NCBI GenBank assembly: GCA_041917855.1
Contig: JAYRWT010000044.1
Span: forward strand, 21,563 to 85,562
Source: Patescibacteria group bacterium
GTDB lineage: Bacteria > Patescibacteriota > UBA1384 > CAILIB01
Length of the DNA stretch: 64,000 bases
Direction: 5' to 3'
Shown: piece after piece, positions 1 to 64,000 of the stretch
Numbering within the stretch: the stretch's first letter is position 1
Layout of the letters: each line of letters begins with the position of its first letter
Position numbers and translations under genes: made by a program
Notes under the pieces: model-generated
What the model was told of the DNA's origin: nothing
What the model saw: only the letters and a program-made list of their open reading frames with translations
Database searches by the model: none

Positions 1-47
1 TAAGCACGCTAGATAGAAAGAAAACTGGCCCTAGATTGGGGCCGGTT

Positions 48-359
48 TTACTTTTTGGCGATTGACTCCGCCCACTCACCCAGATCCGCAATAATCCCCT
101 TAAGGGCGATGCCCTGCGGTGTGAGTGAGTACTCCACTTGAGGAGGGGATGTTGGTACCACCGTCTTTTTTAGTAGCTTATGCTCTACTAAATCTTTCAA
201 GCGCAGCGACAGGGCACGCGGGTTTATGCCGTCTACGGCATGTAAGAGTTCGTTAAAACCGCGTGGTCGTGTGCATAGCTGGTGAATGATGAGTAGGGTC
301 CACTTGCTACCAATCAGCTGTGTTGCTTTCTGGATTCCACAGGTATCTTCAAAACTCAT
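48..359 (-). CDS. HxlR-family winged-helix transcriptional regulator
   Basis: 103 aa; the GSKWTLLIIHQL...RPRGFNEL...ALSLRLKDLVEHKLL pattern is typical of HxlR/MarR-like wHTH regulators. Confidence 0.8.
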   Translation of the reverse strand: MSFEDTCGIQKATQLIGSKWTLLIIHQLCTRPRGFNELLHAVDGINPRALSLRLKDLVEHKLLKKTVVPTSPPQVEYSLTPQGIALKGIIADLGEWAESIAKK

Positions 360-368
360 GAGAAACGC

Positions 369-397
369 TTGACACTATAAATAGTATAGTTAATAAT
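369..397 (+). promoter_or_regulatory. Candidate sigma70-like promoter with a short inverted repeat (CTATA-N5-TATAG) in the divergent hxlR / NTF2-like intergenic region
   Basis: TTGACA at 369-374, a 17-nt spacer, then an AT-rich TAATAAT element; possible HxlR operator. Read by eye only. Confidence 0.3.
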
Positions 398-419
398 TAT
401 TTTATATTAATAGCATAAA

Positions 420-785
420 GTGATCCACATGACCACTGAGGAAATAGTAGGGAAGTTAGTTGAATACATCAAGCGCGGTGAAAATGTTAAAGCAGAGGAA
501 GAGCTTTACGCAGATTCGGTTGTGTCGTTTGAGCAGGATGGTAGGTCTGCACACGGTAAAGAGGCAGTAATTGCTAAAACCAAGGCAGCAGTCGAGTACA
601 TTGAAGAGTTCCACTCCGTAGACGTCAGCAAGGCTTGGATTGGTGATAATAATTTTCTCCTCGAGATTACCATGGATGTTACCCCAAAGGGCGGCGAACG
701 AGTTACAATGACAGAGCTAGGCTTTTACAAGCTAACTGATGGTCTGGTAACAGAAGAGTACTTCTTTATGCAGCCAGCATTCTAG
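420..785 (+). CDS. NTF2-like / SnoaL-like small protein
   Basis: 121 aa, of the size and composition of SnoaL/NTF2-fold proteins often found next to HxlR regulators. Weak primary-sequence call. Confidence 0.45.
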   Translation: MIHMTTEEIVGKLVEYIKRGENVKAEEELYADSVVSFEQDGRSAHGKEAVIAKTKAAVEYIEEFHSVDVSKAWIGDNNFLLEITMDVTPKGGERVTMTELGFYKLTDGLVTEEYFFMQPAF

Positions 786-792
786 GAGGAGT

Positions 793-1356
793 ATGCGGAT
801 TGGAATTATTCTGGGTAGCGTTAGAGAAAAACGCTCAGGGGAGCGCGTGGCTCGTTGGGCAGAGCGCAAGCTTGCCGAGATACATGGGGTAGAGCCGGTA
901 CTGCTTGACCTTAAGGAGTTTGATCTGCCGTTTTATAGCGAGGCTCTGAACCCTAATGATATTGAGACTTACAGCACAGATTCTGCCAACCGCTGGGCAG
1001 CGGCTGTGGCCGGAGTAGATGGCTTTTTAATCTTGGTTGCCGAGTACAACCATGGCTACACAGGTGTACTAAAAAACGCATTAGACTACCTATATAAGGA
1101 GTGGAATGGTAAGCCAGCCGCTATGCTTAGCTACTCAAGTGGTATGATGGGCGGCGCGCGGGCTGTAGAGCAATTGCGGCCGACGCTTTCACATCTAAAA
1201 CTGGTTGCGCTGCCCGAGGTGCTACACCTTGGAAAAGTTACAGAGGTCCTAAATGAAGCAGGTGAGGTACAATCCGGGCCCTTTGATGAGATTTTAAGCA
1301 AGCAACTAGTCGAGTTAGTTAGGTGGACTAAGCTACTTAGGGAACAAAACAGCTAG
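793..1356 (+). CDS. NADPH-dependent FMN reductase (flavodoxin-like fold)
   Basis: 187 aa; MRIGIILGSVREKRSG N-terminus and LVAEYNHGYTGVLKNALDYL motif typical of the NADPH-dependent FMN reductase family. Confidence 0.8.
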   Translation: MRIGIILGSVREKRSGERVARWAERKLAEIHGVEPVLLDLKEFDLPFYSEALNPNDIETYSTDSANRWAAAVAGVDGFLILVAEYNHGYTGVLKNALDYLYKEWNGKPAAMLSYSSGMMGGARAVEQLRPTLSHLKLVALPEVLHLGKVTEVLNEAGEVQSGPFDEILSKQLVELVRWTKLLREQNS

Positions 1357-1410
1357 ACTATAGACCGGCACCCAGGTGCCGGTCTTCTCGTACTGGTATA
1401 GAATAGAGCT

Positions 1411-2916
1411 ATGTACGCACTGCTCTCACTGTTACCGGTAGCCGTTATTCTGTTTGGCCTACTATTCTTTAGGCGCCACATGCGCTTGGTTGCCCTGGCG
1501 GCTCTTGGTGTGGCAACCATACTAGCTTGGCAGATATGGCGAGTAGAGCCTGCAACCTTTAATGGCTCGGTGCTTAAAGGCATTATGACCATGATTGATA
1601 TTGGTATTGTGATCTTTGGCGCACTGGTATTTCTGGAAGTCATGCGGGCAGAGCGCGTGCTATCTTCTATTGAGCACTACCTACACAGTGTTTCGAGTGA
1701 TTCACGCATCCAAGTACTGTTACTTGCCTGGTTTTTTGGTGCTTTCCTGGAAGGCTCAGCAGGCTTTGGTATTCCTGCCTTAATTGTTGCCCCGTTGCTG
1801 GTAAATGTTGGGCTAAAGCCAGCTTTGGCAGTTATGCTTGCGCTCTTAGCAAATAGTGTTCCCGTAACCTTTGGCGCAGTAGGCACGCCAATCTTGGTTG
1901 GTTTAAGCGGCTTCCCAACCATGGCCATTGCTCAGCAGACGGCGTTCATTGCTGCGCTCTTGGGGCTCGGCTTACCCACCTTGCTATTGGCAGTCCTAAC
2001 AATCGGACTCAATCAGTCATGGAGGGAGTACTTTAGGGGCGGTTTGCCTTTTGCGCTTTGGAGCGGAGTAGCCTTTGTGGTTCCCTACTATTTTTCACTA
2101 CTGATCGGGCCAGAATTTCCCTCGCTCTTTGGAGCAATCATCGGCATGGTTTTGGCGATTATCCCACTAAAGTTTGGCTGGTTTGTACCGCCGCAACTGC
2201 ACAGAGCAAAAAACTACGAGCCTAACGAAAATCCACTCCACCTTGGCCGAACGCTCTTTCCCTACCTGCTACTAGTGGCGCTGCTGATTGGAGGTCGCCT
2301 GATTTTGCCGCAGTTTAGTATTAGTCTGCCAGGGGACTTGCTACACCAAGTGCGCCTGTTTAACCCAGGCTTACTCCTACTGTTTGTGGCCTCACTCTAC
2401 ATGCTGCGCTACCGCATGCCGCGCAGTGAAGTACTACGCTTTGCCAACGATGGCTTACTGCGTCTTGGTCGCCCGGCATTAATCATTTTTTGTACTGCCA
2501 CCATCATGCAAATTATGATGAACAGTGGTGTCAACACCTCAGGATTATCGAGTATGGTGGAGTATGGTTTTGATCGGCTGCAAACTGCCTGGCTGCCACT
2601 ATATGCGCCATTAGTGGGGGCGCTCGGTGGCTTTGTGGCGGGAAGCACAACCCTGTCAAATGTAATTTTTGGTAGCATACAGGCGTACTCTGCTTCTGTA
2701 GTTGGCTACTCCACGGTCGCAATTTTGGCCCTACAGGTAGTTGGCGCAACGGGAGGCAATATCATGTCGCTCACCAATGTAATTGCCGCGGTTTCTACGG
2801 TTGATGCCAAGCGAGAAGAAGGTCATATTATGCTTAGCCTGGTTGCGCCAGTCGCGCTCTACTTGGGGGCAGTGCTACTGATAGGTATAGCCGTAACAGG
2901 CATACTGCCTGGATAA
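1411..2916 (+). CDS. lctP: L-lactate permease (LctP family)
   Basis: 501 aa polytopic membrane protein; GFGIPALIVAPLL and overall LctP-like architecture. Confidence 0.8.
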   Translation: MYALLSLLPVAVILFGLLFFRRHMRLVALAALGVATILAWQIWRVEPATFNGSVLKGIMTMIDIGIVIFGALVFLEVMRAERVLSSIEHYLHSVSSDSRIQVLLLAWFFGAFLEGSAGFGIPALIVAPLLVNVGLKPALAVMLALLANSVPVTFGAVGTPILVGLSGFPTMAIAQQTAFIAALLGLGLPTLLLAVLTIGLNQSWREYFRGGLPFALWSGVAFVVPYYFSLLIGPEFPSLFGAIIGMVLAIIPLKFGWFVPPQLHRAKNYEPNENPLHLGRTLFPYLLLVALLIGGRLILPQFSISLPGDLLHQVRLFNPGLLLLFVASLYMLRYRMPRSEVLRFANDGLLRLGRPALIIFCTATIMQIMMNSGVNTSGLSSMVEYGFDRLQTAWLPLYAPLVGALGGFVAGSTTLSNVIFGSIQAYSASVVGYSTVAILALQVVGATGGNIMSLTNVIAAVSTVDAKREEGHIMLSLVAPVALYLGAVLLIGIAVTGILPG

Positions 2917-2985
2917 TTGCCCCCTTTTTCATCTACATTTCATCTCACAAAACTAGACTACGTAAGAAAACTCATAAGGAATTAC

Positions 2986-3522
2986 ATGGAGCAAAAGAAA
3001 CCAAATACAACGGTAATCACGGTCGGTGTTCTAGCTCTCGTTCTAGCTATAGCCGGGGGAGTATCACTACTAAATAAGCAAGAGACTACCGAAACAGCAG
3101 ATGCTGAATCTAATGACGGATCCAGGCAAACGACTGCGAGTAGCTCTGCGCAAAGCACGCCAACGAGCAGTGCTACAACTACAGCGGCCAGTACCGCTCC
3201 TGCAACTGCCTCTACGGCTGCAAACACATATAAAAACGGTACGTACTCGGCCAGTGGTACCTACAGTACTCCCGGAGGGGCGGAAAGCATAAACGTAACC
3301 TTAACCATAAAAGATGGTGTAGTTACAGACTCTAGCGTTAGCCAGTCAACGACTAACCGTGAGAGTCAGGAATTCTTTAACTCTTTTGCAGCGAGCTACA
3401 AAGGCAAAGTTGTTGGGCAAAAGCTAGAGAGCCTAAGCCTGAGTCGTGTCTCTGGCTCCTCACTCACCCCAAGAGGATTCAACAGCGCCCTGGCAAGCAT
3501 TAAATCAAAAGCAAAGAGCTAG
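2986..3522 (+). CDS. Membrane-anchored extracytoplasmic FMN-binding (FMN_bind) domain protein with Ser/Thr-rich linker
   Basis: Start moved to ATG 2986, which has an AAGGA Shine-Dalgarno 7 nt upstream. N-in signal anchor (KK then hydrophobic stretch), S/T/A-rich linker, and a C-terminal YKNGTYSASGTY...INVTLTIKDGVVTD...RVSGSSLT segment resembling NqrC/RnfG-type FMN_bind domains with an SGAT-like flavinylation motif (SGSS). Confidence 0.6.
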   Translation: MEQKKPNTTVITVGVLALVLAIAGGVSLLNKQETTETADAESNDGSRQTTASSSAQSTPTSSATTTAASTAPATASTAANTYKNGTYSASGTYSTPGGAESINVTLTIKDGVVTDSSVSQSTTNRESQEFFNSFAASYKGKVVGQKLESLSLSRVSGSSLTPRGFNSALASIKSKAKS

Positions 3523-3523
3523 C

Positions 3524-4387
3524 GTGCAACGTCGAGAATTTGAGGCGATCGGCACGCACTGGATCATAGACCTAGAGTTGCCGGCAAAAACCCATGCCGA
3601 GCAACTTTTTACTACGGTTGATCAGCGTATTGCTCAGTTTGATAAAGACTACTCGAGGTTTCGGTCTGACTCACTAGTGCTGCGTATGGCTGAGCAGGCT
3701 GGAAAATACCGCTTGCCTGCAGATGCACAGCCTATGTTTGATCTGTATCAAAAACTATACACAGTCAGCGCTGGCGCGCTAACGCCGCTGATTGGTCAGG
3801 TTTTGGTTGATGCAGGTTACGATGCAGCCTATAGTTTAGAGCCCAAGCAGTTGCAACGCCCTCCTACCTGGGAAGAGGTACTTATTTATAACTATCCTCA
3901 CCTAACTTTACATAAACCCGCCTTGCTTGATGTCGGCGCAGCCGGAAAAGGTTACCTTGTAGATATTGTCGCAGAAATCTTACGCGAGGCTGGCTGTAAG
4001 CAATTTGTGATTGACGCAGGAGGCGATATAGCTGTAGACGTCTTGGCTAGCACACCGCAACGTATAGGGCTAGAGCATCCCGACGATCCGAGCAAAGCAA
4101 TTGGTGTGGTGACCGTAACAAAAGGTTCCCTCTGTGGCTCGGCGGGCAATAGGCGATCCTGGGAGGGTTTTACCCACACCATTGACCCTTTCACACTTGC
4201 TTCGCCCCGACACCTCAAGGCTACGTGGGTGCGCGCGGAAAGCACCCTGCTTGCTGACGGCTTAGCTACAGCCCTCTCATTTGTAGAGCCCTACGTTTTG
4301 CAACAGCACTTTAGTTTTGAGTATGTAGTGATGCAGGCTAATGATAGTGTTATCTATTCACCTGGGTTTGGCTTGGAGCTTGCCTAG
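3524..4387 (+). CDS. apbE: ApbE-family FAD:protein FMN transferase
   Basis: GAAGKGYLVD motif and ApbE-like length. Preferred start is GTG 3524, immediately after the upstream stop; the tabulated ORF begins at GTG 3446, overlapping the previous gene. No signal peptide is visible. Confidence 0.75.
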   Translation: MQRREFEAIGTHWIIDLELPAKTHAEQLFTTVDQRIAQFDKDYSRFRSDSLVLRMAEQAGKYRLPADAQPMFDLYQKLYTVSAGALTPLIGQVLVDAGYDAAYSLEPKQLQRPPTWEEVLIYNYPHLTLHKPALLDVGAAGKGYLVDIVAEILREAGCKQFVIDAGGDIAVDVLASTPQRIGLEHPDDPSKAIGVVTVTKGSLCGSAGNRRSWEGFTHTIDPFTLASPRHLKATWVRAESTLLADGLATALSFVEPYVLQQHFSFEYVVMQANDSVIYSPGFGLELA

Positions 4388-4402
4388 CGCTATGCTGGAG
4401 CT

Positions 4403-5917
4403 ATGAAGTATATTGATCGTTTTCTCAACGCAATCACCATGTACCGGCTCTTGCTCTATGGGCTGGGCGTGCTGGTTACCGCTGCGTCTGTCCTGAGTTT
4501 ATTTGAGGATGTGCTACCCTTTACGACGCTGGCGTTGCTTGCCTCGCTCGGTGTTGCCCTGGCCGCTTGCGCGGGGAGTAACTGGGCGCTGGCTAAGCTG
4601 TATAGAGTACCCGCGAATGTAGAATCTAGCTACATTACAGCCTTAATTTTAGTGTGTATTATTACACCCACTGTTACTCTTGCTGACCTACTGACCATTG
4701 CTGCTGCTGGTGTGATCGCAATGGCTGCCAAGTACGTTCTGGCAATTAACCAAAAGCATGTCTTTAATCCAGCTGCTGTTGCTGCTGTATTGGTTGTTAT
4801 GCTTGGGTTTCACCATGTTAGTTGGTGGGTAGGAACGGGGGGAATGCTGCCACTTACCTTGGTTTTTGGCTTGCTCATAGTGCGTAAGATACGGCGTGCC
4901 GATTTATTTTTTGCTTACATTGTGCCCTCAGTCCTCATTTTGGCCTACCTCGGTATTGTGGTGGATCAGCGAACAACGGGCGAAGTGTTTGCCGAAATGT
5001 TTCGCTCTTGGCCACTGATTTTCTTTAGCACAGTTATGCTGACTGAACCGCTCACTACGCCACCAACAAGGTGGGGTAGGGTGGGGTACGGAGTTTTTGT
5101 AGCAGTAGTGATGAACAGTCGTTGGCACCTTGGTGCACTTGCTGTATCTCCGCAGTTGGCGCTAGTAGCAGGCAATCTTCTCTCATTTGCACTTAGTCCA
5201 AAACAGCGTCCAACGCTCACGCTCAAAGAAGTTGTAAAAATGGCACCAAATATTTGGGATTTTATTTTTACTCCCTCTGAGAAGGTACGATTTATTGCTG
5301 GGCAGTACGCTGAGTGGACGCTTGCACCAGATAAAGCAGACGATCGCGGTAACCGCCGTTACTTTACTATCGCATCAGCACCGCACGAGACGGATATTCA
5401 TTTAGGAGTAAAGTTCTACAGCCCATCGAGTTCTTTTAAAGAGATGCTCAGAGCCATGCAGCCAGGTGACACGCTTATGCTCGGACAAGTTTGTGGCGAC
5501 TTTGTACTGCCAACTCAGCCTCAACCGCTACTATTTTTAGCAGGAGGAATAGGGGTTACCCCCTTTAGGAGTATGCTGCACCACCTTTTGCAGCAGAAAG
5601 GCCCACTAGACGCTGTGCTTGTGTATTCAGCAGCTAGGGCGGAAGAAGTCGTATATCGCGATACTATAGCCTTAGCCCAATCACGAGGCCTGAGGGTAAT
5701 CTATGTATTGGGCACACCAGACAATGTCCCGGCTGACTGGAATGCACACCTGGGGTACATTACTCAAGAGCTACTAGCAAAATCTGTGCCAGATATTGCC
5801 AAGCGACGCGCCTATATTTCAGGTCCCAATCTATTTGTAGATGCAAGCAAGAAGGCAGTCCGTAGTCTAGGGGTACCAGCTAGCTCAATCGTCACAGATT
5901 ACTTTCCCGGGTACTAG
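4403..5917 (+). CDS. Fusion protein: RnfD/NqrB-like polytopic membrane domain plus C-terminal ferredoxin-NADP reductase-like FAD/NAD(P)-binding domain
   Basis: N-terminal SSYITALIL, HVFNPAAVAAV and TEPLTTPPT resemble RnfD/NqrB motifs (NPFNPAM, TDPVT). C-terminal RRYFTIASAP (RxY[ST] FAD motif) and LAGGIGVTPF (NAD(P)-binding GxGxxP) are FNR/NOX-like. Confidence 0.65.
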   Translation: MKYIDRFLNAITMYRLLLYGLGVLVTAASVLSLFEDVLPFTTLALLASLGVALAACAGSNWALAKLYRVPANVESSYITALILVCIITPTVTLADLLTIAAAGVIAMAAKYVLAINQKHVFNPAAVAAVLVVMLGFHHVSWWVGTGGMLPLTLVFGLLIVRKIRRADLFFAYIVPSVLILAYLGIVVDQRTTGEVFAEMFRSWPLIFFSTVMLTEPLTTPPTRWGRVGYGVFVAVVMNSRWHLGALAVSPQLALVAGNLLSFALSPKQRPTLTLKEVVKMAPNIWDFIFTPSEKVRFIAGQYAEWTLAPDKADDRGNRRYFTIASAPHETDIHLGVKFYSPSSSFKEMLRAMQPGDTLMLGQVCGDFVLPTQPQPLLFLAGGIGVTPFRSMLHHLLQQKGPLDAVLVYSAARAEEVVYRDTIALAQSRGLRVIYVLGTPDNVPADWNAHLGYITQELLAKSVPDIAKRRAYISGPNLFVDASKKAVRSLGVPASSIVTDYFPGY

Positions 5918-5919
5918 TA

Positions 5920-6954
5920 CTACTTAAATCCGTCCTTTGCGTAGGAGTAGACCGTTTCAGAGATTTTAGCGATGGTGTGCTCCACCTTGGCCACATCCGA
6001 CGCCTTACTCTTGGTCATGACACAGAGGAGGTAAGGGTGCTCACGGGTGTACACTATGCCACAGTCGTGCAGCTCTCCTTGCTCGGTGCCGCCACTTTTT
6101 TGCACAGTGCCTATGCCAAATTTGTGAGCTACTTTTACTTCACTCGGGACTCCTGCCACAAGACCGCTTTTATAGTCTGTTCGGCTAAGTAGTGCTAGCA
6201 CAGACTCAGAGTTTGCCTTATTCAGGTAAGTGGCATTAAATAGTGTGCGGAAGAAAAGTGAAAACTGGTAAGCCGTCATGTAGTCATCAATGGAGGTGAT
6301 GTTGTCGGGGTAGTGCAGTTGTAGGTCTTGGTAGGCTTGATTAAATTTTTCAATACCAAGATTTCGTAGTAGCACCTGAAAACTAATATTGTCGGAGTAG
6401 TTGATCATGTAGTCGATCAGCTGTGCATTAGTATAGCTCTTGCCAAACTGCGGTACTTCTTTGGGTACAATTGTAGTCCCAGCGTTATAATCAGTAGGAT
6501 CATCGATGGTAATAGTTTGGGTAAGGAGGCCCTGTACTGATTCAGATTCCTTATAGTACTGCAGCATAAGGGGGACCTTTTTCAGGCTAGCTGGGTAAAA
6601 CGTTTCGTCTGGATCAATGCTCATTTCACGACGATTAATAAGGTCACGCAGATAGACCGAAACCTTTGTGATATCACCCCGCGCTTTTGCCTCCGCAATA
6701 GTTTTTTCCAGTGCAGTTTTTACGGCAATCATTTCTTTATAATCATCCCCAGCCGGGTTTGTATCGCAGGTTAGGAGCGGTCTAATGTATGTGTAACCCG
6801 ATAGTCTCAAACAACCAGAAGTAGGGGGAACAACTGTTGTGTTAGGTTTAGAGTACCAGCCTACCCCAAAACCAATAGCCAACAGCGTGGTAGCGCCCAG
6901 TAAAACAGCTGTAGTTTTCCAGGTATGTGAATCAGATTTACGTGTGTTGCTCAT
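5920..6954 (-). CDS. Secreted/anchored serine hydrolase of the beta-lactamase/transpeptidase fold
   Basis: N-terminal membrane anchor; SxxK (ASLKK), SDN (YSDN) and a KFG (KTG-like) motif in the right order. Confidence 0.55.
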   Translation of the reverse strand: MSNTRKSDSHTWKTTAVLLGATTLLAIGFGVGWYSKPNTTVVPPTSGCLRLSGYTYIRPLLTCDTNPAGDDYKEMIAVKTALEKTIAEAKARGDITKVSVYLRDLINRREMSIDPDETFYPASLKKVPLMLQYYKESESVQGLLTQTITIDDPTDYNAGTTIVPKEVPQFGKSYTNAQLIDYMINYSDNISFQVLLRNLGIEKFNQAYQDLQLHYPDNITSIDDYMTAYQFSLFFRTLFNATYLNKANSESVLALLSRTDYKSGLVAGVPSEVKVAHKFGIGTVQKSGGTEQGELHDCGIVYTREHPYLLCVMTKSKASDVAKVEHTIAKISETVYSYAKDGFK

Positions 6955-6989
6955 GGCTACATACTAACAAATTCTTCAGTCGCGTGTAG

Positions 6990-9425
6990 CTAGCGAATTA
7001 TTGTGCTTTCGCTGGCAAAAAATCGATGCTTGGCAATTTCAACAACACCTAGGTAGAGGGCAACTATACTGGCAATAGTAAGAAGGGCTGGGAAAGGTAG
7101 GGGGGTAAATCCAAGAAGGGAGCCAATAGGGAGCACGGTAATTAACCAGCTAACTCCTACTGCAGCAGATGCTCCTATAAGCAGGGTCAGACTAGGGCTG
7201 CTCTGTAGGAAGGGGATCTTTTTCGTGCGAATAATGTATACGACCAGCGTTTGGGTTGCTAACGACTCCAAAAACCATCCAGTTTGAAAGCTGCCATTTA
7301 GTAGGTTAAAGCCCCAATACAGCACACCAAAGGTCATAAAATCGAATACTGAACTGATTGGACCAAATACTAGCATAAAGCGCTTAATCTCTTGTATGTG
7401 CAGGCGGCGCGGCTTGAGAATCTCTTCTTCGTCTACATTGTCGCTGGGCAGGGCAAACTGCGAGGCCTCGTAGAGTAGATTATTTAATAGAACTTGTGTT
7501 GGTAGCATGGGGAGAAAGGGAAGGATGACGGAAGCGCCGGCCATGGAAAATACATTGCCGTAGTTAGAGGCAAGTACCATGCGCAGGTATTTGAGGGTAT
7601 TCACAAATGTTTTACGTCCCTCGCGTACGCCCCCTACGAGATCCTGCAAGCTTTTGTGCAGCAAAATAAGGTCGGCTGAATCTTTGGCAATATCGGTGGC
7701 GTTGTTAACAGAGATCCCCACATCTGCGGCGCGTAGTGAAGGGGCGTCGTTAATACCATCACCCATGTACCCAACTACGTTACCTGCCTTTTGTAGGGTT
7801 TGGATAATCCTGAGCTTCTGCTCTGGATTAACTCTTGCAAAAATACTTATCTCTCGTACAGCCTTCTCTAGTTGCTGGGGTGAGAGCGTATCTAGTTGGT
7901 CACCAGTAACTACACCTGTAACGGGTAGCGAGATATCTTGAGCAATACGTTGAGTAACGAGCTCGTTATCTCCAGTAATAATCTTGATTGCAATACCTAA
8001 GCGCTGCATTTCAGCCAAGGTGGGTGCAGCGGTTAGCTTGGCAGGATCAAGAAAGGCGACAAACCCCTGAAAACTCATGTCCTTTTCTTCAGTTGTTTCG
8101 TAACTTGCTTTACGCTTTACCACCCGAGAAGCTATGGCGAGCACCCTAAACCCGTCTCGGCTCAGCTGCTGGTAGGTTTTTTTAGCAACGGCTCGGGTGG
8201 CGGCATCGTCAAACTCACTACATACTCGCATTACTCCTTCAGGCGAGCCCTTGGCAATTAATAAAATCTTTCCTGCGTGCTCAACAACAACTGACTCTCG
8301 TCGTCGTTCAAAGTCAAAGGGCAGCTCATCAATCTTTTTGTACGATTTACTGTCCAAATGCCTAAAGTCGCGGATGGCATCATCGAGGGGATTCTTAAAG
8401 CCGGTAGTGAGTACACTATTTAAATAGGCATAGAGTAGTGTTGCATCGCAGGTTTTCCCAGCTCCATCTACGTATTTAACTAGTGAAATGTGATCTTCAG
8501 TTAATGTGCCTGTTTTATCTGTGCAGAGCACATTCATGCTACCGAAATTTTGTAGCGAGGAAAGTTTCTTGACGATTACGCCATGCTTGGCCATGGCTAA
8601 TGAACCCTTAGTTAGGTTAAGGGTTATGATCATGGGTAGTAGCTCGGGGGTGATACCTACGGCAAGTGCAATGGCAAAGAGTAGAGAGGTTAGCGCACTA
8701 CCTTTCAGAATGGTATTAACCGCAAAAACAACTATCACCAAAATGAGGGCTACTCGCAGTATTAGAAAGCTAAAGTCACGTATCTCACGATCAAATTCAG
8801 TGAGTCCAACCTTAGTATTAAGCGCAACAACCACCTTACTAAACTGCGTGGCCGCCCCTGTTTTTGTCACCTGCATAATTCCCTCACCACTGGATATGCT
8901 GCTACCCATGTAGAGTTCGCTGCCAACATTTTTTGCTTGTGGATAGGCCTCGCCGGTGAGTGAGGACTCGTTGCTAAATAAGTGTGTGGCGGCCACCACG
9001 TTGCCATCGGCGGGAACAATGTCTCCAGCTGAAAGAATCACAATGTCGCCAGGAACAAGCGCGCTCACTGGAATATTGCTCTGCTCTGCATCGCGTATAA
9101 CGGTGACGGTAATCCTTACACGCTTCTTTAATTCCTGCGCGGCTTTATCTGACTTATAGCTATTTACTGCGTCAAAAATGCTGCTCGCCAAAACTATGAG
9201 AATAATGATGGCTGAGCTTAGGGTTTCGCCAAAGTAGGCGGAGAGAGCTGCTGCTACTAGCAAAATTATGCCGAGCGGGTTCTTAAAGGAAGTTACTAAA
9301 AAAGAAAGAAGTGTATGATTCTTACGAATCTCAATTTCATTTGGTCCGTACTGGAGCGTGAGGCGAGTAATATCCTTACTGCTCAATCCAGTTTTGAACG
9401 GCGGTGTATGTAGTGGTGCCGGCAT
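6990..9425 (-). CDS. P-type cation-transporting ATPase, MgtA-like (Mg2+ importer type)
   Basis: 811 aa; DKTGTLT phosphorylation motif, TGDN, and the MGDGINDAPSLRAADVGISV hinge motif. The N-terminal region resembles MgtA. Confidence 0.85.
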   Translation of the reverse strand: MPAPLHTPPFKTGLSSKDITRLTLQYGPNEIEIRKNHTLLSFLVTSFKNPLGIILLVAAALSAYFGETLSSAIIILIVLASSIFDAVNSYKSDKAAQELKKRVRITVTVIRDAEQSNIPVSALVPGDIVILSAGDIVPADGNVVAATHLFSNESSLTGEAYPQAKNVGSELYMGSSISSGEGIMQVTKTGAATQFSKVVVALNTKVGLTEFDREIRDFSFLILRVALILVIVVFAVNTILKGSALTSLLFAIALAVGITPELLPMIITLNLTKGSLAMAKHGVIVKKLSSLQNFGSMNVLCTDKTGTLTEDHISLVKYVDGAGKTCDATLLYAYLNSVLTTGFKNPLDDAIRDFRHLDSKSYKKIDELPFDFERRRESVVVEHAGKILLIAKGSPEGVMRVCSEFDDAATRAVAKKTYQQLSRDGFRVLAIASRVVKRKASYETTEEKDMSFQGFVAFLDPAKLTAAPTLAEMQRLGIAIKIITGDNELVTQRIAQDISLPVTGVVTGDQLDTLSPQQLEKAVREISIFARVNPEQKLRIIQTLQKAGNVVGYMGDGINDAPSLRAADVGISVNNATDIAKDSADLILLHKSLQDLVGGVREGRKTFVNTLKYLRMVLASNYGNVFSMAGASVILPFLPMLPTQVLLNNLLYEASQFALPSDNVDEEEILKPRRLHIQEIKRFMLVFGPISSVFDFMTFGVLYWGFNLLNGSFQTGWFLESLATQTLVVYIIRTKKIPFLQSSPSLTLLIGASAAVGVSWLITVLPIGSLLGFTPLPFPALLTIASIVALYLGVVEIAKHRFFASESTIIR

Positions 9426-9506
9426 ATGCTCTACCAGTATACATCTGGTTACCTTAAAAAAGTGGGGGCTTTGTGCTAGACTACAGCCAAATCAGTAAGC
9501 CATCCT

Positions 9507-9761
9507 ATGAATTGTCCAGTATGCAGTGCGAACTTGGTTATGTCTGAGCGTTCTGGGGTAGAGATCGACTACTGTCCTCAGTGTCGCGGTGTTTGGTTAG
9601 ACCGCGGTGAGCTCGACAAGATTATCGAAAAAGCAGAAGGAGCAACTCCAGCAGCGCAACGTGCTCCCCAGCCACAGCAACACTACCCGCAGCACGACCG
9701 ACACGAGCATCGCCCGCACAAGCGACGTGAGTCATTCTTGGGTGATTTATTCGACTTTTAG
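9507..9761 (+). CDS. Zinc-ribbon protein (TFIIB-type zf family) with basic His/Arg-rich tail
   Basis: CPVC...CPQCRGVWLDRGELDKI matches the bacterial zf-TFIIB-like pattern. Confidence 0.6.
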   Translation: MNCPVCSANLVMSERSGVEIDYCPQCRGVWLDRGELDKIIEKAEGATPAAQRAPQPQQHYPQHDRHEHRPHKRRESFLGDLFDF

Positions 9762-9766
9762 CCGAG

Positions 9767-10495
9767 CTACAAGCTCCGCTCTAGCTTAGAGATTGGGTCG
9801 TACCAACCATGCTCTAGGGCAAAGGTCTGGATCTTTTTGTCGTAGCCAAATAGTATTGCAAGTCCAATCAAAATAAAGAGCAACCCAATGCCTCTGCGGA
9901 CTATGCCCTGGGGGTTAGCTAGCGAGCGTAGCCGGCTGCTAATCTTTTTACCGAGCAGCGCAATAGCAAGTAGCGCTATGCCTAGGCCTAGAGCATAGGC
10001 AGTCAGGTGTACAAACCCCTCTGCGAATGATCGGGGCAAGATAATGGCCACTATTAAAGCATAAGTCGGGCTGCAGCTATTGAATACAGGTCCAAGTGCT
10101 GCGCCAATTAAGAAATTTCCGAGTACTCCTTGTTTTTTAGCACTTTGGTTGAGTAGTGCATCTGACTGTTTTTGTAAGCCTGCCCTTATACTAATTGCGT
10201 CCCAAAGCTGAGGAAGCACTAGGGTCATGCCAAATAATACAAGGATAGATGCAGAGATTGCTTGCCAGAATAAATCAGGGATATTTAGTAGGGCCGTAGA
10301 TGCCTTGAGCAGCAAGGTGAACACAATCACCGAAGCAATTAGGCCGGCAATAATTTGATAGGGAGCAGCTTTAGAGCTTGCCTGTTGCTCCGTACGCACA
10401 ATACTGCCACCTAAAATAACCGGCAGTAGCGGCAGTACACAGGGAGCGGCCACGGTAAGGAAGCCAGCGAAAAAAGAACCAAGCAGCTCAATCAT
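9767..10495 (-). CDS. ccdA: CcdA/DsbD-family transmembrane thiol:disulfide electron transporter
   Basis: 242 aa polytopic membrane protein; conserved Cys in TM1 (AAPCVLPLLPV) and a CcdA-like architecture. Confidence 0.8.
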   Translation of the reverse strand: MIELLGSFFAGFLTVAAPCVLPLLPVILGGSIVRTEQQASSKAAPYQIIAGLIASVIVFTLLLKASTALLNIPDLFWQAISASILVLFGMTLVLPQLWDAISIRAGLQKQSDALLNQSAKKQGVLGNFLIGAALGPVFNSCSPTYALIVAIILPRSFAEGFVHLTAYALGLGIALLAIALLGKKISSRLRSLANPQGIVRRGIGLLFILIGLAILFGYDKKIQTFALEHGWYDPISKLERSL

Positions 10496-10996
10496 TTACA
10501 GAATATTCTTGATCAGTGCTGTTAGGCTTGGGTCACTCGAAGCGACAAAACTTGCCTCAAGCTTGCCATCGTCACCAACGCGAACCAAGGTGGTTTGTAC
10601 CTTTACGCCATAGGTTTTGCGCAGCGCTTGGTTAGAATCATAGTCAACTTTAATAATCGTTACACCCTGAGGAATTTTACCTGATCGAATACTCGCGTCG
10701 AGTGCGCGGCAGTCTGGACACCACGAGGCATGAAAGAAAAGAATCTTCTTGCCAGACGTTTTCTCAATAATGCCCGGCTCATAGGTAGTATAGGTTCCTG
10801 TGCTCGCAGTGTTGGCTTGCGCCGAAGCAGTGACACTAGCGACCGAAGCACTTGCTGTAGGAGTAGGAGTGCTCTCAGCTACTTGATTGCTATTCATAGT
10901 GCTCTGGCGCATATAGGCATATACGCCACCTGCAACAAGTACCAACGCACCAACCAGGATAAAAACCATCTGAGGAGTTTGGGATTTTTGCTTCAT
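10496..10996 (-). CDS. Membrane-anchored thioredoxin-like protein (TlpA/ResA type)
   Basis: Signal anchor, S/T-rich linker, WCPDC active-site motif. Confidence 0.8.
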   Translation of the reverse strand: MKQKSQTPQMVFILVGALVLVAGGVYAYMRQSTMNSNQVAESTPTPTASASVASVTASAQANTASTGTYTTYEPGIIEKTSGKKILFFHASWCPDCRALDASIRSGKIPQGVTIIKVDYDSNQALRKTYGVKVQTTLVRVGDDGKLEASFVASSDPSLTALIKNIL

Positions 10997-11059
10997 GGGG
11001 ATGTGTAATGGATTAGTCGGTACTTTTGTATGCGCCTACTATAGTTCATCAGATAGTCT

Positions 11060-12052
11060 GTGTACACTAAATCTATGATGCAGGTGACAAATAAAAACTT
11101 TTGGGATCCAAGTGGCATCGGTTTTAACGAGGCTGTTTGGGTAGAAGCTTATGCAGGCTTTGCGGAAACATACGCAAAATCAACAAATTTAATCCAGCTG
11201 CGCCGTAAGAGAAGAATCCTACTAACTATTGGTTGGGTGGGTATGATGGTTATGCCTGCGTTGGTTGGCTACGCCACGTATGCCCTAAAGCTATCACTAG
11301 ATGGTAATATTTTGTTTTTATTGTGTATTAGCTGGATGCCGTACTTGGCCATGTACGGTAATCTGAAAAAGATGCAGCACGATATCGCCAAGCTGCAAAT
11401 AGCAAAGGAAAAAGGATGGACCTACTGGCCAAGTGAAGACCGTGATCGCTATGGTCGATTATCTACCCTGTACCCTGCGGTATTTAATGTTGGCACTAGC
11501 TCCCAATACTTTTCAGATGAGTTTTGGGGAGAGCAGCCGGGGAAACATTTGACTACACCTTTTTGGGTTGCCGACTTTACCTACACCGTGGGTAGCGGTA
11601 AAAACGAAACAGTGATTCACGAAACTGCATTTGCGGTGCACTTAGCGCGTCCTGTGCAAACAGAATTAACAATCCTACCGGAAAACTTTGCTACGCGCGT
11701 GGCTAATGTTTTCACCCGTTCAGATATACAACTTGAATCTGCCGAGTTTAACCAAAAATTTCACCTAAGCTATGCGGCGGACAATGACGTACAAAAGAAA
11801 CAAAAAATATTTCAAGTTCTTAATCCGCCGGCGATGGCAACACTGTTAGATATTAACGATCACATTGGAAGGTTCAGGCTTACATTTAAGGATGATGTAA
11901 TTGCTGGCAGCTTCAGTAATCAAATTTTTAGACCAAAGTATTCAAACTTTTTTAAGAGCACGGCGGTTGACCCGCGTGACTTGCAAAACCTGAATGATTT
12001 TTTAACAAAGATCACCACGCTTGCTACTCAGCTCTCCTTTGATTTGGATTAA
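11060..12052 (+). CDS. Hypothetical membrane-associated protein
   Basis: 330 aa; internal hydrophobic helices (LLTIGWVGMMVMPALVGYATYAL, ILFLLCISWMPYLAMYG); no recognisable catalytic motifs. Confidence 0.4.
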   Translation: MYTKSMMQVTNKNFWDPSGIGFNEAVWVEAYAGFAETYAKSTNLIQLRRKRRILLTIGWVGMMVMPALVGYATYALKLSLDGNILFLLCISWMPYLAMYGNLKKMQHDIAKLQIAKEKGWTYWPSEDRDRYGRLSTLYPAVFNVGTSSQYFSDEFWGEQPGKHLTTPFWVADFTYTVGSGKNETVIHETAFAVHLARPVQTELTILPENFATRVANVFTRSDIQLESAEFNQKFHLSYAADNDVQKKQKIFQVLNPPAMATLLDINDHIGRFRLTFKDDVIAGSFSNQIFRPKYSNFFKSTAVDPRDLQNLNDFLTKITTLATQLSFDLD

Positions 12053-12114
12053 GTATGGAGTGGCTGTGATGCCTTCCAAGTCCTCTTAAGAGTACGCACC
12101 TACGTGAGTCACTT

Positions 12115-12681
12115 TTGATACGGCGTGTATTTTTTCATGTGTATACTGAGTGTGTGAATCCAGAGGAAGTCTATCGTCTGCATGTTAAGTCAGTGCACCG
12201 CTACTTTTACTATAAGGGCGTCACTATTAATGATGTAGAGGATCTTGTGCAAGAGTCTTTCTTTAGATTTTTTCAGGCCTATCCCGATCAACGCTCAGAA
12301 GTAGATACTCGCAAGATCCTCTATGTAATTTCACGGAATGTCTGGCGCGAGTGGGTGCGTAATCAGCTAAAACACCGGGTTTACGAATTAGATGAGCTAA
12401 AAGCCATCCCTGAAACGGCAGAAGATTTCTCAGAAGAAGATCCAGCAGAATACGATGGCCAGCGCGCTGTGTTGTTGGCTGTCATTGAGAAGCTAAACCC
12501 AACAGTTAAAGCAGTTTTAACCATGCGATTTATTGATGGAAAAACTAGGAAAGAGATAGCAGCACACCTAGGGATTGCTGAAAAAGATGTGCATACCTAT
12601 CAAAAACGCGGTATTAAATCCTTACACAAACTAGTTGCAAAAGATAAGTCGCTGGGAGAAGTTGTACCCCCTGCTGCATAA
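12115..12681 (+). CDS. ECF-type RNA polymerase sigma-70 family factor
   Basis: Region-2-like segment (DVEDLVQESFFRFF) and region-4 HTH (TRKEIAAHLGIAEKDVHTYQKRGIKSL). TTG start assumed. Confidence 0.7.
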   Translation: MIRRVFFHVYTECVNPEEVYRLHVKSVHRYFYYKGVTINDVEDLVQESFFRFFQAYPDQRSEVDTRKILYVISRNVWREWVRNQLKHRVYELDELKAIPETAEDFSEEDPAEYDGQRAVLLAVIEKLNPTVKAVLTMRFIDGKTRKEIAAHLGIAEKDVHTYQKRGIKSLHKLVAKDKSLGEVVPPAA

Positions 12682-12686
12682 ACTAA

Positions 12687-14222
12687 GTGGAGATGCATAT
12701 GTTTTCCAAACTATTTACCAACCTACGCCATGCTCTCTACCGTTCGCGCAAGCCTCTCTCTCCGGAGGAGCAGCAGGCAAGTGAAGACAGGGTGTGGCAA
12801 GGCCTCGCTACGAGGTTAAACAACCAATCAATGACTCAGAATGTCACTACGGCCAAGTCAGGTCGCAACAGCCTTTCATTTTTGCTGCCCGCGCTAGCCT
12901 TTGTGCTCGTGCTTGGGGTGGTCGCAACTATGGTGTATCGCCCTCAGCAAAACAAGGAGAAAAATCAGGTAGCAAGCAACGACGTAACAAGTGTCAAAGT
13001 AAACCCGGATATTGTTAACGATGTAGGTGTTGTCGCTCGTAAGCAAGGAGCTACGTCAAATGGAGTGGTTGGCTACGTACCTAAGCCAAAAAAAGCTGCC
13101 CAAGCCAGTCTTTTTGCTAGCACCGCATACGCTGCAGAAGACGAGTACACACCAGTTTTGTTCTACACCAAGAGCAATGCAGGCACACAGTCCCAATTAT
13201 TCTCTTATGATATTACATCAGGTACAGAGAAAGCTCTTACCTCTGCTGACGATTACGCTACAACACCTGTATTTAGTTCAAAAGGTCAGAAGCTGGCATA
13301 CAATATTTTGACGGGTCCAAACTCTAGTATGTTCCGCCCATGTCAGATTGCTATTCAGGACCACACCACAGGTAAGGTGATCGCCACTATCCAAAAGGAT
13401 GATACCCGCTGCCTTATTCCCGTTAGCTGGTCTGCAGACGGTAATTACTTAGTCATTACTGATGACTTTAAGGGTCGTCCACTAGATATCAGTGAGGACT
13501 CGATTATCCCTAAGACCGACACTCATGTACGTGTGTATAACGTGGCTACAAACGTACTTAGCGATTACGTTGAGCCAACAAATCAAGGTGATTGCTTTTC
13601 ATCTGGCGGGTGGAAGGATGATGTAAACTTTTATATCCATTGCTCTACATACGGTGTAAAAGTAGGTAGCGAAAAGCGAAGCGTGTTTAGCATCAACGTC
13701 GACACAAAAGTCGCAACAGAATTTACAGCGCCAACTCAATCGTTCTATGGATTTCAGCGTGTGGGTAATGACGACTTTTACATGGCAAGTATTCCACCAA
13801 AGAATCCTAAGCCAAATAGTAGTTACAGTCCGTATCGTATTGTGCGGCGCTCAGCCACAGACACGGAGCCATTTGTCTACCCGTTTAGTCAAATGACCTC
13901 CAACTTCATGGTGAGTAAAACAAGTAATGGTTCGGCAGGATATGTTGTCGCTGGTCAAACCACCGCAGATTGGTTCGCAGATGAAGATCCTGATGCCAAA
14001 ACCAGTCCGAGTTGGTTGGCCAAGGGTGGTGTGGTCATGTTTGATGTTAAAACAGGTAAGCCGACTCACTTTAATACCGCAAAAGGTTATGTTGAGTTAG
14101 TTGGTTGGTATGGTGATTATACTCACATTATTTACGTGAATAGTGAAGATAGCGGTGCACGTCAGTATCGTCTGCTCAACCTGCAGGATGGCAAGGATAG
14201 CCTAATCAAGAGTGTTGAGTAA
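12687..14222 (+). CDS. Putative anti-sigma factor: cytoplasmic N-terminus, one TM helix, extracytoplasmic TolB/WD40-like beta-propeller domain
   Basis: Directly downstream of the ECF sigma; TM at about aa 62-85; the large extracytoplasmic part has propeller-like repeats (FYTKSNAGTQSQLFSYDITSG, SWSADGNYLVITDD). Confidence 0.5.
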   Translation: MEMHMFSKLFTNLRHALYRSRKPLSPEEQQASEDRVWQGLATRLNNQSMTQNVTTAKSGRNSLSFLLPALAFVLVLGVVATMVYRPQQNKEKNQVASNDVTSVKVNPDIVNDVGVVARKQGATSNGVVGYVPKPKKAAQASLFASTAYAAEDEYTPVLFYTKSNAGTQSQLFSYDITSGTEKALTSADDYATTPVFSSKGQKLAYNILTGPNSSMFRPCQIAIQDHTTGKVIATIQKDDTRCLIPVSWSADGNYLVITDDFKGRPLDISEDSIIPKTDTHVRVYNVATNVLSDYVEPTNQGDCFSSGGWKDDVNFYIHCSTYGVKVGSEKRSVFSINVDTKVATEFTAPTQSFYGFQRVGNDDFYMASIPPKNPKPNSSYSPYRIVRRSATDTEPFVYPFSQMTSNFMVSKTSNGSAGYVVAGQTTADWFADEDPDAKTSPSWLAKGGVVMFDVKTGKPTHFNTAKGYVELVGWYGDYTHIIYVNSEDSGARQYRLLNLQDGKDSLIKSVE

Positions 14223-14258
14223 GTAGTGCGGCCGCTAGCGGCATAGGGCAGTAGGCTA

Positions 14259-14292
14259 GTAGAGTAAGGGGGAGACACCCCTTACTCTACTG
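14259..14292 (+). terminator. Strong perfect hairpin (14-bp stem, 6-nt loop) between the anti-sigma gene and the heliorhodopsin gene; terminator or attenuator
   Basis: AGTAGAGTAAGGGG-gagaca-CCCCTTACTCTACT; no T-tract follows. Confidence 0.5.
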
Positions 14293-14361
14293 TGTGTGGC
14301 TACACGTCACTACTTCCTTTGTAGAACTATGTATACTAAACGTACATAAGTAACCTATGCC

Positions 14362-15126
14362 ATGCAAAGCCAAAAAACCTTTAGCACCCTTAACCGATAC
14401 AATCTTGTAGCGGCGCTCCTGCACGCTGTGCAGGGTATTGCCGTGATTATTCTTAGTCGAGATTTTTCTCTGCCGATAAGTACTAGTTTCTTAAAGTTTG
14501 ATACAGCTAGCCAGACCTTACTTCCGTCTAGCGATACTGTGTTTAACCTTTCGCTGCCAGCACTACTAGCAGGTTTCTTCTTTCTCTCCGCTCTCTTTCA
14601 CCTAATTATTGCTACGTTCTACCGCAAAACCTATGAGACTAACCTAGAGGTTGGCCTCAATAAGGCGCGTTGGCATGAGTACTCTATTTCGGCCAGCGTA
14701 ATGATGGTGGCTATCTCACTCTTGGTAGGTATTTACGATCTTGGTAGCTTGCTCATGATTTTTGGACTCACTTGGGGAATGAACCTTATGGGCTTAGTCA
14801 TGGAAGTGCACAACCAAACAACCAAGACAACCAGCTGGCTGTCTTACTGGGTTGGCTGTGTGCTCGGGGCTATCCCATGGTTGGTGGTGGCACTCTACCT
14901 GTGGTCAGGCTACGCGAATGGCAGTGCTGCTCCAACCTTTGTATACTGGATTTTTGTTTCAATCTTTGTGTTCTTCAACTGTTTTGCCATCAACATGTGG
15001 CTGCAGTACAAGCAAATTGGTCCCTGGAAGAATTACCTGTACGGCGAGCGTGCGTACATGATCTTAAGTCTGGTTGCAAAAACACTACTAGCCTGGCAGG
15101 TATTTGGCGGAACACTCCGTCCTTAG
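14362..15126 (+). CDS. Heliorhodopsin (7-TM retinal-binding protein, inverted topology family)
   Basis: 254 aa; collinear similarity to heliorhodopsin 48C12 along the whole length (NRYNLVAALLHAVQGIAV; WHEYSISASVMMV with the counterion Glu; FVYWIFVSIFVFFNCFA; GERAYMILSLVAKTLLAWQVFGGTL with the Schiff-base Lys). Confidence 0.85.
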   Translation: MQSQKTFSTLNRYNLVAALLHAVQGIAVIILSRDFSLPISTSFLKFDTASQTLLPSSDTVFNLSLPALLAGFFFLSALFHLIIATFYRKTYETNLEVGLNKARWHEYSISASVMMVAISLLVGIYDLGSLLMIFGLTWGMNLMGLVMEVHNQTTKTTSWLSYWVGCVLGAIPWLVVALYLWSGYANGSAAPTFVYWIFVSIFVFFNCFAINMWLQYKQIGPWKNYLYGERAYMILSLVAKTLLAWQVFGGTLRP

Positions 15127-15146
15127 CAGCTTGCTTACGCCTATAT

Positions 15147-15178
15147 AAAAAGAGGTCGCTTCATCGCGACCTCTTTTG
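15147..15178. terminator. Bidirectional rho-independent terminator between convergent genes
   Basis: AAAAAGAGGTCGC-ttcat-GCGACCTCTTTT, a perfect 9-bp stem flanked by A/T runs on both strands. Confidence 0.7.
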
Positions 15179-15188
15179 CTGTAACCGA

Positions 15189-16100
15189 TTACTGGCAGTA
15201 GTCACTTGTTTTACCTTCGGTACCTGATCCTGGTAGTGCTTTTGCTGTAGTAGCGTCAGGCTCTGGCAGCGCATTCAACCAGCAGGTTCCGTAGTAGCTG
15301 AGCTCGGTAAATTGCCCCACTTTTTTCTGGAAGGTCGTTGAGCGTGAGGCTTGGTTGGCTTGGCGTAAATCGTATACACCAAAGTCAAAGCTGACGTTGC
15401 TGGTAGCACGGAACCCAACTTCTGTAGCTATAGCTGTTCCTTTACTAAAGCTTAAACCACTGGGAAATGGTGTGGTTTGCGACGCATCCTTCTTGGCGGC
15501 TGGTAAGTGCGCATCTACAAGTTTCTGCAGCTCTGGCGTAAGGGTAAGCAGGTGGTCGTAGCGGAGTAGATAGCCGCAAGGGTGAACAAAGTCGAGCATG
15601 GTTTGTACCTCTCCAGCTTCAATGTAGCGCGAGCCTCGCAGAAGTGAGCTATCAAGTGCTAGTGTCACCCCTACAGCGTTGCGTGTACCTGTTTGACTCT
15701 GCCCATCAAAGCGAAAACCGCCGTGAGGTTTGTAGTTACCGCCCCGCGTTTGACCGGGGTATAGAATGGCCGTGGCAAGCTGTATGTTTGTGGGTGTGGC
15801 AAGCCCAAGTGGGGTTGGGCAACTTGGTGCCGATCCTAAAGCCTTCCAGCCCTCACCGCTATACGACCAGGATACTGCCGTACTAGGCTCTGTGGCCTTG
15901 GGACTACTTGCCGCTGTGGCCTTTGTACTGCTCGCCGGCGTTTTGCTGGTTTCGGTGCCGGACTTGTCGGTGGCGGTGTCTGCAGTGTTTTCGGTGCGCG
16001 GGCGCATTGCAGCCGTGGCTCCTAAAATTACGCCAATGATAACTACAGTAGATAATCCAATAATAAGGATTCGACTTGGGTGAGGGGTAGGGTTGGGCAT
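15189..16100 (-). CDS. Hypothetical membrane-anchored secreted protein with Thr/Ala/Ser-rich linker
   Basis: N-terminal signal anchor, low-complexity linker, C-terminal globular domain with Cys residues; no recognisable family. Confidence 0.45.
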   Translation of the reverse strand: MPNPTPHPSRILIIGLSTVVIIGVILGATAAMRPRTENTADTATDKSGTETSKTPASSTKATAASSPKATEPSTAVSWSYSGEGWKALGSAPSCPTPLGLATPTNIQLATAILYPGQTRGGNYKPHGGFRFDGQSQTGTRNAVGVTLALDSSLLRGSRYIEAGEVQTMLDFVHPCGYLLRYDHLLTLTPELQKLVDAHLPAAKKDASQTTPFPSGLSFSKGTAIATEVGFRATSNVSFDFGVYDLRQANQASRSTTFQKKVGQFTELSYYGTCWLNALPEPDATTAKALPGSGTEGKTSDYCQ

Positions 16101-16174
16101 ATGAGTGCTGCAGGGTTATATGTGTGCCTACAGTATACAGGGCTTTCTTCTGATAACACTAGCCATACCCCCAG

Positions 16175-16203
16175 ACATAAAAAAGAGAGGTCGCGATTAC
16201 GCG
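16175..16203 (-). terminator. Rho-independent terminator of the minus-strand Gmk-like gene
   Basis: AGAGGTCGCG-att-CGCGACCTCT, a perfect 10-bp stem, followed by a T-run on the minus strand. Shares the AGAGGTCGC core with the 15147-15178 hairpin. Confidence 0.7.
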
Positions 16204-16233
16204 ACCTCTTTCAGTTTTTGCTTGCTACCTGAT

Positions 16234-17046
16234 CTAGGCAATTGATTCACGCACCACAGATACAATGCGCTCAATTGTGTCGTTGACCAAGTAGCAGGTT
16301 GCAATGCTGCCATCATAGGTTGCGCCAAACTCGTTTACCTGGCGCATGCCAAGGGTAGAGTCGTAGGCTGCTAAGCTTTCCTGTTCACCACTGTCCTCCA
16401 TGCGTTTTTGTAGACGCTCAAGCAATGTGTCGAACACAGGATCAGGTGGTAGCAAGTAGATGAGGGCAGCTCCTGTGGTTTCTTGATCTAGGCCAGCAAC
16501 AAGCTGGGCAACTACCTCAGCCGATTCCTCTACAAGACAGAGAGGGCTCTGCAGAGCTGCTTCTAGATGGGCTCTCTGAAAGCCATACCAGCCGCGCCCC
16601 TCGCGGAACTTTTTGGTTACAAGTTCTCCGTTTGCCTCTAGCTGTTTGTAGACTTCTTCAGTTACAAAGTGGTAGTCCACGCCGTCTGTCTCGTTTTCAC
16701 GAGGTTTGCGGGTTGTGGTGTTCAAGAGACGAGTCGCGCCGGTTTCGTTCAAGACTGCCTGAATAAAGGTTCCCTTGCCAACAGCGCCAGGGCCGTTGAT
16801 GGCCAGTACGCGCCGGGGTTTAGCCAGTGCGTCCGTAAGGTTGGATCGCGTTGCCGCCTCTAGGGTTGCAACAACCGATTCGTTCGGGACAGTATCCTGC
16901 CCCTGCCAGTAGTTGAGTGCGCTGCTGAGTGCATCCCGCCACCCTTGGCGCATGGTCGCGGTGAACTGCTGTAACTCACGCTGTTGAGTGGGGGAAGGTG
17001 TTTCTGCCATGGGGTTAGTTTTAGCAAAAATATGCAATTTTGACAA
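16234..17046 (-). CDS. Guanylate kinase-like P-loop nucleoside monophosphate kinase with ~70-aa N-terminal extension
   Basis: P-loop INGPGAVGKGT and the Gmk hallmark TTTRKPRENETDGVDYHFVTEEVY. Confidence 0.6.
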   Translation of the reverse strand: MSKLHIFAKTNPMAETPSPTQQRELQQFTATMRQGWRDALSSALNYWQGQDTVPNESVVATLEAATRSNLTDALAKPRRVLAINGPGAVGKGTFIQAVLNETGATRLLNTTTRKPRENETDGVDYHFVTEEVYKQLEANGELVTKKFREGRGWYGFQRAHLEAALQSPLCLVEESAEVVAQLVAGLDQETTGAALIYLLPPDPVFDTLLERLQKRMEDSGEQESLAAYDSTLGMRQVNEFGATYDGSIATCYLVNDTIERIVSVVRESIA

Positions 17047-17207
17047 TGAATATGATAGAGCCAGCTGCTAGCTGAGGCTCGTGTGTACACATTTATTTCA
17101 CACTACTAAGAGCGCGCTGCATAGACAAAAACCAAGATTTCCCGTATACATATAAAGCTAAATTCTTACGGCAACTTCTGCGCGAGAGTTAGCTCTGGAG
17201 AAAGATA

Positions 17208-17828
17208 TTGACACAACGAGGTATTGGAATCGTCCTCATGGGCCCCCCGGGCTCAGGCAAGGGCACACTTGGTGAGCGACTGCTCGCCACCGACTGGGGA
17301 AGAACGAAACTTAAACGAGTAGTCTCCCACACTGACCGACCAAGGCGAGAAAGTGATCACGAAGGGCAATACGAGTTCATCACTAAAGAAGAGATGGATG
17401 CAGTCTTTGCCGAGAGTGGCTGGGCAACACACGGTGAAATGAATGGTATTCGCTATGTGTACCGGCGCAGCAGCATCTTGAGTATTGTGGAAGCGGGCGA
17501 GGTGCCCCTACTCGATATTCGCACGCAGACACTAGCACGGCTAGTGACGAACGTGCCTGAGCTTGATTTTGCTGCTATGCTGGTTCACCCTGGCAATGTG
17601 CAAGACCTGCTTAACAGGATCATCGGCCGCGATGGCGACTCGCCATCAAGTCGGGACCGTGCCGCTCTTGCGGTAGATGAGTATGCCTGTGCTCGTACAC
17701 TGCTGCGGCAGCGCCCAGGCCTCTACACTACCATCTATAACCGAGATGGCGAGCAAGAAGCAGCCTTTGGCGCCATGCTTACTTTCTTGGGCAAGTATGT
17801 GCCTGAACTCATTGCGGTTCCGGCGTAA
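17208..17828 (+). CDS. Guanylate kinase-like P-loop kinase (paralog, divergently transcribed)
   Basis: P-loop LMGPPGSGKGT and TDRPRRESDHEGQYEFITKEEM, i.e. a Gmk-like TTRPxR...DGxDYxFV pattern with TDR in place of TTR. Confidence 0.55.
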   Translation: MTQRGIGIVLMGPPGSGKGTLGERLLATDWGRTKLKRVVSHTDRPRRESDHEGQYEFITKEEMDAVFAESGWATHGEMNGIRYVYRRSSILSIVEAGEVPLLDIRTQTLARLVTNVPELDFAAMLVHPGNVQDLLNRIIGRDGDSPSSRDRAALAVDEYACARTLLRQRPGLYTTIYNRDGEQEAAFGAMLTFLGKYVPELIAVPA

Positions 17829-17968
17829 TCGATCGTTTGGTCATTCTGATTGGGGCGCGCGTAGGCGTGCCCCGTTTTTTATTTCCTTTAGTCAGCGTAG
17901 CGCCAATCGTAGTTTGTAGTTGGTCAGAACTCCATCGTATACTAGTGGTATCACACTTAACATGTACT

Positions 17969-19381
17969 ATGGGCACACATAAGGTATCTCCTGTTCTTTG
18001 GATTGGTTTGATCGTAGTTTTGCTTGGTGGGGGTGTGGCGGTATATAGCCAGCGTAATACAAAAGAAGAGCAGGGCAAGAATCAAGCTGTTGATAAAAAA
18101 GAAGATCAGGGTAAAACTACAGGTGCGCTCACACCTGCAAAATCGAATGGGTACACAGGCTTAGCTGGTGACGTTATTAGCAGTAGCGCGTTCGAGTGTC
18201 AGCCGCGTAGCGAGCACGAGTGGTATCGTACCGATCGTACTTTTGCAGTAGATCCTAAGAATCCACAGGTGATGTACACCAGTGTGGAGTATAAGGGTGT
18301 GTACAAATCTGTCGATGGCGGTACAACCTGGAAGTCTGCCAGCAAGGGGATTCGCGCCTACAGTCGCCAGGATGACAAAACAAAGCCCTGCTATAGCGAG
18401 TATCCGGTGATCAAGATTAACCCCAAGGACAGCAATCACATCGTGATCGCTATCAGTAGTGGCGGCGGTGGCCATCTACACCCAACTAACATGAACCAGC
18501 AAGTGGGCGGTGTCTACCAGAGCTTTAACGCAGGTGAAAGTTGGGAACTGATGATTGATAACACCATGAACACCTATGTTACTGACGTGGTATTTGACGC
18601 CGATGGCGCGGTATACTACGGCACAGCTTCTAACCCAGGATCGTGGACCGAGGCTGACCAGAACCAGCTCTTCGTCAGCAAGGGGCTTATCTATAAAACC
18701 AGCGACAAGGGGAACACCTGGACTGAGCTGCCAACCGGCATTGGCAGCCGAACCTCGGCGACTAAGGTGTTCGTCAACCCGGCAAATACCCAGCAGATTA
18801 TGGCTCCGACCTACTCGGCAGTGCGACAATCGGCTGATGGCACGGGGACGGGTATCAGCACGGGTAAAGATACAAACGTAGCTCAGCTGGGAATTTTAAG
18901 CTCAAGTGATGCTGGTAAAACCTGGAAGCGCATTGCGCTGCCTGGAAACGTGCCGGTGCTGAGTGCCGCAGTTTCGTCAGCCAAGTTTGCTAACCAGATC
19001 TACATTAGTGCAACAACCGACGAGTCCTTTGTTACCTTTGACGCAGGCGCTACTTTTACCAAAACCAAGTACCTGAACACCGTCGCCTACGACCCATTCG
19101 ACGCGACTGGCAAGCACCTGCTAGCCTACAGTATGCAGTCCATGAACGGGCCAGGGCTAAATTTACACGAGAGCCTTGACGGTGGGCTTACCTGGAAAGC
19201 AAAAGGCTCGCTGCCACGCGAGATTACTGACCTGAACGATAAAAAGACCCGCGTCAGCAACCTATTCTGGCACCCAACCGACAAGAACACTATCTATATG
19301 AATGGTGCTTCCGGGTACCTATGGGTCAGTACCGACCTAGGTACAACCTGGAAGCGTCTACTTACCTATACTGACTTATAA
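17969..19381 (+). CDS. Secreted BNR/Asp-box repeat protein (sialidase-/Ycf48-like beta-propeller)
   Basis: Start moved to ATG 17969 (MGTHKVSPVLWIGLIVVLLGG signal anchor). Five or more SxDxGxTW Asp-box repeats (SVDGGTTW, SDKGNTW, SSDAGKTW, SLDGGLTW, STDLGTTW). Confidence 0.65.
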   Translation: MGTHKVSPVLWIGLIVVLLGGGVAVYSQRNTKEEQGKNQAVDKKEDQGKTTGALTPAKSNGYTGLAGDVISSSAFECQPRSEHEWYRTDRTFAVDPKNPQVMYTSVEYKGVYKSVDGGTTWKSASKGIRAYSRQDDKTKPCYSEYPVIKINPKDSNHIVIAISSGGGGHLHPTNMNQQVGGVYQSFNAGESWELMIDNTMNTYVTDVVFDADGAVYYGTASNPGSWTEADQNQLFVSKGLIYKTSDKGNTWTELPTGIGSRTSATKVFVNPANTQQIMAPTYSAVRQSADGTGTGISTGKDTNVAQLGILSSSDAGKTWKRIALPGNVPVLSAAVSSAKFANQIYISATTDESFVTFDAGATFTKTKYLNTVAYDPFDATGKHLLAYSMQSMNGPGLNLHESLDGGLTWKAKGSLPREITDLNDKKTRVSNLFWHPTDKNTIYMNGASGYLWVSTDLGTTWKRLLTYTDL

Positions 19382-19382
19382 T

Positions 19383-20165
19383 ATGAAGCCTCACTCTCAC
19401 TCAAAAGTTATTTTAGTTGGTGTTGCAGTTGTGCTGGTCTGTGGCGGCATTGTGGCCTTTACTTCGGGGAGGAAGGATACCAAAACTGGAGGGCAGCAGA
19501 TCGAGCAAGGTACGAGCACAAATACTCAGAGAACTACTGAGCCGAAAGAAGCAGATATTGTACTCAAGAACTTGGGCCTCAGTAGCATTGCGGATAGCAC
19601 GGTGTACACACGCTTTGCCGTGCAGGACTATGCAAGTAATGGCATGAAGGGGCTGTATTTGTTTGGTGATAAGCTACCCGGTAACCGCCTGAATCCTAAC
19701 TTTGAGTTTTCTTCGGTCAAGCAGGACGCGCCGGTGATTGCGGCAATTGACGGCATTGTCGCTTTTATTAAGGAGCAGGCCGAAAGTAAGGATTATGAAG
19801 TATTTCTGCAACCAAAAGATGGTTCAATCTGGACAGTAGGCTATGATCACCTAGTTGGGCTAAAGGTAAAGAGGGGAGACAAAGTAAAGACTGGAGATGT
19901 GCTTGGAACGGCGGCGGTGCAGAACAATGGCCTCTATCGCTTTGAGCTCCAAATCAATAAAGATGTAGCTGGGGTTACAACACACCATTGCCCTGTACTA
20001 TTTTTAGACCCAGCAGTTGCGCCAGGTGTGACAGCTGATCTGTCGGCTACCCAGCAAGCCTGGGAGGCGGTAAAGGGTCAGCAAGATCTGTACAACCCTT
20101 CTACTCAGAGCCCAGTTGGGTGCATAAAGACCACTCTGAGCGTTGCGGAGGCGGAGGGTAGGTAG
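19383..20165 (+). CDS. Hypothetical membrane-anchored secreted protein with possible degenerate LytM (M23-like) domain
   Basis: Signal anchor; GYDHL...VKRGDKVKTGDVLGTAA resembles an M23 peptidase core but lacks the HxH metal ligands. Confidence 0.4.
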   Translation: MKPHSHSKVILVGVAVVLVCGGIVAFTSGRKDTKTGGQQIEQGTSTNTQRTTEPKEADIVLKNLGLSSIADSTVYTRFAVQDYASNGMKGLYLFGDKLPGNRLNPNFEFSSVKQDAPVIAAIDGIVAFIKEQAESKDYEVFLQPKDGSIWTVGYDHLVGLKVKRGDKVKTGDVLGTAAVQNNGLYRFELQINKDVAGVTTHHCPVLFLDPAVAPGVTADLSATQQAWEAVKGQQDLYNPSTQSPVGCIKTTLSVAEAEGR

Positions 20166-20190
20166 GCTTATAGTAGCACCTAGTAGAGTG

Positions 20191-20212
20191 CCCACCTGGA
20201 AATCCAGGTGGG
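20191..20212. terminator. Bidirectional terminator hairpin between convergent genes
   Basis: CCCACCTGG-aaat-CCAGGTGGG, a perfect 9-bp stem. Confidence 0.65.
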
Positions 20213-20222
20213 CGGGACGAGG

Positions 20223-20516
20223 TTACTTACCAGGGTCTAGTCCGAGCAGGTGCGCGATTTCTAGAGCGTGGATTGCTGCGATGAGCCTTGTTCTAAAACC
20301 AGGGTTTTGACAAGCAGAGCGCAGCTCCTGTTTTGCTTCGGCTGTTAAGCCACAACCACAAGCTAGGCCTATGGCAATGGCGAGCGCCCATTGTTCGGCA
20401 GTCAGGCTTTCTTGCTGCTTTGCTAGAACAGCTTCCTCAGTGACACGTGCATGGAGTCGTCCTCGCTGGAATAGTCCAAGGAGGTACACGTACAGTTTGT
20501 TTACCAGTTTATTCAT
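20223..20516 (-). CDS. Hypothetical small protein
   Basis: 97 aa ORF; no recognisable motifs. Confidence 0.35.
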   Translation of the reverse strand: MNKLVNKLYVYLLGLFQRGRLHARVTEEAVLAKQQESLTAEQWALAIAIGLACGCGLTAEAKQELRSACQNPGFRTRLIAAIHALEIAHLLGLDPGK

Positions 20517-20880
20517 CTTCAGTCTCGCTGTCCTGTAAGGACTTTGAAAACTGCTAGTGAATCCTGATTTACATGCTGGCGCGCTGTATCACTCCTACCT
20601 CATATGAGGGTGTGTGTTTTCTGATTCTCACTCGTTTTTTCAGTCCTTGCGGACACACAGACGATACCAAAAAGCTACTAGCTAGCCTAGTATCTGTATC
20701 CCCGTTGAGGGAGCCCGACGAGAGCAGGTAGTGGATAAAAGTTTTAATCCGTGGCTGCTGGCAGTCGATGTTATGGTAAAAACGTGGCCAAAGTTCGTTC
20801 TTACAAGGATTATCCTGAGTAGATTGATGTATATGTTGGCTCTAGATAATATAGAAGCATAGATAAAATAAACTATTCTT

Positions 20881-21273
20881 ATGGAAAACATGTCTATGAA
20901 TTGGCTTGCCATCTTTCTCGCGGCGCTATCTGCCTTTTTAGTCGGAGGTATTTGGTACTCCGCACTTTTTGCTAAAAGCTGGCAGCGTTTGGCGGGAGTA
21001 TCAGACGATCAGATGAAAACCGGTATGGCCAAAATATTTATTGGGTCATTTGTATTGTCGCTCATCATGTCGGTAAACCTAGGCTTTTTCATCGGAAAAG
21101 AAAGTGCCATTTTTGGACTAGGAGCAGGACTGGCCGTTGGGTTGGGGTGGGTAGCTACTTCGTTCGGTATGAACTACTTATTTGAACGTAAGCCAGTTGG
21201 ATTATTTCTTATAAATGCGGGATACAACATTGTCTCCTACGCGCTGATGGGATTTATTTTGGGTGCGTTTTAA
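20881..21273 (+). CDS. Small integral membrane protein (DUF1761-like)
   Basis: 130 aa, 4 TM helices; the N-terminal MNWLAIFLAALSAFLVGGIWYSALFAKSW resembles the DUF1761 family. Confidence 0.45.
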   Translation: MENMSMNWLAIFLAALSAFLVGGIWYSALFAKSWQRLAGVSDDQMKTGMAKIFIGSFVLSLIMSVNLGFFIGKESAIFGLGAGLAVGLGWVATSFGMNYLFERKPVGLFLINAGYNIVSYALMGFILGAF

Positions 21274-21580
21274 TTCAGGGGTTTGCTGCAGATTTATAGC
21301 GTTCTGCTCCTCGCAATCTAACAAGGTTAGGGAGCTTTTTGCTCGATCTGTGATAGTGCGGTATTGCTGACCAGTAGTTTCTGCCAGGGTGGCACAGTCT
21401 AAGTTCGATAGGTGCACGGCTTTTGACTGTGACGGTCTAATGTATGTTTGGTTATTTGGCACTTCTATGTATGCACATACCACATCGCAGGCATCACGGC
21501 TCAAAATTAAACCTTGCAAATAGCGCAAAGAAAAAAGCACAGCGACGATTGTCGCTGTGCCGAGAGGGTCGGTGACTGCG

Positions 21581-21754
21581 CTACGCTTCTCGAGGGATTC
21601 GCGTACTGCAGCCAGTTGACGTTCCTTCTGTGCCTGCCCGCTCTGCCATGATGGTATCCACCATCTTTGCCAGTTTCGGGTGGTTGGTCTTGATTGCTTC
21701 GGGAGTCATGCTACCGAGCAACTTTTCAACTTGCTTTCTTTTATTTTGCGCCAT
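21581..21754 (-). CDS. Small ORF (57 aa) overlapping the 3' end of the upstream gene; possibly the N-terminal fragment of a frameshifted gene
   Basis: ATG overlaps the C-terminal codons of the 567-aa gene; a GAGGAG Shine-Dalgarno lies 5 nt upstream. The reading continues in another frame as the 21202-21540 ORF (EKRSAVTDPLGT...). Confidence 0.25.
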   Translation of the reverse strand: MAQNKRKQVEKLLGSMTPEAIKTNHPKLAKMVDTIMAERAGTEGTSTGCSTRIPREA

Positions 21755-23444
21755 TGGATCTCCTCAAAACAGGATGCAGCATTGTTGGCTTCAGTGAGCC
21801 AAAATGCTTTCGGGCATTTTCCTGTGCGTTTCTGACTGATAGCAAGCTACTTGCATCAGGTGATTGAGTTATACCAGAATTACCAAGATCACACCAGAGT
21901 GCCTGGCTGGTGAACATGCACAGTAACTCGGGGGATAACCGAGCGCGAATAGCTGTAGTCGCCGCATGTGCAGCCGCCATTCCCAAGTATGCCATTGAAT
22001 CGGCACAAATCTCTAAACAGGCATGGCCAGGGCTATTCTGGTACTGAATCTCAGATACCTCATCAGCCACAAAACGCAACAGCCTTGTGAGATCGGTGCT
22101 TCGCTTCTTAGGGCTCCTAGCAAGCTGTTCAACAATCGAAGCGCCTAATGACGAATCGATCATGTAGCGTGAAAGGAAAAACTCGAGCTGCGAATCATCT
22201 TGGGCGACGCGGGTTGCTCTCTTGGCAATAGCCGCAAACAAGTTATCCTGATGAGTTGCTGATATCCCATGCGTCTCAGAAATATCCCACCGGCGCATCC
22301 TTCTGTGGAAGTTTCTCCTTACTCGATGGTAGAGTGCTTCCGATCCAAAAGATCTGGTGTCAGTCATAACCGGTACGCAGAGGCCTGGATGGCAGCTACG
22401 CACAGACTCCAGATTGTCAGTCATTGCGGTTAAGCAATGACCGCTATCGAGATATCGGGCAACTCCCTGAAATGGATCCAGGCATGCCCAAATATTGCGC
22501 TCTCGATCAAGCTCAACTAGCACGCAGTAGTGGAGCATGCGTTGGAATGTATCTTCCGCTAGTGCCTCACCCCACTTTGTGCGCATTCCATCAATTTCTT
22601 TTGTTGAAAAAATTGCTGAAAAATTACACATGTAGGTGTACATACTCTGACGGGCGCCTACCAAGATTGCTCGATCACATTCTTGTTCTCCGGCAACCAC
22701 CAACGCAAGGTGATGGCGAAAGCCAAGCTTGGCTAGTACCGCAAGGCAGATCACGGCAAATCCGAGGCAATTTGGCATTTGAAGTGCAGAAAACCGGTAG
22801 GGGTTAACACGATCAAATGAATCAGGCTTATGAATACTTTCAAAGCCATGTCTTCTGAGTTTTGTGTAGATGTCCCAGCATTCTTTAGGAACTCCTTGAA
22901 GGAATTTTTCATTCAGACACTCATACAATCCCTCTAACATCCCATACAGGTATGAGAACAAGTCTTCAGGGCTGAGGGCTTGTTGCGCGGCTGTGGGTAA
23001 AGAGGAGATACGCTGTCTTTGCTGATCCTTCTTAAGGGTTCTGACTGCAAGGTTGCTGATTGATAAGAGCGATCCCACCAAGCAGTTTCCTAAATGTCTG
23101 TAGCAAGTTACCAACGATGTGGTTTCGGAGTTGGATAATATCTGTGCTCCTGTGTAGGTTTGGTGAGTAATCTCACCACACAAGCGCCATAGTTCAACTG
23201 GTGATGGAAGAGGTTTGATGTGACGACGATTACCAGTGAGCAGTCCAAGTCGAACCGCTTCTCTGGTGAGAATGTGTGTAGGTTCTAGTGGTTGCATTGT
23301 TAAGTTCCGATGTGTCGGCACAATACCAGGTTTGTAACAATTTGTCACGTAAGGAGGGGGCGACTGTACGATTAACGTAATAGAGGTCTCGTATATCATT
23401 GACAAATTACTGCTGTATGGTACATTTGCGCCGTTCTTTAACAA
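21741..23444 (-). CDS. Transglutaminase-like superfamily cysteine protease domain protein (Cys-rich, no signal peptide)
   Basis: Cys/His/Asp triad context: NCLGFAVICLAVLAKLGF (catalytic Cys), LHYCVLVEL (His), IWACLDPFQG (Asp in a W..DP motif). Start uncertain (TTG 23444, ATG 23399 or ATG 23297). Confidence 0.55.
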   Translation of the reverse strand: MLKNGANVPYSSNLSMIYETSITLIVQSPPPYVTNCYKPGIVPTHRNLTMQPLEPTHILTREAVRLGLLTGNRRHIKPLPSPVELWRLCGEITHQTYTGAQILSNSETTSLVTCYRHLGNCLVGSLLSISNLAVRTLKKDQQRQRISSLPTAAQQALSPEDLFSYLYGMLEGLYECLNEKFLQGVPKECWDIYTKLRRHGFESIHKPDSFDRVNPYRFSALQMPNCLGFAVICLAVLAKLGFRHHLALVVAGEQECDRAILVGARQSMYTYMCNFSAIFSTKEIDGMRTKWGEALAEDTFQRMLHYCVLVELDRERNIWACLDPFQGVARYLDSGHCLTAMTDNLESVRSCHPGLCVPVMTDTRSFGSEALYHRVRRNFHRRMRRWDISETHGISATHQDNLFAAIAKRATRVAQDDSQLEFFLSRYMIDSSLGASIVEQLARSPKKRSTDLTRLLRFVADEVSEIQYQNSPGHACLEICADSMAYLGMAAAHAATTAIRARLSPELLCMFTSQALWCDLGNSGITQSPDASSLLSVRNAQENARKHFGSLKPTMLHPVLRRSNGAK

Positions 23445-23448
23445 GGAA

Positions 23449-23503
23449 GATTAAGAAGAGCTTCGGGGAAATATGACGTATTTCTCGGTAGTTCTTCTTA
23501 ATC
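23449..23503. promoter_or_regulatory. 55-bp imperfect palindrome (operator-like) in the divergent promoter region of the islet genes
   Basis: GATTAAGAAG ... CTTCTTAATC, perfect 10-bp outer arms, with inner aaata/tattt symmetry. Confidence 0.45.
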
Positions 23504-23555
23504 ATGAGAAGACCTGGATCCCGCGGAACACTACCGCAAGGAGAAGTGACCCACA

Positions 23556-24224
23556 ATGAGTGAAGTCACCCTCAATCCCGATCTTGCCAACTGCGCTGCT
23601 GACTACGCTCGCCGATGCGAAAGTATCGGAGGCGAACGTCATAAGATCATAGATCTTCAGCATGCGATGAGTCACCCCCAGTTCAAAGAACGGCATCACG
23701 CCTTGCTGAACGAACTGGCTAATGAATACCGCCAAAGGCTTCCGTTGCTCGAGCGGCCTGCTCGATTCACCCTGAAACTCGGCGTCTATGGCACCAAAGA
23801 GAACATGCTCAAGTCTGTCACAGACAAAGGCCACAAGTTCACATATTGCGCCACACGCGTGATTGCCAGCGACCGGTTTCTGATGTTGGATGCGCCCGGA
23901 GAATACGAATTCATCCAGACCACCGCCAAGGAAGTGAGTGGCAAGAACAGCCCGACCATCACAGAGCTACGCAAAGCCATGCATCGTCTTGGTTTCATTG
24001 ATGCTCCTCACGAATCGGCTCCAGCCATTCGTGAGATCTATAACGACCAGCCCATGGACGAATGGTGCGCTGTTCTCAGCAAGCCAATAGCGGACTCTAA
24101 TGGTGACGCGAACATTCTCAACGTGGCACGGCACTCTGGCGGTTCTTGTGTGGGCAGGTACTTTGCCCATCGTGGCCTTGATTGGGATGGTGATACTCTG
24201 CTTCTGGTCTGCCGCAAGCTTTAG
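23556..24224 (+). CDS. Hypothetical protein (222 aa)
   Basis: ORF with an AAGGAGAAG Shine-Dalgarno-like sequence upstream; no recognisable family. Confidence 0.5.
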   Translation: MSEVTLNPDLANCAADYARRCESIGGERHKIIDLQHAMSHPQFKERHHALLNELANEYRQRLPLLERPARFTLKLGVYGTKENMLKSVTDKGHKFTYCATRVIASDRFLMLDAPGEYEFIQTTAKEVSGKNSPTITELRKAMHRLGFIDAPHESAPAIREIYNDQPMDEWCAVLSKPIADSNGDANILNVARHSGGSCVGRYFAHRGLDWDGDTLLLVCRKL

Positions 24225-24263
24225 TGCTCGGCTTAGGCCCTTTGTCTTTTCGATTCCTTGTGC

Positions 24264-24293
24264 TTTTGCATGGGGCCGCTCCTTGAGCGGCTC
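24264..24293 (+). terminator. Rho-independent terminator
   Basis: GCCGCTC-ctt-GAGCGGC 7-bp stem followed by TCTATTTTTTT. Confidence 0.65.
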
Positions 24294-24387
24294 TATTTTT
24301 TTCTCAAAAATCAGGTAACACGGTCTGGGTGGAGCCTCCCTATACAAAAGAAATACCGCCAGACCTTGCGGCCTGACGGCATTTCTT

Positions 24388-24461
24388 TGGCAGGGGCACT
24401 AGGAATCGAACCTAGAACAAGGGTTTTGGAGACCCGTGTGATACCACTTCACCATACCCCT
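24388..24461 (-). tRNA. tRNA-Trp (anticodon CCA), 3' CCA encoded
   Basis: Manual cloverleaf: acceptor AGGGGTA/TGCCCCT, anticodon loop CTCCAAA, T-arm CTAGG-TTCGATT-CCTAG. Confidence 0.8.
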
Positions 24462-24587
24462 ACAACGTTCGAAGTATACCAAATCATTTCCACTCTTTCC
24501 AGGTCTGTCGCGCTAAAACAAATCTACCACTAGATAAGAAATCAGGGCCAATCCTGAATAGAAAAGGCCCTGTGCTGACGAGTGTTG

Positions 24588-24914
24588 CTAAACCTCAGCT
24601 GGCTGGGGCTCGGCTTTGAGTAGTGTTCTGATTTGTTGCAAGACCACTGGGTAATTTCTCCCTGTGATTGTGTGCGTTGAGCCGTCTGACTCTAGAACCA
24701 CCTTTGCCTCAATTGATCGAACATACTGGCTGTCGGCAAGTCCGTCGCACCAGAAGCGGTTTTGCCCATCCTCTTGCAAGAAAACTCCCTGGTTTTTGTA
24801 GTGCGCGACCCCTGCTGGGGTGAGTTGGCTACGATAGTCCACATGCTGGACTCCCTGTATCTTTTCCATAGCAGAAAATTTATACCAGATTTCTACAACT
24901 AAGCCAAGCAACAT
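24588..24914 (-). CDS. Hypothetical protein (108 aa)
   Basis: ORF between tRNA-Trp and rpmG; no motifs recognised. Confidence 0.3.
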   Translation of the reverse strand: MLLGLVVEIWYKFSAMEKIQGVQHVDYRSQLTPAGVAHYKNQGVFLQEDGQNRFWCDGLADSQYVRSIEAKVVLESDGSTHTITGRNYPVVLQQIRTLLKAEPQPAEV

Positions 24915-24964
24915 ACCAAAAAGACCGACGTAGGCCGGTCGTAATGGCTGCAGGGCAAGGGAGG

Positions 24965-25135
24965 CTACTTTACCTCTTTGAACCAGACGTACTTTTTGAC
25001 GTCAGGAGCAAAACGCTTCAGGCGTAGCTTCTCTTTGTTGTTTACCTTGTTGCGCTCAGTTTGGAAACGGTGCTTAGACTCTTTCTTGTCTTCGGCAGCC
25101 ATCCAAACCCAGCTGCGATTGCCTTTCTTGGCCAT
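24965..25135 (-). CDS. rpmG: 50S ribosomal protein L33 (zinc-less form)
   Basis: 56 aa, MAKKGNRSWVWMAAEDKKESKHRFQTERNKVNNKEKLRLKRFAPDVKKYVWFKEVK. Matches the L33 pattern KNKxN..(D/E)KLxLKK(Y/F)xP...KHV..KExK. Under 60 aa, so absent from the ORF table. Confidence 0.75.
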   Translation of the reverse strand: MAKKGNRSWVWMAAEDKKESKHRFQTERNKVNNKEKLRLKRFAPDVKKYVWFKEVK

Positions 25136-25170
25136 GGTCGGAGGGTGGTGAATAAAATATGGTTGCTAGT

Positions 25171-25256
25171 TGGTGGGCAGACTAGGATTCGAACCTAGGT
25201 AGGCGTATGCCAAGAGATTTACAGTCTCCCCTCGTTGACCGCTTGAGTATCTGCCC
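25171..25256 (-). tRNA. tRNA-Tyr (anticodon GTA), class II with long variable arm, CCA encoded
   Basis: Acceptor GGGCAGA/TCTGCCC, anticodon loop CTGTAAA, T-arm CTAGG-TTCGAAT-CCTAG. Confidence 0.85.
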
Positions 25257-25273
25257 ATATGCAACTTGTTATT

Positions 25274-25348
25274 TGGAGCCCCTTCAGAGAATCGAACTCT
25301 GCTCTATAGTTTACAAAACTACCGCTCTAACCACTGAGCTAAAGGGGC
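25274..25348 (-). tRNA. tRNA-Thr (anticodon TGT), CCA encoded
   Basis: Acceptor GCCCCTT/AAGGGGC, D-arm GCTC-AGTGGTTA-GAGC, anticodon loop TTTGTAA, T-arm CAGAG-TTCGATT-CTCTG. Confidence 0.85.
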
Positions 25349-25746
25349 AACGATCTGCGTTGCTGTCTGCCTCGACCCCTATTAAGATTCCGAAATGTGG
25401 GGGTTAATGAGTGACAGTTCGGACAAACAAGCCGTAGGTTCTCTGGTCTACTGTTCTGGTGATCACCATTGATGTGGTCGACCTCCAGTGGGACTTTGCC
25501 TGTGATAGGATTACGTTCCTGCCAATTGCAGAGTGAACAGCGCTCACCATGCTGTTCTAGAAGATAGCGCTTAATAGAGTATGAAACTCCACTCGCTGCT
25601 GTACCTTCTAACTTCCCACAAAGCCAGTCAGAAATCCTATTGGCATACTGAAATGCTTGCTGGCAACTCAAGCTGCAGTATACTGCGGGGGTTCGTTTAA
25701 CGGGCTTGCCACAGTTTTTACACAAATTTCGTACTTTTCTAGGCAT
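25339..25746 (-). CDS. HNH endonuclease
   Basis: VDHINGDHQNSRPENLRLVCPNCH is a classic HNH motif; N-terminal CxxC zinc ribbon. The 3' end overlaps the 5' end of tRNA-Thr(TGT) by about 10 nt. Confidence 0.75.
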   Translation of the reverse strand: MPRKVRNLCKNCGKPVKRTPAVYCSLSCQQAFQYANRISDWLCGKLEGTAASGVSYSIKRYLLEQHGERCSLCNWQERNPITGKVPLEVDHINGDHQNSRPENLRLVCPNCHSLTPTFRNLNRGRGRQQRRSLPL

Positions 25747-25814
25747 AGTTTATGTATCAGATTAAACTGATTCGCCAAGAATTGTCCGATGTCGTTGAAA
25801 AGGTGCGATTTTTC

Positions 25815-25890
25815 TGGAGCCCTTGACCGGGATTGAACCGGTGACCTCTTCCTTACCATGGAAACGCTCTACCAACTGAGCTACAAGGGC
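25815..25890 (-). tRNA. tRNA-Thr (anticodon GGT), CCA encoded
   Basis: Acceptor GCCCTTG/CAAGGGC, D-arm GCTC-AGTTGGTA-GAGC, anticodon loop ATGGTAA, T-arm ACCGG-TTCAATC-CCGGT. Confidence 0.85.
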
Positions 25891-26250
25891 TTGAGTGAGG
25901 AACATGCGAAAACTTGTTTTCGTATGTTCCGAGCGAGAGCCTGCGCGTCGCTGAAGGCGACGCAAGGGCGCTAACCCGAAATGAGCGAATGAGCTTTTGC
26001 GGTGCGAAGCAGCGCAAGGGCAATATCTCACTACTACAACAGGTACGCAACGTTCAATTGCAGCAGGACTACTATACATAAAATCTCAGGTCTGGGCAAG
26101 TTACACAGTGCCACTACGCACTAAAGACCATACCTGAGCCACAAAGGGGAGTGCTGACAAGCTCCTCCCACATGGGCTAGGTGAGGCAGGCTTGCAGCGT
26201 CTTGAGTTCCTCACGTATACTATAGGGTGTAATCATATCAAAGGAGGAGA

Positions 26251-26841
26251 GTGCCTAGCTACGCCGATCCCACAATTGTACAGCTCGACGAAAAACCACG
26301 GGTCGCACCTGCAGCCTATATTGTACTTGTGGCTGGTATCCTCTCCGTGCTTGCTGCGCTTGGCTTCATGGTCATGTCTATGATCACGCAAAATAAGGCC
26401 AAGGATCTTCAAACCCAAATCTCAGCCGCTCAAGCTCAACTCAGGGCACTTGAGCCAACTGCAAATGAGCTAACTAAGCTCGATCGTCAGGCAACCAACC
26501 TGCATACTCTCTTCGACAATCAAAAAGAGTGGCAATTTGTGTTCAACCACATTGAAAACAGCCTATATAAAAATATGAAAATTAGCCGCGTCGCACTCGA
26601 CGACAGGGCAAAATTCACCCTTGGAGGTACCACTAAGAGCTACGTAGACTACGCCAAAATCTACCAAAGCCTTACTGATGATGTTGGCAAAACATTCTAC
26701 TCCAGTGTCAGGCCGGCTAGCATAACTCGCATAAATGCCACAGATGGCAGTGTAGATAGCGTGCAGTTCACCTTTGATCTCGTCTTGCAGCCGAGCGTCT
26801 TAAATGCGCGCAAGAACTACGTACCACCGCAAGCAAAATAA
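26251..26841 (+). CDS. Type IV pilus assembly protein, PilN-like (bitopic)
   Basis: GTG start with an AAGGAGGAG Shine-Dalgarno; single TM then a coiled-coil and periplasmic-type domain; sits at the head of the T4P locus. Confidence 0.5.
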   Translation: MPSYADPTIVQLDEKPRVAPAAYIVLVAGILSVLAALGFMVMSMITQNKAKDLQTQISAAQAQLRALEPTANELTKLDRQATNLHTLFDNQKEWQFVFNHIENSLYKNMKISRVALDDRAKFTLGGTTKSYVDYAKIYQSLTDDVGKTFYSSVRPASITRINATDGSVDSVQFTFDLVLQPSVLNARKNYVPPQAK

Positions 26842-26845
26842 AGAT

Positions 26846-27505
26846 ATGGCCGCAGCAAAAAACCCAACTCAGCAAACTGCACTCATCGGCTTTCTTTTAG
26901 TCATCCTAGGCTTTGCGTTGGTCTTTTATATTTTTTCGCCGCAGTTAATTACCGCTCGCACGGAATATGAGACACGACGCGCAGAGCTGCAAGGCTATAA
27001 GAAAGATGTCGAAACCCTGCAAAGTGCCAGCAAAAAGCTAGAAAGCGCTAAGGCTGCGCTCGTTGCGGCAGGTGTTAAGCTTGAGAATTCTTCAATAGTC
27101 GTTCCCAAAACAGAGAATGTTCCAGATCTCTACCTGCAAATGGAAGACCTTGTTGCACGTACTAAGTTTTACGTAAGTGACACTACGTATCTAATTGGTC
27201 AGCCCGCCGGTACAGCAGCAACAGCAGAAGGCGCTACAAAATCTGAGGTGACTATTCCAGTTACAGTTAGTTTTGTCGCGACGTACCCAGCACTCAAGGC
27301 GTTTATTCAAGAAATGCAGGTTAACACTCGTCCACTTAGCATTACGCAGGTCACCATGAATGAAATTGCTAAGACCACCGCTAAGGCAACTGGGCCAAAT
27401 GATGCGCCAACCAAATCGTATCCAGATGGCAGCTTTGCCGTAACACTTACCGCCTTTGCCCGAGCCGAAGCTCTATCTTCTGCATACGGTGGAGGAACTA
27501 ACTAG
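26846..27505 (+). CDS. Type IV pilus assembly protein, PilO-like (bitopic)
   Basis: Start moved to ATG 26846 (MAAAKNP...); single TM plus a coiled coil; position in the locus. Confidence 0.45.
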   Translation: MAAAKNPTQQTALIGFLLVILGFALVFYIFSPQLITARTEYETRRAELQGYKKDVETLQSASKKLESAKAALVAAGVKLENSSIVVPKTENVPDLYLQMEDLVARTKFYVSDTTYLIGQPAGTAATAEGATKSEVTIPVTVSFVATYPALKAFIQEMQVNTRPLSITQVTMNEIAKTTAKATGPNDAPTKSYPDGSFAVTLTAFARAEALSSAYGGGTN

Positions 27506-27509
27506 GCAT

Positions 27510-27833
27510 ATGGCTAAACCAATTTCTGCACAAACAATCTGGTCTATCATGTCGGCACTGGTAGTTGTACTGGTGGGCGGTGGTATGGCCTATATGTTTT
27601 TTGTAACAGCGGCAGTGCCCGAGATTCAGCCCCAGCCAAAGCAATTTGCCACCAATGCCATTACCGAGCTCACACGCGACGCTGATCTAACGGGTTTGGA
27701 AAAATTTTCCTCAAATGTCTTCTTTAAGACTACCAAGATGCGAGCCTTGCCAGTCCCTTACGATGGTAAGCCCGCAGTTCCGTACAACCGTACTACGGAG
27801 TTTGGTAAATCAGATCTGAGTTCAGATAAGTAG
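27510..27833 (+). CDS. Small bitopic membrane protein of the pilus locus (possible PilP-like accessory)
   Basis: Start at ATG 27510 (MAKPISAQ...); one TM helix. Confidence 0.35.
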   Translation: MAKPISAQTIWSIMSALVVVLVGGGMAYMFFVTAAVPEIQPQPKQFATNAITELTRDADLTGLEKFSSNVFFKTTKMRALPVPYDGKPAVPYNRTTEFGKSDLSSDK

Positions 27834-27840
27834 GTCGCAG

Positions 27841-30240
27841 ATGTCAGAGGTAGGGTCAAAACAGACGCTGCCGGTCGTTGCTTTGCAGCAACGTACTATT
27901 GATGATGATGTCTTACGCGTCATTCCTCTTAAAGTCGCAGAGCAATTTAGTATTATTCCTTTTGAGGAAACTGCTACCGAACTCAAGCTAGCCATTGTTT
28001 ACCCAGAACAGCTCAAGCAAGGTTTTTACGTAGCTCTGGAACAAATAGGTACGCGTATAGGTAAAAAAGTTGTACTTTACCGTACTGACCAAGGTGGGTT
28101 TAAAAAGGCGATCGACGGTTACAGGCGTTTAGAGAAAGAGCCAAAAAAGGTGCAGGTGGCGGCTTCTTCCGCTGCTGCGCCTATGCAGGCAGTAGGTTGG
28201 CCACCAGCTCCCGCCCCACCACTCTTTCAGTTGGGTTCACTAGTAGCCTACAACTACTTACGCCGTATTCCGCTCGATGTCTCTCGCGACAAGCGAGTGC
28301 TCTGCGTTGACTACCTCAAGCCAAATACATACTGGTTTGTGACAGATGGCACAAAGGATAAAGAGGCCCACGAACTAGTGAGCTTTATTCGTGATGACGG
28401 CCAAATTACGGCACACGTCATGCAGGTTACTCCTGCGCAGTTTGACGATCTGGTTACCTACTATCAAACGCTTGTTCGCCACGAAGAGCAGGACAATGCC
28501 ATTGTGGTTGCTAATCCTACCGACGTACAGCAGCAGGAGGTGAGTAACGCCAATGTGGTGATTCCAGATATTCAGGCAGAAATTGTCAGCAACGAAGAAG
28601 AAAAAACCGGTCTTGCGGGGCTGTTCCAGCGGGTTGCTCAAAATCTTACTGCCAACAAGAGTGAAAAAGGTAAAAATGAACGGGCAGAAATTGCCGCTGA
28701 ACTTTCTAAGACGCTTCCACAAGCTGAGGCGCCTAGCCGAGCCGGTCAGCCATCTGAGGCCGAAAAGCTCAACCAAGCACCACAGTCTGCGGCAACTCCA
28801 AAGCTGCCTGAGGCACCAAAGAGTTTGCTATCCAATGCCCCTACACCGCCCGGGCTACCCCAAGCGCCACAACCCGCTGCCCCTAAGGCACCAACGCCAA
28901 GTAGCGCTCAGATTGTTGCTGTGCCTACTGAAGAGTCAGATGCGGCAACACGCTCCGCTGCTCTAGAAGAAGACGATCTCGGCACCCAGGTTGATAGCCA
29001 AATTAGCACCCTAGACGAGCTCAAGACCAACCTAAAAACCGGTGTAATTCCTAAGATTGTAGCGGCTGTACTTTCCTTTGCGATTCACGAAAAAGCCTCC
29101 GACGTGCACATTGAATCTTTTGAGGACGAAGTACGTATCCGCTACCGTATTGATGGTCAGCTCGTAGACGTGGTTAAACTACCCGCAGATGTAGCCAGCC
29201 CACTGGTTTCGCGCATTAAGATTTTGGCTCGTCTGCGCCTTGATGAAAACCGAGTGCCACAGGATGGGCGCTTTGACGTAAAGTTCAGCGATGAAACGCA
29301 GGTAGATGTGCGTGTCTCGGTAATGCCAACGGTGTACGGTGAGAAAGTGGTAATGCGTATCCTAGATAAATCGAGGGGAATTGCCTCACTGGAAAAGCTT
29401 GGCATAGAGGGAGGTGCCTACCAAAATCTTACGCGAGCAATTCAAAAACCGTACGGCATCTGTCTGGCTACCGGCCCAACTGGTTCGGGTAAGTCTACTA
29501 GTCTGTACGCCATTTTGCAGCGTATCGCTACTCCAAATGTAAATGTGGTTACCCTAGAAGATCCGATCGAGTACGAAATGAAGGGGATTAACCAGTCGCA
29601 GGTACGACCAAAAATCGGCTTTACTTTTGCCGATGGCCTACGTTCAGTACTGCGTCAGGATCCAAATATCATTATGGTAGGTGAGATTCGTGATGGTGAA
29701 ACAGCCAACATGGCTACCCAGGCTGCGCTAACTGGTCACCTTGTGCTCTCTACGCTCCACACTAACGATGCCGCTGGTGCTATCCCACGCTTAACCAACA
29801 TGGGAATTGAGCCATTCTTAATTACCAGCTCAGTGAATGTAATCATGGGTCAGCGTTTGGTGCGTAAAATTTGTTCCAACTGTCGCCAAGAAGTAGCTCT
29901 GCCCGATGGAGTACGGCATCAGTTAGAAGAAGATATTGAGCAAATTGCAGCACTCTATCCCGCCGAACAATCACGCGTAAAGCGACCAATCAAGTTTTTC
30001 CACGGCATGGGTTGTGGCGAGTGTGGCGGCAAGGGCTACCAAGGTCGTGTAGGTATTTACGAAGTGCTAACCATGGAAGAAAACATGGAGGAACTGGTAA
30101 TTAAGCGATCTTCGGCAACCGATATTGACGCCCAGGCACGTAAAAACGGCATGATCTCCATGTACCAAGATGGGTTGCTTAAAGCCATTAATGGAGTAAC
30201 CACAATTGACGAAGTCTTACGCGAGACAACCAACAAGTGA
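27841..30240 (+). CDS. pilB: Type IV pilus assembly ATPase PilB (GspE family) with long Pro/Ala/Gln-rich insertion
   Basis: Walker A GPTGSGKST, Asp box, His box, tetra-Cys motif (CSNCRQE...CGECGGKG); N-terminal GSPII_E_N-like domain. Confidence 0.9.
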   Translation: MSEVGSKQTLPVVALQQRTIDDDVLRVIPLKVAEQFSIIPFEETATELKLAIVYPEQLKQGFYVALEQIGTRIGKKVVLYRTDQGGFKKAIDGYRRLEKEPKKVQVAASSAAAPMQAVGWPPAPAPPLFQLGSLVAYNYLRRIPLDVSRDKRVLCVDYLKPNTYWFVTDGTKDKEAHELVSFIRDDGQITAHVMQVTPAQFDDLVTYYQTLVRHEEQDNAIVVANPTDVQQQEVSNANVVIPDIQAEIVSNEEEKTGLAGLFQRVAQNLTANKSEKGKNERAEIAAELSKTLPQAEAPSRAGQPSEAEKLNQAPQSAATPKLPEAPKSLLSNAPTPPGLPQAPQPAAPKAPTPSSAQIVAVPTEESDAATRSAALEEDDLGTQVDSQISTLDELKTNLKTGVIPKIVAAVLSFAIHEKASDVHIESFEDEVRIRYRIDGQLVDVVKLPADVASPLVSRIKILARLRLDENRVPQDGRFDVKFSDETQVDVRVSVMPTVYGEKVVMRILDKSRGIASLEKLGIEGGAYQNLTRAIQKPYGICLATGPTGSGKSTSLYAILQRIATPNVNVVTLEDPIEYEMKGINQSQVRPKIGFTFADGLRSVLRQDPNIIMVGEIRDGETANMATQAALTGHLVLSTLHTNDAAGAIPRLTNMGIEPFLITSSVNVIMGQRLVRKICSNCRQEVALPDGVRHQLEEDIEQIAALYPAEQSRVKRPIKFFHGMGCGECGGKGYQGRVGIYEVLTMEENMEELVIKRSSATDIDAQARKNGMISMYQDGLLKAINGVTTIDEVLRETTNK

Positions 30241-30252
30241 TAAAATAACCAT

Positions 30253-31323
30253 ATGGCTCAGAAAACTCTTGGGGCGGAGCTGACCTTCCTCCTCGACTAC
30301 GCAATCGAAAAAGGTGCATCCGATCTGCATATTTTGGCAGACAGCTCGCCTATGATCCGTGTGGATACGGTACTGTTACCGGTGGACAAGCCTGTATACG
30401 ACGCAGACAAAGCTAATGAAGTTATTACAAGCTTAATTGGCGCGCAGCTACTCGAGCGTGTCACCCAAACACGCAAAGAGCTAGACTTTTCCTTCTCATA
30501 TAAGGGTCTGCGCTTCCGCTGTAACGTTTTCTTTAATAAAGGTGTACTCTCAGCCAGCTTGCGCTTGCTTCAGAACGAGGTGCCAGATTTTGACGCGCTC
30601 GGCGTGCCTCAAATTGCCGATAAACTCATTCAGCACAACCAAGGTCTGCTGATTGTGTCTGGCCCCACTGGTCACGGTAAGTCCACCACGCTAGCTTCAA
30701 TGGTTAACCGGATTGCCGCTGCTCGCCGCGCCCACATTATTACGATTGAAGATCCAATTGAGTACGTGTTCCAGCACAAAAAGAGCATTATCTCGCAGCG
30801 CGAGCTTGGCTCAGATACACCATCGTTTGGCTCTGCACTTAGGGCAGCTCTACGCGAAGATCCAGATGTAGTTCTGGTTGGCGAAATGCGTGACCTAGAA
30901 ACTATGGAGGCCGCCCTACAGATTGCAGAGACTGGCCACCTTGTACTAAGTACGCTGCACACTAACTCTGCCGCACAAACGGCTGATCGTATTATTGATG
31001 TTTTTCCGCCGCACCAGCAGCCACAGGTACGTGCACAGCTCTCCTCCGTGCTACTTGGTGTAATATCACAGCGCTTGCTACCTAGAACCAAGGGTGGGCG
31101 CGTGCTCGCTACCGAAGTTATGGTTGCTAACGCAGCCGTTAGGGCAATAGTGCGTGAAGGTAAAACACACCAACTACCTAACCTGATTCAGACCTCGGCA
31201 TCTGAGGGAATGATTTCGCTCGATAAATCCCTGGCAGAGCTAGTAAGTAAGGGGGAAATTTCGATTGATGATGCGATGGCGTGGTCACTCGACCCTAAGG
31301 CTCTCAAAATGCTGGTCTACTAA
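30253..31323 (+). CDS. pilT: Twitching motility retraction ATPase PilT
   Basis: Walker A SGPTGHGKSTT; PilT-like length and motifs (GEMRD, HLVLSTLHTN). Confidence 0.9.
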   Translation: MAQKTLGAELTFLLDYAIEKGASDLHILADSSPMIRVDTVLLPVDKPVYDADKANEVITSLIGAQLLERVTQTRKELDFSFSYKGLRFRCNVFFNKGVLSASLRLLQNEVPDFDALGVPQIADKLIQHNQGLLIVSGPTGHGKSTTLASMVNRIAAARRAHIITIEDPIEYVFQHKKSIISQRELGSDTPSFGSALRAALREDPDVVLVGEMRDLETMEAALQIAETGHLVLSTLHTNSAAQTADRIIDVFPPHQQPQVRAQLSSVLLGVISQRLLPRTKGGRVLATEVMVANAAVRAIVREGKTHQLPNLIQTSASEGMISLDKSLAELVSKGEISIDDAMAWSLDPKALKMLVY

Positions 31324-31457
31324 CGAATTACCAATGCAGCGGATTTCATTGTCACTTACTCCGTTCCTCGTTCACTGCACTGCTAGTGCGCTTCACTACG
31401 GTACTCGACGTTTCTTGAAATCCATCTGTCTGGGTAATTCGTACAACTTCTAACTAG

Positions 31458-32663
31458 ATGTCTCAAAGCTACAGCTACCGCGCGCGGAACAAGGACAACA
31501 AGATAGTCACTGGTGTAGTCCAGGCGAGTGGTCTTGATGCTGCAAAAAAGATTTTGCTCCAGAACGATCTCACGCCACTCTCAATTAGTACGCCAAAGAC
31601 CATTGCTGATTACCTGCCGTTTGTGAGCAAGGTTAAGCTGAAAGACCGTACCATGTTTGCGCGCCAGATCAGCACCATGATCGAGGCTGGTCTCACCCTT
31701 TCACAATCACTGCGTCTGCTCATTCAGCAGATGAAGAAGGGGAAGTTCCGCTTGGTAATTGAGAGTATCTTGAACGACATTCAAGATGGTTTTAGCTTCT
31801 CAACCGCACTTTCCAAGTACCCTGATGTCTTTGATTCGATCTTTGTAAACGTGGTACGCTCCGGTGAAACTACCGGTAAGCTTGAGATTGTCTTGGCACA
31901 GCTAGCTACCAATATGGAAAAAGAGGTGAAGGTGCGTAGCAAAATTAAGAGCGCGCTTATGTACCCGGCTTTTGTAGTGACTGCTATGGCGGCTATGGCG
32001 GCTGTAATGATGGTTAAGGTTATTCCGCAGATTACCAGTGTATTCGCGGATAGCAAAATGGAGCTGCCCTTCTCTACTAAACTGCTCATTGGCATTTCTA
32101 CCTTCATGGCCCACTACTGGGGTTGGTTGATTGTAGGCATAATTGCCTTTGTAGTGTTCATGCGTTGGTTTGCGCGTACCGAGGCCGGCATACAACTGAT
32201 TAGTAAGTACTCACTACGCATTCCTATTGCTGGCAAGATTATCGAGGAAAGTAACATGGCGCGCTTGGGTCGCTTGCTGTCTATGCTACTCGCCTCTGGC
32301 GTACCGCTCTTAGAGGGGTTACGACTCATCACCGAGTCTTTCCCTAACGACCTCTATAAAAAAGGCCTAATGAGTATTGCCGCCCAGGTTGAGCGGGGTG
32401 TGCCAATGAGCGTACCGATTACCGAAAACCCCGTGTTCCCGCTTATGGTTGGCCAAATGGTAGCAGTGGGTGAGCAGACAGGTAAGATGGATGAAATTAT
32501 GGGCAGGCTCGCAGAGTACTACGATGATGAAGTAGATGCCAAAGTAGGAGGCCTATCTACCCTGATTGAACCAATCATCATTGTTATTTTGGGTATTGGT
32601 GTTGCTTGGTTAGTTATTTCCGTTCTACTACCTATTTACCAGATTAGCACCAGCGCCTCCTAG
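31458..32663 (+). CDS. pilC: Type IV pilus inner-membrane platform protein PilC (GspF family)
   Basis: 401 aa, two GspF repeats, 3 TM segments. Confidence 0.9.
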   Translation: MSQSYSYRARNKDNKIVTGVVQASGLDAAKKILLQNDLTPLSISTPKTIADYLPFVSKVKLKDRTMFARQISTMIEAGLTLSQSLRLLIQQMKKGKFRLVIESILNDIQDGFSFSTALSKYPDVFDSIFVNVVRSGETTGKLEIVLAQLATNMEKEVKVRSKIKSALMYPAFVVTAMAAMAAVMMVKVIPQITSVFADSKMELPFSTKLLIGISTFMAHYWGWLIVGIIAFVVFMRWFARTEAGIQLISKYSLRIPIAGKIIEESNMARLGRLLSMLLASGVPLLEGLRLITESFPNDLYKKGLMSIAAQVERGVPMSVPITENPVFPLMVGQMVAVGEQTGKMDEIMGRLAEYYDDEVDAKVGGLSTLIEPIIIVILGIGVAWLVISVLLPIYQISTSAS

Positions 32664-32757
32664 GTTTACCTAGATGGGCAAAGTGTTGACAGGGGTTTTA
32701 GGCAGTACCCATAATAGTAATATCAACTTAGTAATCAAACATAAGTAGGAGGGATCA

Positions 32758-33381
32758 ATGCATACTCGCAAGGGTTTTACGCTCATTGAGCTCCTGGTTG
32801 TTATCACGATCATCGCAATCCTTGCGGTAATCGTATTCACCCAGGTACAAGGTTTAACAGCACGTGCTCGTAACACGACCACACAAACCACGGTTCGTGA
32901 GGCAGGTAACGCAATTAACGTGTTCCGTAACACTGACGGAACAAATGACAGTGTTATTCTTCCTACTCAAGCAGAAGCAGATGGTGGTAATAACTTTTCT
33001 GATGTACGTCTATCTTCAGTAAGTGGTACAGCAGCCTGGGGTCCGTTCACTGGCACACTGAGCGCATCTGGTCAGACAAGTGGTACTTACAGCGCTGCCG
33101 CACAGTTCCAGTACCCAGTCCGTATCACGCGTACTGCGAGCACCAACCACGCTCTTCGTTACGCTGTGTTCAGTACAGGTTCTACACTCTATGCATCAGG
33201 TGGTACGTTCCGTACTCTTCAGACTATCGGTACAAATGCTTGTGTAGTAATTGAGGGTATTTTGGTCAATGATGCTGCTTACCTGTACAGTTTCTACCGC
33301 AATGGAACAGTAGGAACAGGTGGTACGGGTACCGGTTCTGCAACAGGTACTGTTGCTACTGTAAATTGTACAACACCTTAG
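32758..33381 (+). CDS. Type IV pilin (probable major pilin) with class III prepilin signal
   Basis: MHTRKG|FTLIELLVVITIIAILA, a prepilin cleavage/methylation motif with Glu at +5; a strong terminator follows. Confidence 0.85.
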   Translation: MHTRKGFTLIELLVVITIIAILAVIVFTQVQGLTARARNTTTQTTVREAGNAINVFRNTDGTNDSVILPTQAEADGGNNFSDVRLSSVSGTAAWGPFTGTLSASGQTSGTYSAAAQFQYPVRITRTASTNHALRYAVFSTGSTLYASGGTFRTLQTIGTNACVVIEGILVNDAAYLYSFYRNGTVGTGGTGTGSATGTVATVNCTTP

Positions 33382-33397
33382 CTCTTCCTAAAGCTGC

Positions 33398-33430
33398 AAA
33401 AGACCCGGATCATGGATCTGGGTCTTTTTG
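33398..33430 (+). terminator. Rho-independent terminator after the major pilin gene
   Basis: AAAAGACCCGGATC-atg-GATCTGGGTCTTTTTG. Confidence 0.7.
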
Positions 33431-33459
33431 TGTCTGAGTGTAGGATATATAATTAAGAC

Positions 33460-34053
33460 ATGCAAAAGAAACAGGGCTTTACACTTATTGAGTTGCTGGT
33501 TGTTATCACGATTATTGCTATTCTGTCTGTAATAGTTTTCCTAACAGTCACAGGTCTTACAAGGCGAGCAAGGAATTCATCTCTTTCGGCAACCGTGCGT
33601 GAGGCTGGAAACGGTATAAGTGTTTTTAGAAATGCAGAGGGGAACGCTAATAATGTGATTACGTTTGGTATTTCAGAGAATCCAAACTTTTCTACTATTA
33701 ATGGGGTAGCTTCCTGGGGCCCATTTACTGGGACTACGCTTGCTACCGCTAACACCTCTGGTACTTTTGATCCTCCAACAGAGCTCCAGTATCCAACCGC
33801 AATAAATAGAGTGCCTACTAGCCAGCATGCTCTGCACTATCGCATACTAGCGCCAGATGATACTGACTATACACTTTCTGCAACCCAAAATCGTCAGATG
33901 TTCTCATTAGGAGAGAGTAATATATCTGCTTGTGTGATGGTTCTCGGTGAACTTGTGGATGATACTGGTGGTGACATTACTATGTTTTACCGTAACGGCA
34001 CGGTTTCAGGTACGGCCACTGTATATAGCGCAATTACTTGTTCCAACCCATAA
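33460..34053 (+). CDS. Type IV pilin paralog
   Basis: MQKKQG|FTLIELLVVITIIAIL prepilin motif. Confidence 0.8.
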   Translation: MQKKQGFTLIELLVVITIIAILSVIVFLTVTGLTRRARNSSLSATVREAGNGISVFRNAEGNANNVITFGISENPNFSTINGVASWGPFTGTTLATANTSGTFDPPTELQYPTAINRVPTSQHALHYRILAPDDTDYTLSATQNRQMFSLGESNISACVMVLGELVDDTGGDITMFYRNGTVSGTATVYSAITCSNP

Positions 34054-34514
34054 TGAGCCGCCGCACCGCTTTCACTCTGGTTGAGCTTCTAATAACAGTA
34101 ACAATCATCGCAATCCTTACAGGCATTGCTGCTGTTTCTTATTCCAGTATTCAGCTGCGCGCTCGCGATGCTCAGCGCAAAAATGATTTAGCACAGATAA
34201 AACTCGCGCTATCAAACTACTTTACGGGGCAAACTCCTACCGTTTACCCAGCCGCAGCCACGGCCATAACGCTTAATAATAGCAACGACGCACTCACTTC
34301 TGCTCTAAAGCCAAACTTTATTAAAGATGTGCCACTTGATCCGGTTAATTCTGGTAGTAATGTGTACAAGTATATTTCGCAGAATGGCCCTACCGGCTTA
34401 GCAAACCGCTCGTTTACCCTTTACGCAACCTTGGAAAATAAAGAAGACAAAAAGGGCTGGGCAGGTGGCAGTGCTTGGGCTGCTGATGGCTATAGGGTTA
34501 CCCCAGACTTTTAA
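34053..34514 (+). CDS. Type IV pilin-like protein (PilE-like)
   Basis: Start at ATG 34053, overlapping the upstream stop as TAATG; MSRRTA|FTLVELLITVTIIAIL prepilin motif. Confidence 0.7.
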   Translation: MSRRTAFTLVELLITVTIIAILTGIAAVSYSSIQLRARDAQRKNDLAQIKLALSNYFTGQTPTVYPAAATAITLNNSNDALTSALKPNFIKDVPLDPVNSGSNVYKYISQNGPTGLANRSFTLYATLENKEDKKGWAGGSAWAADGYRVTPDF

Positions 34515-34516
34515 CC

Positions 34517-35152
34517 ATGCGCGGCGTAAAGGCATTCACTCTGATTGAGCTTTTGACGGTGGTCACAATTATTAGCATTCTTGCAACAGTGGTATACGGA
34601 GTGGCGCAGGGCGCTCGTAGCAGGGCGTTGAATACTGCCCAAAAAAAGCTGGTGCAAGAAATGGGCAAAGCAGTGTCGGTTTTTCAGGTCTCAGACGAAC
34701 TTGAGCGGGTAATAGTTATTAGTGATACAGACTATACCTGTCCGTATACGATTGCCATACTCCGTCTACCATACTTTCGTGCTAACCAGTGTCAGAGCGC
34801 ACCACTTCCAACTACTTTCGGGCCGTTTACCGGAGAATTACAAACTGCTCCGATCAGTTTGGCATATCCCGATGTTGGAGAATTTACTTACCCCGTTCGT
34901 GTTACAGCCCCTGTATCACCTACTCACAGGTTGACCTATCTTGTGTTTGAAGATACTACACTGGTAAGTAAATCACCAGATGCGTATAGACGTCTGTACA
35001 ACCTAGGTAATGATCCCGCAAGGCGTTGCGTGACAATTTCCGGAGCGCTTAGGGGTGAAACTGATGGGTCTCGTGCGTTTTTTTGGAGAAATGGACAAGT
35101 TGCAAGTACAACAGAGAGTGACATAAATATTACTTGCACCAACCCTCTCTAG
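34517..35152 (+). CDS. Type IV pilin paralog
   Basis: MRGVKA|FTLIELLTVVTIISILA prepilin motif. Confidence 0.75.
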   Translation: MRGVKAFTLIELLTVVTIISILATVVYGVAQGARSRALNTAQKKLVQEMGKAVSVFQVSDELERVIVISDTDYTCPYTIAILRLPYFRANQCQSAPLPTTFGPFTGELQTAPISLAYPDVGEFTYPVRVTAPVSPTHRLTYLVFEDTTLVSKSPDAYRRLYNLGNDPARRCVTISGALRGETDGSRAFFWRNGQVASTTESDINITCTNPL

Positions 35153-35157
35153 CTAGT

Positions 35158-36039
35158 TTACTGGGCGTCTAGTGACTTTCTGTAGGCCTCTTGATCGAGG
35201 GTAGTAAAGCTTATCCTGCCGGTATCGCTATCCAAAATAAGCTTGCGGTAAATAGGCGACGGTGGCACCGCTTTAATATACTTTGCCGTTACAAGTTCTT
35301 GTAAATCTGTTGGGTAGCGCCCAACTTTTTGTTTAAATGCCGCAGCCTGAATCTCCAGAGCATAGACAATCTGCATGTGCTCAAGCCACGCCTCTGAGCG
35401 AGCTTTCTCAGCCTCGTTCTTTGCATTAGCAATCACGGTCTCCCAAAAATTGATGGCAATTAAGCGGTCGTTAATGTCTTCTCTGGTTTGTGAGTAGGCA
35501 ATAGCCGCCAGTTGCTTGGACGCCTCTGGTGCACCTTCTTGTTTGCTGGCGCGGTCGTAGTACTCCGCGGCTTTTTTATAATTCTTAAGGTTAATATGGT
35601 AGTTACTAGCCATGTAAAAGCTGATCATGCCATCATTGTTGATGTACTTTTCGCTCTTTAGGCCAAGCTGTTCTGCTTCTTCAGCCTTATTCATAAACGG
35701 CAGTACGAGCAAGCCAAACTCATAGGCATAGGCAAACTTTGGGTCAAGATCGGTAACTCGCTGTACGTAGCCAGGAATAGCCTGGTAGGTAGCAAAAGCA
35801 CTAGCTGTACCAAAGTACTGAATTAGGCGCACCCACAGTAAATCTGCAGCCAAAGCATTGTTGCCAAGGCTAAGGGCGCGTAGGGCATCTGCCTCTGGGA
35901 TTAGCACCTTTTCGTTATCTAGGGCAGCGTTACGGATGTTCTTGCGGTACTGCTTACTGGCGCTGTCCCAGAGTGCTTGGCTGCTAACGCTGCCTACAAT
36001 AAAAACTAGCGTAATAAGCCAGGCAACTGATCGCTTCAT
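35158..36039 (-). CDS. Secreted TPR-like helical repeat protein
   Basis: Signal peptide; Ala/Tyr-rich helical repeats; no catalytic motifs. Confidence 0.45.
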   Translation of the reverse strand: MKRSVAWLITLVFIVGSVSSQALWDSASKQYRKNIRNAALDNEKVLIPEADALRALSLGNNALAADLLWVRLIQYFGTASAFATYQAIPGYVQRVTDLDPKFAYAYEFGLLVLPFMNKAEEAEQLGLKSEKYINNDGMISFYMASNYHINLKNYKKAAEYYDRASKQEGAPEASKQLAAIAYSQTREDINDRLIAINFWETVIANAKNEAEKARSEAWLEHMQIVYALEIQAAAFKQKVGRYPTDLQELVTAKYIKAVPPSPIYRKLILDSDTGRISFTTLDQEAYRKSLDAQ

Positions 36040-36800
36040 AGCTCCTGCTTATGCATTACGCGGCTAGCTAAAAACAGAGAAAGAGAGGTAAAGACTATCC
36101 AGTAAAAAATGGCCCACGCGTAGGCGTTAAAGGGTACGCTTATGCTGTAGAGGGTGGCATCGCGGAGATTAAACTTTTCTAGGTTGGGCAGCAGGTAGTA
36201 CACACCATTGGTAAGATAGGTAAGTGCATTGCTGTCCAGTTTATCTACAAAATTCTTAATACTCGTTTGTCCATTGCCAATCACAAACAGCGCCAGGGTG
36301 TAGAGGGCTGCATTAAGTGGGGCAGTAAATGAAGCAAAGAGCAGCGCAACGGCCAACAGCAGCGAAATCTCTAAAAAGCTAAAGAGTACATTAATGCCCA
36401 CTGCCGGTAGAATACTTGGGCTGAGTAAGCCTGCGCCAATTGCAAATAAGCCACCCAAAATGCCCAGTGTGGTTAGGGTAAGCAGCACAAAGCCAAGGTA
36501 CTTACCCAGAATGTACTGGGTACGGCTGATTGGCTTAGGGAACAAAAAGTAGAGGGCTCGGCGCTCAAAGTCACGGTGCACGCTGTTAGTGGCTACAAAT
36601 ACGCATATAAACAGCGTCATAAAGTGAATGGCGGCTACGCCAGAGTTCTGCATAATTCTCGCGTTCTGATCTAGCGAGATGGTAGCTAAAAAGAAGCTTA
36701 CCGCGGTAAATAGGGCGGCAATAACCAAGATGCCGTAGAGCAGGCGCTCACGGATAATCTCTTTGTAGTTGGTAATGGCGATAATCCAGATAGTTTTCAT
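36036..36800 (-). CDS. ABC-2 type transporter permease
   Basis: 254 aa, 6 TM helices, overlaps the ATPase gene by 4 nt. Confidence 0.7.
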   Translation of the reverse strand: MKTIWIIAITNYKEIIRERLLYGILVIAALFTAVSFFLATISLDQNARIMQNSGVAAIHFMTLFICVFVATNSVHRDFERRALYFLFPKPISRTQYILGKYLGFVLLTLTTLGILGGLFAIGAGLLSPSILPAVGINVLFSFLEISLLLAVALLFASFTAPLNAALYTLALFVIGNGQTSIKNFVDKLDSNALTYLTNGVYYLLPNLEKFNLRDATLYSISVPFNAYAWAIFYWIVFTSLSLFLASRVMHKQEL

Positions 36801-37525
36801 GCTGCCTCAACTGTTTTTATGAATACATCCTCGAGTGTCTTATCCTTTGGTATGAGCTTGCTCACGCTATCGAGTTTCAGAATCATGCCGTGATCCATAA
36901 TTGCTATCCTATCGCTGATCGCGGCTACATCACTCAAAATGTGTGAGTTAAACACCACGGCCGTGCCTTTGCTGCGAATTTCTAGCAGGGTTTCCTTCAT
37001 GCGAATACGTCCAATCGGGTCTAGGCCGTCCATGGGTTCATCTAGAAAGATAATCTCGGGTTGGTTAATCAGTGCCTGTGCAAGGCAGATACGCTGTAAC
37101 ATGCCCTTGGAGTATTCGCGCAGTGGGCGGTGTGCCGCTTCGCTGAGGCCTACTAGCTCAATTAATTCCTGACTGCGCGTAGCAAGTTCTGCCTTAGGAA
37201 TACTAAACAGCGTGCCAGCTACCCGCAAGAGCTCTGCCCCAGACAGGTGGTTATAGAACGATGGAGTTTCTGGCATGTAGCCAATTCGGGAGCGCACCTT
37301 GGTGTCAGCTATAGTGCTGCCAAATAGGCTAACTGAGCCGCTGGTTGGCTCCAGCAGGCCAAGAATCATTTTAATAGTGGTGCTCTTGCCGGCGCCATTT
37401 GGTCCGACAATACCTAGTACCTCACCGGCCTCTACGCTAAAACTTACATCTCGTACTGCTTGGACCCGACCAAAGCTTTTTTTCAGGTTTGAAACAACCA
37501 ATGGAGTGTCTGTCTTTTTGCTCAT
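36797..37525 (-). CDS. ABC transporter ATP-binding protein
   Basis: Walker A GPNGAGKST, signature LSGAE-like YSKGMLQR, Walker B IIFLDEP. Confidence 0.9.
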   Translation of the reverse strand: MSKKTDTPLVVSNLKKSFGRVQAVRDVSFSVEAGEVLGIVGPNGAGKSTTIKMILGLLEPTSGSVSLFGSTIADTKVRSRIGYMPETPSFYNHLSGAELLRVAGTLFSIPKAELATRSQELIELVGLSEAAHRPLREYSKGMLQRICLAQALINQPEIIFLDEPMDGLDPIGRIRMKETLLEIRSKGTAVVFNSHILSDVAAISDRIAIMDHGMILKLDSVSKLIPKDKTLEDVFIKTVEAA

Positions 37526-37554
37526 ATCCAGATCATACCGTATACTTTTGGCAT

Positions 37555-38346
37555 ATGCTAGAACGTGAAATTATTCTCTTTGCCGCCATCTTTGGTCTAC
37601 TGATTGGATCATTTCTGAATGTGGTTGTGCTACGCGATAGGTCACGCTGGAGCATCCTTACAGGTCGCTCAGCTTGCCCACACTGTCACCATCCTCTTGC
37701 GTGGTACGAGCTCTTACCTGTTGTCAGCTTTTTGCTGCAAATGGGCCGCTGTCGTTCGTGCAAGCGGCAAATCAGTTGGCAGTACCCGGTGGTTGAACTG
37801 ATCACGGCTGTACTTACCGCAACCACTGTCTGGTATGGTGGAGTGTACCTAGATAGCACCATCTTTGCTATTGGCCTCAGCATTGCTGCTTGGCTCCTGC
37901 TGGTGGTGAGTGTTATCGACATTAAAACGCAGATGGTTTCTTTGGAGTATGTTATTGCAGCCGCCCTGGTTGGTTCGGGCTCTGCTGTATTGAGTGGGGT
38001 ACTAAGCTGGCAGTCTGCCTTACTTGGGGCTGCGACTGGCGCATTTGTACTTGGTTTTGTGATTGCAGCCTGGTGGCTAGCCACAAAACAGCAGGGAATG
38101 GGTGATGGAGATGTGTGGATTGCGGCTGCGGTTGGTGCCATAGTTGGCTATCCCCATATTTGGGTTGCTCTAGTGATGGCGGTAGTGAGCGGCGCGGTTA
38201 TTGGGGTTGCCTATATAGCCGCGCAACGGAAGAGTATGAACCTGGCGATTCCATTCGGTCCATTCTTATTCTCCGGACTACTTGTAGCGCTGCTATGGGG
38301 AGATCAGCTGGTTACTTGGTATACTAATTACATACATGGCTTCTAA
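37555..38346 (+). CDS. pilD: Prepilin peptidase / N-methyltransferase PilD (peptidase A24)
   Basis: Start moved to ATG 37555. Tetra-Cys zinc motif CPHCHH...CRSCKRQ; DIKTQMV and GMGDGDV catalytic-Asp contexts. Confidence 0.85.
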   Translation: MLEREIILFAAIFGLLIGSFLNVVVLRDRSRWSILTGRSACPHCHHPLAWYELLPVVSFLLQMGRCRSCKRQISWQYPVVELITAVLTATTVWYGGVYLDSTIFAIGLSIAAWLLLVVSVIDIKTQMVSLEYVIAAALVGSGSAVLSGVLSWQSALLGAATGAFVLGFVIAAWWLATKQQGMGDGDVWIAAAVGAIVGYPHIWVALVMAVVSGAVIGVAYIAAQRKSMNLAIPFGPFLFSGLLVALLWGDQLVTWYTNYIHGF

Positions 38347-38367
38347 CATGGCTACTAAGGCTTAACC

Positions 38368-38988
38368 GTGCAAAAGAGGGGATTCACACTGCTTGAGGTA
38401 ATTGTGGCGGTAACCATTGGGGTTGCTCTTATTGGTATTGGCATACCTTCGTTTACTAACTTAGTACGCCGCCAAGAGTTTCAATCTGAGGCAGGTAGAT
38501 TAGCTGGGTGTCTGCAGAGCGCGCAGGAGTATGCGCTTTCTGCTCGCCAGCTCAGTAACGGCCAGTCAGTGCGCTGGTCTGCTGCAGACATTAGCTATAA
38601 CGCTAGTACCCAGGTGATTACCTGCAAGAAGATGCTATTTTCTACGCCCAGGCCAACAAATTCACTGTGGACAGACTTCTTAACAGGCAGTCTTGCAGAA
38701 GATGAGCTAGCTGGCACCGAAACCATCAATAGCATTTACGCTACTGGTTTTACGTACGGTACGGCGACTACCGGGCTCCTCGCTTCAGAGAAGATTAGAG
38801 TATACTTTGGTCAAACCGAACGAGGTGCTGTTGTACGCTTGATTGCGGGCAACTACGGCATGCCATCTAAATACAGCCAGTACGGTACGGCCATGTCAAT
38901 TAGCCTTACTTCATCTGTTGATGACCAGCAAACTGCCAAAATTATAATTGGTAGTACTGGCACTCCAATTCAGCTTACGTCAGAATAG
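38368..38988 (+). CDS. Minor pilin / pseudopilin (GspH/FimT-like)
   Basis: MQKRG|FTLLEVIVAVTIGVAL prepilin motif. Confidence 0.7.
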   Translation: MQKRGFTLLEVIVAVTIGVALIGIGIPSFTNLVRRQEFQSEAGRLAGCLQSAQEYALSARQLSNGQSVRWSAADISYNASTQVITCKKMLFSTPRPTNSLWTDFLTGSLAEDELAGTETINSIYATGFTYGTATTGLLASEKIRVYFGQTERGAVVRLIAGNYGMPSKYSQYGTAMSISLTSSVDDQQTAKIIIGSTGTPIQLTSE

Positions 38989-38992
38989 AGCC

Positions 38993-39679
38993 ATGCAACG
39001 TCGCGGTTTTACCCTCATAGAAACACTTATTTCACTGGCTATTGTGATTATCGTGTTGGCTGGAGCTGTAAGCTTTAGTCGCAGCTTTTTTGTTACGGGT
39101 CAGGTGAGTGAAGATCGGGCACAGGCAGAGGGCTTGGTAGATGACGCACTTGGGTTACTGGTTTCACTCCAGCGAACGGTGCGCTCCGTTGATTGTAGTC
39201 CCACGCCGACATGTGCGGTGAATAACTTATCAACGTTTTTGTACGTAGACAAAAACGACACCACAGCCTATGTTATTCCGTACCGTGTATCCAATGACCT
39301 CTTCTGGTGCGCAGTTGCTAATCAGGATGCAGATAGGTATAGACCAGGTGGCTGTAATCTGCAAGTCAGCAAAGTTGGTAACTTAAATTTAGGTACTATG
39401 TTAAAGGGCACCGGTGAGTTGATTGGTGTAAATCGTGCAGCCTGGGGCGTGGCTGATGAGGGGGAGTCAAGCCCCCTTGTTAATGCTGTATTCGACGCGA
39501 CTACTACTCTGGGGGACCCAATTACTACCTCAGACAAACGACTTGACTATTACAAACGAGTCATCTCACTACAGAAATCTACTCTTAGTGGCATCACCAT
39601 GCACACTGCAAAAGTTACAGTTACAAATACAAGAACAAATCTTTCAGTAACCAAGAGTATAGTGTTGAGTGATGAGTAA
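38993..39679 (+). CDS. Minor pilin (PilV/PilW-like)
   Basis: Start moved to ATG 38993: MQRRG|FTLIETLISLAIVIIV. Confidence 0.65.
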   Translation: MQRRGFTLIETLISLAIVIIVLAGAVSFSRSFFVTGQVSEDRAQAEGLVDDALGLLVSLQRTVRSVDCSPTPTCAVNNLSTFLYVDKNDTTAYVIPYRVSNDLFWCAVANQDADRYRPGGCNLQVSKVGNLNLGTMLKGTGELIGVNRAAWGVADEGESSPLVNAVFDATTTLGDPITTSDKRLDYYKRVISLQKSTLSGITMHTAKVTVTNTRTNLSVTKSIVLSDE

Positions 39680-40421
39680 GCGCGCCTTCACCCTAGTAGA
39701 GCTGCTTATTACGGCAACCATCATGGTGGCAGTCTCTTTCTTAACGTTGAGTATTTTTTCTACGGTAGCAAAAGTGCAAGCCGACAGGAGGACCACACAA
39801 ACTGTTCTCAATCAAATTGACACCGTTGTAGACCAAATTGCCGTTGAGCTTGAGTCGATCAACCGAACCGTGGATGGGCAAAATGAGCGCATAAAGACAT
39901 TTCCTCAGACGTTTACTCAGACGGGAAGTCAGTATGCATCATTTATTGCTGTGAACGTTCCGCTCCTCGATGATAGGGGGGTGCAAACTGGGAATAACGT
40001 GCTGCGTATTTACTGCCGTAGCCTATACGTTAGTCCTGCCCAGGCTGGGGAATACTATCGGTTATCCGTGTTCAGCACGCCCCCCCTAAACTCCTCCGAT
40101 ACAACTGTGCCACTTACAGCTGAGCCTACCTCATGCACAATGCCTGCGCTGCAATCAGCGTTGCAATCAGCAATGGGTAATACTCTTTCGCTTACTGAAA
40201 CAGTACTGACTGACGAATTTACAAACATTAGATTTTTCGGGGCTTACCCAATGCAGTCTAAAGTAGAAAATGCAGGATCAGCTGCAACTGGTCCTAATAT
40301 GACTTTACGTCTGACGCTCACTGCAAGCTATGATGAGCGAATGAAGTACTCAGATGTGCCTCCGCTAGACCCCCAACAAAGCGTGACAACACTGAGAACA
40401 ATAAGTAGAGCCAAGCCATGA
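39669..40421 (+). CDS. Minor pilin
   Basis: MMSKRA|FTLVELLITATIMVAV prepilin motif. Confidence 0.65.
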   Translation: MMSKRAFTLVELLITATIMVAVSFLTLSIFSTVAKVQADRRTTQTVLNQIDTVVDQIAVELESINRTVDGQNERIKTFPQTFTQTGSQYASFIAVNVPLLDDRGVQTGNNVLRIYCRSLYVSPAQAGEYYRLSVFSTPPLNSSDTTVPLTAEPTSCTMPALQSALQSAMGNTLSLTETVLTDEFTNIRFFGAYPMQSKVENAGSAATGPNMTLRLTLTASYDERMKYSDVPPLDPQQSVTTLRTISRAKP

Positions 40422-41491
40422 ATAGACCCGCCTCTTCCCTTGTCTTAGTCACTCTAAGCATGGCTGCTGTAGCTGTAGTAATACTGGCGGGTAGCCGTGC
40501 GTTAATTCAGTCATTGCGTACGCGATCTAGTCTAGATTCTGCTTCAAACGCACGCGTATTATCTGAAGCCGCAATTCAGGAAGGTATGCAGCGAGTTCGT
40601 AAAGGGGCGGCAGGTGGACTTGATGGATATGGTCAGTACGGCACTTGGAACCTAGAACAGGCAACCCTAGAGCCGCTGACCAGAGGGTTTAGTGATGCAA
40701 ACTGCTCCCAGGTTGTAGAGAAAAACTATACGACGGATTGTGGTACGTATAAGGTTGCTGTTCGAACAATCGTCAAAGGTGATACATATGACTATCAGGT
40801 ACAAGATTTACCTGGGGGTTCAGAATTAGACTTAGTTATCGCAAAACCAGGAAGACTAGGGTTTACTCTGAGGACGAGTGTAGACGGAGTTCTTGCTCAG
40901 GCAAGATTTGATATACAGGTTTATATTGCCGGTAGATGGAGTCAGAAGCAAAGAGGCGTTACAAATTACTCTGTGCCTACAACGGCTACGGCATTTCGCA
41001 TTACTATGAACTACGGCGGTGCGACACCGTCTGCAACTGACGTTGCCCTAACAGCAGAACAGAACGGAACTCTAACCGTCTCTGGTGACCAGTTTGCCAT
41101 ACAGAAAGGCTACACAACCATAGAGGGCACTGGGCTTGCTGCTGATGGCAGCCAGTATCGTACAGTTGTGGTATTTCGTCCTGATTTTACAAAACGCCCA
41201 GGATTCTCTGACCCGGGCGGTACTGATTCGGGGGGAACCCAGCTGCGAACCGGGCCTGATCGTACTACTACGCGCACGGGGAACGTTACTGGCGGTGCCG
41301 CAGGGGAAGTAATTTCGGCAGTAGACGGCAAAGATGTGGTTGCCACTGAGGATACTGTAGATGGTGAAATAGTACCTCGCATCAATGGTTTCGGCGGTTT
41401 TGCATCGGGTCCCTACTTGATTCGTCGCAACATTTCACCTAAGTTTAAGTCCACTGGCTTCTGTGAGCCTTACCAAGAGCTTTGTCGTTAA
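40418..41491 (+). CDS. PilX-like minor pilin / pilus tip-associated protein
   Basis: N-terminal hydrophobic segment LVLVTLSMAAVAVVILAG without the canonical G/F cleavage site, then a large Thr/Gly-rich domain; last gene of the minor pilin operon. Confidence 0.45.
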   Translation: MNRPASSLVLVTLSMAAVAVVILAGSRALIQSLRTRSSLDSASNARVLSEAAIQEGMQRVRKGAAGGLDGYGQYGTWNLEQATLEPLTRGFSDANCSQVVEKNYTTDCGTYKVAVRTIVKGDTYDYQVQDLPGGSELDLVIAKPGRLGFTLRTSVDGVLAQARFDIQVYIAGRWSQKQRGVTNYSVPTTATAFRITMNYGGATPSATDVALTAEQNGTLTVSGDQFAIQKGYTTIEGTGLAADGSQYRTVVVFRPDFTKRPGFSDPGGTDSGGTQLRTGPDRTTTRTGNVTGGAAGEVISAVDGKDVVATEDTVDGEIVPRINGFGGFASGPYLIRRNISPKFKSTGFCEPYQELCR

Positions 41492-41494
41492 CGT

Positions 41495-42391
41495 ATGTCT
41501 GAACACATCCCCGTACTAGTCAAGGAGGTTGTAACAGCGCTCCGCCCGAGCAAGGGCGGTGTTTTTCTAGATGCAACACTTGGTCTAGCTGGTCACACCT
41601 TGGCCATGCAGCGCGAGGTAGACGGAACCCTGACGACTTACGGCATAGATCAAGATGAGCAAGCACTGGCCATAGCGGGCGAACGGTTAGGCGCAACATT
41701 CCCGAGCAACCCCGGTACTCTCATTAAGGGAAACTTTATGGACCTGACTTCTTTAGCTGAGGAGTATGGTATACCAAAGGCAGATGCCATTTTAATGGAC
41801 GTAGGTGTTTCTAGTTTACAGCTGGATGAGCCTGAGCGCGGCTTTTCTTTTACGCAAGATGGTCTACTCGACATGCGCATGGATGCTGATAACTCGGTCA
41901 GTGCTTTTACTATTGTAAACACTTGGTCAGAGCATAAATTAGCTATGTTGCTACGCAACTACGGGGAAGAGCGCTTGGCGGCAAAAATTGCCAAGGCAAT
42001 CGTACACAGGCGACGCAAACGACAAATTGAAACAACAAAAGAACTTGCCGACCTCATAGTCGAGCAGTACCATCCCGCACTGCGCCACAAAAAGCCACAT
42101 CCAGCAACCCGCAGCTTCCAGGCTATTCGTATAGAGGTGAACCAAGAGCTTGAGGCACTAGAGCAGGGGATTTGTGCAGCCTTAGAGCTACTTGCCCCAG
42201 CTGGGCGCTTGGCAGTGATTAGCTTTCACTCACTAGAAGATCGCATTGTCAAAGAACTATTTCGCCAAGCCACAGAAACTGGCAGCTTTGTACTGGTTAC
42301 AAAAAAGCCGCTTACAGCATCTGAGCAAGAGCAGGTAGAAAACTCACGCAGCAGGAGTGCAAAATTACGAGTAATCGAGAGAGTACAGTAG
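41495..42391 (+). CDS. rsmH: 16S rRNA (cytosine1402-N4)-methyltransferase RsmH
   Basis: HIPVLVKEV...GGVFLDATLGLAGHT and SFHSLEDRIVK motifs. Confidence 0.9.
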   Translation: MSEHIPVLVKEVVTALRPSKGGVFLDATLGLAGHTLAMQREVDGTLTTYGIDQDEQALAIAGERLGATFPSNPGTLIKGNFMDLTSLAEEYGIPKADAILMDVGVSSLQLDEPERGFSFTQDGLLDMRMDADNSVSAFTIVNTWSEHKLAMLLRNYGEERLAAKIAKAIVHRRRKRQIETTKELADLIVEQYHPALRHKKPHPATRSFQAIRIEVNQELEALEQGICAALELLAPAGRLAVISFHSLEDRIVKELFRQATETGSFVLVTKKPLTASEQEQVENSRSRSAKLRVIERVQ

Positions 42392-42842
42392 TAGTGGTCA
42401 TAAAGAAAACGCCCCGTCGCCTAGTAAAAGACGAACGGGGCCGGGGGACAAGAGCTACGAGAAAGGGAGGTGTAGCTCGGGGTCGGATGTGATGCTTTGC
42501 GGACCGACGTCCTGCACCTGGGGGCCTTGTACTCGGGCCTTAGCTGCGCATTACGCTATGGACGTTGATCGGAGGGCCCAATCGTGTCTAACTTAGCGTA
42601 GGTATTACCGCTGGCGGTGCATCCTTCTATCGCTTCAGGGACGAAGGTAGGGTGTTTCCACTGATTTGAGAGGTTGCAACCGGCAGATCCAGCCAGAAGA
42701 GATAGCCCGCAGGCGTACTCTCCACATGACATAATTATATACGCCATTTTCTAAGAATTGTCAATAATTTTGCTTAGCACACAAGTTGCTCGGTAGGGAG
42801 GCGCCGTTGGTTTCAGAACTGAAATAGGCTAGTATAAAACGT

Positions 42843-43262
42843 ATGACAGTTCTTACCATCCATACTGATGGCGGAGCGCGCGGTAACCCAGGACCAGCTG
42901 CTGTTGGCGTGCATTTTCAATTGGGCGATTGGGAGCATAAACACGGCCGTTGCATTGGTGAGGCTACAAACAATGTTGCTGAGTACACTGCAGTTATTGA
43001 TGCCTTAGCTCAAATTCAAGATTTTCGTATCGCCGGTGCACCGCAATTTGAATCGCTTCACTTTTATTTAGATAGTGAGCTCGTTGTTAAGCAGTTGCTT
43101 GGCATTTACCGTATAAAAGAGCCTAGTTTGCAGGAGCTTGCTCAAAAGATACTCATTACCTTAAAAACCATTGCCGTTCCGTACCAGTTCACCCACGTGC
43201 GCCGTGAACAGAATAAGATTGCTGACTCGCTGGTTAACGCTGCGCTCGACGGTATTCTATAA
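42843..43262 (+). CDS. rnhA: Ribonuclease HI-family protein
   Basis: 139 aa; IHTDGGARGNPGPAAVGV start with the catalytic Asp and the EYTAVIDAL and DSELVVKQ RNase H motifs. Confidence 0.8.
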   Translation: MTVLTIHTDGGARGNPGPAAVGVHFQLGDWEHKHGRCIGEATNNVAEYTAVIDALAQIQDFRIAGAPQFESLHFYLDSELVVKQLLGIYRIKEPSLQELAQKILITLKTIAVPYQFTHVRREQNKIADSLVNAALDGIL

Positions 43263-43270
43263 CTTGCCAT

Positions 43271-46162
43271 ATGTACGCTCCGCTTGAACCAAGCCCCCAT
43301 TTTCCTTCTAAAGAAGAAGAGCTCCTCACCTTTTGGAAAGAGAAGGGGATTATTGCCAAGGCTCGTTCCCTAAACAGGGGGAGGGAGCGCTTTGTGTTTT
43401 ACGATGGCCCACCAACCGCCAATGCTAAGCCGGCCCTGCATCACGCTGAACCTAGTTCTTTTAAAGATGCTGCCTGCCGGTACAAGGTAATGCGTGGGTT
43501 TGATGTAGTGAGGCAGCCAGGTTGGGACACTCACGGTCTACCTGTAGAGGTGCAGGTAGAAAAAGCCCTGGGGCTGAGTAGTAAAAAAGAGGTGTTGGGG
43601 CTCGTGCCTGGTGATGAGCGCGCTTCTATTGCCAAGTTTAACACTGCCTGTGCTGAAAGTGTTTGGCAGTACATTCAGGATTGGAATAGATTCATTGAGC
43701 GGTTAGCACGTTGGGACGACCTTAGTGATGCCTATGCCACTAACCAAGTCTCCTATGTAGAGGGGGTTTGGTCAGTCTTTAAGCAAATTTGGGACAAGGA
43801 TCTAGTCTTCAAAGATTACAAGGTTGTCCCATACTGTCCGCGCTGCGGCACCGGTCTTTCTGCGGCTGAGCTTGCCATGGAGTACCAAGATGTGAAGGAT
43901 GTCTCGGTATTTGTGACTTTCCCTTGGGTAGACAAACCAGCTCGCTCCTTTATAGCTTGGACAACTACACCGTGGACCCTGCCGGGTCATGTTGCCTTAG
44001 CACTAGGTCCGGACATTGAGTACGTTGTGATTGAAAAAGACGGTCGTGAATTCGTCTTGGCCAAGGAGCGCCTTGAGATTGTAGAGGGCGAGTACGTAAT
44101 CGTAGAGCAAAAGCTAGGTAAAGACTTACTTGGTATTCGCTATCAACCACTATTTCAGGGTGTATTAGATTCAGCAGAGGGCGAAAAGTTTGTCACCGTA
44201 CCTGCCAGTTTTGTGACCACAACAGATGGAAGCGGCATTGTGCATACTGCCTGTATGTATGGTGAGGACGACTTTGTGCTCGGCAAAGAACTGGGCTTAG
44301 CTCGCCAGCACACGGTTGATCTAACTGGAGCCTTCCTGCCACAAGTTACGGAGTTTGCTGGAATGAATGTGCGAGACGCACTAGTGCCAATCCTTAAATC
44401 GCTCACCGAAAAAGGCAAACTCTTTAAAAAGCAGACCATTACGCACAGCTACCCACACTGCTGGCGCTGTAAAACTCCACTGATCTACTACGCAAAAGAC
44501 TCTTGGTACATCCGAATGTCGGCTAAGCGTGAAGAGCTCAAAAAGAGCAACGCCGCAGTTGAATGGATTCCATCTCATATTAAAGAAGGTCGTTTTGGTG
44601 ACTTTATTCGCGAAGCTCGCGACTGGGCAGTTTCTCGCGAGCGATTTTGGGGGACTCCGCTGCCAATCTGGAAAAGTGAGAGTGGCAAGTACCTCTGCGT
44701 AGGCTCTCTCAGCGAACTCCGTGCACTAGCTAAAGACTCTAGTTTGGTAGGCGCAGACTTTGACCCACATCGTCCAAATATCGATGCCGTTGTCTTGGTT
44801 AAAGATGGTGAGGACTACCTGCCGGAACCATACGTACTTGATGTCTGGTTTGATTCTGGTGCTATGCCTTTTGCTTCTGGCCGCGTTGCAAAGGGTGAGT
44901 TCCCCGCAGATTTCATTGCAGAAGCTATCGATCAAACTCGTGGCTGGTTCTACAGCTTAATGGCGATCAGCACCCTGCTAAAGGGTGAATCTGCATATAA
45001 GCGGGTAATCTGCATGGGGCACCTCGTAGATGCTGATGGCCGCAAAATGTCTAAATCTATCGGCAACGTGATTGAACCAATGGGTGCGTTTGCAACGGCA
45101 GGAGCAGATGCGGTGCGCTGGTTCATCTTTACGGTAAATGCTCCGGGTGACACAAAGTCGGTCAGTATAGAAGAAGTACAGGCGTCGTTTAGGAGAATCC
45201 AGGTTCCACTCTGGAATATGCTCAACTACCTCGTTACCTATGCAAACCTTACCCAAGTAGATGTAAAAAGCCTTGATGCAACTGCTATAGCAGAGCGTAC
45301 CGATCTTACAGAGCTTGATCGTTGGGCGCTTGCGCTGCAAGAGGCCAGCCTAGCAAGTACTACGGCCAGCCTAGATGCCCTAGATTTTATGCGTGCTGGT
45401 CGCGAGCTTGAAAATCACATCGTCGATCTTTCAACCTGGTACCTGCGTCGTTCACGTAAGCGTACCGATGAAGCATTCTTCCTTACACTGCACGTGCTCC
45501 TAAAGCGCGTTGCGCTAATGCTCGCCCCGCTCACGCCTTTCCTAAGTGAATCGCTTTACCAGGCACTACGCAGTGAGAATGATCCTGAGTCTGTGCATGT
45601 AACTGAGTGGCCAGCTGCTATGCCGGCTCTGCAAAATCAAAATGTACTAGCAACCATGCAGAGTTTGCGTAATGCAGTAGAACTTGGTTTAGCAGTACGA
45701 GCTGAGCAAAAACAGAAGGTGCGTCAGCCGCTAGCGAGCGCCTACCTGCTTGGCGCTGTTGAATACAGCAGTGAGCACCTAGAGATACTTAAGGATGAGC
45801 TCAATGTAGAGCAAGTGCAAATTGTGCAGCGTATTGATCCTGGGCTTCCGGCAAAATCTGAAGGTGGGTTAACTGTTGCACTAGACGTTACACTAACACC
45901 TGAACTACAAGAAAAGGGTGAAGCCCGCGAATTACTCCGTCAACTACAAAACCTACGAAAGCAAAGCGGTTTGCAGCCTGGTCAGATGGCGCTCCTACTC
46001 TTTGGTCCAGCGCACCATGAGTATCTCAAAGAGATCTTACAAAAGTATCCGCAGATCCTGACGGATGGTTTCTTCCAAGTTAACGACGAAACCTGGCACC
46101 AAATGGGGGATACAGATGTTTCTATTAACGGTCTGACGGTGCAGGTAAGCCTCCGTGCCTAA
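43271..46162 (+). CDS. ileS: Isoleucine--tRNA ligase (type 2-like)
   Basis: 963 aa class I aaRS; KMSKS motif; DWAVSRERFWGTPLP (IleRS WCISRQRYWG-like); HIGH region PPTANAKPALHH. Confidence 0.8.
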   Translation: MYAPLEPSPHFPSKEEELLTFWKEKGIIAKARSLNRGRERFVFYDGPPTANAKPALHHAEPSSFKDAACRYKVMRGFDVVRQPGWDTHGLPVEVQVEKALGLSSKKEVLGLVPGDERASIAKFNTACAESVWQYIQDWNRFIERLARWDDLSDAYATNQVSYVEGVWSVFKQIWDKDLVFKDYKVVPYCPRCGTGLSAAELAMEYQDVKDVSVFVTFPWVDKPARSFIAWTTTPWTLPGHVALALGPDIEYVVIEKDGREFVLAKERLEIVEGEYVIVEQKLGKDLLGIRYQPLFQGVLDSAEGEKFVTVPASFVTTTDGSGIVHTACMYGEDDFVLGKELGLARQHTVDLTGAFLPQVTEFAGMNVRDALVPILKSLTEKGKLFKKQTITHSYPHCWRCKTPLIYYAKDSWYIRMSAKREELKKSNAAVEWIPSHIKEGRFGDFIREARDWAVSRERFWGTPLPIWKSESGKYLCVGSLSELRALAKDSSLVGADFDPHRPNIDAVVLVKDGEDYLPEPYVLDVWFDSGAMPFASGRVAKGEFPADFIAEAIDQTRGWFYSLMAISTLLKGESAYKRVICMGHLVDADGRKMSKSIGNVIEPMGAFATAGADAVRWFIFTVNAPGDTKSVSIEEVQASFRRIQVPLWNMLNYLVTYANLTQVDVKSLDATAIAERTDLTELDRWALALQEASLASTTASLDALDFMRAGRELENHIVDLSTWYLRRSRKRTDEAFFLTLHVLLKRVALMLAPLTPFLSESLYQALRSENDPESVHVTEWPAAMPALQNQNVLATMQSLRNAVELGLAVRAEQKQKVRQPLASAYLLGAVEYSSEHLEILKDELNVEQVQIVQRIDPGLPAKSEGGLTVALDVTLTPELQEKGEARELLRQLQNLRKQSGLQPGQMALLLFGPAHHEYLKEILQKYPQILTDGFFQVNDETWHQMGDTDVSINGLTVQVSLRA

Positions 46163-47277
46163 TGTGGGGACGATTTAAAACTCTTGATCCCTTACTATTT
46201 GTTCTGCCCATTATTTTTGCTGTAATCGGCGTAATTTTCATTTACGTACTTACCGTAGATACTGTTGGTACAGCACTTGCTTTACGTCAGGGTATTGCGG
46301 CTGGGCTAGGATGCATTGGCATGCTTGTATTTAGCTTTATCGACTACCGGGCGTGGCGAGCCTGGAAGCTGTGGATCTACCTGATTAGTATTGCCACACT
46401 TATTGCAGTTCTTGTTTTTGGTGAGGCGTCTTTTGGTGCGAAGAGCTGGATAAACTTTGGTTTTTACCAGTTTCAGCCTGGTGAATTTGCTAAGCTACTC
46501 CTTTTACTCGTACTACCGGCAATACTTCAGGTTAGAGCTCGAGCGGTTGGCTGGCAGCAGTTCCTACTTGCGGTTGGTGCGCTTGGGTTAGCCCTTGGGT
46601 TAGTTCTGCTACAGCCCGATCTTGGGACAACCTTAGTGCTCGCCGTGCTTGGTGTAACTGTGTTTATGACAAGCCGTACCACACGTTTGCAAAAAACAGT
46701 TGTTGGCCTTGTTGTTGCTCTTGGTGTTACTACAATCGGTCTCTCATTCATGAACGTCGGGCCTTTTGGAGGCTTGCTCAAGGAATACCAAAAGAACCGT
46801 CTGGCAAGTTTCATCTACCCTGATAGAGATCCAAGTGGTAGTGGTTACAATGTACTTCAATCAACCATCGCGGTGGGTTCGGGCGGACTAACAGGCAAGG
46901 GACTTGGCTTTGGTAGTCAGTCACAGCTAAACTTTTTACCCGTAGTACACTCAGACTTTATCTTTGCCGCTATAGCCGAGGCCTGGGGATTGGTAGGCTC
47001 GTATATAATCATCGGGCTCTTCATTTTGCTTACATACCGGTTAATTGTGGCAGCTCGCATAGCGCACGATGAGTACGGCTCGGTACTGTGTATCGGGTTG
47101 GCTGCTATGCTACTATTTGAGCTCCTAGTTAGTGTGGGCATGAACATAAAGGTAATGCCTGTTACCGGCATCCCGCTGCCGTTTATAAGTTACGGTGGAA
47201 CCGCTATGCTTACCTTCTTTTTTGCAATGGGGGTGGCTCAATCTGTTGTCATTCGCTCAAAGCGGTTGACCTTCTAA
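46162..47277 (+). CDS. SEDS-family peptidoglycan glycosyltransferase (FtsW/RodA)
   Basis: 371 aa polytopic membrane protein with FtsW/RodA/SpoVE signature regions. Confidence 0.85.
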   Translation: MWGRFKTLDPLLFVLPIIFAVIGVIFIYVLTVDTVGTALALRQGIAAGLGCIGMLVFSFIDYRAWRAWKLWIYLISIATLIAVLVFGEASFGAKSWINFGFYQFQPGEFAKLLLLLVLPAILQVRARAVGWQQFLLAVGALGLALGLVLLQPDLGTTLVLAVLGVTVFMTSRTTRLQKTVVGLVVALGVTTIGLSFMNVGPFGGLLKEYQKNRLASFIYPDRDPSGSGYNVLQSTIAVGSGGLTGKGLGFGSQSQLNFLPVVHSDFIFAAIAEAWGLVGSYIIIGLFILLTYRLIVAARIAHDEYGSVLCIGLAAMLLFELLVSVGMNIKVMPVTGIPLPFISYGGTAMLTFFFAMGVAQSVVIRSKRLTF

Positions 47278-47326
47278 AGCTGTTCTGATAGAGTAATCCA
47301 GTACTAACCGCTAGGGGTATTTTTGT

Positions 47327-47707
47327 ATGGCAACCACAAAGAAAACCACAACCAAGAATTCAGAAGCAGCACAAGCAACCGCCGTTATCTCTACCGGTGG
47401 CAAACAGTATGTCGTTACTAACGGCACTTGGTTGCGTGTTGAAAAATTAGAGACAGAAGTAGGCACAAAGCTTACCTTTGAGCCCCTCATGCTTACCGAT
47501 GAAAAGGGTGCGCTTGTAACCGGAGGTCAGGTTACCGCTGAGGTAGTTGATCACGGTAAGGGTACAAAACTGCGTGTATTTACCTACAAGTCAAAAAAGC
47601 GTCAGCGTCGCACCATTGGTCACCGTCAGCAGTACACCACACTTAAGGTTACCGCCATTGGGGGTGCAAAAGCAGCAAAGGCAGCTAAAGTTGAAAGCGC
47701 CGACTAA
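47327..47707 (+). CDS. rplU: 50S ribosomal protein L21
   Basis: AVISTGGKQYVV...LRVEKL...KVTAEVVDHGKGTKLRVFTYKSKKRQRRTIGHRQQYT matches the L21 consensus. Confidence 0.8.
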   Translation: MATTKKTTTKNSEAAQATAVISTGGKQYVVTNGTWLRVEKLETEVGTKLTFEPLMLTDEKGALVTGGQVTAEVVDHGKGTKLRVFTYKSKKRQRRTIGHRQQYTTLKVTAIGGAKAAKAAKVESAD

Positions 47708-47712
47708 TTCTT

Positions 47713-47895
47713 ATGAACCGCATCATTTCCTACATTAGGGGAGTTGCAACTGAGCTGCGTAAAGTGCAGTGGCCAACTGCTAAAACAGTGGTTCGTTACT
47801 TTGTAAGCGTAGTGCTCGGCATCGCTTTTGCGGCAGCACTTGTCGCTTTACTAGATGTTATCTTTAACCGAGTTCTGGTTTTCCTCATTAAGTAA
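47713..47895 (+). CDS. secE: Preprotein translocase subunit SecE
   Basis: 60 aa; ELRKVQWPTAKTVV plus a single TM. Confidence 0.75.
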   Translation: MNRIISYIRGVATELRKVQWPTAKTVVRYFVSVVLGIAFAAALVALLDVIFNRVLVFLIK

Positions 47896-47899
47896 TCGT

Positions 47900-48472
47900 A
47901 TGCCAGAAGAAACACAGCTCCTTCGCCGCTCCAGCGGTAAACAGTCAGGTGAACGCAACTGGTACATTATACACACCTATGCCGGGTATGAGGATCAGGT
48001 TGCTCAAAACCTGCTACAACGTATTGAGTCACTCGATATGAAAGACAAGGTATTCGATGTGCTTGTACCAACCGAAAAGGCAATCGAGATTAAAAACGGT
48101 AAGCGTCGCACAATCGAAAAAAAGATCTTCCCAGGGTACGTTATGGTAGATATGATCGTTACCGACGAATCTTGGTACATTGTACGCAACACCCCAAACG
48201 TTACCGGATTCTTAGGCTTTGGCGTTCGTCCTTCACCTGTTCCTCAGACCGAGGTTGACGCTATCAAAAAGCGTATGGGTCAGGATGAGCCTAAGTATAA
48301 GATTGAACTTTCTAAGGGTGACCTAGTTGAAATTACCGATGGCGCCCTCAAAGGCTTTCAGGCAAAGGTTGAAGACGTTGATTCAGAAAAAGGCAAGGTT
48401 AAGGTATTTGTTTCGATGTTTGGCCGTGAAACTCCCGTTACACTTGATTATCTTCAGTTAAAGCTCGTCTAA
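47900..48472 (+). CDS. nusG: Transcription termination/antitermination factor NusG
   Basis: Start moved to ATG 47900; NWYIIHTYAGYE NGN domain and C-terminal KOW (GDLVEITDGALKGFQAKV). Confidence 0.9.
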   Translation: MPEETQLLRRSSGKQSGERNWYIIHTYAGYEDQVAQNLLQRIESLDMKDKVFDVLVPTEKAIEIKNGKRRTIEKKIFPGYVMVDMIVTDESWYIVRNTPNVTGFLGFGVRPSPVPQTEVDAIKKRMGQDEPKYKIELSKGDLVEITDGALKGFQAKVEDVDSEKGKVKVFVSMFGRETPVTLDYLQLKLV

Positions 48473-48473
48473 G

Positions 48474-48908
48474 ATGGCAAAAAGCACAAAACCAATTAAG
48501 ACTATTATCAAGCTGCAAGTCCCAGCTGGTAAGGCAAATCCTGCTCCTCCAGTAGGTACTGCTCTTGGTCCCCAGGGCGTAAACATTATGGAGTTCTGCA
48601 CCAAGTTCAACGAGGCTACTCGTGAAATGGGCAACACAATTATTCCAGCACATATCACAATCTACGAAGACCGAACCTTTGACTTTATACTCAAGCAGCC
48701 GCCTGCTTCCGTGCTTATCAAGGAAACTCTTGGCCTAGCTACTGCCTCTAGCAATGCAAAAAAAACTAAAGTGGGTAAGCTCACTCAGGAGCAGCTAACA
48801 AAGATTGCAGAACGAAAGTTCCCAGATCTTTCAGCCCGCGATATGGATGCCGCTAAGCTTGTAATTGCCGGCACTGCCCGTTCCATGGGTGTAGAAGTAG
48901 AAAAGTAG
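48474..48908 (+). CDS. rplK: 50S ribosomal protein L11
   Basis: [35 protein letters not shown] consensus. Confidence 0.9.
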   Translation: [144 protein letters not shown]

Positions 48909-48923
48909 ATAATTTTCTACACA

Positions 48924-48953
48924 AAAAAGCTCCGAAGTTCGGAGCTTTTTTGG
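48924..48953 (+). terminator. Rho-independent terminator after rplK
   Basis: AAAAAGCTCCGAA-GTTCGGAGCTTTTTTGG, a perfect stem plus T-tract. Confidence 0.85.
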
Positions 48954-48971
48954 TTGCTTGCTACAATACAA

Positions 48972-49070
48972 AAGACCCTTATATCTATCTACCGAACCGA
49001 CCGGCACAGGGCCGGACCGATCCAAAGGAGGGGCAAAGATCGTTGGCCAGTAGATAGATATAAAGGTCTT
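48972..49070. repeat. About 100-bp element bounded by 20-bp near-perfect inverted repeats, with a nested inner palindrome
   Basis: Left arm AAGACCCTTATATCTATCTA (48972-48991). Right arm TAGATAGATATAAAGGTCTT (49051-49070), 19/20 complementary. Inner CCGGCacaggGCCGG hairpin. Confidence 0.6.
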
Positions 49071-49158
49071 AAACGTTCAACACATTTGTTCTATCAAATC
49101 AGGTTAAAACTGTCAATACTTTCTGATTTGCACAAATTATGCAAAGGTATGAAAGAGT

Positions 49159-51063
49159 ATGATAACACCTCACTACGCCGATCTTGTTAGAATGCTCCGC
49201 ACGGGCGGATACCGCGAAGCCACCGACATTATCCAGTCGGGGGATATGCTCGTGCAGGGTGACATAATCACCCTTTGGCCTGCTGCTGCTGTGCAACCAA
49301 TTCGCTTACATTACTTTGGCGATGACCTCGAGCGTTGGGATGTTCGACTTGCGGACGGTAGTTGGCAGCAGCAGACGGCGGAACTGCCAGAGATAGTGCC
49401 TAATGCCCTAGAGACTGAGCACGGTAAGATCTATCCTGGTGAGTATGTAGTGCATCCATTTCACGGCGTTGGCATCTTTCAGAGCATTATTACCCAAGAT
49501 AGTGTAGACGGTGCTGCTGTTACCTATATAGCGCTAGAGTATGCAGGCAACGATCGCTTGCTAGTACCTCACGATAGGCAGGCTGAGCTAATGCCATATA
49601 TAGGAAGCCGTCAACCACGACTTACTAGGCTCTATTCAAAAGCCTGGCAGAATACTAAGGAGCGCGTGCAGCGTGACCTCATTCGTGTTGCTAGAGGCTT
49701 GCTTAAAATTTATGCGGCACGCCAGCTACATGCACGCCAGCCTTACGCATTAGATACTGATATTGTAGATCGCCTGGCCGATAATGCTGGGTTTGATTTA
49801 ACAGACGATCAGGCAAGAGCCGTTAAAGAAATTACCCATGATTTGACCATAGGAGAGCAGCCAATGGACCGCCTGCTTTGCGGAGATGTTGGTTTTGGTA
49901 AAACCGAGGTTGCCCTGCGAGCTGCGGCACTGGTCGTTGCTTCAGGAAAACAGGTTGCCTTTATTGCTCCCACCACGGTGCTGGCCGAACAACACTTTAG
50001 TATGCTTAGCAACCGCTTCGTTGATTTACCGGTCAAGATTGCCCATATGAGCCGGTTGACCAAATCAACCGATGCGCAGACCCTCAAGGCTGTGACGGAA
50101 GGCGCGGTTGACATTTTAGTCGGCACTCACCGGGTGCTTGGGGGAGATATTCAGTGGAAGAATCTTGGATTATTGATTATTGATGAAGAACAAAAGTTCG
50201 GTGTCTCACAAAAGGAGCACCTCAAGAATCTGCGGCCAGTTATTGATGTGCTTTCACTCTCCGCAACTCCTATCCCGCGCACACTTTCCATGAGTCTTTC
50301 AGGCCTACGTGGCTTGAGTATACTCAGAACTCCACCTCACGGTCGCCTACCTATTACTACTTTAGTAGAGGAGTATAGCAATGGATTACTGCAGCAAGCC
50401 TTGCAGACTGAGCTAGAGCGCGGCGGCACTGTCTATGTAGTGCATAATCGTGTGCAGAGCTTGCCGCTTGTTCGCGACAGAGTAGAGCAGCTATTGGCTC
50501 AACTAAAGTTGGATGTTCCCGTAGCTATGGCACACGGCCAAATGGGAGAGGTAGAGCTAGCGCGAGCAGTATCTGGATTTATGCAGGGGAAAGTGAGGGT
50601 ACTGGTGGCGTCTAGCATTGTTGAGCATGGTTTGGATAGTCCTCTGGCTAATACGCTGGTTGTCTTGCATAGTGAGAGGTTTGGCTTGTCTGATCTGTAT
50701 CAGCTGCGTGGACGTGTTGGGCGGCGATCAACTCAAGCATACGCTTACTTTATGCTTGGCGGCGTGCTCCACGAGCCCTACACCATTCTAGATGAGCAAG
50801 GGAATGAGATCAGCGGTATCAGTCTGAGTAAAACCGCCAGAATGCGTCTGAATGCCTTACAAGAGGCAGATCAGTTAGGTAGTGGTTGGAGTATTGCAGT
50901 ACGAGACCTGGAGATTAGAGGTGGTGGCAATGTGCTCGGTAATGAGCAGCACGGAAATATGGAGGCCATAGGACTACTTCTGTATGGACAGCTCTTACAA
51001 GAAGAAATTGGTCGCCAGGCTAAGCTGGCAGGTATTACTCTCTTCCAACGTTCCGCAACGTAG
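49159..51063 (+). CDS. mfd: Transcription-repair coupling factor Mfd, N-terminally truncated form (RNAP-interaction domain plus RecG-like translocase)
   Basis: CarD/TRCF RNAP-interacting segment ([12 protein letters not shown]...LVPHDR). Helicase motifs I ([15 protein letters not shown]), II (DEEQKFG) and VI (QLRGRVGR). Only about 100 aa precede the RID, against about 450 aa in canonical Mfd. Confidence 0.8.
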
Positions 51064-51104
51064 AATAGGTTTTCGCTTACCCTGCGTCAGCGTATTGTTG
51101 GGGC

Positions 51105-51950
51105 ATGCGTGTTCTTAATAAAGAAGAGTTTCCCAGCCTACTGGCGCAGGCAGGCTTAGGCTACACACAGCTGTGGTTGAAAGGCCAGGAGGCTGTTCTT
51201 CACAAAACATGCATAAGCATTGTTGGTACCAGGCGTTGCACTGCTTACGGTAGGGCAGTAGTAGACTTACTCGTGCCAGGGCTTGTTAGGGCTGGCCTCA
51301 GTATTGTTTCTGGCCTTGCACTAGGTATCGATGCCTATGTTCATCGCTCTGCCCTGCAAGTTGGGGGTGGCTGTATTGCGGTACTAGGATCAGGGTTGCA
51401 GGCCGTATATCCTGCAACAAACCGGCTACTCGCTCAGCAAATAGCCGAGAACGGCTTGTTACTCTCAGCTTACGCACCAAGCGTTACAGCTCGCCCCTAC
51501 CATTTTCCAGAGCGCAACCGAATAATCGCTGCGCTTAGCCTGGTAACTCTGGTAATTGAGGCACGAGAAGATTCAGGAAGTTTGATCACAGCACGTGCAG
51601 CAATTAGTATGAATCGGGAGGTTGCAGCAATACCTGCAGATATAACCAGAGACACGGCCTTGGGCTGTATTCAATTACTACAGCAAGGGGCAAAACCAGT
51701 TGCTAGCGTTTCCGATATTCTCCAGCTGTACCAGCAAAGTTTACCAATACAGCTAGTAACAGAGATAAAGCCCGCCTTGACAGGTACAATGGGTACTCTG
51801 TATGCTACGATCTCGAACGGAGCTCATCGTGTTGATGAAATGTTACGCCTTACCGGGTTACCTCTCATTACCGCGCAGAACGCCCTTACACTATTAGAAA
51901 TAGAAGGATATATATGCCAAAGGCAGCAGGAGTGGCACGTAATCTCGTAA
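51105..51950 (+). CDS. dprA: DNA processing protein DprA (Smf)
   Basis: IVGTRRCTAYGRAVVDLLVPGLVRAGLSIVSGLALGIDAYVHRSAL, a DprA Rossmann-like core. Confidence 0.85.
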   Translation: MRVLNKEEFPSLLAQAGLGYTQLWLKGQEAVLHKTCISIVGTRRCTAYGRAVVDLLVPGLVRAGLSIVSGLALGIDAYVHRSALQVGGGCIAVLGSGLQAVYPATNRLLAQQIAENGLLLSAYAPSVTARPYHFPERNRIIAALSLVTLVIEAREDSGSLITARAAISMNREVAAIPADITRDTALGCIQLLQQGAKPVASVSDILQLYQQSLPIQLVTEIKPALTGTMGTLYATISNGAHRVDEMLRLTGLPLITAQNALTLLEIEGYICQRQQEWHVIS

Positions 51951-53968
51951 TTGTGGAGTCACCAGCAAAGGCCGGTACTATTAGTAAGTACCTGGGGCCA
52001 GATTTTGATGTAATTGCAAGTATGGGGCACATACGTGATCTGCCTTCCTCAAAGCTAGGTGTAGATGTTGCCGAGCAGTTTACTCCGCAGTACGTTATAC
52101 CACCTAAGGCGCGTACCACCATTAAGAAACTTAAGGAAGCGGTAAAGAATAAAGATGTCGTGTATCTTGCAACAGACTTGGACCGTGAGGGAGAAGCCAT
52201 TTCGTGGCACCTTGCGCAGGCGCTAGACCTAGGCAGCAACCCAAAACTGCAAGTGTTTCGGATTACCTTTGACGAAATTACTAAAACAGCAGTTACGGCA
52301 GCCATTGCTAGCCCGCGCGACATTAACACGGCACTGGTAGACGCGCAGCAGGCAAGGCGAGTGCTTGACCGTCTAGTTGGGTATACCCTCTCTCCAGTTC
52401 TCTGGAAAAAGGTATACAAAGGCTTATCAGCAGGTCGTGTGCAATCTGTTGCGCTCAAGCTTATCGTTGACCGCGAAGCCGAGCGTAATGCTTTTCAACC
52501 AGTAGAGTACTGGTCAATTGCTGCAGATCTCATACATAACAGCGCTGAATTTGAGGCAAAACTTGTTGAATACAACGCTAAAAAGATTGAGCAACTGACT
52601 ATTTCCGGTGGAGAGGAAGCGCAGTCAATCAAGGCAGATCTGGAAAAGGCAGTGTACACTGTTTCGAATGTAGAGAAAAAGCCACTAAAACGCCGCCCAA
52701 GCGCCCCGTATACAACCTCAAGTTTCCAGCAAGATGCGGTAAATAGGCTTGGGATATCATCAAAAAATGCTATGCGATCTGCTCAGCAGCTCTACGAAGC
52801 CGGTTTGATTACCTACATGCGTACCGATTCAGTAGATCTTGCCGTAGAGGCTGTTCAGGCCATTCGCTCCTATGTACAGACTGAATTTGGGGCTAACTAC
52901 ATCCCAGCATCACCAAATCGTTACCAAACTAAGAACAAGCAAGCACAAGAAGCGCACGAGGCAATTCGTCCAACCGATCCAACGCGTAGCGCAGAGAGCC
53001 TTGGTTTAGATGGGCAAACCCAAAAGGTATACGACCTAATTCGTCGGCGCGCCCTGGCTAGTCAGATGGCTGAAGCCGAGCTTGAGCAAACCCAGGTTAC
53101 TATTACAGCGGGCAAGGGTGTTTTTCGTGCCACTGGTCAGCGCATTGTCTTCCCAGGTTTCTTAGCCGTTAACCAAAAAGATACGGACGACGAGCAGAAG
53201 CTCCCTGCTTTGGCCGCAAACGATGCACTCACCCTACACCAGCTCAAAGCTGACCAGCACTTTACCGAGCCGCCACCGCGCTTCACAGAAGCTACCTTAA
53301 TTAAGGCTCTAGAAGAAAACGGTATTGGTAGGCCTTCAACCTATGCGCCAACCATCGATACGTTGGTGCAGCGCAAGTATGTACTCTTAGAGCAGCGTCG
53401 TTTTGCTCCAGAAGAAGTGGGGGTAATCGTCACAAATCTTTTGGCTGAGCACTTCCCAGATATTGTAGACGTTACATTCACCGCTTCTATGGAAGAAAAG
53501 CTCGATAAAATTGCCGATGGCGATGCGAGCTATGTGGGGGTACTCAAAGACTTCTGGGCACCTTTTAAGCAAAATGTTGATCAAAAGACAGAATCTATCG
53601 CCAAGGTAGACATGACAGAAGAGACAGATAAAGTCTGTCCAAACTGCTCATCGCCAATGATCATTAAAACCGGCAGATTTGGTAAGTTCTTGGCCTGCTC
53701 AAACTTCCCAGAGTGTAAAACCACACAGCCGATTCAGGAAGCTAAACCAACCGGTATGATCTGCCCACGTGATGGTAAGCCCTTAATCTGGAAGCGCGCA
53801 CGCAAGGGTCAGTTCCTGGGCTGTAGCGGCTACCCAGATTGCAAATTTGCCCTCTGGAAACCAGAGCAGCTTGCTGCCAAGATAGCTGACCTAGAAAAAG
53901 AAGGGGAGACTTTGCCGCATAAGCAGGCAGCTCTAGACGCACTCGCCCCATTGCCAAAAACCAAGTAG
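51914..53968 (+). CDS. topA: DNA topoisomerase I
   Basis: LVIVESPAKAGTISKYLG Toprim start, active-site Tyr region, C-terminal Cys4 zinc ribbons (CPNC...C..C; CPRDGKPL...CSGYPDC). Confidence 0.9.
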   Translation: MPKAAGVARNLVIVESPAKAGTISKYLGPDFDVIASMGHIRDLPSSKLGVDVAEQFTPQYVIPPKARTTIKKLKEAVKNKDVVYLATDLDREGEAISWHLAQALDLGSNPKLQVFRITFDEITKTAVTAAIASPRDINTALVDAQQARRVLDRLVGYTLSPVLWKKVYKGLSAGRVQSVALKLIVDREAERNAFQPVEYWSIAADLIHNSAEFEAKLVEYNAKKIEQLTISGGEEAQSIKADLEKAVYTVSNVEKKPLKRRPSAPYTTSSFQQDAVNRLGISSKNAMRSAQQLYEAGLITYMRTDSVDLAVEAVQAIRSYVQTEFGANYIPASPNRYQTKNKQAQEAHEAIRPTDPTRSAESLGLDGQTQKVYDLIRRRALASQMAEAELEQTQVTITAGKGVFRATGQRIVFPGFLAVNQKDTDDEQKLPALAANDALTLHQLKADQHFTEPPPRFTEATLIKALEENGIGRPSTYAPTIDTLVQRKYVLLEQRRFAPEEVGVIVTNLLAEHFPDIVDVTFTASMEEKLDKIADGDASYVGVLKDFWAPFKQNVDQKTESIAKVDMTEETDKVCPNCSSPMIIKTGRFGKFLACSNFPECKTTQPIQEAKPTGMICPRDGKPLIWKRARKGQFLGCSGYPDCKFALWKPEQLAAKIADLEKEGETLPHKQAALDALAPLPKTK

Positions 53969-53977
53969 GCTAGAGCT

Positions 53978-54604
53978 ATGTCTGCTCGCCTACCTGAACC
54001 TGTCCAAAACCTAATCGATGCCTTTGGGCGTCAGCCAGGCATTGGTCCCAAAATGGCTGCCAGGCTTACCTTTAACCTGTTGCAGCGCAGTGACCAAGAG
54101 GTTACCAGGTTTATTCATGCGCTAGAAGGTATTACATCAGGTCTGCAATCATGCGAGCAGTGTGGCAATATCTCCGAGAAGTCACTTTGTGTAATTTGTC
54201 GTGAATCTGGTAGGTCTGAAGGGCAAATCTGTGTTGTAGAAGGCCCACTAGACGTTATTGCAATCGAGAAAACCAATCTATTCCACGGATTATACCTAGT
54301 TTTAGGGGGTGCACTTTCACCAATCGATGGCATTGGACCAGACCAGCTCCGTATGCGTCTATTGCAAAGCAGAGTGCAAAAGCGCCTAGATGCGGGCGAA
54401 ATTACCGAATTAATCTTGGCAACTAACCCGTCTCTAGAAGGTGAAGCCACGGCTAGCTACATTGTGCAGCTATTTACTAAAGCGACAGAAGAAAAGAAGG
54501 TAAGTATTACCAGAATCGCGCGTGGGTTGCCGATGGGTAGCGATATTGAGTATGCTGATCCTACGACCCTAGCTCGCGCGCTTGAAGGTCGCAGTAGTTT
54601 CTAA
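53978..54604 (+). CDS. recR: Recombination protein RecR
   Basis: HhH, C4 zinc finger (CEQCGN...CVIC), Toprim domain. Confidence 0.9.
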   Translation: MSARLPEPVQNLIDAFGRQPGIGPKMAARLTFNLLQRSDQEVTRFIHALEGITSGLQSCEQCGNISEKSLCVICRESGRSEGQICVVEGPLDVIAIEKTNLFHGLYLVLGGALSPIDGIGPDQLRMRLLQSRVQKRLDAGEITELILATNPSLEGEATASYIVQLFTKATEEKKVSITRIARGLPMGSDIEYADPTTLARALEGRSSF

Positions 54605-54618
54605 TCTATAGCAAGACT

Positions 54619-54921
54619 ATGCCAGTAGCCACCCACATTCCGGGACAAGACGAAGAACTCGACCCAGTAGAGGCCATTGATGAACATGATGATGAATCTG
54701 CAGATGAAGAAAGTATGGGGGTGCACATTACGGACCCTGAGCATCCCGAAGCAGCTCCAGCCGAGGAAGGTCTCGACAAGATAATTGCAGCTATTGAGGT
54801 GCCGGTGGCAGAAGATGGTCATGATGATCTAGCGGCTGTCCCCAAAAAAGCACAGGTTTCAGACGAGCTGATTAAAAGGGAGCTGACCATTGACGATTTA
54901 CAGGATAGCGATCGAATCTAA
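54619..54921 (+). CDS. Hypothetical highly acidic protein
   Basis: 100 aa, rich in Asp/Glu/Pro/Ala; no motifs. Confidence 0.35.
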   Translation: MPVATHIPGQDEELDPVEAIDEHDDESADEESMGVHITDPEHPEAAPAEEGLDKIIAAIEVPVAEDGHDDLAAVPKKAQVSDELIKRELTIDDLQDSDRI

Positions 54922-54925
54922 TACC

Positions 54926-56293
54926 TTGCTGTACGACACCTTAACCCGATCACTTGTTGCGTTGAAGCCCCAGGAAGCTGGGGCTATTCGTATATACACC
55001 TGTGGACCAACTGTTTATAACGATCAACACATAGGGAACTACCGAACATTTATTTTTGAAGATGTGCTGGTAAAAACCTTGGAGCAAGCTGGCTACGAGG
55101 TTACCCGAGTGATGAACATTACCGATGTCGGCCACCTAGTAGGAGATGGCGATGATGGAGAAGATAAGCTGGAGGTTGGCGCTCGTCGTGAGGGCAATAC
55201 AGCTTGGGAGGTAGCAAAGCGCTACGAAGAGCGCTTTCTGGCAGATATGGCTGAGCTTCACCTGCAACAGCCAACACTGTTAGTACGGGCAACAGAAGCA
55301 ATCGAGGCTCAGATTTCTATGGTAAAAAGCCTGGAAGAAAAAGGGCTCACCTATACTACGAGTGACGGGGTTTACTTTGATAGCGCCAAGCTACCAGATT
55401 ACGGGAAGCTAGCCCAGCTCGATATAGCCGGCTTACAGGCTGGTGCGCGCGTTGAAGTAGGGGAGAAGCGCTCGGCAACTGATTTTGCCCTCTGGAAGTT
55501 TTCACCAACAGATCACCAGCGTGATATGGAATGGGACAGTCCCTGGGGTACGGGCTTTCCAGGGTGGCATATTGAGTGCTCAGCCATTATTAAAGAGAAC
55601 TTAGGTGACAGCATAGACATTCACTGTGGGGGAGTAGATCACATTCCGGTACACCACACCAACGAAATTGCTCAGAGTGAATCTGTGACTGGTCAGCCCT
55701 TGGCCCAAATTTGGATGCATGCCGAATTTTTACTGGTTGATGGTGGCAAAATGGCTAAGTCTGAAGGAAATGTGTACACCTTAGCTGATCTAAAAGAAAA
55801 AGGGTTCGATCCGCTTGCGCTGCGTATGCTCACCTATACTGCCCACTACCGTAGCAAGCTCAATTTTACCTGGGATGGGCTCACCGCCGCTCAAAAAAGC
55901 CTGGATAAGCTGCGTAGAACGTTTCATGCAGCACTGGAAGCTGATGAAACCGATGCAGTACGTGGCTACCAGGAAAGGTTTCAGCAGCAGCTTTTAGATG
56001 ATCTAAATACGCCCCGTGCTCTCGCCGTGCTCTGGGAAGCGCTGGATTCTCTGCAAACCCCAGAGGAAAAGCGTGCCTTCCTGGAATATATTGATGTAGT
56101 ATTGTCGCTTGATTTAGCCCATGTAGTGCTGCAGCAAGAGATTCCTGCCGGGGTGCAACAGTTAGTAACAGAGCGTGATGCCGCCCGGGCCAGTAGGGAC
56201 TGGGCAGTCAGCGATGCACTACGAACTCAGCTAGAAAACCAAGGGTATACAGTGCAAGACACACCTGAAGGAACTGTTATTGAAAAGATATAA
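54926..56293 (+). CDS. cysS: Cysteine--tRNA ligase
   Basis: CGPTVYNDQHIGN (HIGH-class motif) and KMAKSEGN (KMSKS). A TTG start at 54926 (MLYDTLTRS...) fits the CysRS N-terminal consensus; the tabulated ORF starts at ATG 54890, overlapping the upstream gene. Confidence 0.85.
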   Translation: MLYDTLTRSLVALKPQEAGAIRIYTCGPTVYNDQHIGNYRTFIFEDVLVKTLEQAGYEVTRVMNITDVGHLVGDGDDGEDKLEVGARREGNTAWEVAKRYEERFLADMAELHLQQPTLLVRATEAIEAQISMVKSLEEKGLTYTTSDGVYFDSAKLPDYGKLAQLDIAGLQAGARVEVGEKRSATDFALWKFSPTDHQRDMEWDSPWGTGFPGWHIECSAIIKENLGDSIDIHCGGVDHIPVHHTNEIAQSESVTGQPLAQIWMHAEFLLVDGGKMAKSEGNVYTLADLKEKGFDPLALRMLTYTAHYRSKLNFTWDGLTAAQKSLDKLRRTFHAALEADETDAVRGYQERFQQQLLDDLNTPRALAVLWEALDSLQTPEEKRAFLEYIDVVLSLDLAHVVLQQEIPAGVQQLVTERDAARASRDWAVSDALRTQLENQGYTVQDTPEGTVIEKI

Positions 56294-56317
56294 AATCATA
56301 AACCAATGCTGATTAAA

Positions 56318-56349
56318 GGGCTCTAGTACTTGACAAGAGCTCTTTTTTG
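56318..56349 (+). terminator. Rho-independent terminator after cysS
   Basis: GGGCTCT-agtacttgaca-AGAGCTC followed by TTTTTTG. Confidence 0.55.
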
Positions 56350-56802
56350 TTCTATAGTCCTTTCGAATTGATCTTTCCCACATTCAGAACCGTCGAATAA
56401 GTAACAGGCAGCGCTTTTGCATAGTGATCTGGCTGAGAAGTGTGTACCGCAAGGTACGTGGATGACTGGTTCACAGCACTCAACCAGAAGGTTACCTTAG
56501 GCTTCAAGCCATACAACCATCTGTCTCTGTGACCACGCCCGCTTCTTGGCTGGATCACTGGGCACAAGCGTTTTTTATTTCAGAGGGGCAACCCGACGGA
56601 ACTGAACCGATCTGCTCCCAGTCTACTGAAACTTTCCTTGCAGGATTGGTGAAGTAGATCGGTGCGCTCAGTAAGCATCGGAATTTGAAAATGAGGTAGT
56701 ATGATCCGCCCGGACGTACATCTCTACATATATAGATTTTTACCAAGCACCAGGTGGGTGTCGCAAGCATGCGTTATATGCACGATTAGGAGCAAAAAAG
56801 AC

Positions 56803-57921
56803 ATGAAGAAGATCATTCCTCTCGTCGCCCTGGCGCTCGCTCTTGCGGTCGCGCCCATGACCTCTTTCGCCCAAACAACGGGTGGGGGAACCGGTAACGG
56901 CACAGCGACCACCGTGAATAATGGTGGGGCGTCTCGTGCGACCAGTGTTGGGCTCAGCCTCTGGACAGAAGTTCAGAAGTTTAGCCAGGCCGGCCTGGAG
57001 TTGAGCATTAACCTGCGCAACAATCGGTCGGGTCAGCTGGTGACCGGAATCAAGGGCAAGACCCTTGAAATGATTCCTTTTTGGGGAGTCGCTGGCATCG
57101 ATTACACGATCGAGATCGAGATCTTGCCGCAGGCGGCAGGTCTCCGATTCGATCGTAATGGTCGGCCTCTCATGAAAGTGAGGGCTACCGGCGATGACTC
57201 AACTGATCAGCGAATCACGCTGAGCAAGCCTGATGAGAAGGGAAGAGTTGTTGTAAAGATCAACCTGGCTAAGTTCACCGGCGCCGAAATGATCAATTTC
57301 GGGTGCAGGGTGGACATGGCTACAGGAAGAGACTACAGCAAGACTCTCTGTATCACATGGTCAGCTCGCGACCACTACGAAGGGGCGATGGCCCGGATCA
57401 CCATTCCCGTAAAGGGCGTGTGGCCCAAGGACATCCCCCTTAATGACGACAGCGTCGCAGACTACCAAGTCCTCGCCGCGGCCGAGACCGTGACGAATGT
57501 CCCCCAGAACATTGGTGGGATCATTCGTTACGCCAACTCACAAGCCCTGACGGATGCTCTGCGCAGGCTGCACAACCCGCAGCCTGTACAGCAGGATCCG
57601 CCAGTCGTCACGACCCAAACCGTTACTGTCACAGTCGACCAGAAGGGTCGAATTGTTGAGAGTGATTCGGCAAAGTGTCCCTTTGTCGTCTCCACGAAGG
57701 ACGGAGATCTCATCATCAAGGCGTTTAACCCGAGTGAGGTTACAGTCTACTGGAAGCTCCAAGACGGATATAACGTCAACGGAGCTAAGGCAGGCAAAAA
57801 CCTTATCGGTGCCGACCCGCTCGTGATGATGAAAGAGGCCTTGGCCTCCGTAGACATCGAGTGGAAAGACCTGGACGGCAAGGTTCACGTGTACATCGTG
57901 AACCTGGCCTCCGCCAACTGA
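56803..57921 (+). CDS. Hypothetical secreted protein, in a high-GC cassette
   Basis: Start moved to ATG 56803, which has an AGGAGC Shine-Dalgarno; signal peptide MKKIIPLVALALALAVAPMTSFA. Coding GC by eye near 60%, against about 48-50% in the flanks. Confidence 0.55.
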   Translation: MKKIIPLVALALALAVAPMTSFAQTTGGGTGNGTATTVNNGGASRATSVGLSLWTEVQKFSQAGLELSINLRNNRSGQLVTGIKGKTLEMIPFWGVAGIDYTIEIEILPQAAGLRFDRNGRPLMKVRATGDDSTDQRITLSKPDEKGRVVVKINLAKFTGAEMINFGCRVDMATGRDYSKTLCITWSARDHYEGAMARITIPVKGVWPKDIPLNDDSVADYQVLAAAETVTNVPQNIGGIIRYANSQALTDALRRLHNPQPVQQDPPVVTTQTVTVTVDQKGRIVESDSAKCPFVVSTKDGDLIIKAFNPSEVTVYWKLQDGYNVNGAKAGKNLIGADPLVMMKEALASVDIEWKDLDGKVHVYIVNLASAN

Positions 57922-57931
57922 GAGAAAAAGA

Positions 57932-59050
57932 ATGAAGTTTATCGCTTTAATCATCAGTCTGGTCTTGGCCGCTTGCGGCTTTGGTCAGACCCTCGACATC
58001 AAGCCAACGAACTCCGGTTCGGTGGCTACAACCAAGGACACGGTGACCATCTACCGTATGGAAAGAAAGGACGGAGTCGTCCAACAGACCATCAAAGTGA
58101 TGCCCGCCAGCACACCAGAAGAGCGTGCAGCGGTGGTAGCCCAGCGAGGCTTCCGTACAATCAACCTTGCGAAGGTGTCTGCCGAGAAAAAGGCGGCACT
58201 TGCAAGGGCTGAGCTGTCGGAGGCTCAGTTGAATGCTCGGCAGGGGATTGCGGCGGAGTTTCCGCCCGGGGCCTTCTACCAAGCGGACTACAGCGACGTG
58301 GCAATGTTCACCTCACACACTGAGCGGATTACCCAAGGTCACTACGACCCTGATCCTATGGTGTGGAAAGGTGTAGAACGTGTTCGGCTTCCTCACGAGG
58401 CCCAACCGCTGCTCGGGTGGATGGTCTTCAAGAAGCGGTCAGGAATCAAGTACTACCGGTTTGGTTACGTTGACGAAAATGAAGACGTAGTTGGCCTGAG
58501 TACTCCTGATCCGGCGACCGGAAAGTCGAAACCATTGTTCTACACTGAGGTTTGGAGCCACCCCCAAGCGGGAGGAAAAACCACCGAGGCGTACCTGAAC
58601 TTTGGTTTCGCCACCAATGCCACACGCTGCAAAAACCACTTCCCAACAGTCACGCTCAGCAGCTCCGCCTTCATGGTGGAGCGACCGACCTTGACCAAGC
58701 AAGTGGATCGCTACCGAGAGGTGGTGCGCACACTTACTACTACGGTCACCACCACAGTGGAGAAGACCGTCAGGGTGAACGTGCCGCAGGTGCCTAACAT
58801 GGGTGGAGGGATATTCATCGCCTTCAACGGCTATAGCCAGGTCAATGACAGTCAGCAGATCCGGACGGAGATGATCACTATGGATCTCTTCTTCTTTAGC
58901 GCAGGCTGCCGTCGTCTGCCCAAAACTGTCTGTGATGACGGTTGGGCCATTGACTGGGACAACCTTCCAGGCAGCTTTGGCGATACTGGTCCCAACCCGT
59001 GGTTGGGCGGGGACACCGAATGGGGTCCACCACCTCCTCGGGGAGGCTAG
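57932..59050 (+). CDS. Hypothetical lipoprotein, in the same high-GC cassette
   Basis: Lipobox LVLAAC|G after the MKFIALIISLV signal; Gly/Pro/Trp-rich C-terminus. Confidence 0.55.
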   Translation: MKFIALIISLVLAACGFGQTLDIKPTNSGSVATTKDTVTIYRMERKDGVVQQTIKVMPASTPEERAAVVAQRGFRTINLAKVSAEKKAALARAELSEAQLNARQGIAAEFPPGAFYQADYSDVAMFTSHTERITQGHYDPDPMVWKGVERVRLPHEAQPLLGWMVFKKRSGIKYYRFGYVDENEDVVGLSTPDPATGKSKPLFYTEVWSHPQAGGKTTEAYLNFGFATNATRCKNHFPTVTLSSSAFMVERPTLTKQVDRYREVVRTLTTTVTTTVEKTVRVNVPQVPNMGGGIFIAFNGYSQVNDSQQIRTEMITMDLFFFSAGCRRLPKTVCDDGWAIDWDNLPGSFGDTGPNPWLGGDTEWGPPPPRGG

Positions 59051-59091
59051 TCCAAAAAGCGGTTAACTCACCGCGCCCAAACGAGAAATTC

Positions 59092-59130
59092 TCAGGCCTA
59101 CCTTGCCAACGCGAGGGGGCCTGATTTTTT
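59092..59130 (+). terminator. Possible terminator
   Basis: TCAGGCC...GGCCTGA stem with a long loop, followed by TTTTTTATT. Confidence 0.35.
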
Positions 59131-59332
59131 ATTGCAAAAAGTTCATGTCAATTTCACATATAACCTGCTACCAGAGCCTTTTTCTATTGACAAATCTGTA
59201 AAAAAATGGTAAATAGAAATGTTAACAGTGTTACGGGTAGTCAGTCGTGAGACTGCCTCACCACCGCTTAACGAATACCCGCTCCTATAGCTAAAAAGGA
59301 GAAGGTACAGTTTAATCGTAACGTACACACAT

Positions 59333-61276
59333 ATGCTATCGCTTTTCACAAAGCTAGCGCGTGCTGCTAAAAAGCTACTTCCGGTAGCTGTACTCGGTCT
59401 TGCTGCGTCTGCTGGTGTCCTCACTGCAGTTGCTGACGGTCCAGAGTTCAACAACGGAGCGCTTGATCCCGCAACACTGCGCGGTGTAATCGCTGGGGAG
59501 AGTGCAAACAACCTCTCTACCACGGTTAACGCCACTGTAGGTCAGACGGTAAACCTAGTTATCTGGGTTCACAACAACCGCCCTGATACTACTGCTATCA
59601 ACACTCGGGCTAAGGTAGCCCTCCCGAGTACCATCGGCACTACCCACCAGGCAACTGGGCGAGTAAGCGCTGATAACGCAAGTCCTGCGAATGGTCTCAC
59701 CACTATCAACGTAGGCACCGAGAGTAAGCTCTCGTATGTGCCAAACTCCGCGCGTCTGTACAAGGCAGTTCCTAACGGAAACCAACTTGTCATGACCGAA
59801 GTTTCTTGGCCACAGGGTACAAATGGTAACGATGTAGTTGGTCCTAATGGTGTTAACCTAGGCAACATCAACGGTTGTTACCAGTACACACAGGCAGTTC
59901 TTATTCAGGTGCGTGTCGATGGAACCACTCCACAGATTACCGCCGAAAAGAAAGTTGCCAAGAGTGATGGTACAGGTGAAGCAGACACTATTGCTGCTAA
60001 CCCCAATGACCGCGTTCGTTTCCGCATTTACGTGCGAAACACTGGTACCGGAACAGGTACCAACACTACTGTTGTAGATACCCTCGACGCTAAGTTGAGC
60101 TATGTCGCCGGTAGTTCATGGATTCGCTACAAAGAAAACGGTGTAGATAAGGATTACAACTTCAACGATGCTGGTTCAGACATCGCGTTTGAAACCCTCG
60201 CTGATGGTAAGACCAAGATTACGTGGAAGTGGCGCGATATGGCTCCAGCTGCCTCGTCTTCGTTCTACCTGTACTTTAACGCTCGCCTCGCTGACACTAA
60301 CGCCTTCCCAATTGGTGACACAACTATCCCTAACACTGCGAACGCATGTTTCGGCACCCTGTGTACAACCACCAATCAGGTAACAGTTACTGTTCACCGC
60401 GATGTTGACCCAGTTGTAAGCTTCACCCTTGCAAAGGCTGCAGCTAACCTTGGTTCAAGCGAGTGGAAAGAAATTGTTCCCCTAAACGCTGTTCCTGGTG
60501 AGACCATCGCTTTCCGCCTGGTTCTTACCAACACCGGTAACACTACCGCTACCAACGTTACCCTTAAGGATATCCTACCTAACGGGCTGACTTTCGTTCC
60601 TGGTTACACGTATCTGTATAACAAGGACACAGGTAGCAACGGTTCTCAGATTACCAACGACACCGTTCTGGTGAACAATGGGTACGTATTCGCCTCTGTG
60701 GCAACTGGTACCCTCAACCAACAGATTATCGTGTTCCGCGCTAAGGTTGCGGACACCGTCTGTGGCAGCATTATCAATACTGCAAAAGTGTTCTGGAATA
60801 ACGCCGAACGCGCTCAAGACACCGCTGAAGTTATTGCTAACTGCCAGCCAGGTCTGAACATTGTAAAGCAGGTAAAGGACAACACTACCAGTGCATACTT
60901 GAAGGAAATCTTCAATGTACGTGAGAGTGAAGTACTAACCTTCCGTGTTGTGGTAAGTAACACCGGTAACACCACACTGAACAACGTAGTTGCTCGCGAT
61001 GTGTTGCCAGCTGGTCTCAGCTTTGTACCGGGTAGCCTGACCATTGACGGTCAGCGTTACAACGACACTGATGCCGCTAAGTTCTTCAACGCTGGTCTCA
61101 TTTTGACCAACCTGACTCAGAACATGAGCAAGACCATCATTTACCAGGTACGCGTTCCTGATTGTCCAAACGACGATCTGCGTCTCGTGAACACCGCGTT
61201 CGCCAAGGCTACTGGTATTGCCGAAAAGAACGACACTGCGATTGTTAACGTTAAAGTCCGTATCCCTGGCTTTTAA
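59333..61276 (+). CDS. Large secreted surface protein with DUF11-like (CARDB/conserved repeat) beta-sandwich repeats
   Basis: Signal peptide; repeated ...TNTGNTTATNVTLKDILPNGLTFVPG... and ...SNTGNTTLNNVVARDVLPAGLSFVPG... modules; no C-terminal sorting signal. Confidence 0.6.
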   Translation: MLSLFTKLARAAKKLLPVAVLGLAASAGVLTAVADGPEFNNGALDPATLRGVIAGESANNLSTTVNATVGQTVNLVIWVHNNRPDTTAINTRAKVALPSTIGTTHQATGRVSADNASPANGLTTINVGTESKLSYVPNSARLYKAVPNGNQLVMTEVSWPQGTNGNDVVGPNGVNLGNINGCYQYTQAVLIQVRVDGTTPQITAEKKVAKSDGTGEADTIAANPNDRVRFRIYVRNTGTGTGTNTTVVDTLDAKLSYVAGSSWIRYKENGVDKDYNFNDAGSDIAFETLADGKTKITWKWRDMAPAASSSFYLYFNARLADTNAFPIGDTTIPNTANACFGTLCTTTNQVTVTVHRDVDPVVSFTLAKAAANLGSSEWKEIVPLNAVPGETIAFRLVLTNTGNTTATNVTLKDILPNGLTFVPGYTYLYNKDTGSNGSQITNDTVLVNNGYVFASVATGTLNQQIIVFRAKVADTVCGSIINTAKVFWNNAERAQDTAEVIANCQPGLNIVKQVKDNTTSAYLKEIFNVRESEVLTFRVVVSNTGNTTLNNVVARDVLPAGLSFVPGSLTIDGQRYNDTDAAKFFNAGLILTNLTQNMSKTIIYQVRVPDCPNDDLRLVNTAFAKATGIAEKNDTAIVNVKVRIPGF

Positions 61277-61362
61277 GCCTGGGGTACTGGACAACGTTAG
61301 AAAAACGTGCTATAGTAGCGCGAAATCGCAAGTACAGCACGTATTAACCCTAACGCAACCGT

Positions 61363-62637
61363 ATGATCAATCGTAGCAACACAATCCGAAACATTCTCGG
61401 TGTGTTGGCCATTGCCTCACTGCTGGGTGGAGTAACCTCCTCTGCTCTTGCCGCTGAGCGCGCTCGTTTCAATGACCTTAGTGGTGACCTTGAAATGCTG
61501 CGTGGCCGTAATATTACCAAGAATGGTCCGGTAACCAAAGTTGGTTCAGATCTTATCGATCCTGTATCCGACGTAGAGAATAATGACCTGGTAGATGTGT
61601 GGTTGTACTACCACAACACCAACCCGAGTGCAGTAGCTGAGAATGTTCGCCTAAGGGTAAACCTTCCTACTACCGCCTCGTATAGCCACAAGATTACAGG
61701 ATCGATTTCTGCAGATAACGCAGACACTGTAACCGGTACCGTGGTGAACGGTGTAGAAAAAGGTCAGCCAGGCATGACCATTAACACGGTCAAACTATCT
61801 AAGATCAATTACGTTCCAGGTTCCTTCAAGTGGTACCCGAACGTAACCAGTCTAGGTATTACCAATTCAGCAGCCCTCCCAGGTGGTCAGAACGGTGACA
61901 CGCTTGTTTCAGGTGGTATCACCATCGGCGATCTGAACGGTTGTTTCCAGTACTCTGGTTTCGTAAAGGTTACCGTTAAGGTAATCGACGAGCCGGTACA
62001 GGAAGATAAGGCCATCCTTTCGGTTTCTAAGGACGTTCGTCTCGATCAGAGCGGTACGGTCTTTACCGAAGAGAACCGTATCAAACCAGGTGAGCAGGTT
62101 GTGTACCGTCTAACCGTTCGCAACAGCGATGGTAAGGGTATTGCCAAGAACGTTCGCCTAAAAGATACACTGCCTGCTGGCGTAACCTATGTTGGTCCAA
62201 CATACCTGACCCGCAACGGTAACACTGTACAGCTTCCAGATGGAATCACCTCTGCTGAAGGTATTGTCATCTTGAGTGATCTCCAGCCACTGGAAACGGT
62301 CACCGTAACCTTTAAAGCTAAGTCTGCTACTACCTTTGTTAACGACTCCTGTGTTGTGAACACCGTTCGCGTCTCAGGTCAGAACGTGGCAAACAACCCA
62401 GCAGATGATACTGCCAAGACGTGTTTCGATGTGCCGCCTACTCCTACTCCGACCCCAACCCCTACACCAACTCCAACTACTCCTCCGGTGAACCCACCGC
62501 ATGAGCTGCCAAAGACTGGTGCCGAGGTTAACCTGCTTGCAGGTCTTGGTCTCGTAGGTGCCGCCGGTACAACTGGCCGCTACCTCCAGCTTAAGCGCAA
62601 GCTGAAGAAGAGTGCTCGTTCGCTCGACATCATCTAA
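61363..62637 (+). CDS. LPXTG cell-wall-anchored surface protein, paralog of the upstream gene (DUF11-like domain, PT-repeat stalk)
   Basis: Signal peptide; the N-terminal domain parallels the upstream protein (GDLNGCFQYSGFVKV vs GNINGCYQYTQAV). (PT)n linker. C-terminal LPKTG, a hydrophobic stretch and an RYLQLKRKLKK tail. Confidence 0.7.
   Translation: MINRSNTIRNILGVLAIASLLGGVTSSALAAERARFNDLSGDLEMLRGRNITKNGPVTKVGSDLIDPVSDVENNDLVDVWLYYHNTNPSAVAENVRLRVNLPTTASYSHKITGSISADNADTVTGTVVNGVEKGQPGMTINTVKLSKINYVPGSFKWYPNVTSLGITNSAALPGGQNGDTLVSGGITIGDLNGCFQYSGFVKVTVKVIDEPVQEDKAILSVSKDVRLDQSGTVFTEENRIKPGEQVVYRLTVRNSDGKGIAKNVRLKDTLPAGVTYVGPTYLTRNGNTVQLPDGITSAEGIVILSDLQPLETVTVTFKAKSATTFVNDSCVVNTVRVSGQNVANNPADDTAKTCFDVPPTPTPTPTPTPTPTTPPVNPPHELPKTGAEVNLLAGLGLVGAAGTTGRYLQLKRKLKKSARSLDII
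62437..62486 (+). repeat. Coding Pro-Thr dipeptide tandem repeat (PTPTPTPTPTPTPTTPP stalk)
   Basis: cctactcctactccgaccccaacccctacaccaactccaact. Confidence 0.6.
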
Positions 62638-62643
62638 GCTAGC

Positions 62644-63765
62644 TTGGAAAGAAAAGGCTCCCTCCGGGGAGTCTTTTCTGATACCCTGAAAACCATGAAA
62701 CAGGAGTTAGAGGCTCGATTTATTCGAATCTGCGAAGTGCTGCAGCGATCTACCAAGCAAGCACGCCTGTTAGAAGTGCGAGCTGCTGTATCTGATCCGA
62801 CCCTCTGGGATGACCAAGAACGTGCTGTAGGCCTTCAGACTGAGCTCTCAGAGCTTGAAAGCCTAATCACACGCCTAGATGATACTGAGGCCCTTCTTGA
62901 GCTTTCTGAGCAGGAACAGGAGCTATCCGATGTGGCTATCGAGATCGCAAACCTCGAGCGCCTAGCTATTTTGTCCGGTGAGCACGACAATGCCACTGCA
63001 ATTCTGACTATTCACGCAGGTACTGGCGGTACCGACGCGCAAGATTGGGCTCAAATGCTCGAAAGAATGTTTTTGCGCTATGTAGAATCTGGAACGACTG
63101 AACTGCCAGAAGATCGTACGCTGAGCGTTCTGCGCAGTAACTGGAAAGCAGAGCTCTTAGATGAGAATAGGGGAGAAGAGGCGGGAATAAAAAAAGCTAC
63201 TATCCGAGTAACGGGCTCGTATGCCTTTGGCCTGCTTAAGGCAGAAGCGGGAGTGCATCGCCTGGTACGGCAGTCACCATTTAATGCCAAAGGTTTGCGC
63301 CAGACGAGCTTTGCCTTGGTAGAGGTAATTCCAGAGGTAGACCAGAGTAAAGCCCCTCAGATTGCTGAATCTGAGCTGAAAATTGATGTCTTTCGCTCCG
63401 GTGGAGCTGGTGGCCAGCATGTAAATACTACTGATTCGGCCGTCAGAATAACCCATATCCCCAGTGGTATCGTGGTAACCGTGCAGAATGAACGCAGTCA
63501 GCAGCAGAATAAGGCCACCGCTCTTAAAATCCTGCAATCTAGGCTTAGTCTGTTGCAAGCCCTGAAAAACGCTGAGGAACTTGCTATACTCAAGGGCGAG
63601 GTAAAAGAGGGAAGTTGGGGGAACCAAATTCGCTCCTATGTGCTTCACCCATACCAGCTGGTTAAAGATCATCGTACCGAATACGAAACCTCACAGACCA
63701 CAGCCGTCCTCGACGGTGATTTACAAGGATTCATTGAGGCCTATTTAACTAAAACAACCGTGTAG
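62644..63765 (+). CDS. prfB: Peptide chain release factor 2
   Basis: GGQ motif (SGGAGGQHVNTTDSAVRITHIPSGIVV) and RF2-specific SPF motif (RQSPFNAKG). Start is either TTG 62644 or ATG 62695; no upstream frame-0 ORF for a programmed +1 frameshift. Confidence 0.85.
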   Translation: MERKGSLRGVFSDTLKTMKQELEARFIRICEVLQRSTKQARLLEVRAAVSDPTLWDDQERAVGLQTELSELESLITRLDDTEALLELSEQEQELSDVAIEIANLERLAILSGEHDNATAILTIHAGTGGTDAQDWAQMLERMFLRYVESGTTELPEDRTLSVLRSNWKAELLDENRGEEAGIKKATIRVTGSYAFGLLKAEAGVHRLVRQSPFNAKGLRQTSFALVEVIPEVDQSKAPQIAESELKIDVFRSGGAGGQHVNTTDSAVRITHIPSGIVVTVQNERSQQQNKATALKILQSRLSLLQALKNAEELAILKGEVKEGSWGNQIRSYVLHPYQLVKDHRTEYETSQTTAVLDGDLQGFIEAYLTKTTV

Positions 63766-63767
63766 CT

Positions 63768-64000
63768 ATGGCAAATCCATTCTCAAAAGCAAAGGACACC
63801 TACGAGCTCGTCAAAAAGGCAAAAGCCTTACAAAAAGAGCTCAAAGAAACAGAGGTCGAGGCGAGCAACTCTGACGAAACACTGACGGTAGTATTCAATG
63901 GTGAACAGCGTTTAATCAGTGTAGACATCGACGAAAGCTGGCTCGAACCTGACAAAAAGCGCGATCTAGAAAAAGCTCTCGTGAACGTAATCGGCCAGGC
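63768..64000 (+). CDS. ybaB: YbaB/EbfC-family nucleoid-associated protein, partial (truncated by window end)
   Basis: MANPFSKAKDTYELVKKAKALQKELKETEVEASNSDETLTVVFNGEQRLISVDIDESWLEPDKKRDLEKALVNVIGQ matches the YbaB pattern (MQ.KMQ..Q.EL...EV.G..G.G.V.V..NG......V.ID..L...D.E.LEDL). Confidence 0.6.
   Translation, partial: MANPFSKAKDTYELVKKAKALQKELKETEVEASNSDETLTVVFNGEQRLISVDIDESWLEPDKKRDLEKALVNVIGQ

Follow-up and report, generated by a model that had tools for sequence, protein, structure and literature searches.

A predicted NQR/RNF-like flavin electron-transfer cassette of a divergent subtype in a CPR genome, encoding an ApbE without an export signal

The closest described counterparts of the locus studied here are the NQR/RNF-like systems, whose architecture was defined by Meheust et al. 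2021 (eLife, PMC8238504) and modelled by Huang et al. 2024 (PMC10979944). Such a system comprises an anchored, NqrC/RnfG-like FMN_bind protein, an ApbE and an NqrB/RnfD-like::PF00175 fusion that has lost the RnfD/NqrB flavinylation site, and it is known from CPR, Actinobacteria and Chloroflexota (Ktedonobacteria). The 2021 definition calls for an NqrB/RnfD-like domain (PF03116) and an NqrF-like PF00175 domain in one polypeptide that lies inside a gene cluster associated with flavinylation, having ApbE and/or an FMN_bind gene within five genes, and is accompanied by a proposed direction of electron flow (PMC8238504). In the AlphaFold-multimer model of the Ktedonobacter complex, the FMN site of the NqrC-like subunit sits at the vacant flavin pocket (PMC10979944). 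The appeal of the system is that it would provide a two-protein, all-flavin route for NAD(P)H electrons across the membrane, and that it is widespread in CPR bacteria, which otherwise lack electron-transport chains. We found no experimental work on any member in the literature searched.

We analysed a 64-kb stretch of Patescibacteria DNA (the window) in which three consecutive genes encode the proteins referred to below as P1, ApbE and P3 (Table 1). As the first-pass annotation had described them, all three ORFs are co-directional and closely packed; ORFs and gene calls agree, and with gaps of 1 nt between P1 and ApbE and 15 nt between ApbE and P3, positions 2986-5917 form a tight operon. For the ApbE start, gene callers and homologue N-termini prefer GTG 3524 over GTG 3446, and every peptide motif cited in that annotation was found in the translations. 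ApbE and FMN_bind genes lie within five genes of P3, as in the gene clusters of the 2021 survey. Judged by domain content and gene order, the cassette is probably a CPR member of the bioinformatically defined NQR/RNF-like group of flavinylation-associated trans-membrane electron-transfer systems.

Table 1. Features of the three-gene cassette, in positions of the window
Feature	Position	Strand	Description
P1	2986..3522	+	178 aa, membrane-anchored, FMN_bind-like (NqrC/RnfG-like); ORF and gene call
P1 regions			TM anchor, residues 5-31 (predicted N-in); S/T/A/P-rich linker, ~32-80; C-terminal alpha+beta domain, 81-178
Predicted flavinylation motif of P1, S153-R-V-S-G-S-S159-L-T161	3442..3468	+	aligns to VSGATYT of 8p2a
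ApbE	3524..4387	+	287 aa from GTG 3524, FAD:protein FMN transferase family
GAAGKGYLVD motif of ApbE	3935..3964	+	found in translation; Arthrobacter counterpart GAAGKGQLAD
P3	4403..5917	+	504 aa, RnfD/NqrB-like membrane domain fused to FNR-type domain
P3 N-terminal polytopic domain	4403..5197	+	residues 1-265, trimmed RnfD/NqrB fold without flavinylation loop
TEPLTTPP motif of P3	5042..5065	+	equivalent to RnfD/NqrB 'TDP' motif; aligned to RsxD ILTDPVTAS
FNR-type FAD/NAD(P)H domain at the C-terminus of P3	5210..5917	+	residues ~270-504
R319-Y-F-T322 FAD motif of P3	5354-5377	+	
GGIGVTPF motif of P3	5543-5566	+	G382-I-G384-V-T-P387
P3 C-terminal marks			SGP, residues 473-475; terminal aromatic Y504

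The reading of P3 as an RnfD/NqrB-like membrane domain joined to an FNR-type domain held for both halves. The N-terminal domain is homologous to NqrB/RnfD (PF03116), as judged from its alignment to E. coli RsxD and its fold; its match to Pfam NQR2_RnfD_RnfE (E 1.4e-4, 21.8 bits) lies under the gathering score of 27.7. E215, in the TEP motif, is invariant in relatives. The first-pass annotation had placed FSTV where canonical proteins carry SGAT, which proved to be a misalignment: FSTV (residues 208-211) immediately precedes the TEP motif, and the whole SGAT-bearing loop, corresponding to the ~75-residue loop with GISQAT in E. coli RsxD, is missing from P3 and all of its relatives. That the RnfD/NqrB flavinylation site is gone was already remarked upon by Huang et al. 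2024 (PMC10979944). In the C-terminal half, PF00175 (NAD_binding_1) matches residues 378-483 with an E of 9.4e-13, and NqrF is the top PDB sequence match of P3 (E 7e-21). The FNR-type motif set (R-x-[YF]-[ST], G-x-G-x-x-P and a C-terminal aromatic residue) can be read directly from the translation, with R319-Y-F321-T322, G382-I-G384-V-T-P387 and Y504 invariant or near-invariant in 30 relatives.

The assignment of P1 as an FMN_bind protein stood for the family and its relatives but not for the sequence taken singly, which falls below the Pfam threshold. Scanned directly, P1 gave no FMN_bind match in Pfam at E <= 0.1 and none in NCBIfam, so that family profiles were required. The P1-family profile matches the FMN-binding domain of PDB 8p2a (E 0.0018), and PF04205 is matched by 15 of 36 P1 relatives (best E 1.4e-5); FMN_bind scores are E 5e-4 in a relative of the window's own subtype, type A (L012), and E 8.9e-10 in one of type B (L019). 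Through this profile and these relatives P1 shows homology to FMN_bind (PF04205; NqrC/RnfG/PplA-like). The AF2 model has pLDDT >90 in the C-terminal domain, and its Foldseek matches in the PDB are weak (8p2a, E 0.05; RnfG, E 0.55), with nothing at E <= 0.001 and FMN_bind structures weakly present among IscU-like folds; when the P1 family was compared by hhalign with E. coli RsxG alone, the match did not reach significance. FMN is predicted to be attached at Ser159 (codon 3460-3462), which is invariant among the 36 relatives and has an equivalent Ser in 21 of 21 type-A loci. Against the canonical motif D-x-x-[ST]-G-A-[ST] (PMC12052999), the P1 motif S-R-V-S-G-S-S differs twice, with D replaced by S and A by S; according to the same review, the effect of changing D to A is minor and Ser is accepted. 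Hydropathy gives P1 a single TM segment, and the net charges of its flanks (+1 on the N-terminal side, -4 on the C-terminal side), together with the S/T-rich linker that follows, argue for an N-in, C-out topology with the C-terminal domain predicted to lie outside the cell.

ApbE of the window matches Pfam ApbE (PF02424) with an E of 1e-33 over profile positions 2-247 of 266 and is 43% identical to an Arthrobacter ApbE over its full length; homology across most of the profile makes it a member of the ApbE family, with FMN transfer itself a prediction. An N-terminal lipoprotein or secretion signal is typical of ApbE, though not strictly defining. By a hydropathy test, neither a signal peptide nor a lipobox nor a TM segment is present in the window protein (its top 19-residue Kyte-Doolittle window is 1.22): just ~9 residues precede the domain, and homologues start at the same 'FEAIGTxW' strand. 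The first-pass annotation had raised this as a caveat, and it turned out to be true family-wide, as the same test found no hydrophobic ApbE N-terminus or export signal among 73 related loci. With the substrate domain predicted to lie outside, flavinylation of that domain lacks an explanation. Export of P1-type proteins by the Tat route was considered and rejected as a general answer, because the (R/K)R-x-hydrophobic-hydrophobic pattern occurs in 8 of 69 FMN_bind N-termini, mostly as a trivial 'MKRF', and P1 of the window lacks it. None of the cassettes examined, whether from CPR, Chloroflexota or Actinobacteria, has an ApbE with a leader. This may mean either that these cassettes mature unlike all characterised extracytoplasmic flavinylation, FMN being added in the cytoplasm and the domain then moved across, or that the assumed topology is wrong; in both cases the module would be a self-sufficient, NAD(P)H-driven outward electron outlet for CPR bacteria, possibly to the host cell surface. 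We regard this proposal as doubtful, with a modest chance of being right; if true, ultrasmall and supposedly purely fermentative CPR bacteria would gain an electron outlet. In the available portions of the NQR/RNF-like literature, the mechanistic problem posed by the family-wide lack of an ApbE export signal is not addressed.

Na+-NQR (NqrA-F) and Rnf (RnfA-E,G) are multi-subunit complexes, whereas the window has two subunits only, without NqrD/E, RnfA/E or Fe-S subunits, and fuses the NqrB-like and NqrF-like parts with the covalent-FMN loop deleted; a tblastn search of the window with the E. coli proteins RsxA, B, C, E and G returned noise only (E ~1 or above, best 0.98), and canonical Rnf/Nqr partners are absent from the conserved neighbours of related loci. 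Electron flow is semicircular in Na+-NQR and Rnf but predicted to be one-way and outward here. Extracellular electron transfer (EET) in Listeria offers a parallel, in that the ApbE-type FmnB flavinylates the extracytoplasmic FMN_bind protein PplA and electrons from NAD(P)H pass onward to outside acceptors. However, that system (Ndh2, EetA/B, DmkA/B, PplA, FmnA/B) crosses the membrane via the quinone pool and its FmnB is a lipoprotein, whereas the window would use an RnfD-like flavoprotein domain, has a leaderless ApbE, and lacks Ndh2, quinone and Eet components beside the cassette. No Listeria-type EET gene set was found among the neighbours in the window or related loci, and P1 matches the NCBIfam PplA model at chance level (E 0.006, 15.7 bits versus a cut-off of 325). 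NOX/FRE enzymes such as SpNOX have a six-helix di-haem domain, in contrast to the unrelated RnfD/NqrB fold of P3 with its predicted flavins, and the window system differs further in needing a separate flavinylated partner and ApbE.

The best-supported functional reading, already proposed at first pass and in agreement with what is in print, runs from NAD(P)H through FAD and the RnfD/NqrB-like domain to an outward-facing, covalently flavinylated P1. The cytoplasmic FNR-type domain of P3, recognised from its homology and motifs, would oxidise NAD(P)H and reduce its own FAD; electrons would then cross the membrane via the RnfD/NqrB-like domain, after the model of Huang et al. 2024, where P3 probably holds a non-covalent flavin in place of the one lost with the loop. 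From there they would reach FMN bound covalently to Ser159 of the anchored P1, which would dock on P3 and pass them to an extracytoplasmic acceptor, with ApbE, encoded between the two, predicted to install this FMN from FAD. The signal-less ApbE of the window and the 73 related loci would fit a chain that faces the cytoplasm throughout, in which P1 is flavinylated and kept inside and the complex, instead of exporting electrons, works at the membrane as an NAD(P)H:acceptor reductase (of a membrane quinone or soluble flavin, for example); cytoplasmic ApbEs with cytoplasmic substrates are known, as for the Klebsiella fumarate reductase (PMC12052999). The charges flanking the P1 anchor and the long S/T/A/P-rich linker fit N-in, C-out instead, NqrC and RnfG homologues are extracytoplasmic, and the published multimer model has the subunit outside (PMC10979944), so that we consider this arrangement decidedly unlikely. 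The NqrB-like transfer might also be coupled to Na+ or H+ translocation and serve the CPR membrane potential, which would be compatible with the outward route. P3 does have the membrane fold of RnfD/NqrB from ion-pumping complexes, and the invariant E215 is a membrane-embedded acid equivalent to the D of TDP, but neither the window nor the related loci have the other Nqr/Rnf membrane subunits (NqrD/E, RnfA/E) or the Fe-S centre that belongs to them, and the published view is one of simple unidirectional transfer (PMC8238504, PMC10979944); we consider ion pumping quite improbable.

Gene neighbourhoods bear on two further readings. Of 78 related loci, 71 have ApbE immediately upstream of the fusion and 71 have an FMN_bind gene, with all three genes kept in 71, in keeping with the co-occurrence in relatives that had been named beforehand as a check. 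No other neighbour occurs in more than 12 of the 78 loci, the commonest being ABC transporters and two-component systems (each in 12 or fewer), and there is no conserved electron-acceptor gene beside the cassette in this set. The cassette could serve reductive iron or flavin assimilation, as an extracellular ferric or flavin reductase akin to FRE/NOX-type TM::FNR enzymes rather than a respiratory-like sink; with no iron-related gene adjoining the window cassette and no conserved one across the 78 loci, we think this unlikely. The first-pass annotation had also floated a connection with two genes just upstream, for an NADPH:FMN reductase and a lactate permease, which together with the cassette would make a lactate-linked redox unit. 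These genes are co-directional with the cassette, and the only strong promoter-like site lies at 369-397, but promoter and terminator counts did not exceed those of shuffled controls, so the scan is uninformative on operon limits. Moreover, the two genes adjoin the cassette only in the near-identical contigs L001 and L002, and are absent from the closest relatives (55% identity) and from 78 other loci; we rejected the link as one whose neighbours are not conserved, and a lactate-linked unit is highly improbable.

The first-pass annotation had further read the fusion as collapsing the Nqr/Rnf path into one protein. As a claim of something unrecognised, this failed on the annotation's own refuting condition: the architecture is common and already in print as a predicted system. 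We found the RnfD-FNR fusion in at least 596 species genomes of Patescibacteria, Chloroflexota and Actinobacteria, and the published census of NQR/RNF-like systems counts 127 genomes. The 2021 and 2024 genome surveys had already described cassettes of this kind, and the window holds one more, somewhat divergent member with a predicted function; since the importance of the system is already in the literature, the locus adds little in that respect. The divergence is one of subtype. Two subtypes exist, in which flavinylation motif, ApbE length and P3 clade go together, so that by their sequences the three genes co-evolve as a self-contained module. The published systems have D-x-x-S-G-A-T and an ApbE of ~247 aa, whereas the window, by its sequence features a divergent type-A cassette, has S-x-x-S-G-S-S, an ApbE of ~290 aa and an FMN_bind domain below the Pfam threshold. 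Censuses that demanded a Pfam-level FMN_bind match or an ApbE signal could have missed type A, a possible part of the reason why flavinylation is reported to be under-represented in CPR bacteria. Type A is shared with Actinobacteria such as Arthrobacter, where sp. ISL-72 (GCA_018613755.1) has the cassette at 5001-7955 of locus L088, and its presence in a cultured Arthrobacter makes the predicted function directly testable.

The three plus-strand genes at 2986–5917 are co-directional and encode P1, a membrane-anchored FMN_bind-like protein, an ApbE FMN transferase and P3, an RnfD/NqrB-like::FNR fusion. The first-pass annotation had described this arrangement, and every peptide motif that it quoted was found in the translations. 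The ApbE start given in the table is used by public gene calls on identical contigs, and homologue N-termini likewise begin at the 'FEAIGTxW' strand. Identical copies of the cassette proteins are confined to one NCBI contig and a few SRA-derived assemblies. Taken together, our results indicate that the locus adds one more member, from a divergent subtype, to a common system known from predictions.

Features of the cassette and of the surrounding window
Feature	Coordinates	Strand	Remarks
HxlR regulator	within 48–2916	−	
Sigma70-like promoter match	369–397		strong, 11/12
SnoaL_5 protein	420–785		
NADPH-dependent FMN reductase	793–1356		
Lactate permease	1411–2916		
P1	2986–3522	+	ORF, 178 aa
ApbE	most likely start GTG 3524	+	one base past P1 stop; start from public gene calls and homologue N-termini
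P3	4403–5917	+	ORF, 504 aa; 15 nt past ApbE
Gene after P3	5920–6954	−	convergent to cassette
P-type cation ATPase	6990–9425	−	811 aa; after gene 5920–6954
CcdA/DsbD_TM protein	9767–10495	−	adjoins thioredoxin gene
Thioredoxin gene	about 10496–11000		beside CcdA/DsbD_TM
Four tRNA genes	24391–25890	−	clustered
PilB-like ATPase with MshEN domain	27841–30240	+	type IV pilus
Second ORF amid type IV pilus genes	30253–31323	+	
PilC-like T2SSF platform protein	31458–32663	+	type IV pilus

P3 matches Pfam NAD_binding_1 (FNR-type, E 9.4e-13), and its C-terminus matches the flavohaemoprotein, NqrF and Fre reductase modules of NCBIfam. The Pfam match of its N-terminal domain to NQR2_RnfD_RnfE is sub-threshold (E 1.4e-4, 21.8 bits versus a gathering score of 27.7) and spans the last third of the domain only, but the N-domain profile finds RnfD in the PDB (E 3.6e-4) and hhalign matches the N-domain family to E. 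coli RsxD at E 4.3e-6, upholding the proposed RnfD/NqrB assignment. The AF2 model, built with a family alignment of 30 sequences, has a mean pLDDT of 90 and a pTM of 0.83. FSTV (P3 residues 208–211) had been taken as the counterpart of the flavinylated SGAT; it is not, as the residues that directly follow it, TEPLTTPP, align with the RnfD/NqrB 'TDP'. The flavinylated motif of RsxD, GISQATPL, lies in a ~75-residue periplasmic loop running from the FNPA helix to the next TM helix. When added to the P3 family alignment RsxD is collinear across the whole domain; unlike RsxD, however, P3 and its relatives in this alignment lack the loop.

For P1 the FMN_bind call was borne out at the level of the family rather than of the single protein: a Pfam scan of P1 itself did not match FMN_bind, but the alignment of 36 family members matches 8p2a, a solved FMN-binding domain (E 0.0018), pairing VSGSSLT of P1 with VSGATYT, and 15 of the 36 reach PF04205. 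AF2 models the C-terminal domain with pLDDT above 90 as three strands plus two helices; Ser159, the predicted FMN attachment site, directly precedes the last helix. Foldseek weakly supports FMN_bind. These family matches and the model identify P1 as a divergent FMN_bind protein. A single N-terminal TM anchor (residues 5–31) is followed by a long S/T/A/P-rich linker, and the flanking charges (+1 and −4) favour an N-in, C-out orientation.

The fusion is neither unrecognised nor rare. In their passages on flavinylation gene clusters, Meheust et al. 2021 define 'NQR/RNF-like systems' by a protein that joins an NqrB/RnfD-homologous N-terminal membrane domain to a C-terminal PF00175 domain, count 127 such clusters, most of them actinobacterial or from the candidate phyla radiation, and propose unidirectional electron transfer from NAD(P)H to extracytosolic FMN (PMC8238504). 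The corresponding passages of Huang et al. 2024 model the Ktedonobacter complex with AlphaFold-Multimer, note that the Thr flavinylated in NqrB/RnfD lacks conservation, and suggest that the FMN of the NqrC-like subunit samples a non-covalent flavin site in the NqrB-like subunit (PMC10979944). These passages already contain the first-pass idea, its flavinylation-site caveat included, and the mechanism it proposed, which remains the best supported, is the published prediction. Our literature search found no experimental characterisation of an NQR/RNF-like system.

As to frequency, a word-indexed protein search gave thousands of matches, the best 120 all full-length (~500 aa), and, with one genome scanned per species, relatives were found in at least 596 genomes, those listed comprising many Patescibacteria lineages, Chloroflexota (e.g. 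Dictyobacter aurantiacus and Ktedonospora formicarum) and a few others. When only the membrane domain was used in an exhaustive HMM search, 623 clusters (50% identity) were found at E ≤ 1e-30; among the best 150, most measure 480–515 aa, and the fusion is therefore the dominant architecture. Of the 78 loci whose P3 gene is complete, 71 have ApbE directly upstream on the same strand and 71 have FMN_bind upstream of ApbE, again on the same strand, so that the three genes co-occur in related genomes as anticipated. The next commonest neighbour, an ABC transporter, is found in 12 of the 78, followed by two-component regulators; the cassette is therefore a self-contained three-gene module, and no acceptor gene is conserved beside the cassette in these loci. 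Cassette relatives are labelled Saccharimonadales, Saccharibacteria or Patescibacteria.

The loci fall into two subtypes. Type B, the majority and including Ktedonobacteria, has a canonical FMN_bind protein ending in N-V-[D/N]-x-[V/I]-[S/T]-G-A-[T/S] (one, from L019, passes Pfam at 8.9e-10) and an ApbE of ~247 aa, versus ~290 aa in type A, to which the window belongs and which was seen in about 20 loci. In type A the motif reads x-L-[S/T/D]-[K/R]-V-S-G-S-S-L-T, and 21/21 have the acceptor Ser; compared with the canonical D-x-x-[S/T]-G-A-[S/T] it lacks the Asp and has Ser in place of Ala. Replacing the Asp by Ala is reported to matter little, and Ser to be tolerated as the acceptor (PMC12052999). 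In a neighbour-joining tree of P3 one clade holds 46 type B and one type A sequence, with type A otherwise outside; the three genes therefore co-evolve. Type A clusters may have been under-counted in the published census. The type A cassette is also present in Arthrobacter sp. ISL-72 (GCA_018613755.1, L088 5001–7955; P3 37% and ApbE 43% identical to the window over full length), and in Nakamurella sp. UYEF19 (L089 5001–7212) a type A FMN_bind gene adjoins the fusion. Actinobacteria are the usual hosts of Saccharibacteria, and the presence of type A in cultured members would fit horizontal transfer of the cassette between a host and its epibiont. Arthrobacter is genetically tractable, so the subtype can be tested there; this and the leaderless ApbE are the remaining points of interest.

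The missing export signal of ApbE (Pfam E 1e-33), flagged in the first-pass annotation, proved to be family-wide as judged by hydropathy rather than SignalP. Only about nine residues precede the domain, and no hydrophobic segment was found anywhere in the protein (highest 19-residue Kyte-Doolittle window 1.22). The 73 ApbE-position ORFs of related loci reach at most 1.81 (median 1.16), as against about 2–3.8 for FMN_bind anchors. Known cytoplasmic ApbEs act on cytoplasmic substrates (PMC12052999), and the passages of PMC8238504 and PMC10979944 on these systems do not take up the leaderless ApbE. A general Tat route was considered and rejected, the Tat-like pattern being limited to 8 of 69 FMN_bind N-termini and missing from P1. 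FMN_bind N-termini were examined in the Chloroflexota type B loci L014, L015, L033, L041, L053, L055, L075 and L078; in several, the N-region is long and basic and ends in R-[RK]-F-[FLA]-[LV]-S (e.g. GIRRFFLSGF in L055), an ending reminiscent in sequence of a twin-arginine signal, though not family-wide.

No RnfA/B/C/E/G homologues were found within the 64 kb. The tentatively linked NADPH:FMN reductase and lactate permease accompany the cassette only in near-identical contigs and are absent from its closest relatives (55% identity); the 48–2916 stretch appears to form a unit of its own, for redox functions or electrophile stress. The CcdA/DsbD_TM and thioredoxin genes represent thiol-based export of reducing power ~4 kb from the flavin-based cassette. 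Three large minus-strand ORFs (11060–12052, 12687–14222 and 21741–23444; 330, 511 and 567 aa) had no Pfam match at E ≤ 1e-5. The window also encodes IleRS, Mfd and TopA, whose best relatives are 70% identical, the named ones being Patescibacteria; the DNA stems from a bacterium of a sparsely sampled CPR lineage. Type IV pilus machinery, typical for epibiotic CPR bacteria, spans 27841–32663 (+).

Follow-up and report, generated by a model that had tools for sequence, protein, structure and literature searches.

A two-gene ECF sigma and putative anti-sigma cassette with a predicted beta-propeller sensor, next to a heliorhodopsin gene in a Saccharibacterium

Anti-sigma factors of class I (ZAS) are built on a domain of four helices and about 80-90 aa, often with an HxxxCxxC motif, which is described by PF13490 or related profiles. 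In class II, of the CnrY type, a very short helical cytoplasmic segment before the transmembrane (TM) helix would suffice to wrap around an ECF sigma factor; CnrY itself is a small protein without a large sensor domain, which works with CnrX. Among the proteins with PD40 blades, TolB is periplasmic, combines an N-terminal alpha/beta domain with a 6-bladed propeller, and is found in a Tol-Pal gene context. The canonical pairs of an ECF sigma factor and a single-pass anti-sigma, such as RpoE-RseA and SigW-RsiW, catalogued in ECF classification 2.0 (PMC7826278), comprise a sigma factor with the sigma2 and sigma4 domains only and, at position +1, a partner that spans the membrane once, its N-terminus in the cytoplasm and its C-terminal sensor domain outside. 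Heliorhodopsins (HeRs), for their part, are known to bind the products of adjacent genes, either glutamine synthetase (PMC9529153) or photolyase (PMC9769723), and have been described in histidine kinase contexts (PMC8612252). These HeR partners either share an operon with the rhodopsin, for which the same strand and a gap of <10 bp are required (PMC8612252), or recur across phyla.

We have analysed a stretch of 64,000 nucleotides (hereafter, the window) from a Saccharibacteria/TM7 (Patescibacteria) genome, where the genes for an ECF sigma factor, a bitopic propeller protein and a HeR follow one another on the + strand. All three ORFs are present, with gaps of 17 nt from the sigma gene to the bitopic ORF and of 139 nt from the latter to HeR. 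The original prediction had read this arrangement as a sigma/anti-sigma pair possibly coupled to a light sensor. The features of the locus are as follows.

12115..12681, + strand: ECF (group 4) sigma-70 family sigma factor (maximal ORF; TIGR02937 and Pfam profiles)
12689..12692, + strand: GGAG Shine-Dalgarno at the sigma/anti-sigma junction, 6 nt 5' of ATG 12699 (read from the sequence)
12687..14222, + strand: probable cognate anti-sigma, a bitopic membrane protein (maximal ORF, 511 aa; position +1, one TM helix)
12699..12872, + strand: cytoplasmic N-terminal module, proposed sigma-binding part (alignments, AF2 helices)
12873..12938, + strand: single TM helix, residues 63-84 (Kyte-Doolittle, AF2)
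12939..13061, + strand: extracytoplasmic low-confidence linker (pLDDT <50 for residues 85-123)
13062..14219, + strand: predicted 7-bladed PD40-type beta-propeller sensor domain, without a catalytic domain
14257..14292, + strand: hairpin with a 15-bp stem and a 6-nt loop, which closes the cassette (RNA fold z -3.2 to -3.4)
14330..14337, + strand: TGTATACT, -10-like element 24 nt 5' of the HeR start, proposed HeR promoter
14362..15126, + strand: heliorhodopsin, a neighbour of the cassette whose membership in it is not supported (PF18761, NF038020)
15148..15177, unstranded: bidirectional intrinsic terminator between HeR and a convergent 303-aa gene (GC-rich stem, A- and U-tracts, z -4.8)

Envelope genes are abundant around the cassette, among them those for thioredoxin/DsbD, a P-type ATPase and the 303-aa membrane protein.

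The reading that we favour, and which we hold to be reasonably likely, is that positions 12115-14222 form a self-contained two-gene cassette for envelope signalling, an ECF sigma factor with its cognate single-pass anti-sigma, of which HeR is independent. The data show the ECF identity of the first protein, the topology and propeller fold of the second, the conserved pairing of both genes and the co-occurrence of an N-terminal motif with the sigma gene. In the mechanism that we infer, the two-helix cytoplasmic N-terminus of the anti-sigma would hold the sigma factor at the membrane, and its 7-bladed PD40 propeller, exposed outside, would bind a ligand from the cell surface or from the host, probably peptide or glycan in nature. 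Either ligand binding or damage would then release the sigma factor, through a conformational change or through regulated proteolysis of the anti-sigma. HeR would be a separate transcription unit, brought beside the cassette by a recent rearrangement at the species level.

The first gene encodes a true ECF (group 4) sigma-70 factor, made of the sigma2 and sigma4 domains only as in the canonical pairs. It passes the sigma70-ECF profile TIGR02937 (72.3 bits, cutoff 42.9) and matches Sigma70_r2 (24.9, cutoff 24) and Sigma70_r4_2 (43.5, cutoff 25.7), with no region 3 match in the Pfam profile search, which bears out the ECF-type assignment of the original prediction, coordinates included. NCBIfam equivalog and subfamily scores are all far under their cutoffs (e.g., 69 vs 206 bits for the BldN family), and the relatives of this sigma factor (n=14) show 40-99% identity. 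Translation probably starts at GTG 12154 (175 aa), since the ensuing 'NPEEVY' aligns with the N-termini of orthologues (MTPEKIY, MISEQIY, MDQEGVY); an alternative start at 12139 is the choice of gene callers on identical contigs. The runs SRR26835159 and SRR19611630 contain identical contigs.

The product of the second gene has the layout of the canonical partners: position +1, a cytoplasmic N-terminus, one TM helix and an extracytoplasmic C-terminal sensor. The 511-aa ORF contains one hydrophobic helix (residues 63-84, Kyte-Doolittle maximum 2.64; AF2 helix 66-84), preceded by an N-terminus of net positive charge. Its true start is probably ATG 12699 (507 aa), because the GGAG at 12689-12692 precedes it and the orthologues begin with 'MF..', and from there the cytoplasmic part would measure about 58 aa. 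Thus, the one TM helix of the bitopic protein first proposed stands, and its 60-aa N-terminus is to be shortened slightly. Two helices are predicted by AF2 in this N-terminal module (residues 5-19 and 26-47, pLDDT 72-89), followed outside the membrane by about 40 aa of disordered linker and a propeller of about 385 aa. The linker holds G129 and Y130 of a 'GY.K' motif, conserved alignment columns in the family, and an 'A.A...Y.P..FY' motif marks the start of the propeller after the linker. AF2 was uninformative from the single sequence (pLDDT 41), whereas the model from a 26-sequence alignment (pLDDT 79, pTM 0.72) gives the extracytoplasmic domain as a 7-bladed PD40-type propeller. Foldseek with the propeller model returned a best E of 6e-10 (TolB, 1.6e-8), and the family profile matched TolB sequences with an E of 1e-9. 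As AF2, Foldseek and the profile agree, the initial description of a TolB/WD40-like propeller of about 420 aa was essentially right.

Only the blade type is common to this protein and TolB. The N-terminal domain of TolB is missing, TIGR02800 (TolB) reaches 25 bits where the cutoff is 343 and covers about two blades, and no tol/pal genes occur near the cassette in the window. The C-terminal alpha/beta-hydrolase catalytic domain of the S9 prolyl-oligopeptidase family is missing as well and, unlike TolB, S9 peptidases and Tricorn, the 511-aa protein is anchored by an N-terminal TM helix to the membrane of a monoderm-like CPR cell.

The family of this propeller protein is small, with 40 representatives among 1.8 billion in an exhaustive HMMER search, the only search that recovered relatives; a word-index homology search with the 511-aa protein returned just its self-match. 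Family members share the same propeller and divide by their N-terminus, which either carries the cytoplasmic motif L..L.R.RKPL(S/T).EEQ.ASE.RVW..L ("RLRKPLT-EEQ-ASE-RVW") or is of low complexity. All motif-bearing members (7/7) are located directly 3' of an orthologous sigma gene, versus 0/2 of the low-complexity ones (P0021 and P0023, the two with readable context that make up the motif-lacking side of this contrast; Fisher p ~0.03). The sigma(+0)/bitopic(+1) pairing, with gaps of 9-77 nt, is found in the loci L082, L084, L092 and L095 and in the P0034 contig, and in L091 the sigma C-terminus 'VHTYQKRAIHTLHKVV' is kept just 5' of a family member. The downstream proteins are homologous between loci (33% and 25% identity), and sigma and partner identities drop in step, 58% with 33% and then 45% with 25%. 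The genes around the cassette, in turn, are not conserved beside the orthologous cassettes of other genomes.

A putative anti-sigma is operationally defined by position +1, one TM helix and a group-specific cytoplasmic region, usually without a Pfam match (PMC7826278). With a Shine-Dalgarno in a 17-nt gap, one TM helix and the co-occurrence of motif and sigma gene, the 511-aa protein corresponds to this definition, and the sigma adjacency of motif-bearing members, as opposed to those without the motif, makes a role as cognate anti-sigma probable. Its cytoplasmic region, as in most ECF groups, is group-specific and without a Pfam match: searches of the N-terminus against Pfam, NCBIfam and PDB gave no zf-HC2, RskA or any other anti-sigma profile and no solved anti-sigma structure, the 511-aa protein had no anti-sigma match at E<=1 and its N-terminal fragments none at E<=10, and no RskA_C (PF10099) or RskA N-terminal domain was found in the protein. 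The best match to the N-terminal module was NF052375 (E 0.011), far under its cutoff; as a positive control, the same tool scored the anti-sigma of locus L065 with RskA_C at 1.1e-14 and zf-HC2 at 2.4e-8. Nor is there any Cys in residues 1-62, and the lack of a profile match, together with only two predicted helices, sets the module apart from class I / ZAS (zf-HC2, RsiW, RslA, ChrR type). The anti-sigma identity first suggested is supported by position, TM helix and motif/sigma co-occurrence, and the profile check proposed with it (RskA, zf-HC2) was negative. That check asks too much in our view, since Pfam anti-sigma models miss the majority of putative anti-sigmas (PMC7826278).

Differences from the canonical ECF pairs extend beyond the two-helix module of about 58 aa, which has neither HxxxCxxC nor a profile resemblance to RseA_N, zf-HC2 or RskA. 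A predicted 7-bladed PD40 propeller would serve as sensor, the host has a CPR genome of ~1 Mb with few regulators, and the AAC...CGT autoregulatory promoter is not found, AAC-N14-19-CGT/GTC being absent from the 260 nt 5' of the sigma gene. A bipartite motif common to six orthologous sigma upstream regions was not found either (best 3/6, equal to the shuffle null in what is a low-power test). A short helical segment before the TM helix recalls CnrY by description, although CnrY has no sensor domain like the large one of the 511-aa protein.

The third gene encodes a heliorhodopsin directly downstream on the same strand, as had been noted, with matches to PF18761 (E 2.5e-95, 318.9 bits) and NF038020 (321.5 bits) and the retinal-lysine motif SLVAK (SxxxK, TM7), which is the commonest one in CPR HeRs (PMC9166423). 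Between the cassette and HeR there is a perfect 15-bp stem, either terminator-like or transcript-stabilising, with equivalents 3' of the cassette in L082, L084 and L092 (3/4 orthologous loci checked). It has no clean U-tract, unlike the canonical terminators nearby (e.g., the one 3' of HeR, with a GC-rich stem of 12 bp between A- and U-tracts), so read-through from the cassette into HeR is possible. Downstream of the hairpin, the -10-like element at 14330-14337 is proposed to be HeR's own promoter. Sequences of the type TATA[AC]T occur <=50 nt upstream of 8/63 genes in the window, versus ~1 expected, and the only intergenic copies of TGTATACT in the 64 kb are placed as a promoter would be, ahead of the ATPase, sigma, HeR and 303-aa genes. 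We take this 8-mer for a -10-like element of a generic kind and reject it as a dedicated regulatory site, since TATACT also precedes unrelated genes in the window. As for ECF promoters, strict AAC-N14-19-CGT/GTC is absent upstream of HeR, GAAC-N12-18-CGTA is at chance level in the window (10 vs 9.5 expected), and the sole GAAC/CGTA site before HeR was ruled out for its 13-nt spacer, which is too short.

Three other explanations have to be weighed against an independent cassette with its own anti-sigma. The 511-aa protein could be an envelope propeller for surface binding or scaffolding, co-transcribed with the sigma factor or its main target, with the latter regulated in some other way. No recognised anti-sigma domain was found, the cytoplasmic part is shorter than a class I domain, which counts against an anti-sigma role, and most family members combine the TM helix, linker and propeller with an N-terminus that lacks the motif and, in the loci checked, have no sigma gene beside them, so that the propeller would have a sigma-independent function. 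Yet the motif is found exactly in the members 3' of a sigma gene, for which a cytoplasmic part unrelated to sigma could hardly account, anti-sigmas typically combine position +1 with one TM helix (PMC7826278), and sigma and partner identities fall together, all of which makes this explanation unlikely. Much less credible is a local regulon in which the sigma factor controls the thioredoxin/DsbD, P-type ATPase, HeR and 303-aa genes as a shared envelope/oxidative-stress neighbourhood. The region is rich in envelope genes, published work connects HeRs with genes of oxidative stress (PMC8612252, PMC9166423), and TGTATACT precedes four of these genes, with 5 occurrences vs 1.8 expected. However, this count was reached in 3/100 shuffles, the four promoter-position sites have no common -35 element, the hexamer within them is generic, and the neighbouring genes do not accompany the cassette in other genomes.

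The remaining alternative, that HeR works with the sigma/anti-sigma pair as a single unit for light and envelope signals, we judge improbable. HeR might contact the TM helix or the N-terminus of the anti-sigma and modulate sigma release in the light, or might come under the control of the sigma factor via read-through or an unrecognised promoter; the shared strand, the 139-nt gap with a hairpin devoid of a U-tract and the known HeR partners from adjacent genes all speak for it, as do the non-orthologous sigma modules beside HeR discussed below. Against it, the trio was found only within the same species (L088, L089, 99-100% identity). In the five other cassette loci whose downstream sequence could be read, no HeR is next door, and some 50 Saccharibacteria HeR loci (L002-L052) have neither a sigma nor a propeller-family gene within 10 kb. 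One of these cassette-less loci shows 80% HeR identity. As in the known HeR partner systems, a candidate signalling gene stands beside HeR on the same strand. Known HeR partners share an operon or recur across phyla, whereas here a 139-nt gap with a 15-bp hairpin exceeds the <10-bp limit and the orthologous adjacency does not recur across lineages. With the cassette adjoining HeR in one species only, nothing shows that they cooperate, and the data lend no support to a coupling of light sensing with the ECF sigma system. The coupling originally envisaged thus fails on its own terms, as the arrangement is unique to this species. A hairpin and a separate -10-like element also lie in between, and HeR has no ECF-type promoter upstream.

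In three other lineages, HeR does adjoin sigma/anti-sigma modules, which are unrelated to this one. In Gaiellales (L065), an ECF sigma factor, a zf-HC2/RskA_C anti-sigma and HeR follow the same order as in the window; seven Caldisericota loci have a divergent ECF sigma and a single-TM protein beside HeR, and the most divergent of them (L067) retains just the trio; and in Acidimicrobiales (L075), HeR is accompanied by RsbW-like and SigB-like genes. Every sigma gene in 1.66 Mb of HeR flanks lies <1 kb from HeR (3 independent events, positional p ~0.005), with none elsewhere within 10 kb of 160 HeR genes. An iterated search from E. coli RpoE (used as search seed only), run to convergence as a check on HMM narrowness, gave the same matches, and a marginal sigma-like ORF beside HeR in L049 was rejected as a DUF134 HTH protein. 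Against a functional link, none of the 80 HeR loci in an independent metagenomic sample had a sigma gene, the L065 arrangement is missing from relatives at 91% HeR identity, the 3 lineage events in 137 evaluable loci do not clearly exceed the density at which sigma genes occur genome-wide, and the published survey of HeR contexts does not mention sigma factors. As the 80-locus sample showed none, this recurrence is only a weak, unproven lead. That HeRs of a minority of lineages signal through alternative-sigma modules, with light-activated HeR binding an anti-sigma and freeing its sigma factor, strikes us as a long shot. Such a reading may draw on four unrelated lineages and, by our count, three anti-sigma types, the partners being PD40-propeller (Saccharibacterium), ZAS/RskA (Gaiellales MAG), uncharacterised single-TM (Caldisericota) and RsbW-type partner-switching (Acidimicrobiales MAG).

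For HeR function, the main outcome is negative, as the locus gives no support for a link between HeR and sigma factors; if such a link were true, HeR activated by light would contact an anti-sigma in its membrane or cytoplasmic part, in a rhodopsin-to-sigma-factor pathway. The split between motif and context gives a testable definition of a new anti-sigma module, where some copies of one propeller body carry a sigma-linked N-terminus and others do not. Regulators are scarce in CPR/Saccharibacteria genomes, which makes a conserved sigma/anti-sigma cassette a plausible entry point to the way in which these episymbionts perceive their envelope or their host.

The host of the window is a member of the Saccharibacteria (TM7, Patescibacteria), and the nearest species-representative heliorhodopsin (HeR) loci come almost entirely from Saccharibacteria/Saccharimonadales MAGs. 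Three of its genes concern us here:

Genes of the sigma/propeller cassette and the heliorhodopsin
12115-12681, forward strand: ECF sigma factor (TIGR02937, 72.3 bits against a cutoff of 42.9; Pfam Sigma70_r2 and Sigma70_r4_2)
12687-14222, forward strand: bitopic propeller protein (maximal ORF; ATG at 12699)
14362-15126, forward strand: heliorhodopsin (PF18761, E 2.5e-95; NF038020, 321 bits; SLVAK retinal-lysine motif)

The sigma factor gave no region 3 match in the Pfam search, and comparison with the N-termini of its orthologues identifies the GTG at 12154 as its likely true start. In the propeller-protein gene, a GGAG Shine-Dalgarno sequence stands 6 nt ahead of the ATG at 12699, an equivalent "MF" is the start point of the orthologues in the family alignment, and 17 nt separate the sigma stop from this start. 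The encoded protein is net-positive at its N-terminus and contains a single hydrophobic helix (residues 63-84); its AlphaFold2 model (26-sequence alignment; pLDDT 79, pTM 0.72) starts with two helices, continues through the TM helix and a disordered linker, and is all-beta from residue 126 to the C-terminus. ORFs, profiles, TM helix and predicted fold all agree with the essentials of the original prediction, namely an ECF sigma factor, a bitopic propeller protein and a downstream HeR on the same strand.

The second gene was also thought to encode the anti-sigma factor of the first. Neither zf-HC2, RskA, RseA nor any other anti-sigma profile matched the whole propeller protein, any of 26 members of its family or, at E<=10, the isolated N-terminal modules, so that the proposed comparison of the N-terminus with RskA and zf-HC2 came out negative; a profile built from the family N-termini matched no solved structure. 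This negative result is real, since the same tools recognise the true ZAS/RskA anti-sigma of a Gaiellales locus (L065). Membership of the ZAS, RskA, TolB and S9-peptidase families was also tested and is rejected, because the protein lacks the defining features of each. The protein is close to an orphan: a word-index search returned nothing but itself, and when 1.84 billion cluster representatives were scanned exhaustively with HMMER, 40 relatives emerged, of which 14 reach E<=1e-10.

The family alignment is modular: every member has the TM helix, the propeller and, between them, a "GY.K ... A.A...Y.P..FY" linker, and the cytoplasmic motif "L..L.RLRKPLT.EEQ.ASE.RVW..L" occurs only in the window protein and in P0016, P0019, P0020, P0022, P0028 and P0034. 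In all others the N-terminus is of low complexity and P/S/T/E-rich, and these make up most of the family (P0017, P0018, P0021, P0023-P0027, P0029-P0033 and others in alignment A2; loci L093 and L094). An orthologous ECF sigma gene lies directly upstream of the motif-bearing members in the window, in L082, L084, L092 and L095 and on the P0034 contig; at L091 only 95 nt ahead of the motif-bearing gene are left before the contig ends, and this stub still codes for the sigma C-terminus VHTYQKRAIHTLHKVV. Of the members without the motif, two have readable context; the gene before them is Rce1-like or divergent, and not a sigma gene. An upstream sigma gene is thus found in 7/7 motif-bearing versus 0/2 motif-lacking members (Fisher p ~0.03), and sigma and partner diverge in parallel across loci (58% with 33%, then 45% with 25% identity). 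In the ECF classification 2.0, putative anti-sigmas are typically encoded at +1, usually have one TM helix, are mostly group-specific and in most cases match no Pfam anti-sigma domain (PMC7826278), an operational definition that the propeller protein matches. Given this definition, the split in motif and context and the parallel divergence, the protein is probably the cognate anti-sigma, from which we infer sigma binding, and it probably carries a new, short, two-helix, sigma-linked cytoplasmic module. The proposed pairing is therefore probably right, on context and not on profile evidence. As motif-lacking members have no adjacent sigma gene where checked, the body of TM helix, linker and propeller therefore has a sigma-independent role in the CPR-like genomes that encode them. 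At another locus (L086, 451-3333), the sigma gene is a remoter orthologue (44% identity) and the next gene encodes a bitopic protein of 776 aa; the N-terminus of that protein is similar in pattern and its extracytoplasmic part is unrelated (14% identity), which suggests that sensor domains are exchanged on a common sigma-linked N-terminus.

The coupling of light and envelope signals through this pair and the HeR is another matter. The order sigma, anti-sigma, HeR occurs only in contigs 99-100% identical to the window (L001, L088, L089), so its conservation is confined to a single species. At five other cassette loci the place of HeR is taken by a MazE/PemK pair, convergent genes, MscL or small ORFs; the closest non-conspecific one, L082, has the toxin-antitoxin pair there (10140-10711) and RecA/RecX upstream, illustrating how freely the neighbours of the cassette change. 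Among 80 HeR loci from species-representative genomes, the ~50 from Saccharibacteria (nearest at 80% HeR identity) contain, within 10 kb, no relative of the sigma factor, the propeller protein or the other window neighbours. The 139-nt spacer between cassette and HeR holds a perfect 15-bp hairpin (14257-14292, z ~-3.3), and the cassette closes with a similar hairpin in L082, L084 and L092 (2/3 with U-tracts), so the two-gene unit is normally self-contained. The spacer hairpin has no U-tract and may allow some read-through into HeR; U-tracts are present in the terminators that follow HeR (15148-15177) and lie near 16184-16211.

Upstream of HeR there is also a -10-like 8-mer, TGTATACT, present in 5 copies in the 64 kb versus 1.8 expected:

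Copies of TGTATACT in the window
9436-9443, reverse strand
12140-12147, forward strand
14330-14337, forward strand (upstream of HeR)
14940-14947, forward strand
16132-16139, reverse strand

Four of the five are in promoter position within 7 kb (P-type ATPase gene, sigma gene, HeR and a 303-aa gene), and in the case of the ATPase and sigma genes the spacing implies mRNAs with no leader or almost none. Probably the 8-mer is a generic -10 element of the TG-TATACT form, though locally clustered; since TATA[AC]T occurs about eight times as often as expected in the 50 nt ahead of window genes (8/63 versus ~1), the copy ahead of HeR looks like a generic promoter element as well. The anticipated ECF promoter was not found: AAC-N14-19-CGT/GTC is absent upstream of both HeR and the sigma gene, and the single GAAC...CGTA site ahead of HeR has a 13-nt spacer in a pattern occurring at chance frequency. 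The largest published analysis of HeR contexts nowhere mentions sigma factors (PMC8612252). Restriction to one species, absence from the Saccharibacteria HeR loci, the spacer hairpin and the missing ECF promoter speak against a coupling of HeR to the cassette, which is left unsupported.

A general sigma profile, grown by iteration until it converged from seeds comprising the window family, Caldisericota sigmas and E. coli RpoE, found sigma genes in the 80 HeR loci only immediately beside HeR, and none 1-10 kb away:

Sigma genes beside HeR in other lineages
Caldisericota (Cryosericum-type), 7 loci (L053, L054, L056 at 8429-10774, L057, L061, L067, L080): HeR divergent to an ECF sigma gene
Gaiellales MAG, L065 1146-3390, one strand: ECF sigma 1146-1712, zf-HC2 + RskA_C anti-sigma 1709-2413, HeR 2614-3390
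Acidimicrobiales MAG, L075 6868-10546: HeR 6868-7749, RsbW-like HATPase_c_2 protein, group-3 SigB-type sigma, STAS anti-anti-sigma

In Caldisericota, 62-250 nt separate the HeR and sigma maximal ORFs, and after the sigma gene come those of a 223-aa single-TM protein without Pfam match and a DUF4349 protein. These loci are broadly syntenic and were counted as one event; the most divergent (L067) keeps only the anti-sigma-like gene, sigma and HeR. L065 has the gene order of the window with an unrelated type of anti-sigma. L075, with 72 nt from HeR to the RsbW-like protein (HATPase_c_2 just below the Pfam cutoff) and STAS ~1.3 kb further on, amounts to a partner-switching module. In an independent sample of 80 loci drawn from metagenomes, each around a HeR related to that of L065 (59-91% identity, 578 kb), sigma genes numbered 0/80, and the L065 arrangement is absent from L096 and L097, both at 91% HeR identity. 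Taken together, the samples yield 3 independent events among 137 evaluable loci, each of them less than 1 kb from HeR, a zone that makes up 17% of the flanking sequence (positional p ~0.005); n is 3, and the absolute rate is not clearly above ordinary sigma-gene density. Adjacency in other lineages is thus a weak hypothesis, a lead that failed to hold up without being dismissed, and lends no support to the coupling idea.

The surroundings in the window are rich in envelope genes: thioredoxin/DsbD (9767-10996), a DUF3137-like membrane protein (11060-12052), a 303-aa membrane-anchored protein (15189-16100) and, 3 kb beyond HeR, another propeller protein with a membrane anchor, of BNR/Sortilin-Vps10 type (17837-19381, 514-aa ORF), immediately followed by an M23 peptidase (19383-20165). 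A 95-nt tRNA-Asn (anticodon ATT) called by ARAGORN inside the BNR-propeller ORF (18727-18821, reverse strand) had no Rfam confirmation and is probably a false positive. Two divergent guanylate-kinase-like paralogues lie side by side (16234-17046, reverse; 17208-17828, forward), which is unusual in a ~1 Mb genome. Among the other HeR loci, L042 has two extra HeR C-terminus fragments downstream of HeR (11399-11491 and 12184-12282; 79-81% identity to residues 222-254), and L043 carries a pair of complete HeR genes separated by 7 kb (2356-3093 and 10001-10759).

The best-supported reading of the cassette is a standard cell-surface signalling unit, which would work in the same way as pairs of the RpoE-RseA and SigW-RsiW type. 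The ECF sigma would be sequestered by the short cytoplasmic N-terminus of the single-pass anti-sigma, the PD40 propeller would sense an extracytoplasmic ligand or damage, and a conformational change or regulated proteolysis would release the sigma factor. No common promoter could be derived from six upstream regions of orthologous sigma genes. The novelty is modest, a lineage-restricted addition to the well-known class of ECF sigmas with group-specific single-pass anti-sigmas; as one propeller body exists with and without the sigma-linked N-terminus, the anti-sigma module is easy to delimit experimentally.

Follow-up and report, generated by a model that had tools for sequence, protein, structure and literature searches.

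An intact, stand-alone heliorhodopsin gene in a Saccharibacteria/CPR genome segment with no recognisable retinal-pathway genes

Introduction

What does a heliorhodopsin (HeR) do, and from where does it obtain its chromophore, in a CPR bacterium whose rhodopsin gene has no sign of a retinal-biosynthesis pathway around it? The locus that raises these questions lies in a 64-kb stretch of DNA (hereafter the window), taken from a genome about 1 Mb in size. HeRs are already documented in this part of the bacterial tree: a screen of 1326 CPR genomes yielded 98 HeRs, of which 80 belong to Saccharimonadia, and SLVAK ranked with the most frequent retinal-binding motifs (Chiriac et al., 2022, PMC9166423). 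The blh gene is missing from rhodopsin-bearing Saccharibacteria, and it has been proposed that they scavenge retinal from their actinobacterial hosts (Jaffe et al., 2022, PMC9296517). With regard to output, HeRs have been described that regulate glutamine synthetase, photolyase or an ABC exporter by binding to it (Cho 2024 and the primary reports), and an oxidative-stress-related sensory role has been inferred for the HeRs of CPR bacteria (Chiriac et al., 2022, PMC9166423). Across the family, around 61% of helR genes stand alone, and ten recurrent classes of neighbour have been described, namely glutamine synthetase (GS), NAD+ synthetase, photolyase, MerR, TerC, ABC transporter, SDR, alpha/beta-hydrolase, DUF2177 and DUF2238 (Cho 2024). 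Here we examine the identity, conservation, genomic setting and probable role of the HeR encoded in the window.

Results

The open reading frame encodes a full-length heliorhodopsin

The coding sequence (positions 14362 to 15126, plus strand) starts with ATG and specifies 254 amino acids. An in-frame stop four codons upstream of the ATG leaves hardly any space in which the N-terminus could be extended. The product matches the Pfam heliorhodopsin family PF18761 across the entire profile (positions 1-242 of 242; E=2.5e-95 and 318.9 bits, against a threshold of 26.7) and does likewise with the NCBIfam HeR equivalog NF038020 (positions 1-244 of 244; 321.5 bits, cutoff 100). At E<=1, the Pfam scan returned no family besides heliorhodopsin, Bac_rhodopsin (PF01036) being unmatched, and the motif in TM7 reads SLVAK, not the DxxxK of type-1 microbial rhodopsins. 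The best match among solved structures is TaHeR from the Thermoplasmatales archaeon SG8-52-1 (PDB 6IS6, 7CLJ, 7U55), to which the protein aligns in a single collinear stretch of essentially full length (6IS6, E=3.7e-76), with 50% identity over 248 residues by BLASTP. The founding heliorhodopsin, the actinobacterial 48C12 (PDB 6SU3/6SU4, 6UH3), also aligns along its full length in one collinear stretch (query residues 5-254 with residues 7-255 of the 6SU3 chain, E=5.9e-55), with an identity of 41% (BLASTP, 48C12-numbered chain 9LJJ). An earlier note, made from the letters of the window, had described the 254-residue frame as collinear with 48C12 and had expected its best matches to fall among HeRs and not in an unrelated 7-TM family. 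Both expectations were borne out, with TaHeR proving the better match of the two structures, and the comparison with type-1 rhodopsin profiles that the note had suggested gave no hit. This evidence settles the fold, and the frame is a genuine, intact heliorhodopsin in a Saccharibacteria/CPR genome.

Retinal pocket, fenestration and topology

Functional residues were mapped from HMMER alignments to 48C12 and TaHeR, read position by position. The Schiff-base lysine is K240 (within SLVAKTLLAWQ), equivalent to K241 of 48C12 and K238 of TaHeR, and the counterion is E106 (within WHEYSIS), equivalent to E107 and E108, respectively; the two assignments made in the earlier note therefore stand up to alignment against both proteins. 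The SxxxK motif runs from S236 (48C12 S237, TaHeR S234) through L, V and A to K240, and the histidine pair H21/H80 corresponds to H23/H80 in 48C12 and to H23/H82 in TaHeR. The same alignments show conservation of S76, N100, W104, S110, E148, W173 and S236. At the sequence level, all six lateral-fenestration positions are also present (Y162, C166, G169, F205, N206 and A209); the set that characterises this fenestration, or carotenoid-binding site, consists of aromatic residues at 162 and 206, small residues at 166 and 210, G169 and N207 in 48C12 numbering (Kornilov 2025 preprint).

The resemblance to TaHeR is particularly close, in that 17 out of 17 functional positions checked are identical. 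Expressed in TaHeR numbering, the identities include H23, S78, H82, E108, S112, N143, E150, Y164, C168, G171, F203, N204, A207, S234 and K238. The two proteins differ in the extracellular loop between TM5 and TM6, which is four residues longer (GYAN) in the window HeR, and in their provenance, TaHeR being archaeal and the window HeR coming from a CPR bacterium. From 48C12, the protein retains the equivalents of E107, K241, H23, H80, S76, N101 and S237 together with the fenestration residues, whereas S112, N138 and Q213 are replaced by A, T and M, the last two substitutions being TaHeR-like. These features are not peculiar to the one protein. When 51 HeRs of the CPR clade, extracted from genome loci, were aligned, E106, K240, H80, N100, W104, S110 and E148 were invariant (51/51), as were G169, W173, F205, N206, A209 and S236, while position 162 was always aromatic and position 166 was small in all but two sequences.

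An N-in orientation defines the HeR family, and we predict the same inverted topology here, with a cytoplasmic N-terminus and an external C-terminus. This is supported both by homology to the solved HeRs and by the distribution of charge: there are 8 lysine and arginine residues on the predicted cytoplasmic segments (the N-terminus and the loops TM2-3, TM4-5 and TM6-7), a figure that rises to 10 if R12 and R230 at the boundaries are counted, versus 3 outside. Comparison with strain-level relatives shows five synonymous changes and one non-synonymous change (dN/dS ~0.06), and comparison with other Saccharibacteria HeRs gives dN values of 0.13-0.29 with dS saturated. By these substitution patterns, the gene is intact and under strong purifying selection.

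Host lineage, cell envelope and the retinal pathway

Among contigs chosen to represent one genome per species, relatives of the HeR come nearly all from Candidatus Saccharibacteria/Saccharimonadales MAGs (50-80% identity), and the next nearest come from Caldisericota and Actinomycetota (~45% identity). The closest HeR in a representative genome (L002, from an ELA587 MAG) is 80% identical and, strains aside, the closest in the protein collection is 83% identical. Phylogenetic placement had been suggested as a check in the earlier note, and a quick neighbour-joining tree puts the window HeR inside the Saccharibacteria clade as the sister of L002. Close relatives carry the NCBI name 'heliorhodopsin HeR [Candidatus Saccharibacteria bacterium]'; at E<=1e-30 the window HeR has over 6,500 protein matches, and its exact sequence is present in NCBI-derived data.

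The remainder of the window bears out the description of a pilus-rich, LPXTG-encoding, CPR-like genome. The named relatives of its topoisomerase I (TopA) are Patescibacteria, and positions 27841-40421 hold a type IV pilus cluster encoding PilB, PilT, PilC, several pilins and the prepilin peptidase PilD. Alongside housekeeping genes there are two DUF11 surface proteins, one of which (positions 61363 to 62637) ends in an LPKTG sorting signal followed by a hydrophobic segment and a basic tail. Pfam scans of the window's ORFs matched no outer-membrane family. The LPKTG signal and the Patescibacteria/Saccharibacteria affiliation support a monoderm-type envelope for the host as predicted from its genes, and the occurrence of the HeR would in this respect follow the pattern of restriction to monoderm-type cells to which the earlier note had drawn attention.

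The absence of blh-, crtI-, crtB- and crtY-like genes from the 64 kb, also claimed previously, was confirmed by comparing 63 ORFs of at least 90 amino acids with Pfam and, for the ten that lacked a Pfam match, with NCBIfam as well. None of the 63 matched SQS_PSY, Amino_oxidase, Lycopene_cycl, BCD/Blh, RPE65 or polyprenyl synthase, there was no match to phytoene synthase, phytoene desaturase or lycopene cyclase, and no type-1 rhodopsin was found among them. That the genome as a whole lacks a retinal pathway is inferred from the literature, the window scan covering 64 kb.

The gene stands alone among changing neighbours

The HeR gene is surrounded by genes for an ECF sigma factor, a 511-residue protein, a 303-residue protein and guanylate-kinase-like products. 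Four contigs whose HeR differs by one amino acid share the gene order of the window: thioredoxin/DsbD, a 324-residue DUF3137-like protein, the ECF sigma factor, the 511-residue single-TM protein, HeR, the convergent 303-residue gene and the guanylate-kinase-like genes. At slightly greater distance this order is lost. The HeR gene of the 83%-identical relative lies in a wholly different context, flanked by genes for a glyoxalase and a cupin, and the neighbours of the 80%-identical relative are different again.

We considered the possibility of a conserved operon partner and rejected it on three lines of evidence. A tblastn comparison of window genes from 5-24 kb with 80 HeR loci found none conserved beside HeR. 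When 792 flanking ORFs were clustered de novo, no family was shared by more than 8 of the 80 loci. Lastly, a Pfam census of two ORFs on each side of HeR in 51 CPR loci (194 flanking ORFs) identified no dominant family (ABC_tran, 5/99; Cupin_2, 4; VKOR, 3), with sigma factors falling outside the 25 most frequent families. The window HeR is a stand-alone gene, with no neighbour conserved across the 80 loci. None of the ten neighbour classes of Cho 2024 adjoins it, which places it in the 'helR alone' category, and no gene for a partner of the types shown for other HeRs (glutamine synthetase, photolyase or ABC exporter) is adjacent; the nearest ABC transporter lies ~21 kb away.

The two genes immediately upstream deserve separate description. 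The ECF-type sigma-70 factor (positions 12139 to 12681, plus strand) matches Sigma70_r2, r4 and r4_2, with a weak match to Sigma70_ECF, and the gene for the 511-residue protein (12687 to 14222, plus strand) starts 5 nt after it. Hydropathy divides the latter product into a cytoplasmic N-terminus of ~60 residues, a single TM segment at 60-87 and, beyond it, a large extracytoplasmic domain. The protein matches no Pfam family above threshold, showing a faint PD40 repeat only, and its N-terminus searched alone is also unmatched; from position and topology, it is a putative anti-sigma factor. This pair is the only mildly unusual feature of the neighbourhood, and its place beside HeR is kept solely among near-identical strains.

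Flanking hairpins and the HeR transcript

The gene had previously been described as lying between two strong hairpins (14259-14292 and 15147-15178). Both are real and are located within 1 nt of those positions, and in neither case did any of 200 shuffles fold as stably. The upstream hairpin (14258 to 14291, plus strand) has a perfect 14-bp stem and a 6-nt loop (-29.5 kcal/mol, z=-5.3). It begins 36 nt past the stop codon of the 511-residue frame, and the sole difference between strains in its stem is a C to T change that keeps a G-U pair. It carries no U-tract and is probably the 3' end, or a stabiliser, of the sigma/anti-sigma-like transcript. The downstream hairpin (15148 to 15177) has a 12-bp stem and a 6-nt loop, and is stable on both strands (-22.4 kcal/mol, z=-6.2 on the plus strand; -22.6 kcal/mol, z=-5.3 on the minus strand). 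It is situated between the convergent HeR and 303-residue genes (the latter at 15189 to 16100, minus strand). Given this convergent arrangement, with an A-run before the stem and a T-run after it, the downstream hairpin is probably a bidirectional intrinsic terminator.

A consensus scan found no promoter meeting the sigma-70 consensus upstream of HeR, where a -10-like TATACT is located at 14332-14337. Comparison of the regions upstream of the sigma and HeR genes for a common promoter motif (two sequences, by eye) gave only trivial GTGGCT and ACGT..CACT matches at differing spacings, and this candidate was discarded. No Shine-Dalgarno motif precedes the HeR gene, which is normal for this genome since only 14 of the 63 window ORFs carry one. 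The strain-level contigs are ~99% identical across the promoter and hairpin region, and footprinting of these elements is consequently uninformative.

In the earlier note the gene was also called a well-insulated monocistronic unit, and this description holds better for one end than for the other. The downstream terminator is a good one. The upstream hairpin, however, lacks a U-tract, and a terminator consensus scan flagged neither structure; read-through from the sigma/anti-sigma-like operon is therefore possible. On balance, it is plausible that HeR is transcribed alone between the two hairpins.

Discussion

Our preferred interpretation, to which we would assign a probability of roughly 0.7, is that the locus encodes a functional TaHeR-like HeR that is supplied with external retinal, is expressed from its own transcript and acts as a slow light sensor that modulates an unlinked partner by contact. 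All-trans-retinal would be attached to K240 through a protonated Schiff base, E106 serving as the counterion and H21, H80, S76 and S110 forming a hydrogen-bond network behind it. The organism presumably does not make this retinal and would instead take it from its host or from the surrounding community, most likely through the fenestration formed by Y162, C166, G169, F205, N206 and A209. Expressed from a transcript that appears to be bounded by the two hairpins, the protein would cycle slowly and its most likely role would be to modulate a partner protein by direct contact at the cytoplasmic face, the partner being encoded elsewhere and not in the HeR neighbourhood. The oxidative-stress sensory role suggested for CPR HeRs would be in keeping with the thioredoxin/DsbD and ECF genes nearby, but they do not establish it.

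Four other interpretations of the locus were weighed against this one, and none is favoured by the data. The fenestration that we interpret as an entry route for retinal could alternatively be a carotenoid site, in which case the protein would use exogenous xanthophyll in addition to retinal as a second antenna and would serve light capture over signalling (Kornilov 2025 preprint). Every one of the six carotenoid-site residues is present in the window HeR; their conservation throughout the clade (G169, F205, N206 and A209 invariant, 162 always aromatic and 166 small save in two sequences) fits such a function, and in a cell with a monoderm-type envelope carotenoid could reach the outer leaflet. 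We nevertheless regard this interpretation as unlikely. The preprint argues for carotenoid binding to HeRs from docking and sequence statistics as opposed to an experimental demonstration of binding or of energy transfer, non-viral HeRs have no known energy-conserving output, and the fenestration is already explained by retinal entry. A two-antenna protein and a light sensor are not mutually exclusive. Light-gated proton transport, as in the viral V2HeR3, is a considerably less probable alternative, despite the existence of a proton-transporting HeR (eLife 2022, PMC9448325) and the small number of ways in which Saccharibacteria can energise their membranes (Jaffe et al., 2022, PMC9296517). With 50% identity, the window HeR has every checked pocket residue in common with TaHeR, and a search for viral carriage of this clade found no close relative on viral contigs. 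In Pushkarev 2018 and Shihoya 2019, 48C12 and TaHeR reportedly did not transport ions. Furthermore, the transporting viral subfamily belongs wholly to the group without a fenestration, whereas the window HeR possesses the site (Kornilov 2025 preprint).

A different output is suggested by the genes upstream: HeR might be part of a light or photo-oxidative stress module, being either transcribed by the ECF sigma factor as a member of an envelope-stress regulon or passing its light signal to the anti-sigma-like protein through contact in the membrane. ECF-controlled responses to light and singlet oxygen have precedents in CarQ/CarR and RpoE/ChrR. In favour of such wiring, the sigma gene and the co-transcribed single-TM 511-residue gene directly precede HeR in the same orientation, a thioredoxin and DsbD pair is close by, and the sigma/511-residue/HeR order is maintained in the four strain-level contigs. 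In addition, seven Caldisericota HeR loci independently have an ECF sigma gene, in divergent orientation at distances from ~240-280 bp (four loci) to ~450 bp; four of these loci emerged from an iterated profile search and three further loci from tblastn. In six Caldisericota loci the gene convergent with HeR on its downstream side encodes aldehyde:ferredoxin oxidoreductase, as identified on one representative. Against this, the same iterated search, which found sigma factors near HeR in Caldisericota only, detected none in the other ~50 CPR loci, and in the 83%- and 80%-identical relatives HeR is flanked by unrelated genes. Within the window, a strong hairpin separates HeR from the sigma pair, and there is no ECF promoter of the GAAC-N16/17-CGT type upstream of HeR, where just 13 nt separate GAAC from CGT. 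No domain match backs the anti-sigma assignment, the occurrence of sigma beside HeR in two lineages compared with ~0.4 expected is marginal, and no paper in the literature searched links HeR with ECF sigma factors. We therefore consider a functional connection between HeR and the pair to be very improbable. If it were true, it would be the first transcriptional output pathway for HeRs, and the conserved, divergent pairing seen independently in Caldisericota would provide another case of it. Finally, the lack of a retinal pathway in the 64-kb window might be taken to mean that the protein is an opsin without retinal, decaying as a relic or co-opted for a non-photic role. This is scarcely credible in view of the strong purifying selection on the gene and the invariance of the lysine, the counterion and the pocket residues across 51 members of the clade, both of which argue against a relic.

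Several known systems are close to the window HeR. The host of TaHeR is likewise without a retinal pathway, and TaHeR is described as taking up retinal rapidly through a hole in the apoprotein, in the account that Jaffe et al. (2022, PMC9296517) give with reference to Shihoya 2019. The Saccharimonadia/CPR HeRs of Chiriac et al. (2022, PMC9166423) are from the same lineage and have the same SLVAK motif, such that the window HeR is one more member of that set. The SacRs (Jaffe et al., 2022, PMC9296517) are found in the same phylum and are also retinal proteins in genomes that lack blh; they belong, however, to the type-1 family, carry a DTS motif, pump protons outward and have the opposite orientation in the membrane. 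AbHeR, TfHeR and OcHeR, the partners of which are glutamine synthetase, photolyase and the OmrDE ABC exporter, respectively, are of the same family as the window HeR, but each is co-operonic with its partner, whereas the window HeR has no such neighbour.

Because both the presence of HeRs in Saccharimonadia and retinal scavenging by Saccharibacteria have been published, the finding is correct but ordinary, and already known for the lineage. Since no genomic partner is conserved beside the HeRs of Saccharibacteria, analysis of their neighbourhoods will not reveal the protein with which they interact, and biochemistry will be needed for this purpose. The locus does provide a clean example, in an episymbiont, of an intact TaHeR-like HeR that is under strong constraint, retains the whole fenestration and has no pathway genes nearby. 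The window HeR is for these reasons a reasonable candidate with which to test the acquisition of a chromophore, possibly including carotenoid, from the host.

Genomic neighbourhoods of heliorhodopsin

Directly 5′ of the heliorhodopsin (HeR) gene, on the same (+) strand, the window encodes an ECF sigma factor and a 511-aa single-TM protein (12139-14222), the two genes being separated by only 5 nt. The 511-aa protein has no recognisable domain and is a putative anti-sigma factor, whose extracytoplasmic domain is large and possibly a beta-propeller. The order ECF sigma factor, 511-aa protein, HeR is retained among near-identical strains only. An ECF sigma factor also consistently adjoins HeR in the Caldisericota/Cryosericum loci (L053, L054, L056, L057, L061, L067 and L080), where it is divergent and lies ~250-450 bp away (e.g. 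L057:2003-4345 and L054:6569-8563). We found no paper describing a link between HeR and ECF sigma factors in the literature that we searched. The Caldisericota HeR genes are flanked, in addition to the divergent sigma factor, by a gene for an uncharacterised 223-aa protein, and downstream by a convergent aldehyde:ferredoxin oxidoreductase gene, a curious neighbour given that the HeR cofactor is itself an aldehyde.

Among CPR relatives, the 83%-identical HeR of locus L086 is tightly packed (L086:5535-7183): only 50 bp separate it from a glyoxalase gene on its upstream side, and 20 bp from a Cupin_2 gene on its downstream side. Genes of the Cupin_2 family adjoin HeR in four CPR loci. The L086 arrangement fits the association of HeR with glyoxalase and oxidative stress proposed by others (Bulzu et al., 2021).

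Phylogenetic placement of heliorhodopsins

In a quick neighbour-joining tree of loci picked by their similarity to the query, the HeR of Thermoplasmatales archaeon SG8-52-1 (TaHeR) is placed among the CPR lineages. It shares 50% identity with the window HeR, whereas the Caldisericota or Actinomycetota proteins share ~45%. The position of TaHeR hints at inter-domain transfer. L020 (JAYVTZ010000007.1), a contig binned as a Burkholderiaceae MAG, bears a Saccharibacteria-clade HeR (65% identity) that nests among Saccharibacteria sequences in the tree. A Burkholderiaceae host would be a diderm. Because the locus has a GC content of 42.7%, the contig has most likely been mis-binned, rather than being an instance of diderm heliorhodopsin.

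Other features of the window

A large type IV pilus/competence-like locus (26251-42391) contains PilM/GspM-like genes and six or more prepilin-type genes, encodes PilB, PilT, PilC and the prepilin peptidase PilD, and is interrupted by a TPR and ABC-2 transporter block in the opposite orientation (35158-37525). DprA and RecR are encoded farther along (51105-54604), consistent with DNA uptake.

Two adjacent, divergently transcribed guanylate-kinase-family genes (16234-17828) encode proteins of 270 aa (-) and 206 aa (+), the first with an N-terminal extension of ~90 aa. An HNH endonuclease ORF of 135 aa (25339-25746) interrupts a tRNA cluster on the minus strand (Trp, Tyr, Thr-TGT and Thr-GGT; 24388-25890). 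The 95-nt 'tRNA-Asn' (anticodon ATT) called by ARAGORN at 18727-18821 (-) falls within a BNR/sortilin-like ORF (17837..19381), lacks Rfam support at the gathering threshold and is thus probably spurious. Four intergenic gaps of 400-530 nt (2917-3445, 21274-21740, 42392-42842 and 56294-56700) contain neither an ORF of at least 90 aa nor an Rfam match at the gathering threshold.

Finally, at 3446-5917 (+), an ApbE flavin transferase gene is followed by one for a 504-aa fusion protein, in which an RnfD/NqrB-like membrane domain (a weak match) is joined to an FNR-type NAD-binding domain. Just upstream lie genes for an FMN reductase, a SnoaL-like protein, an HxlR regulator and a lactate permease. 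Together these genes may constitute a flavin-based membrane redox module which, if so, would be unusual in a metabolically reduced CPR genome.
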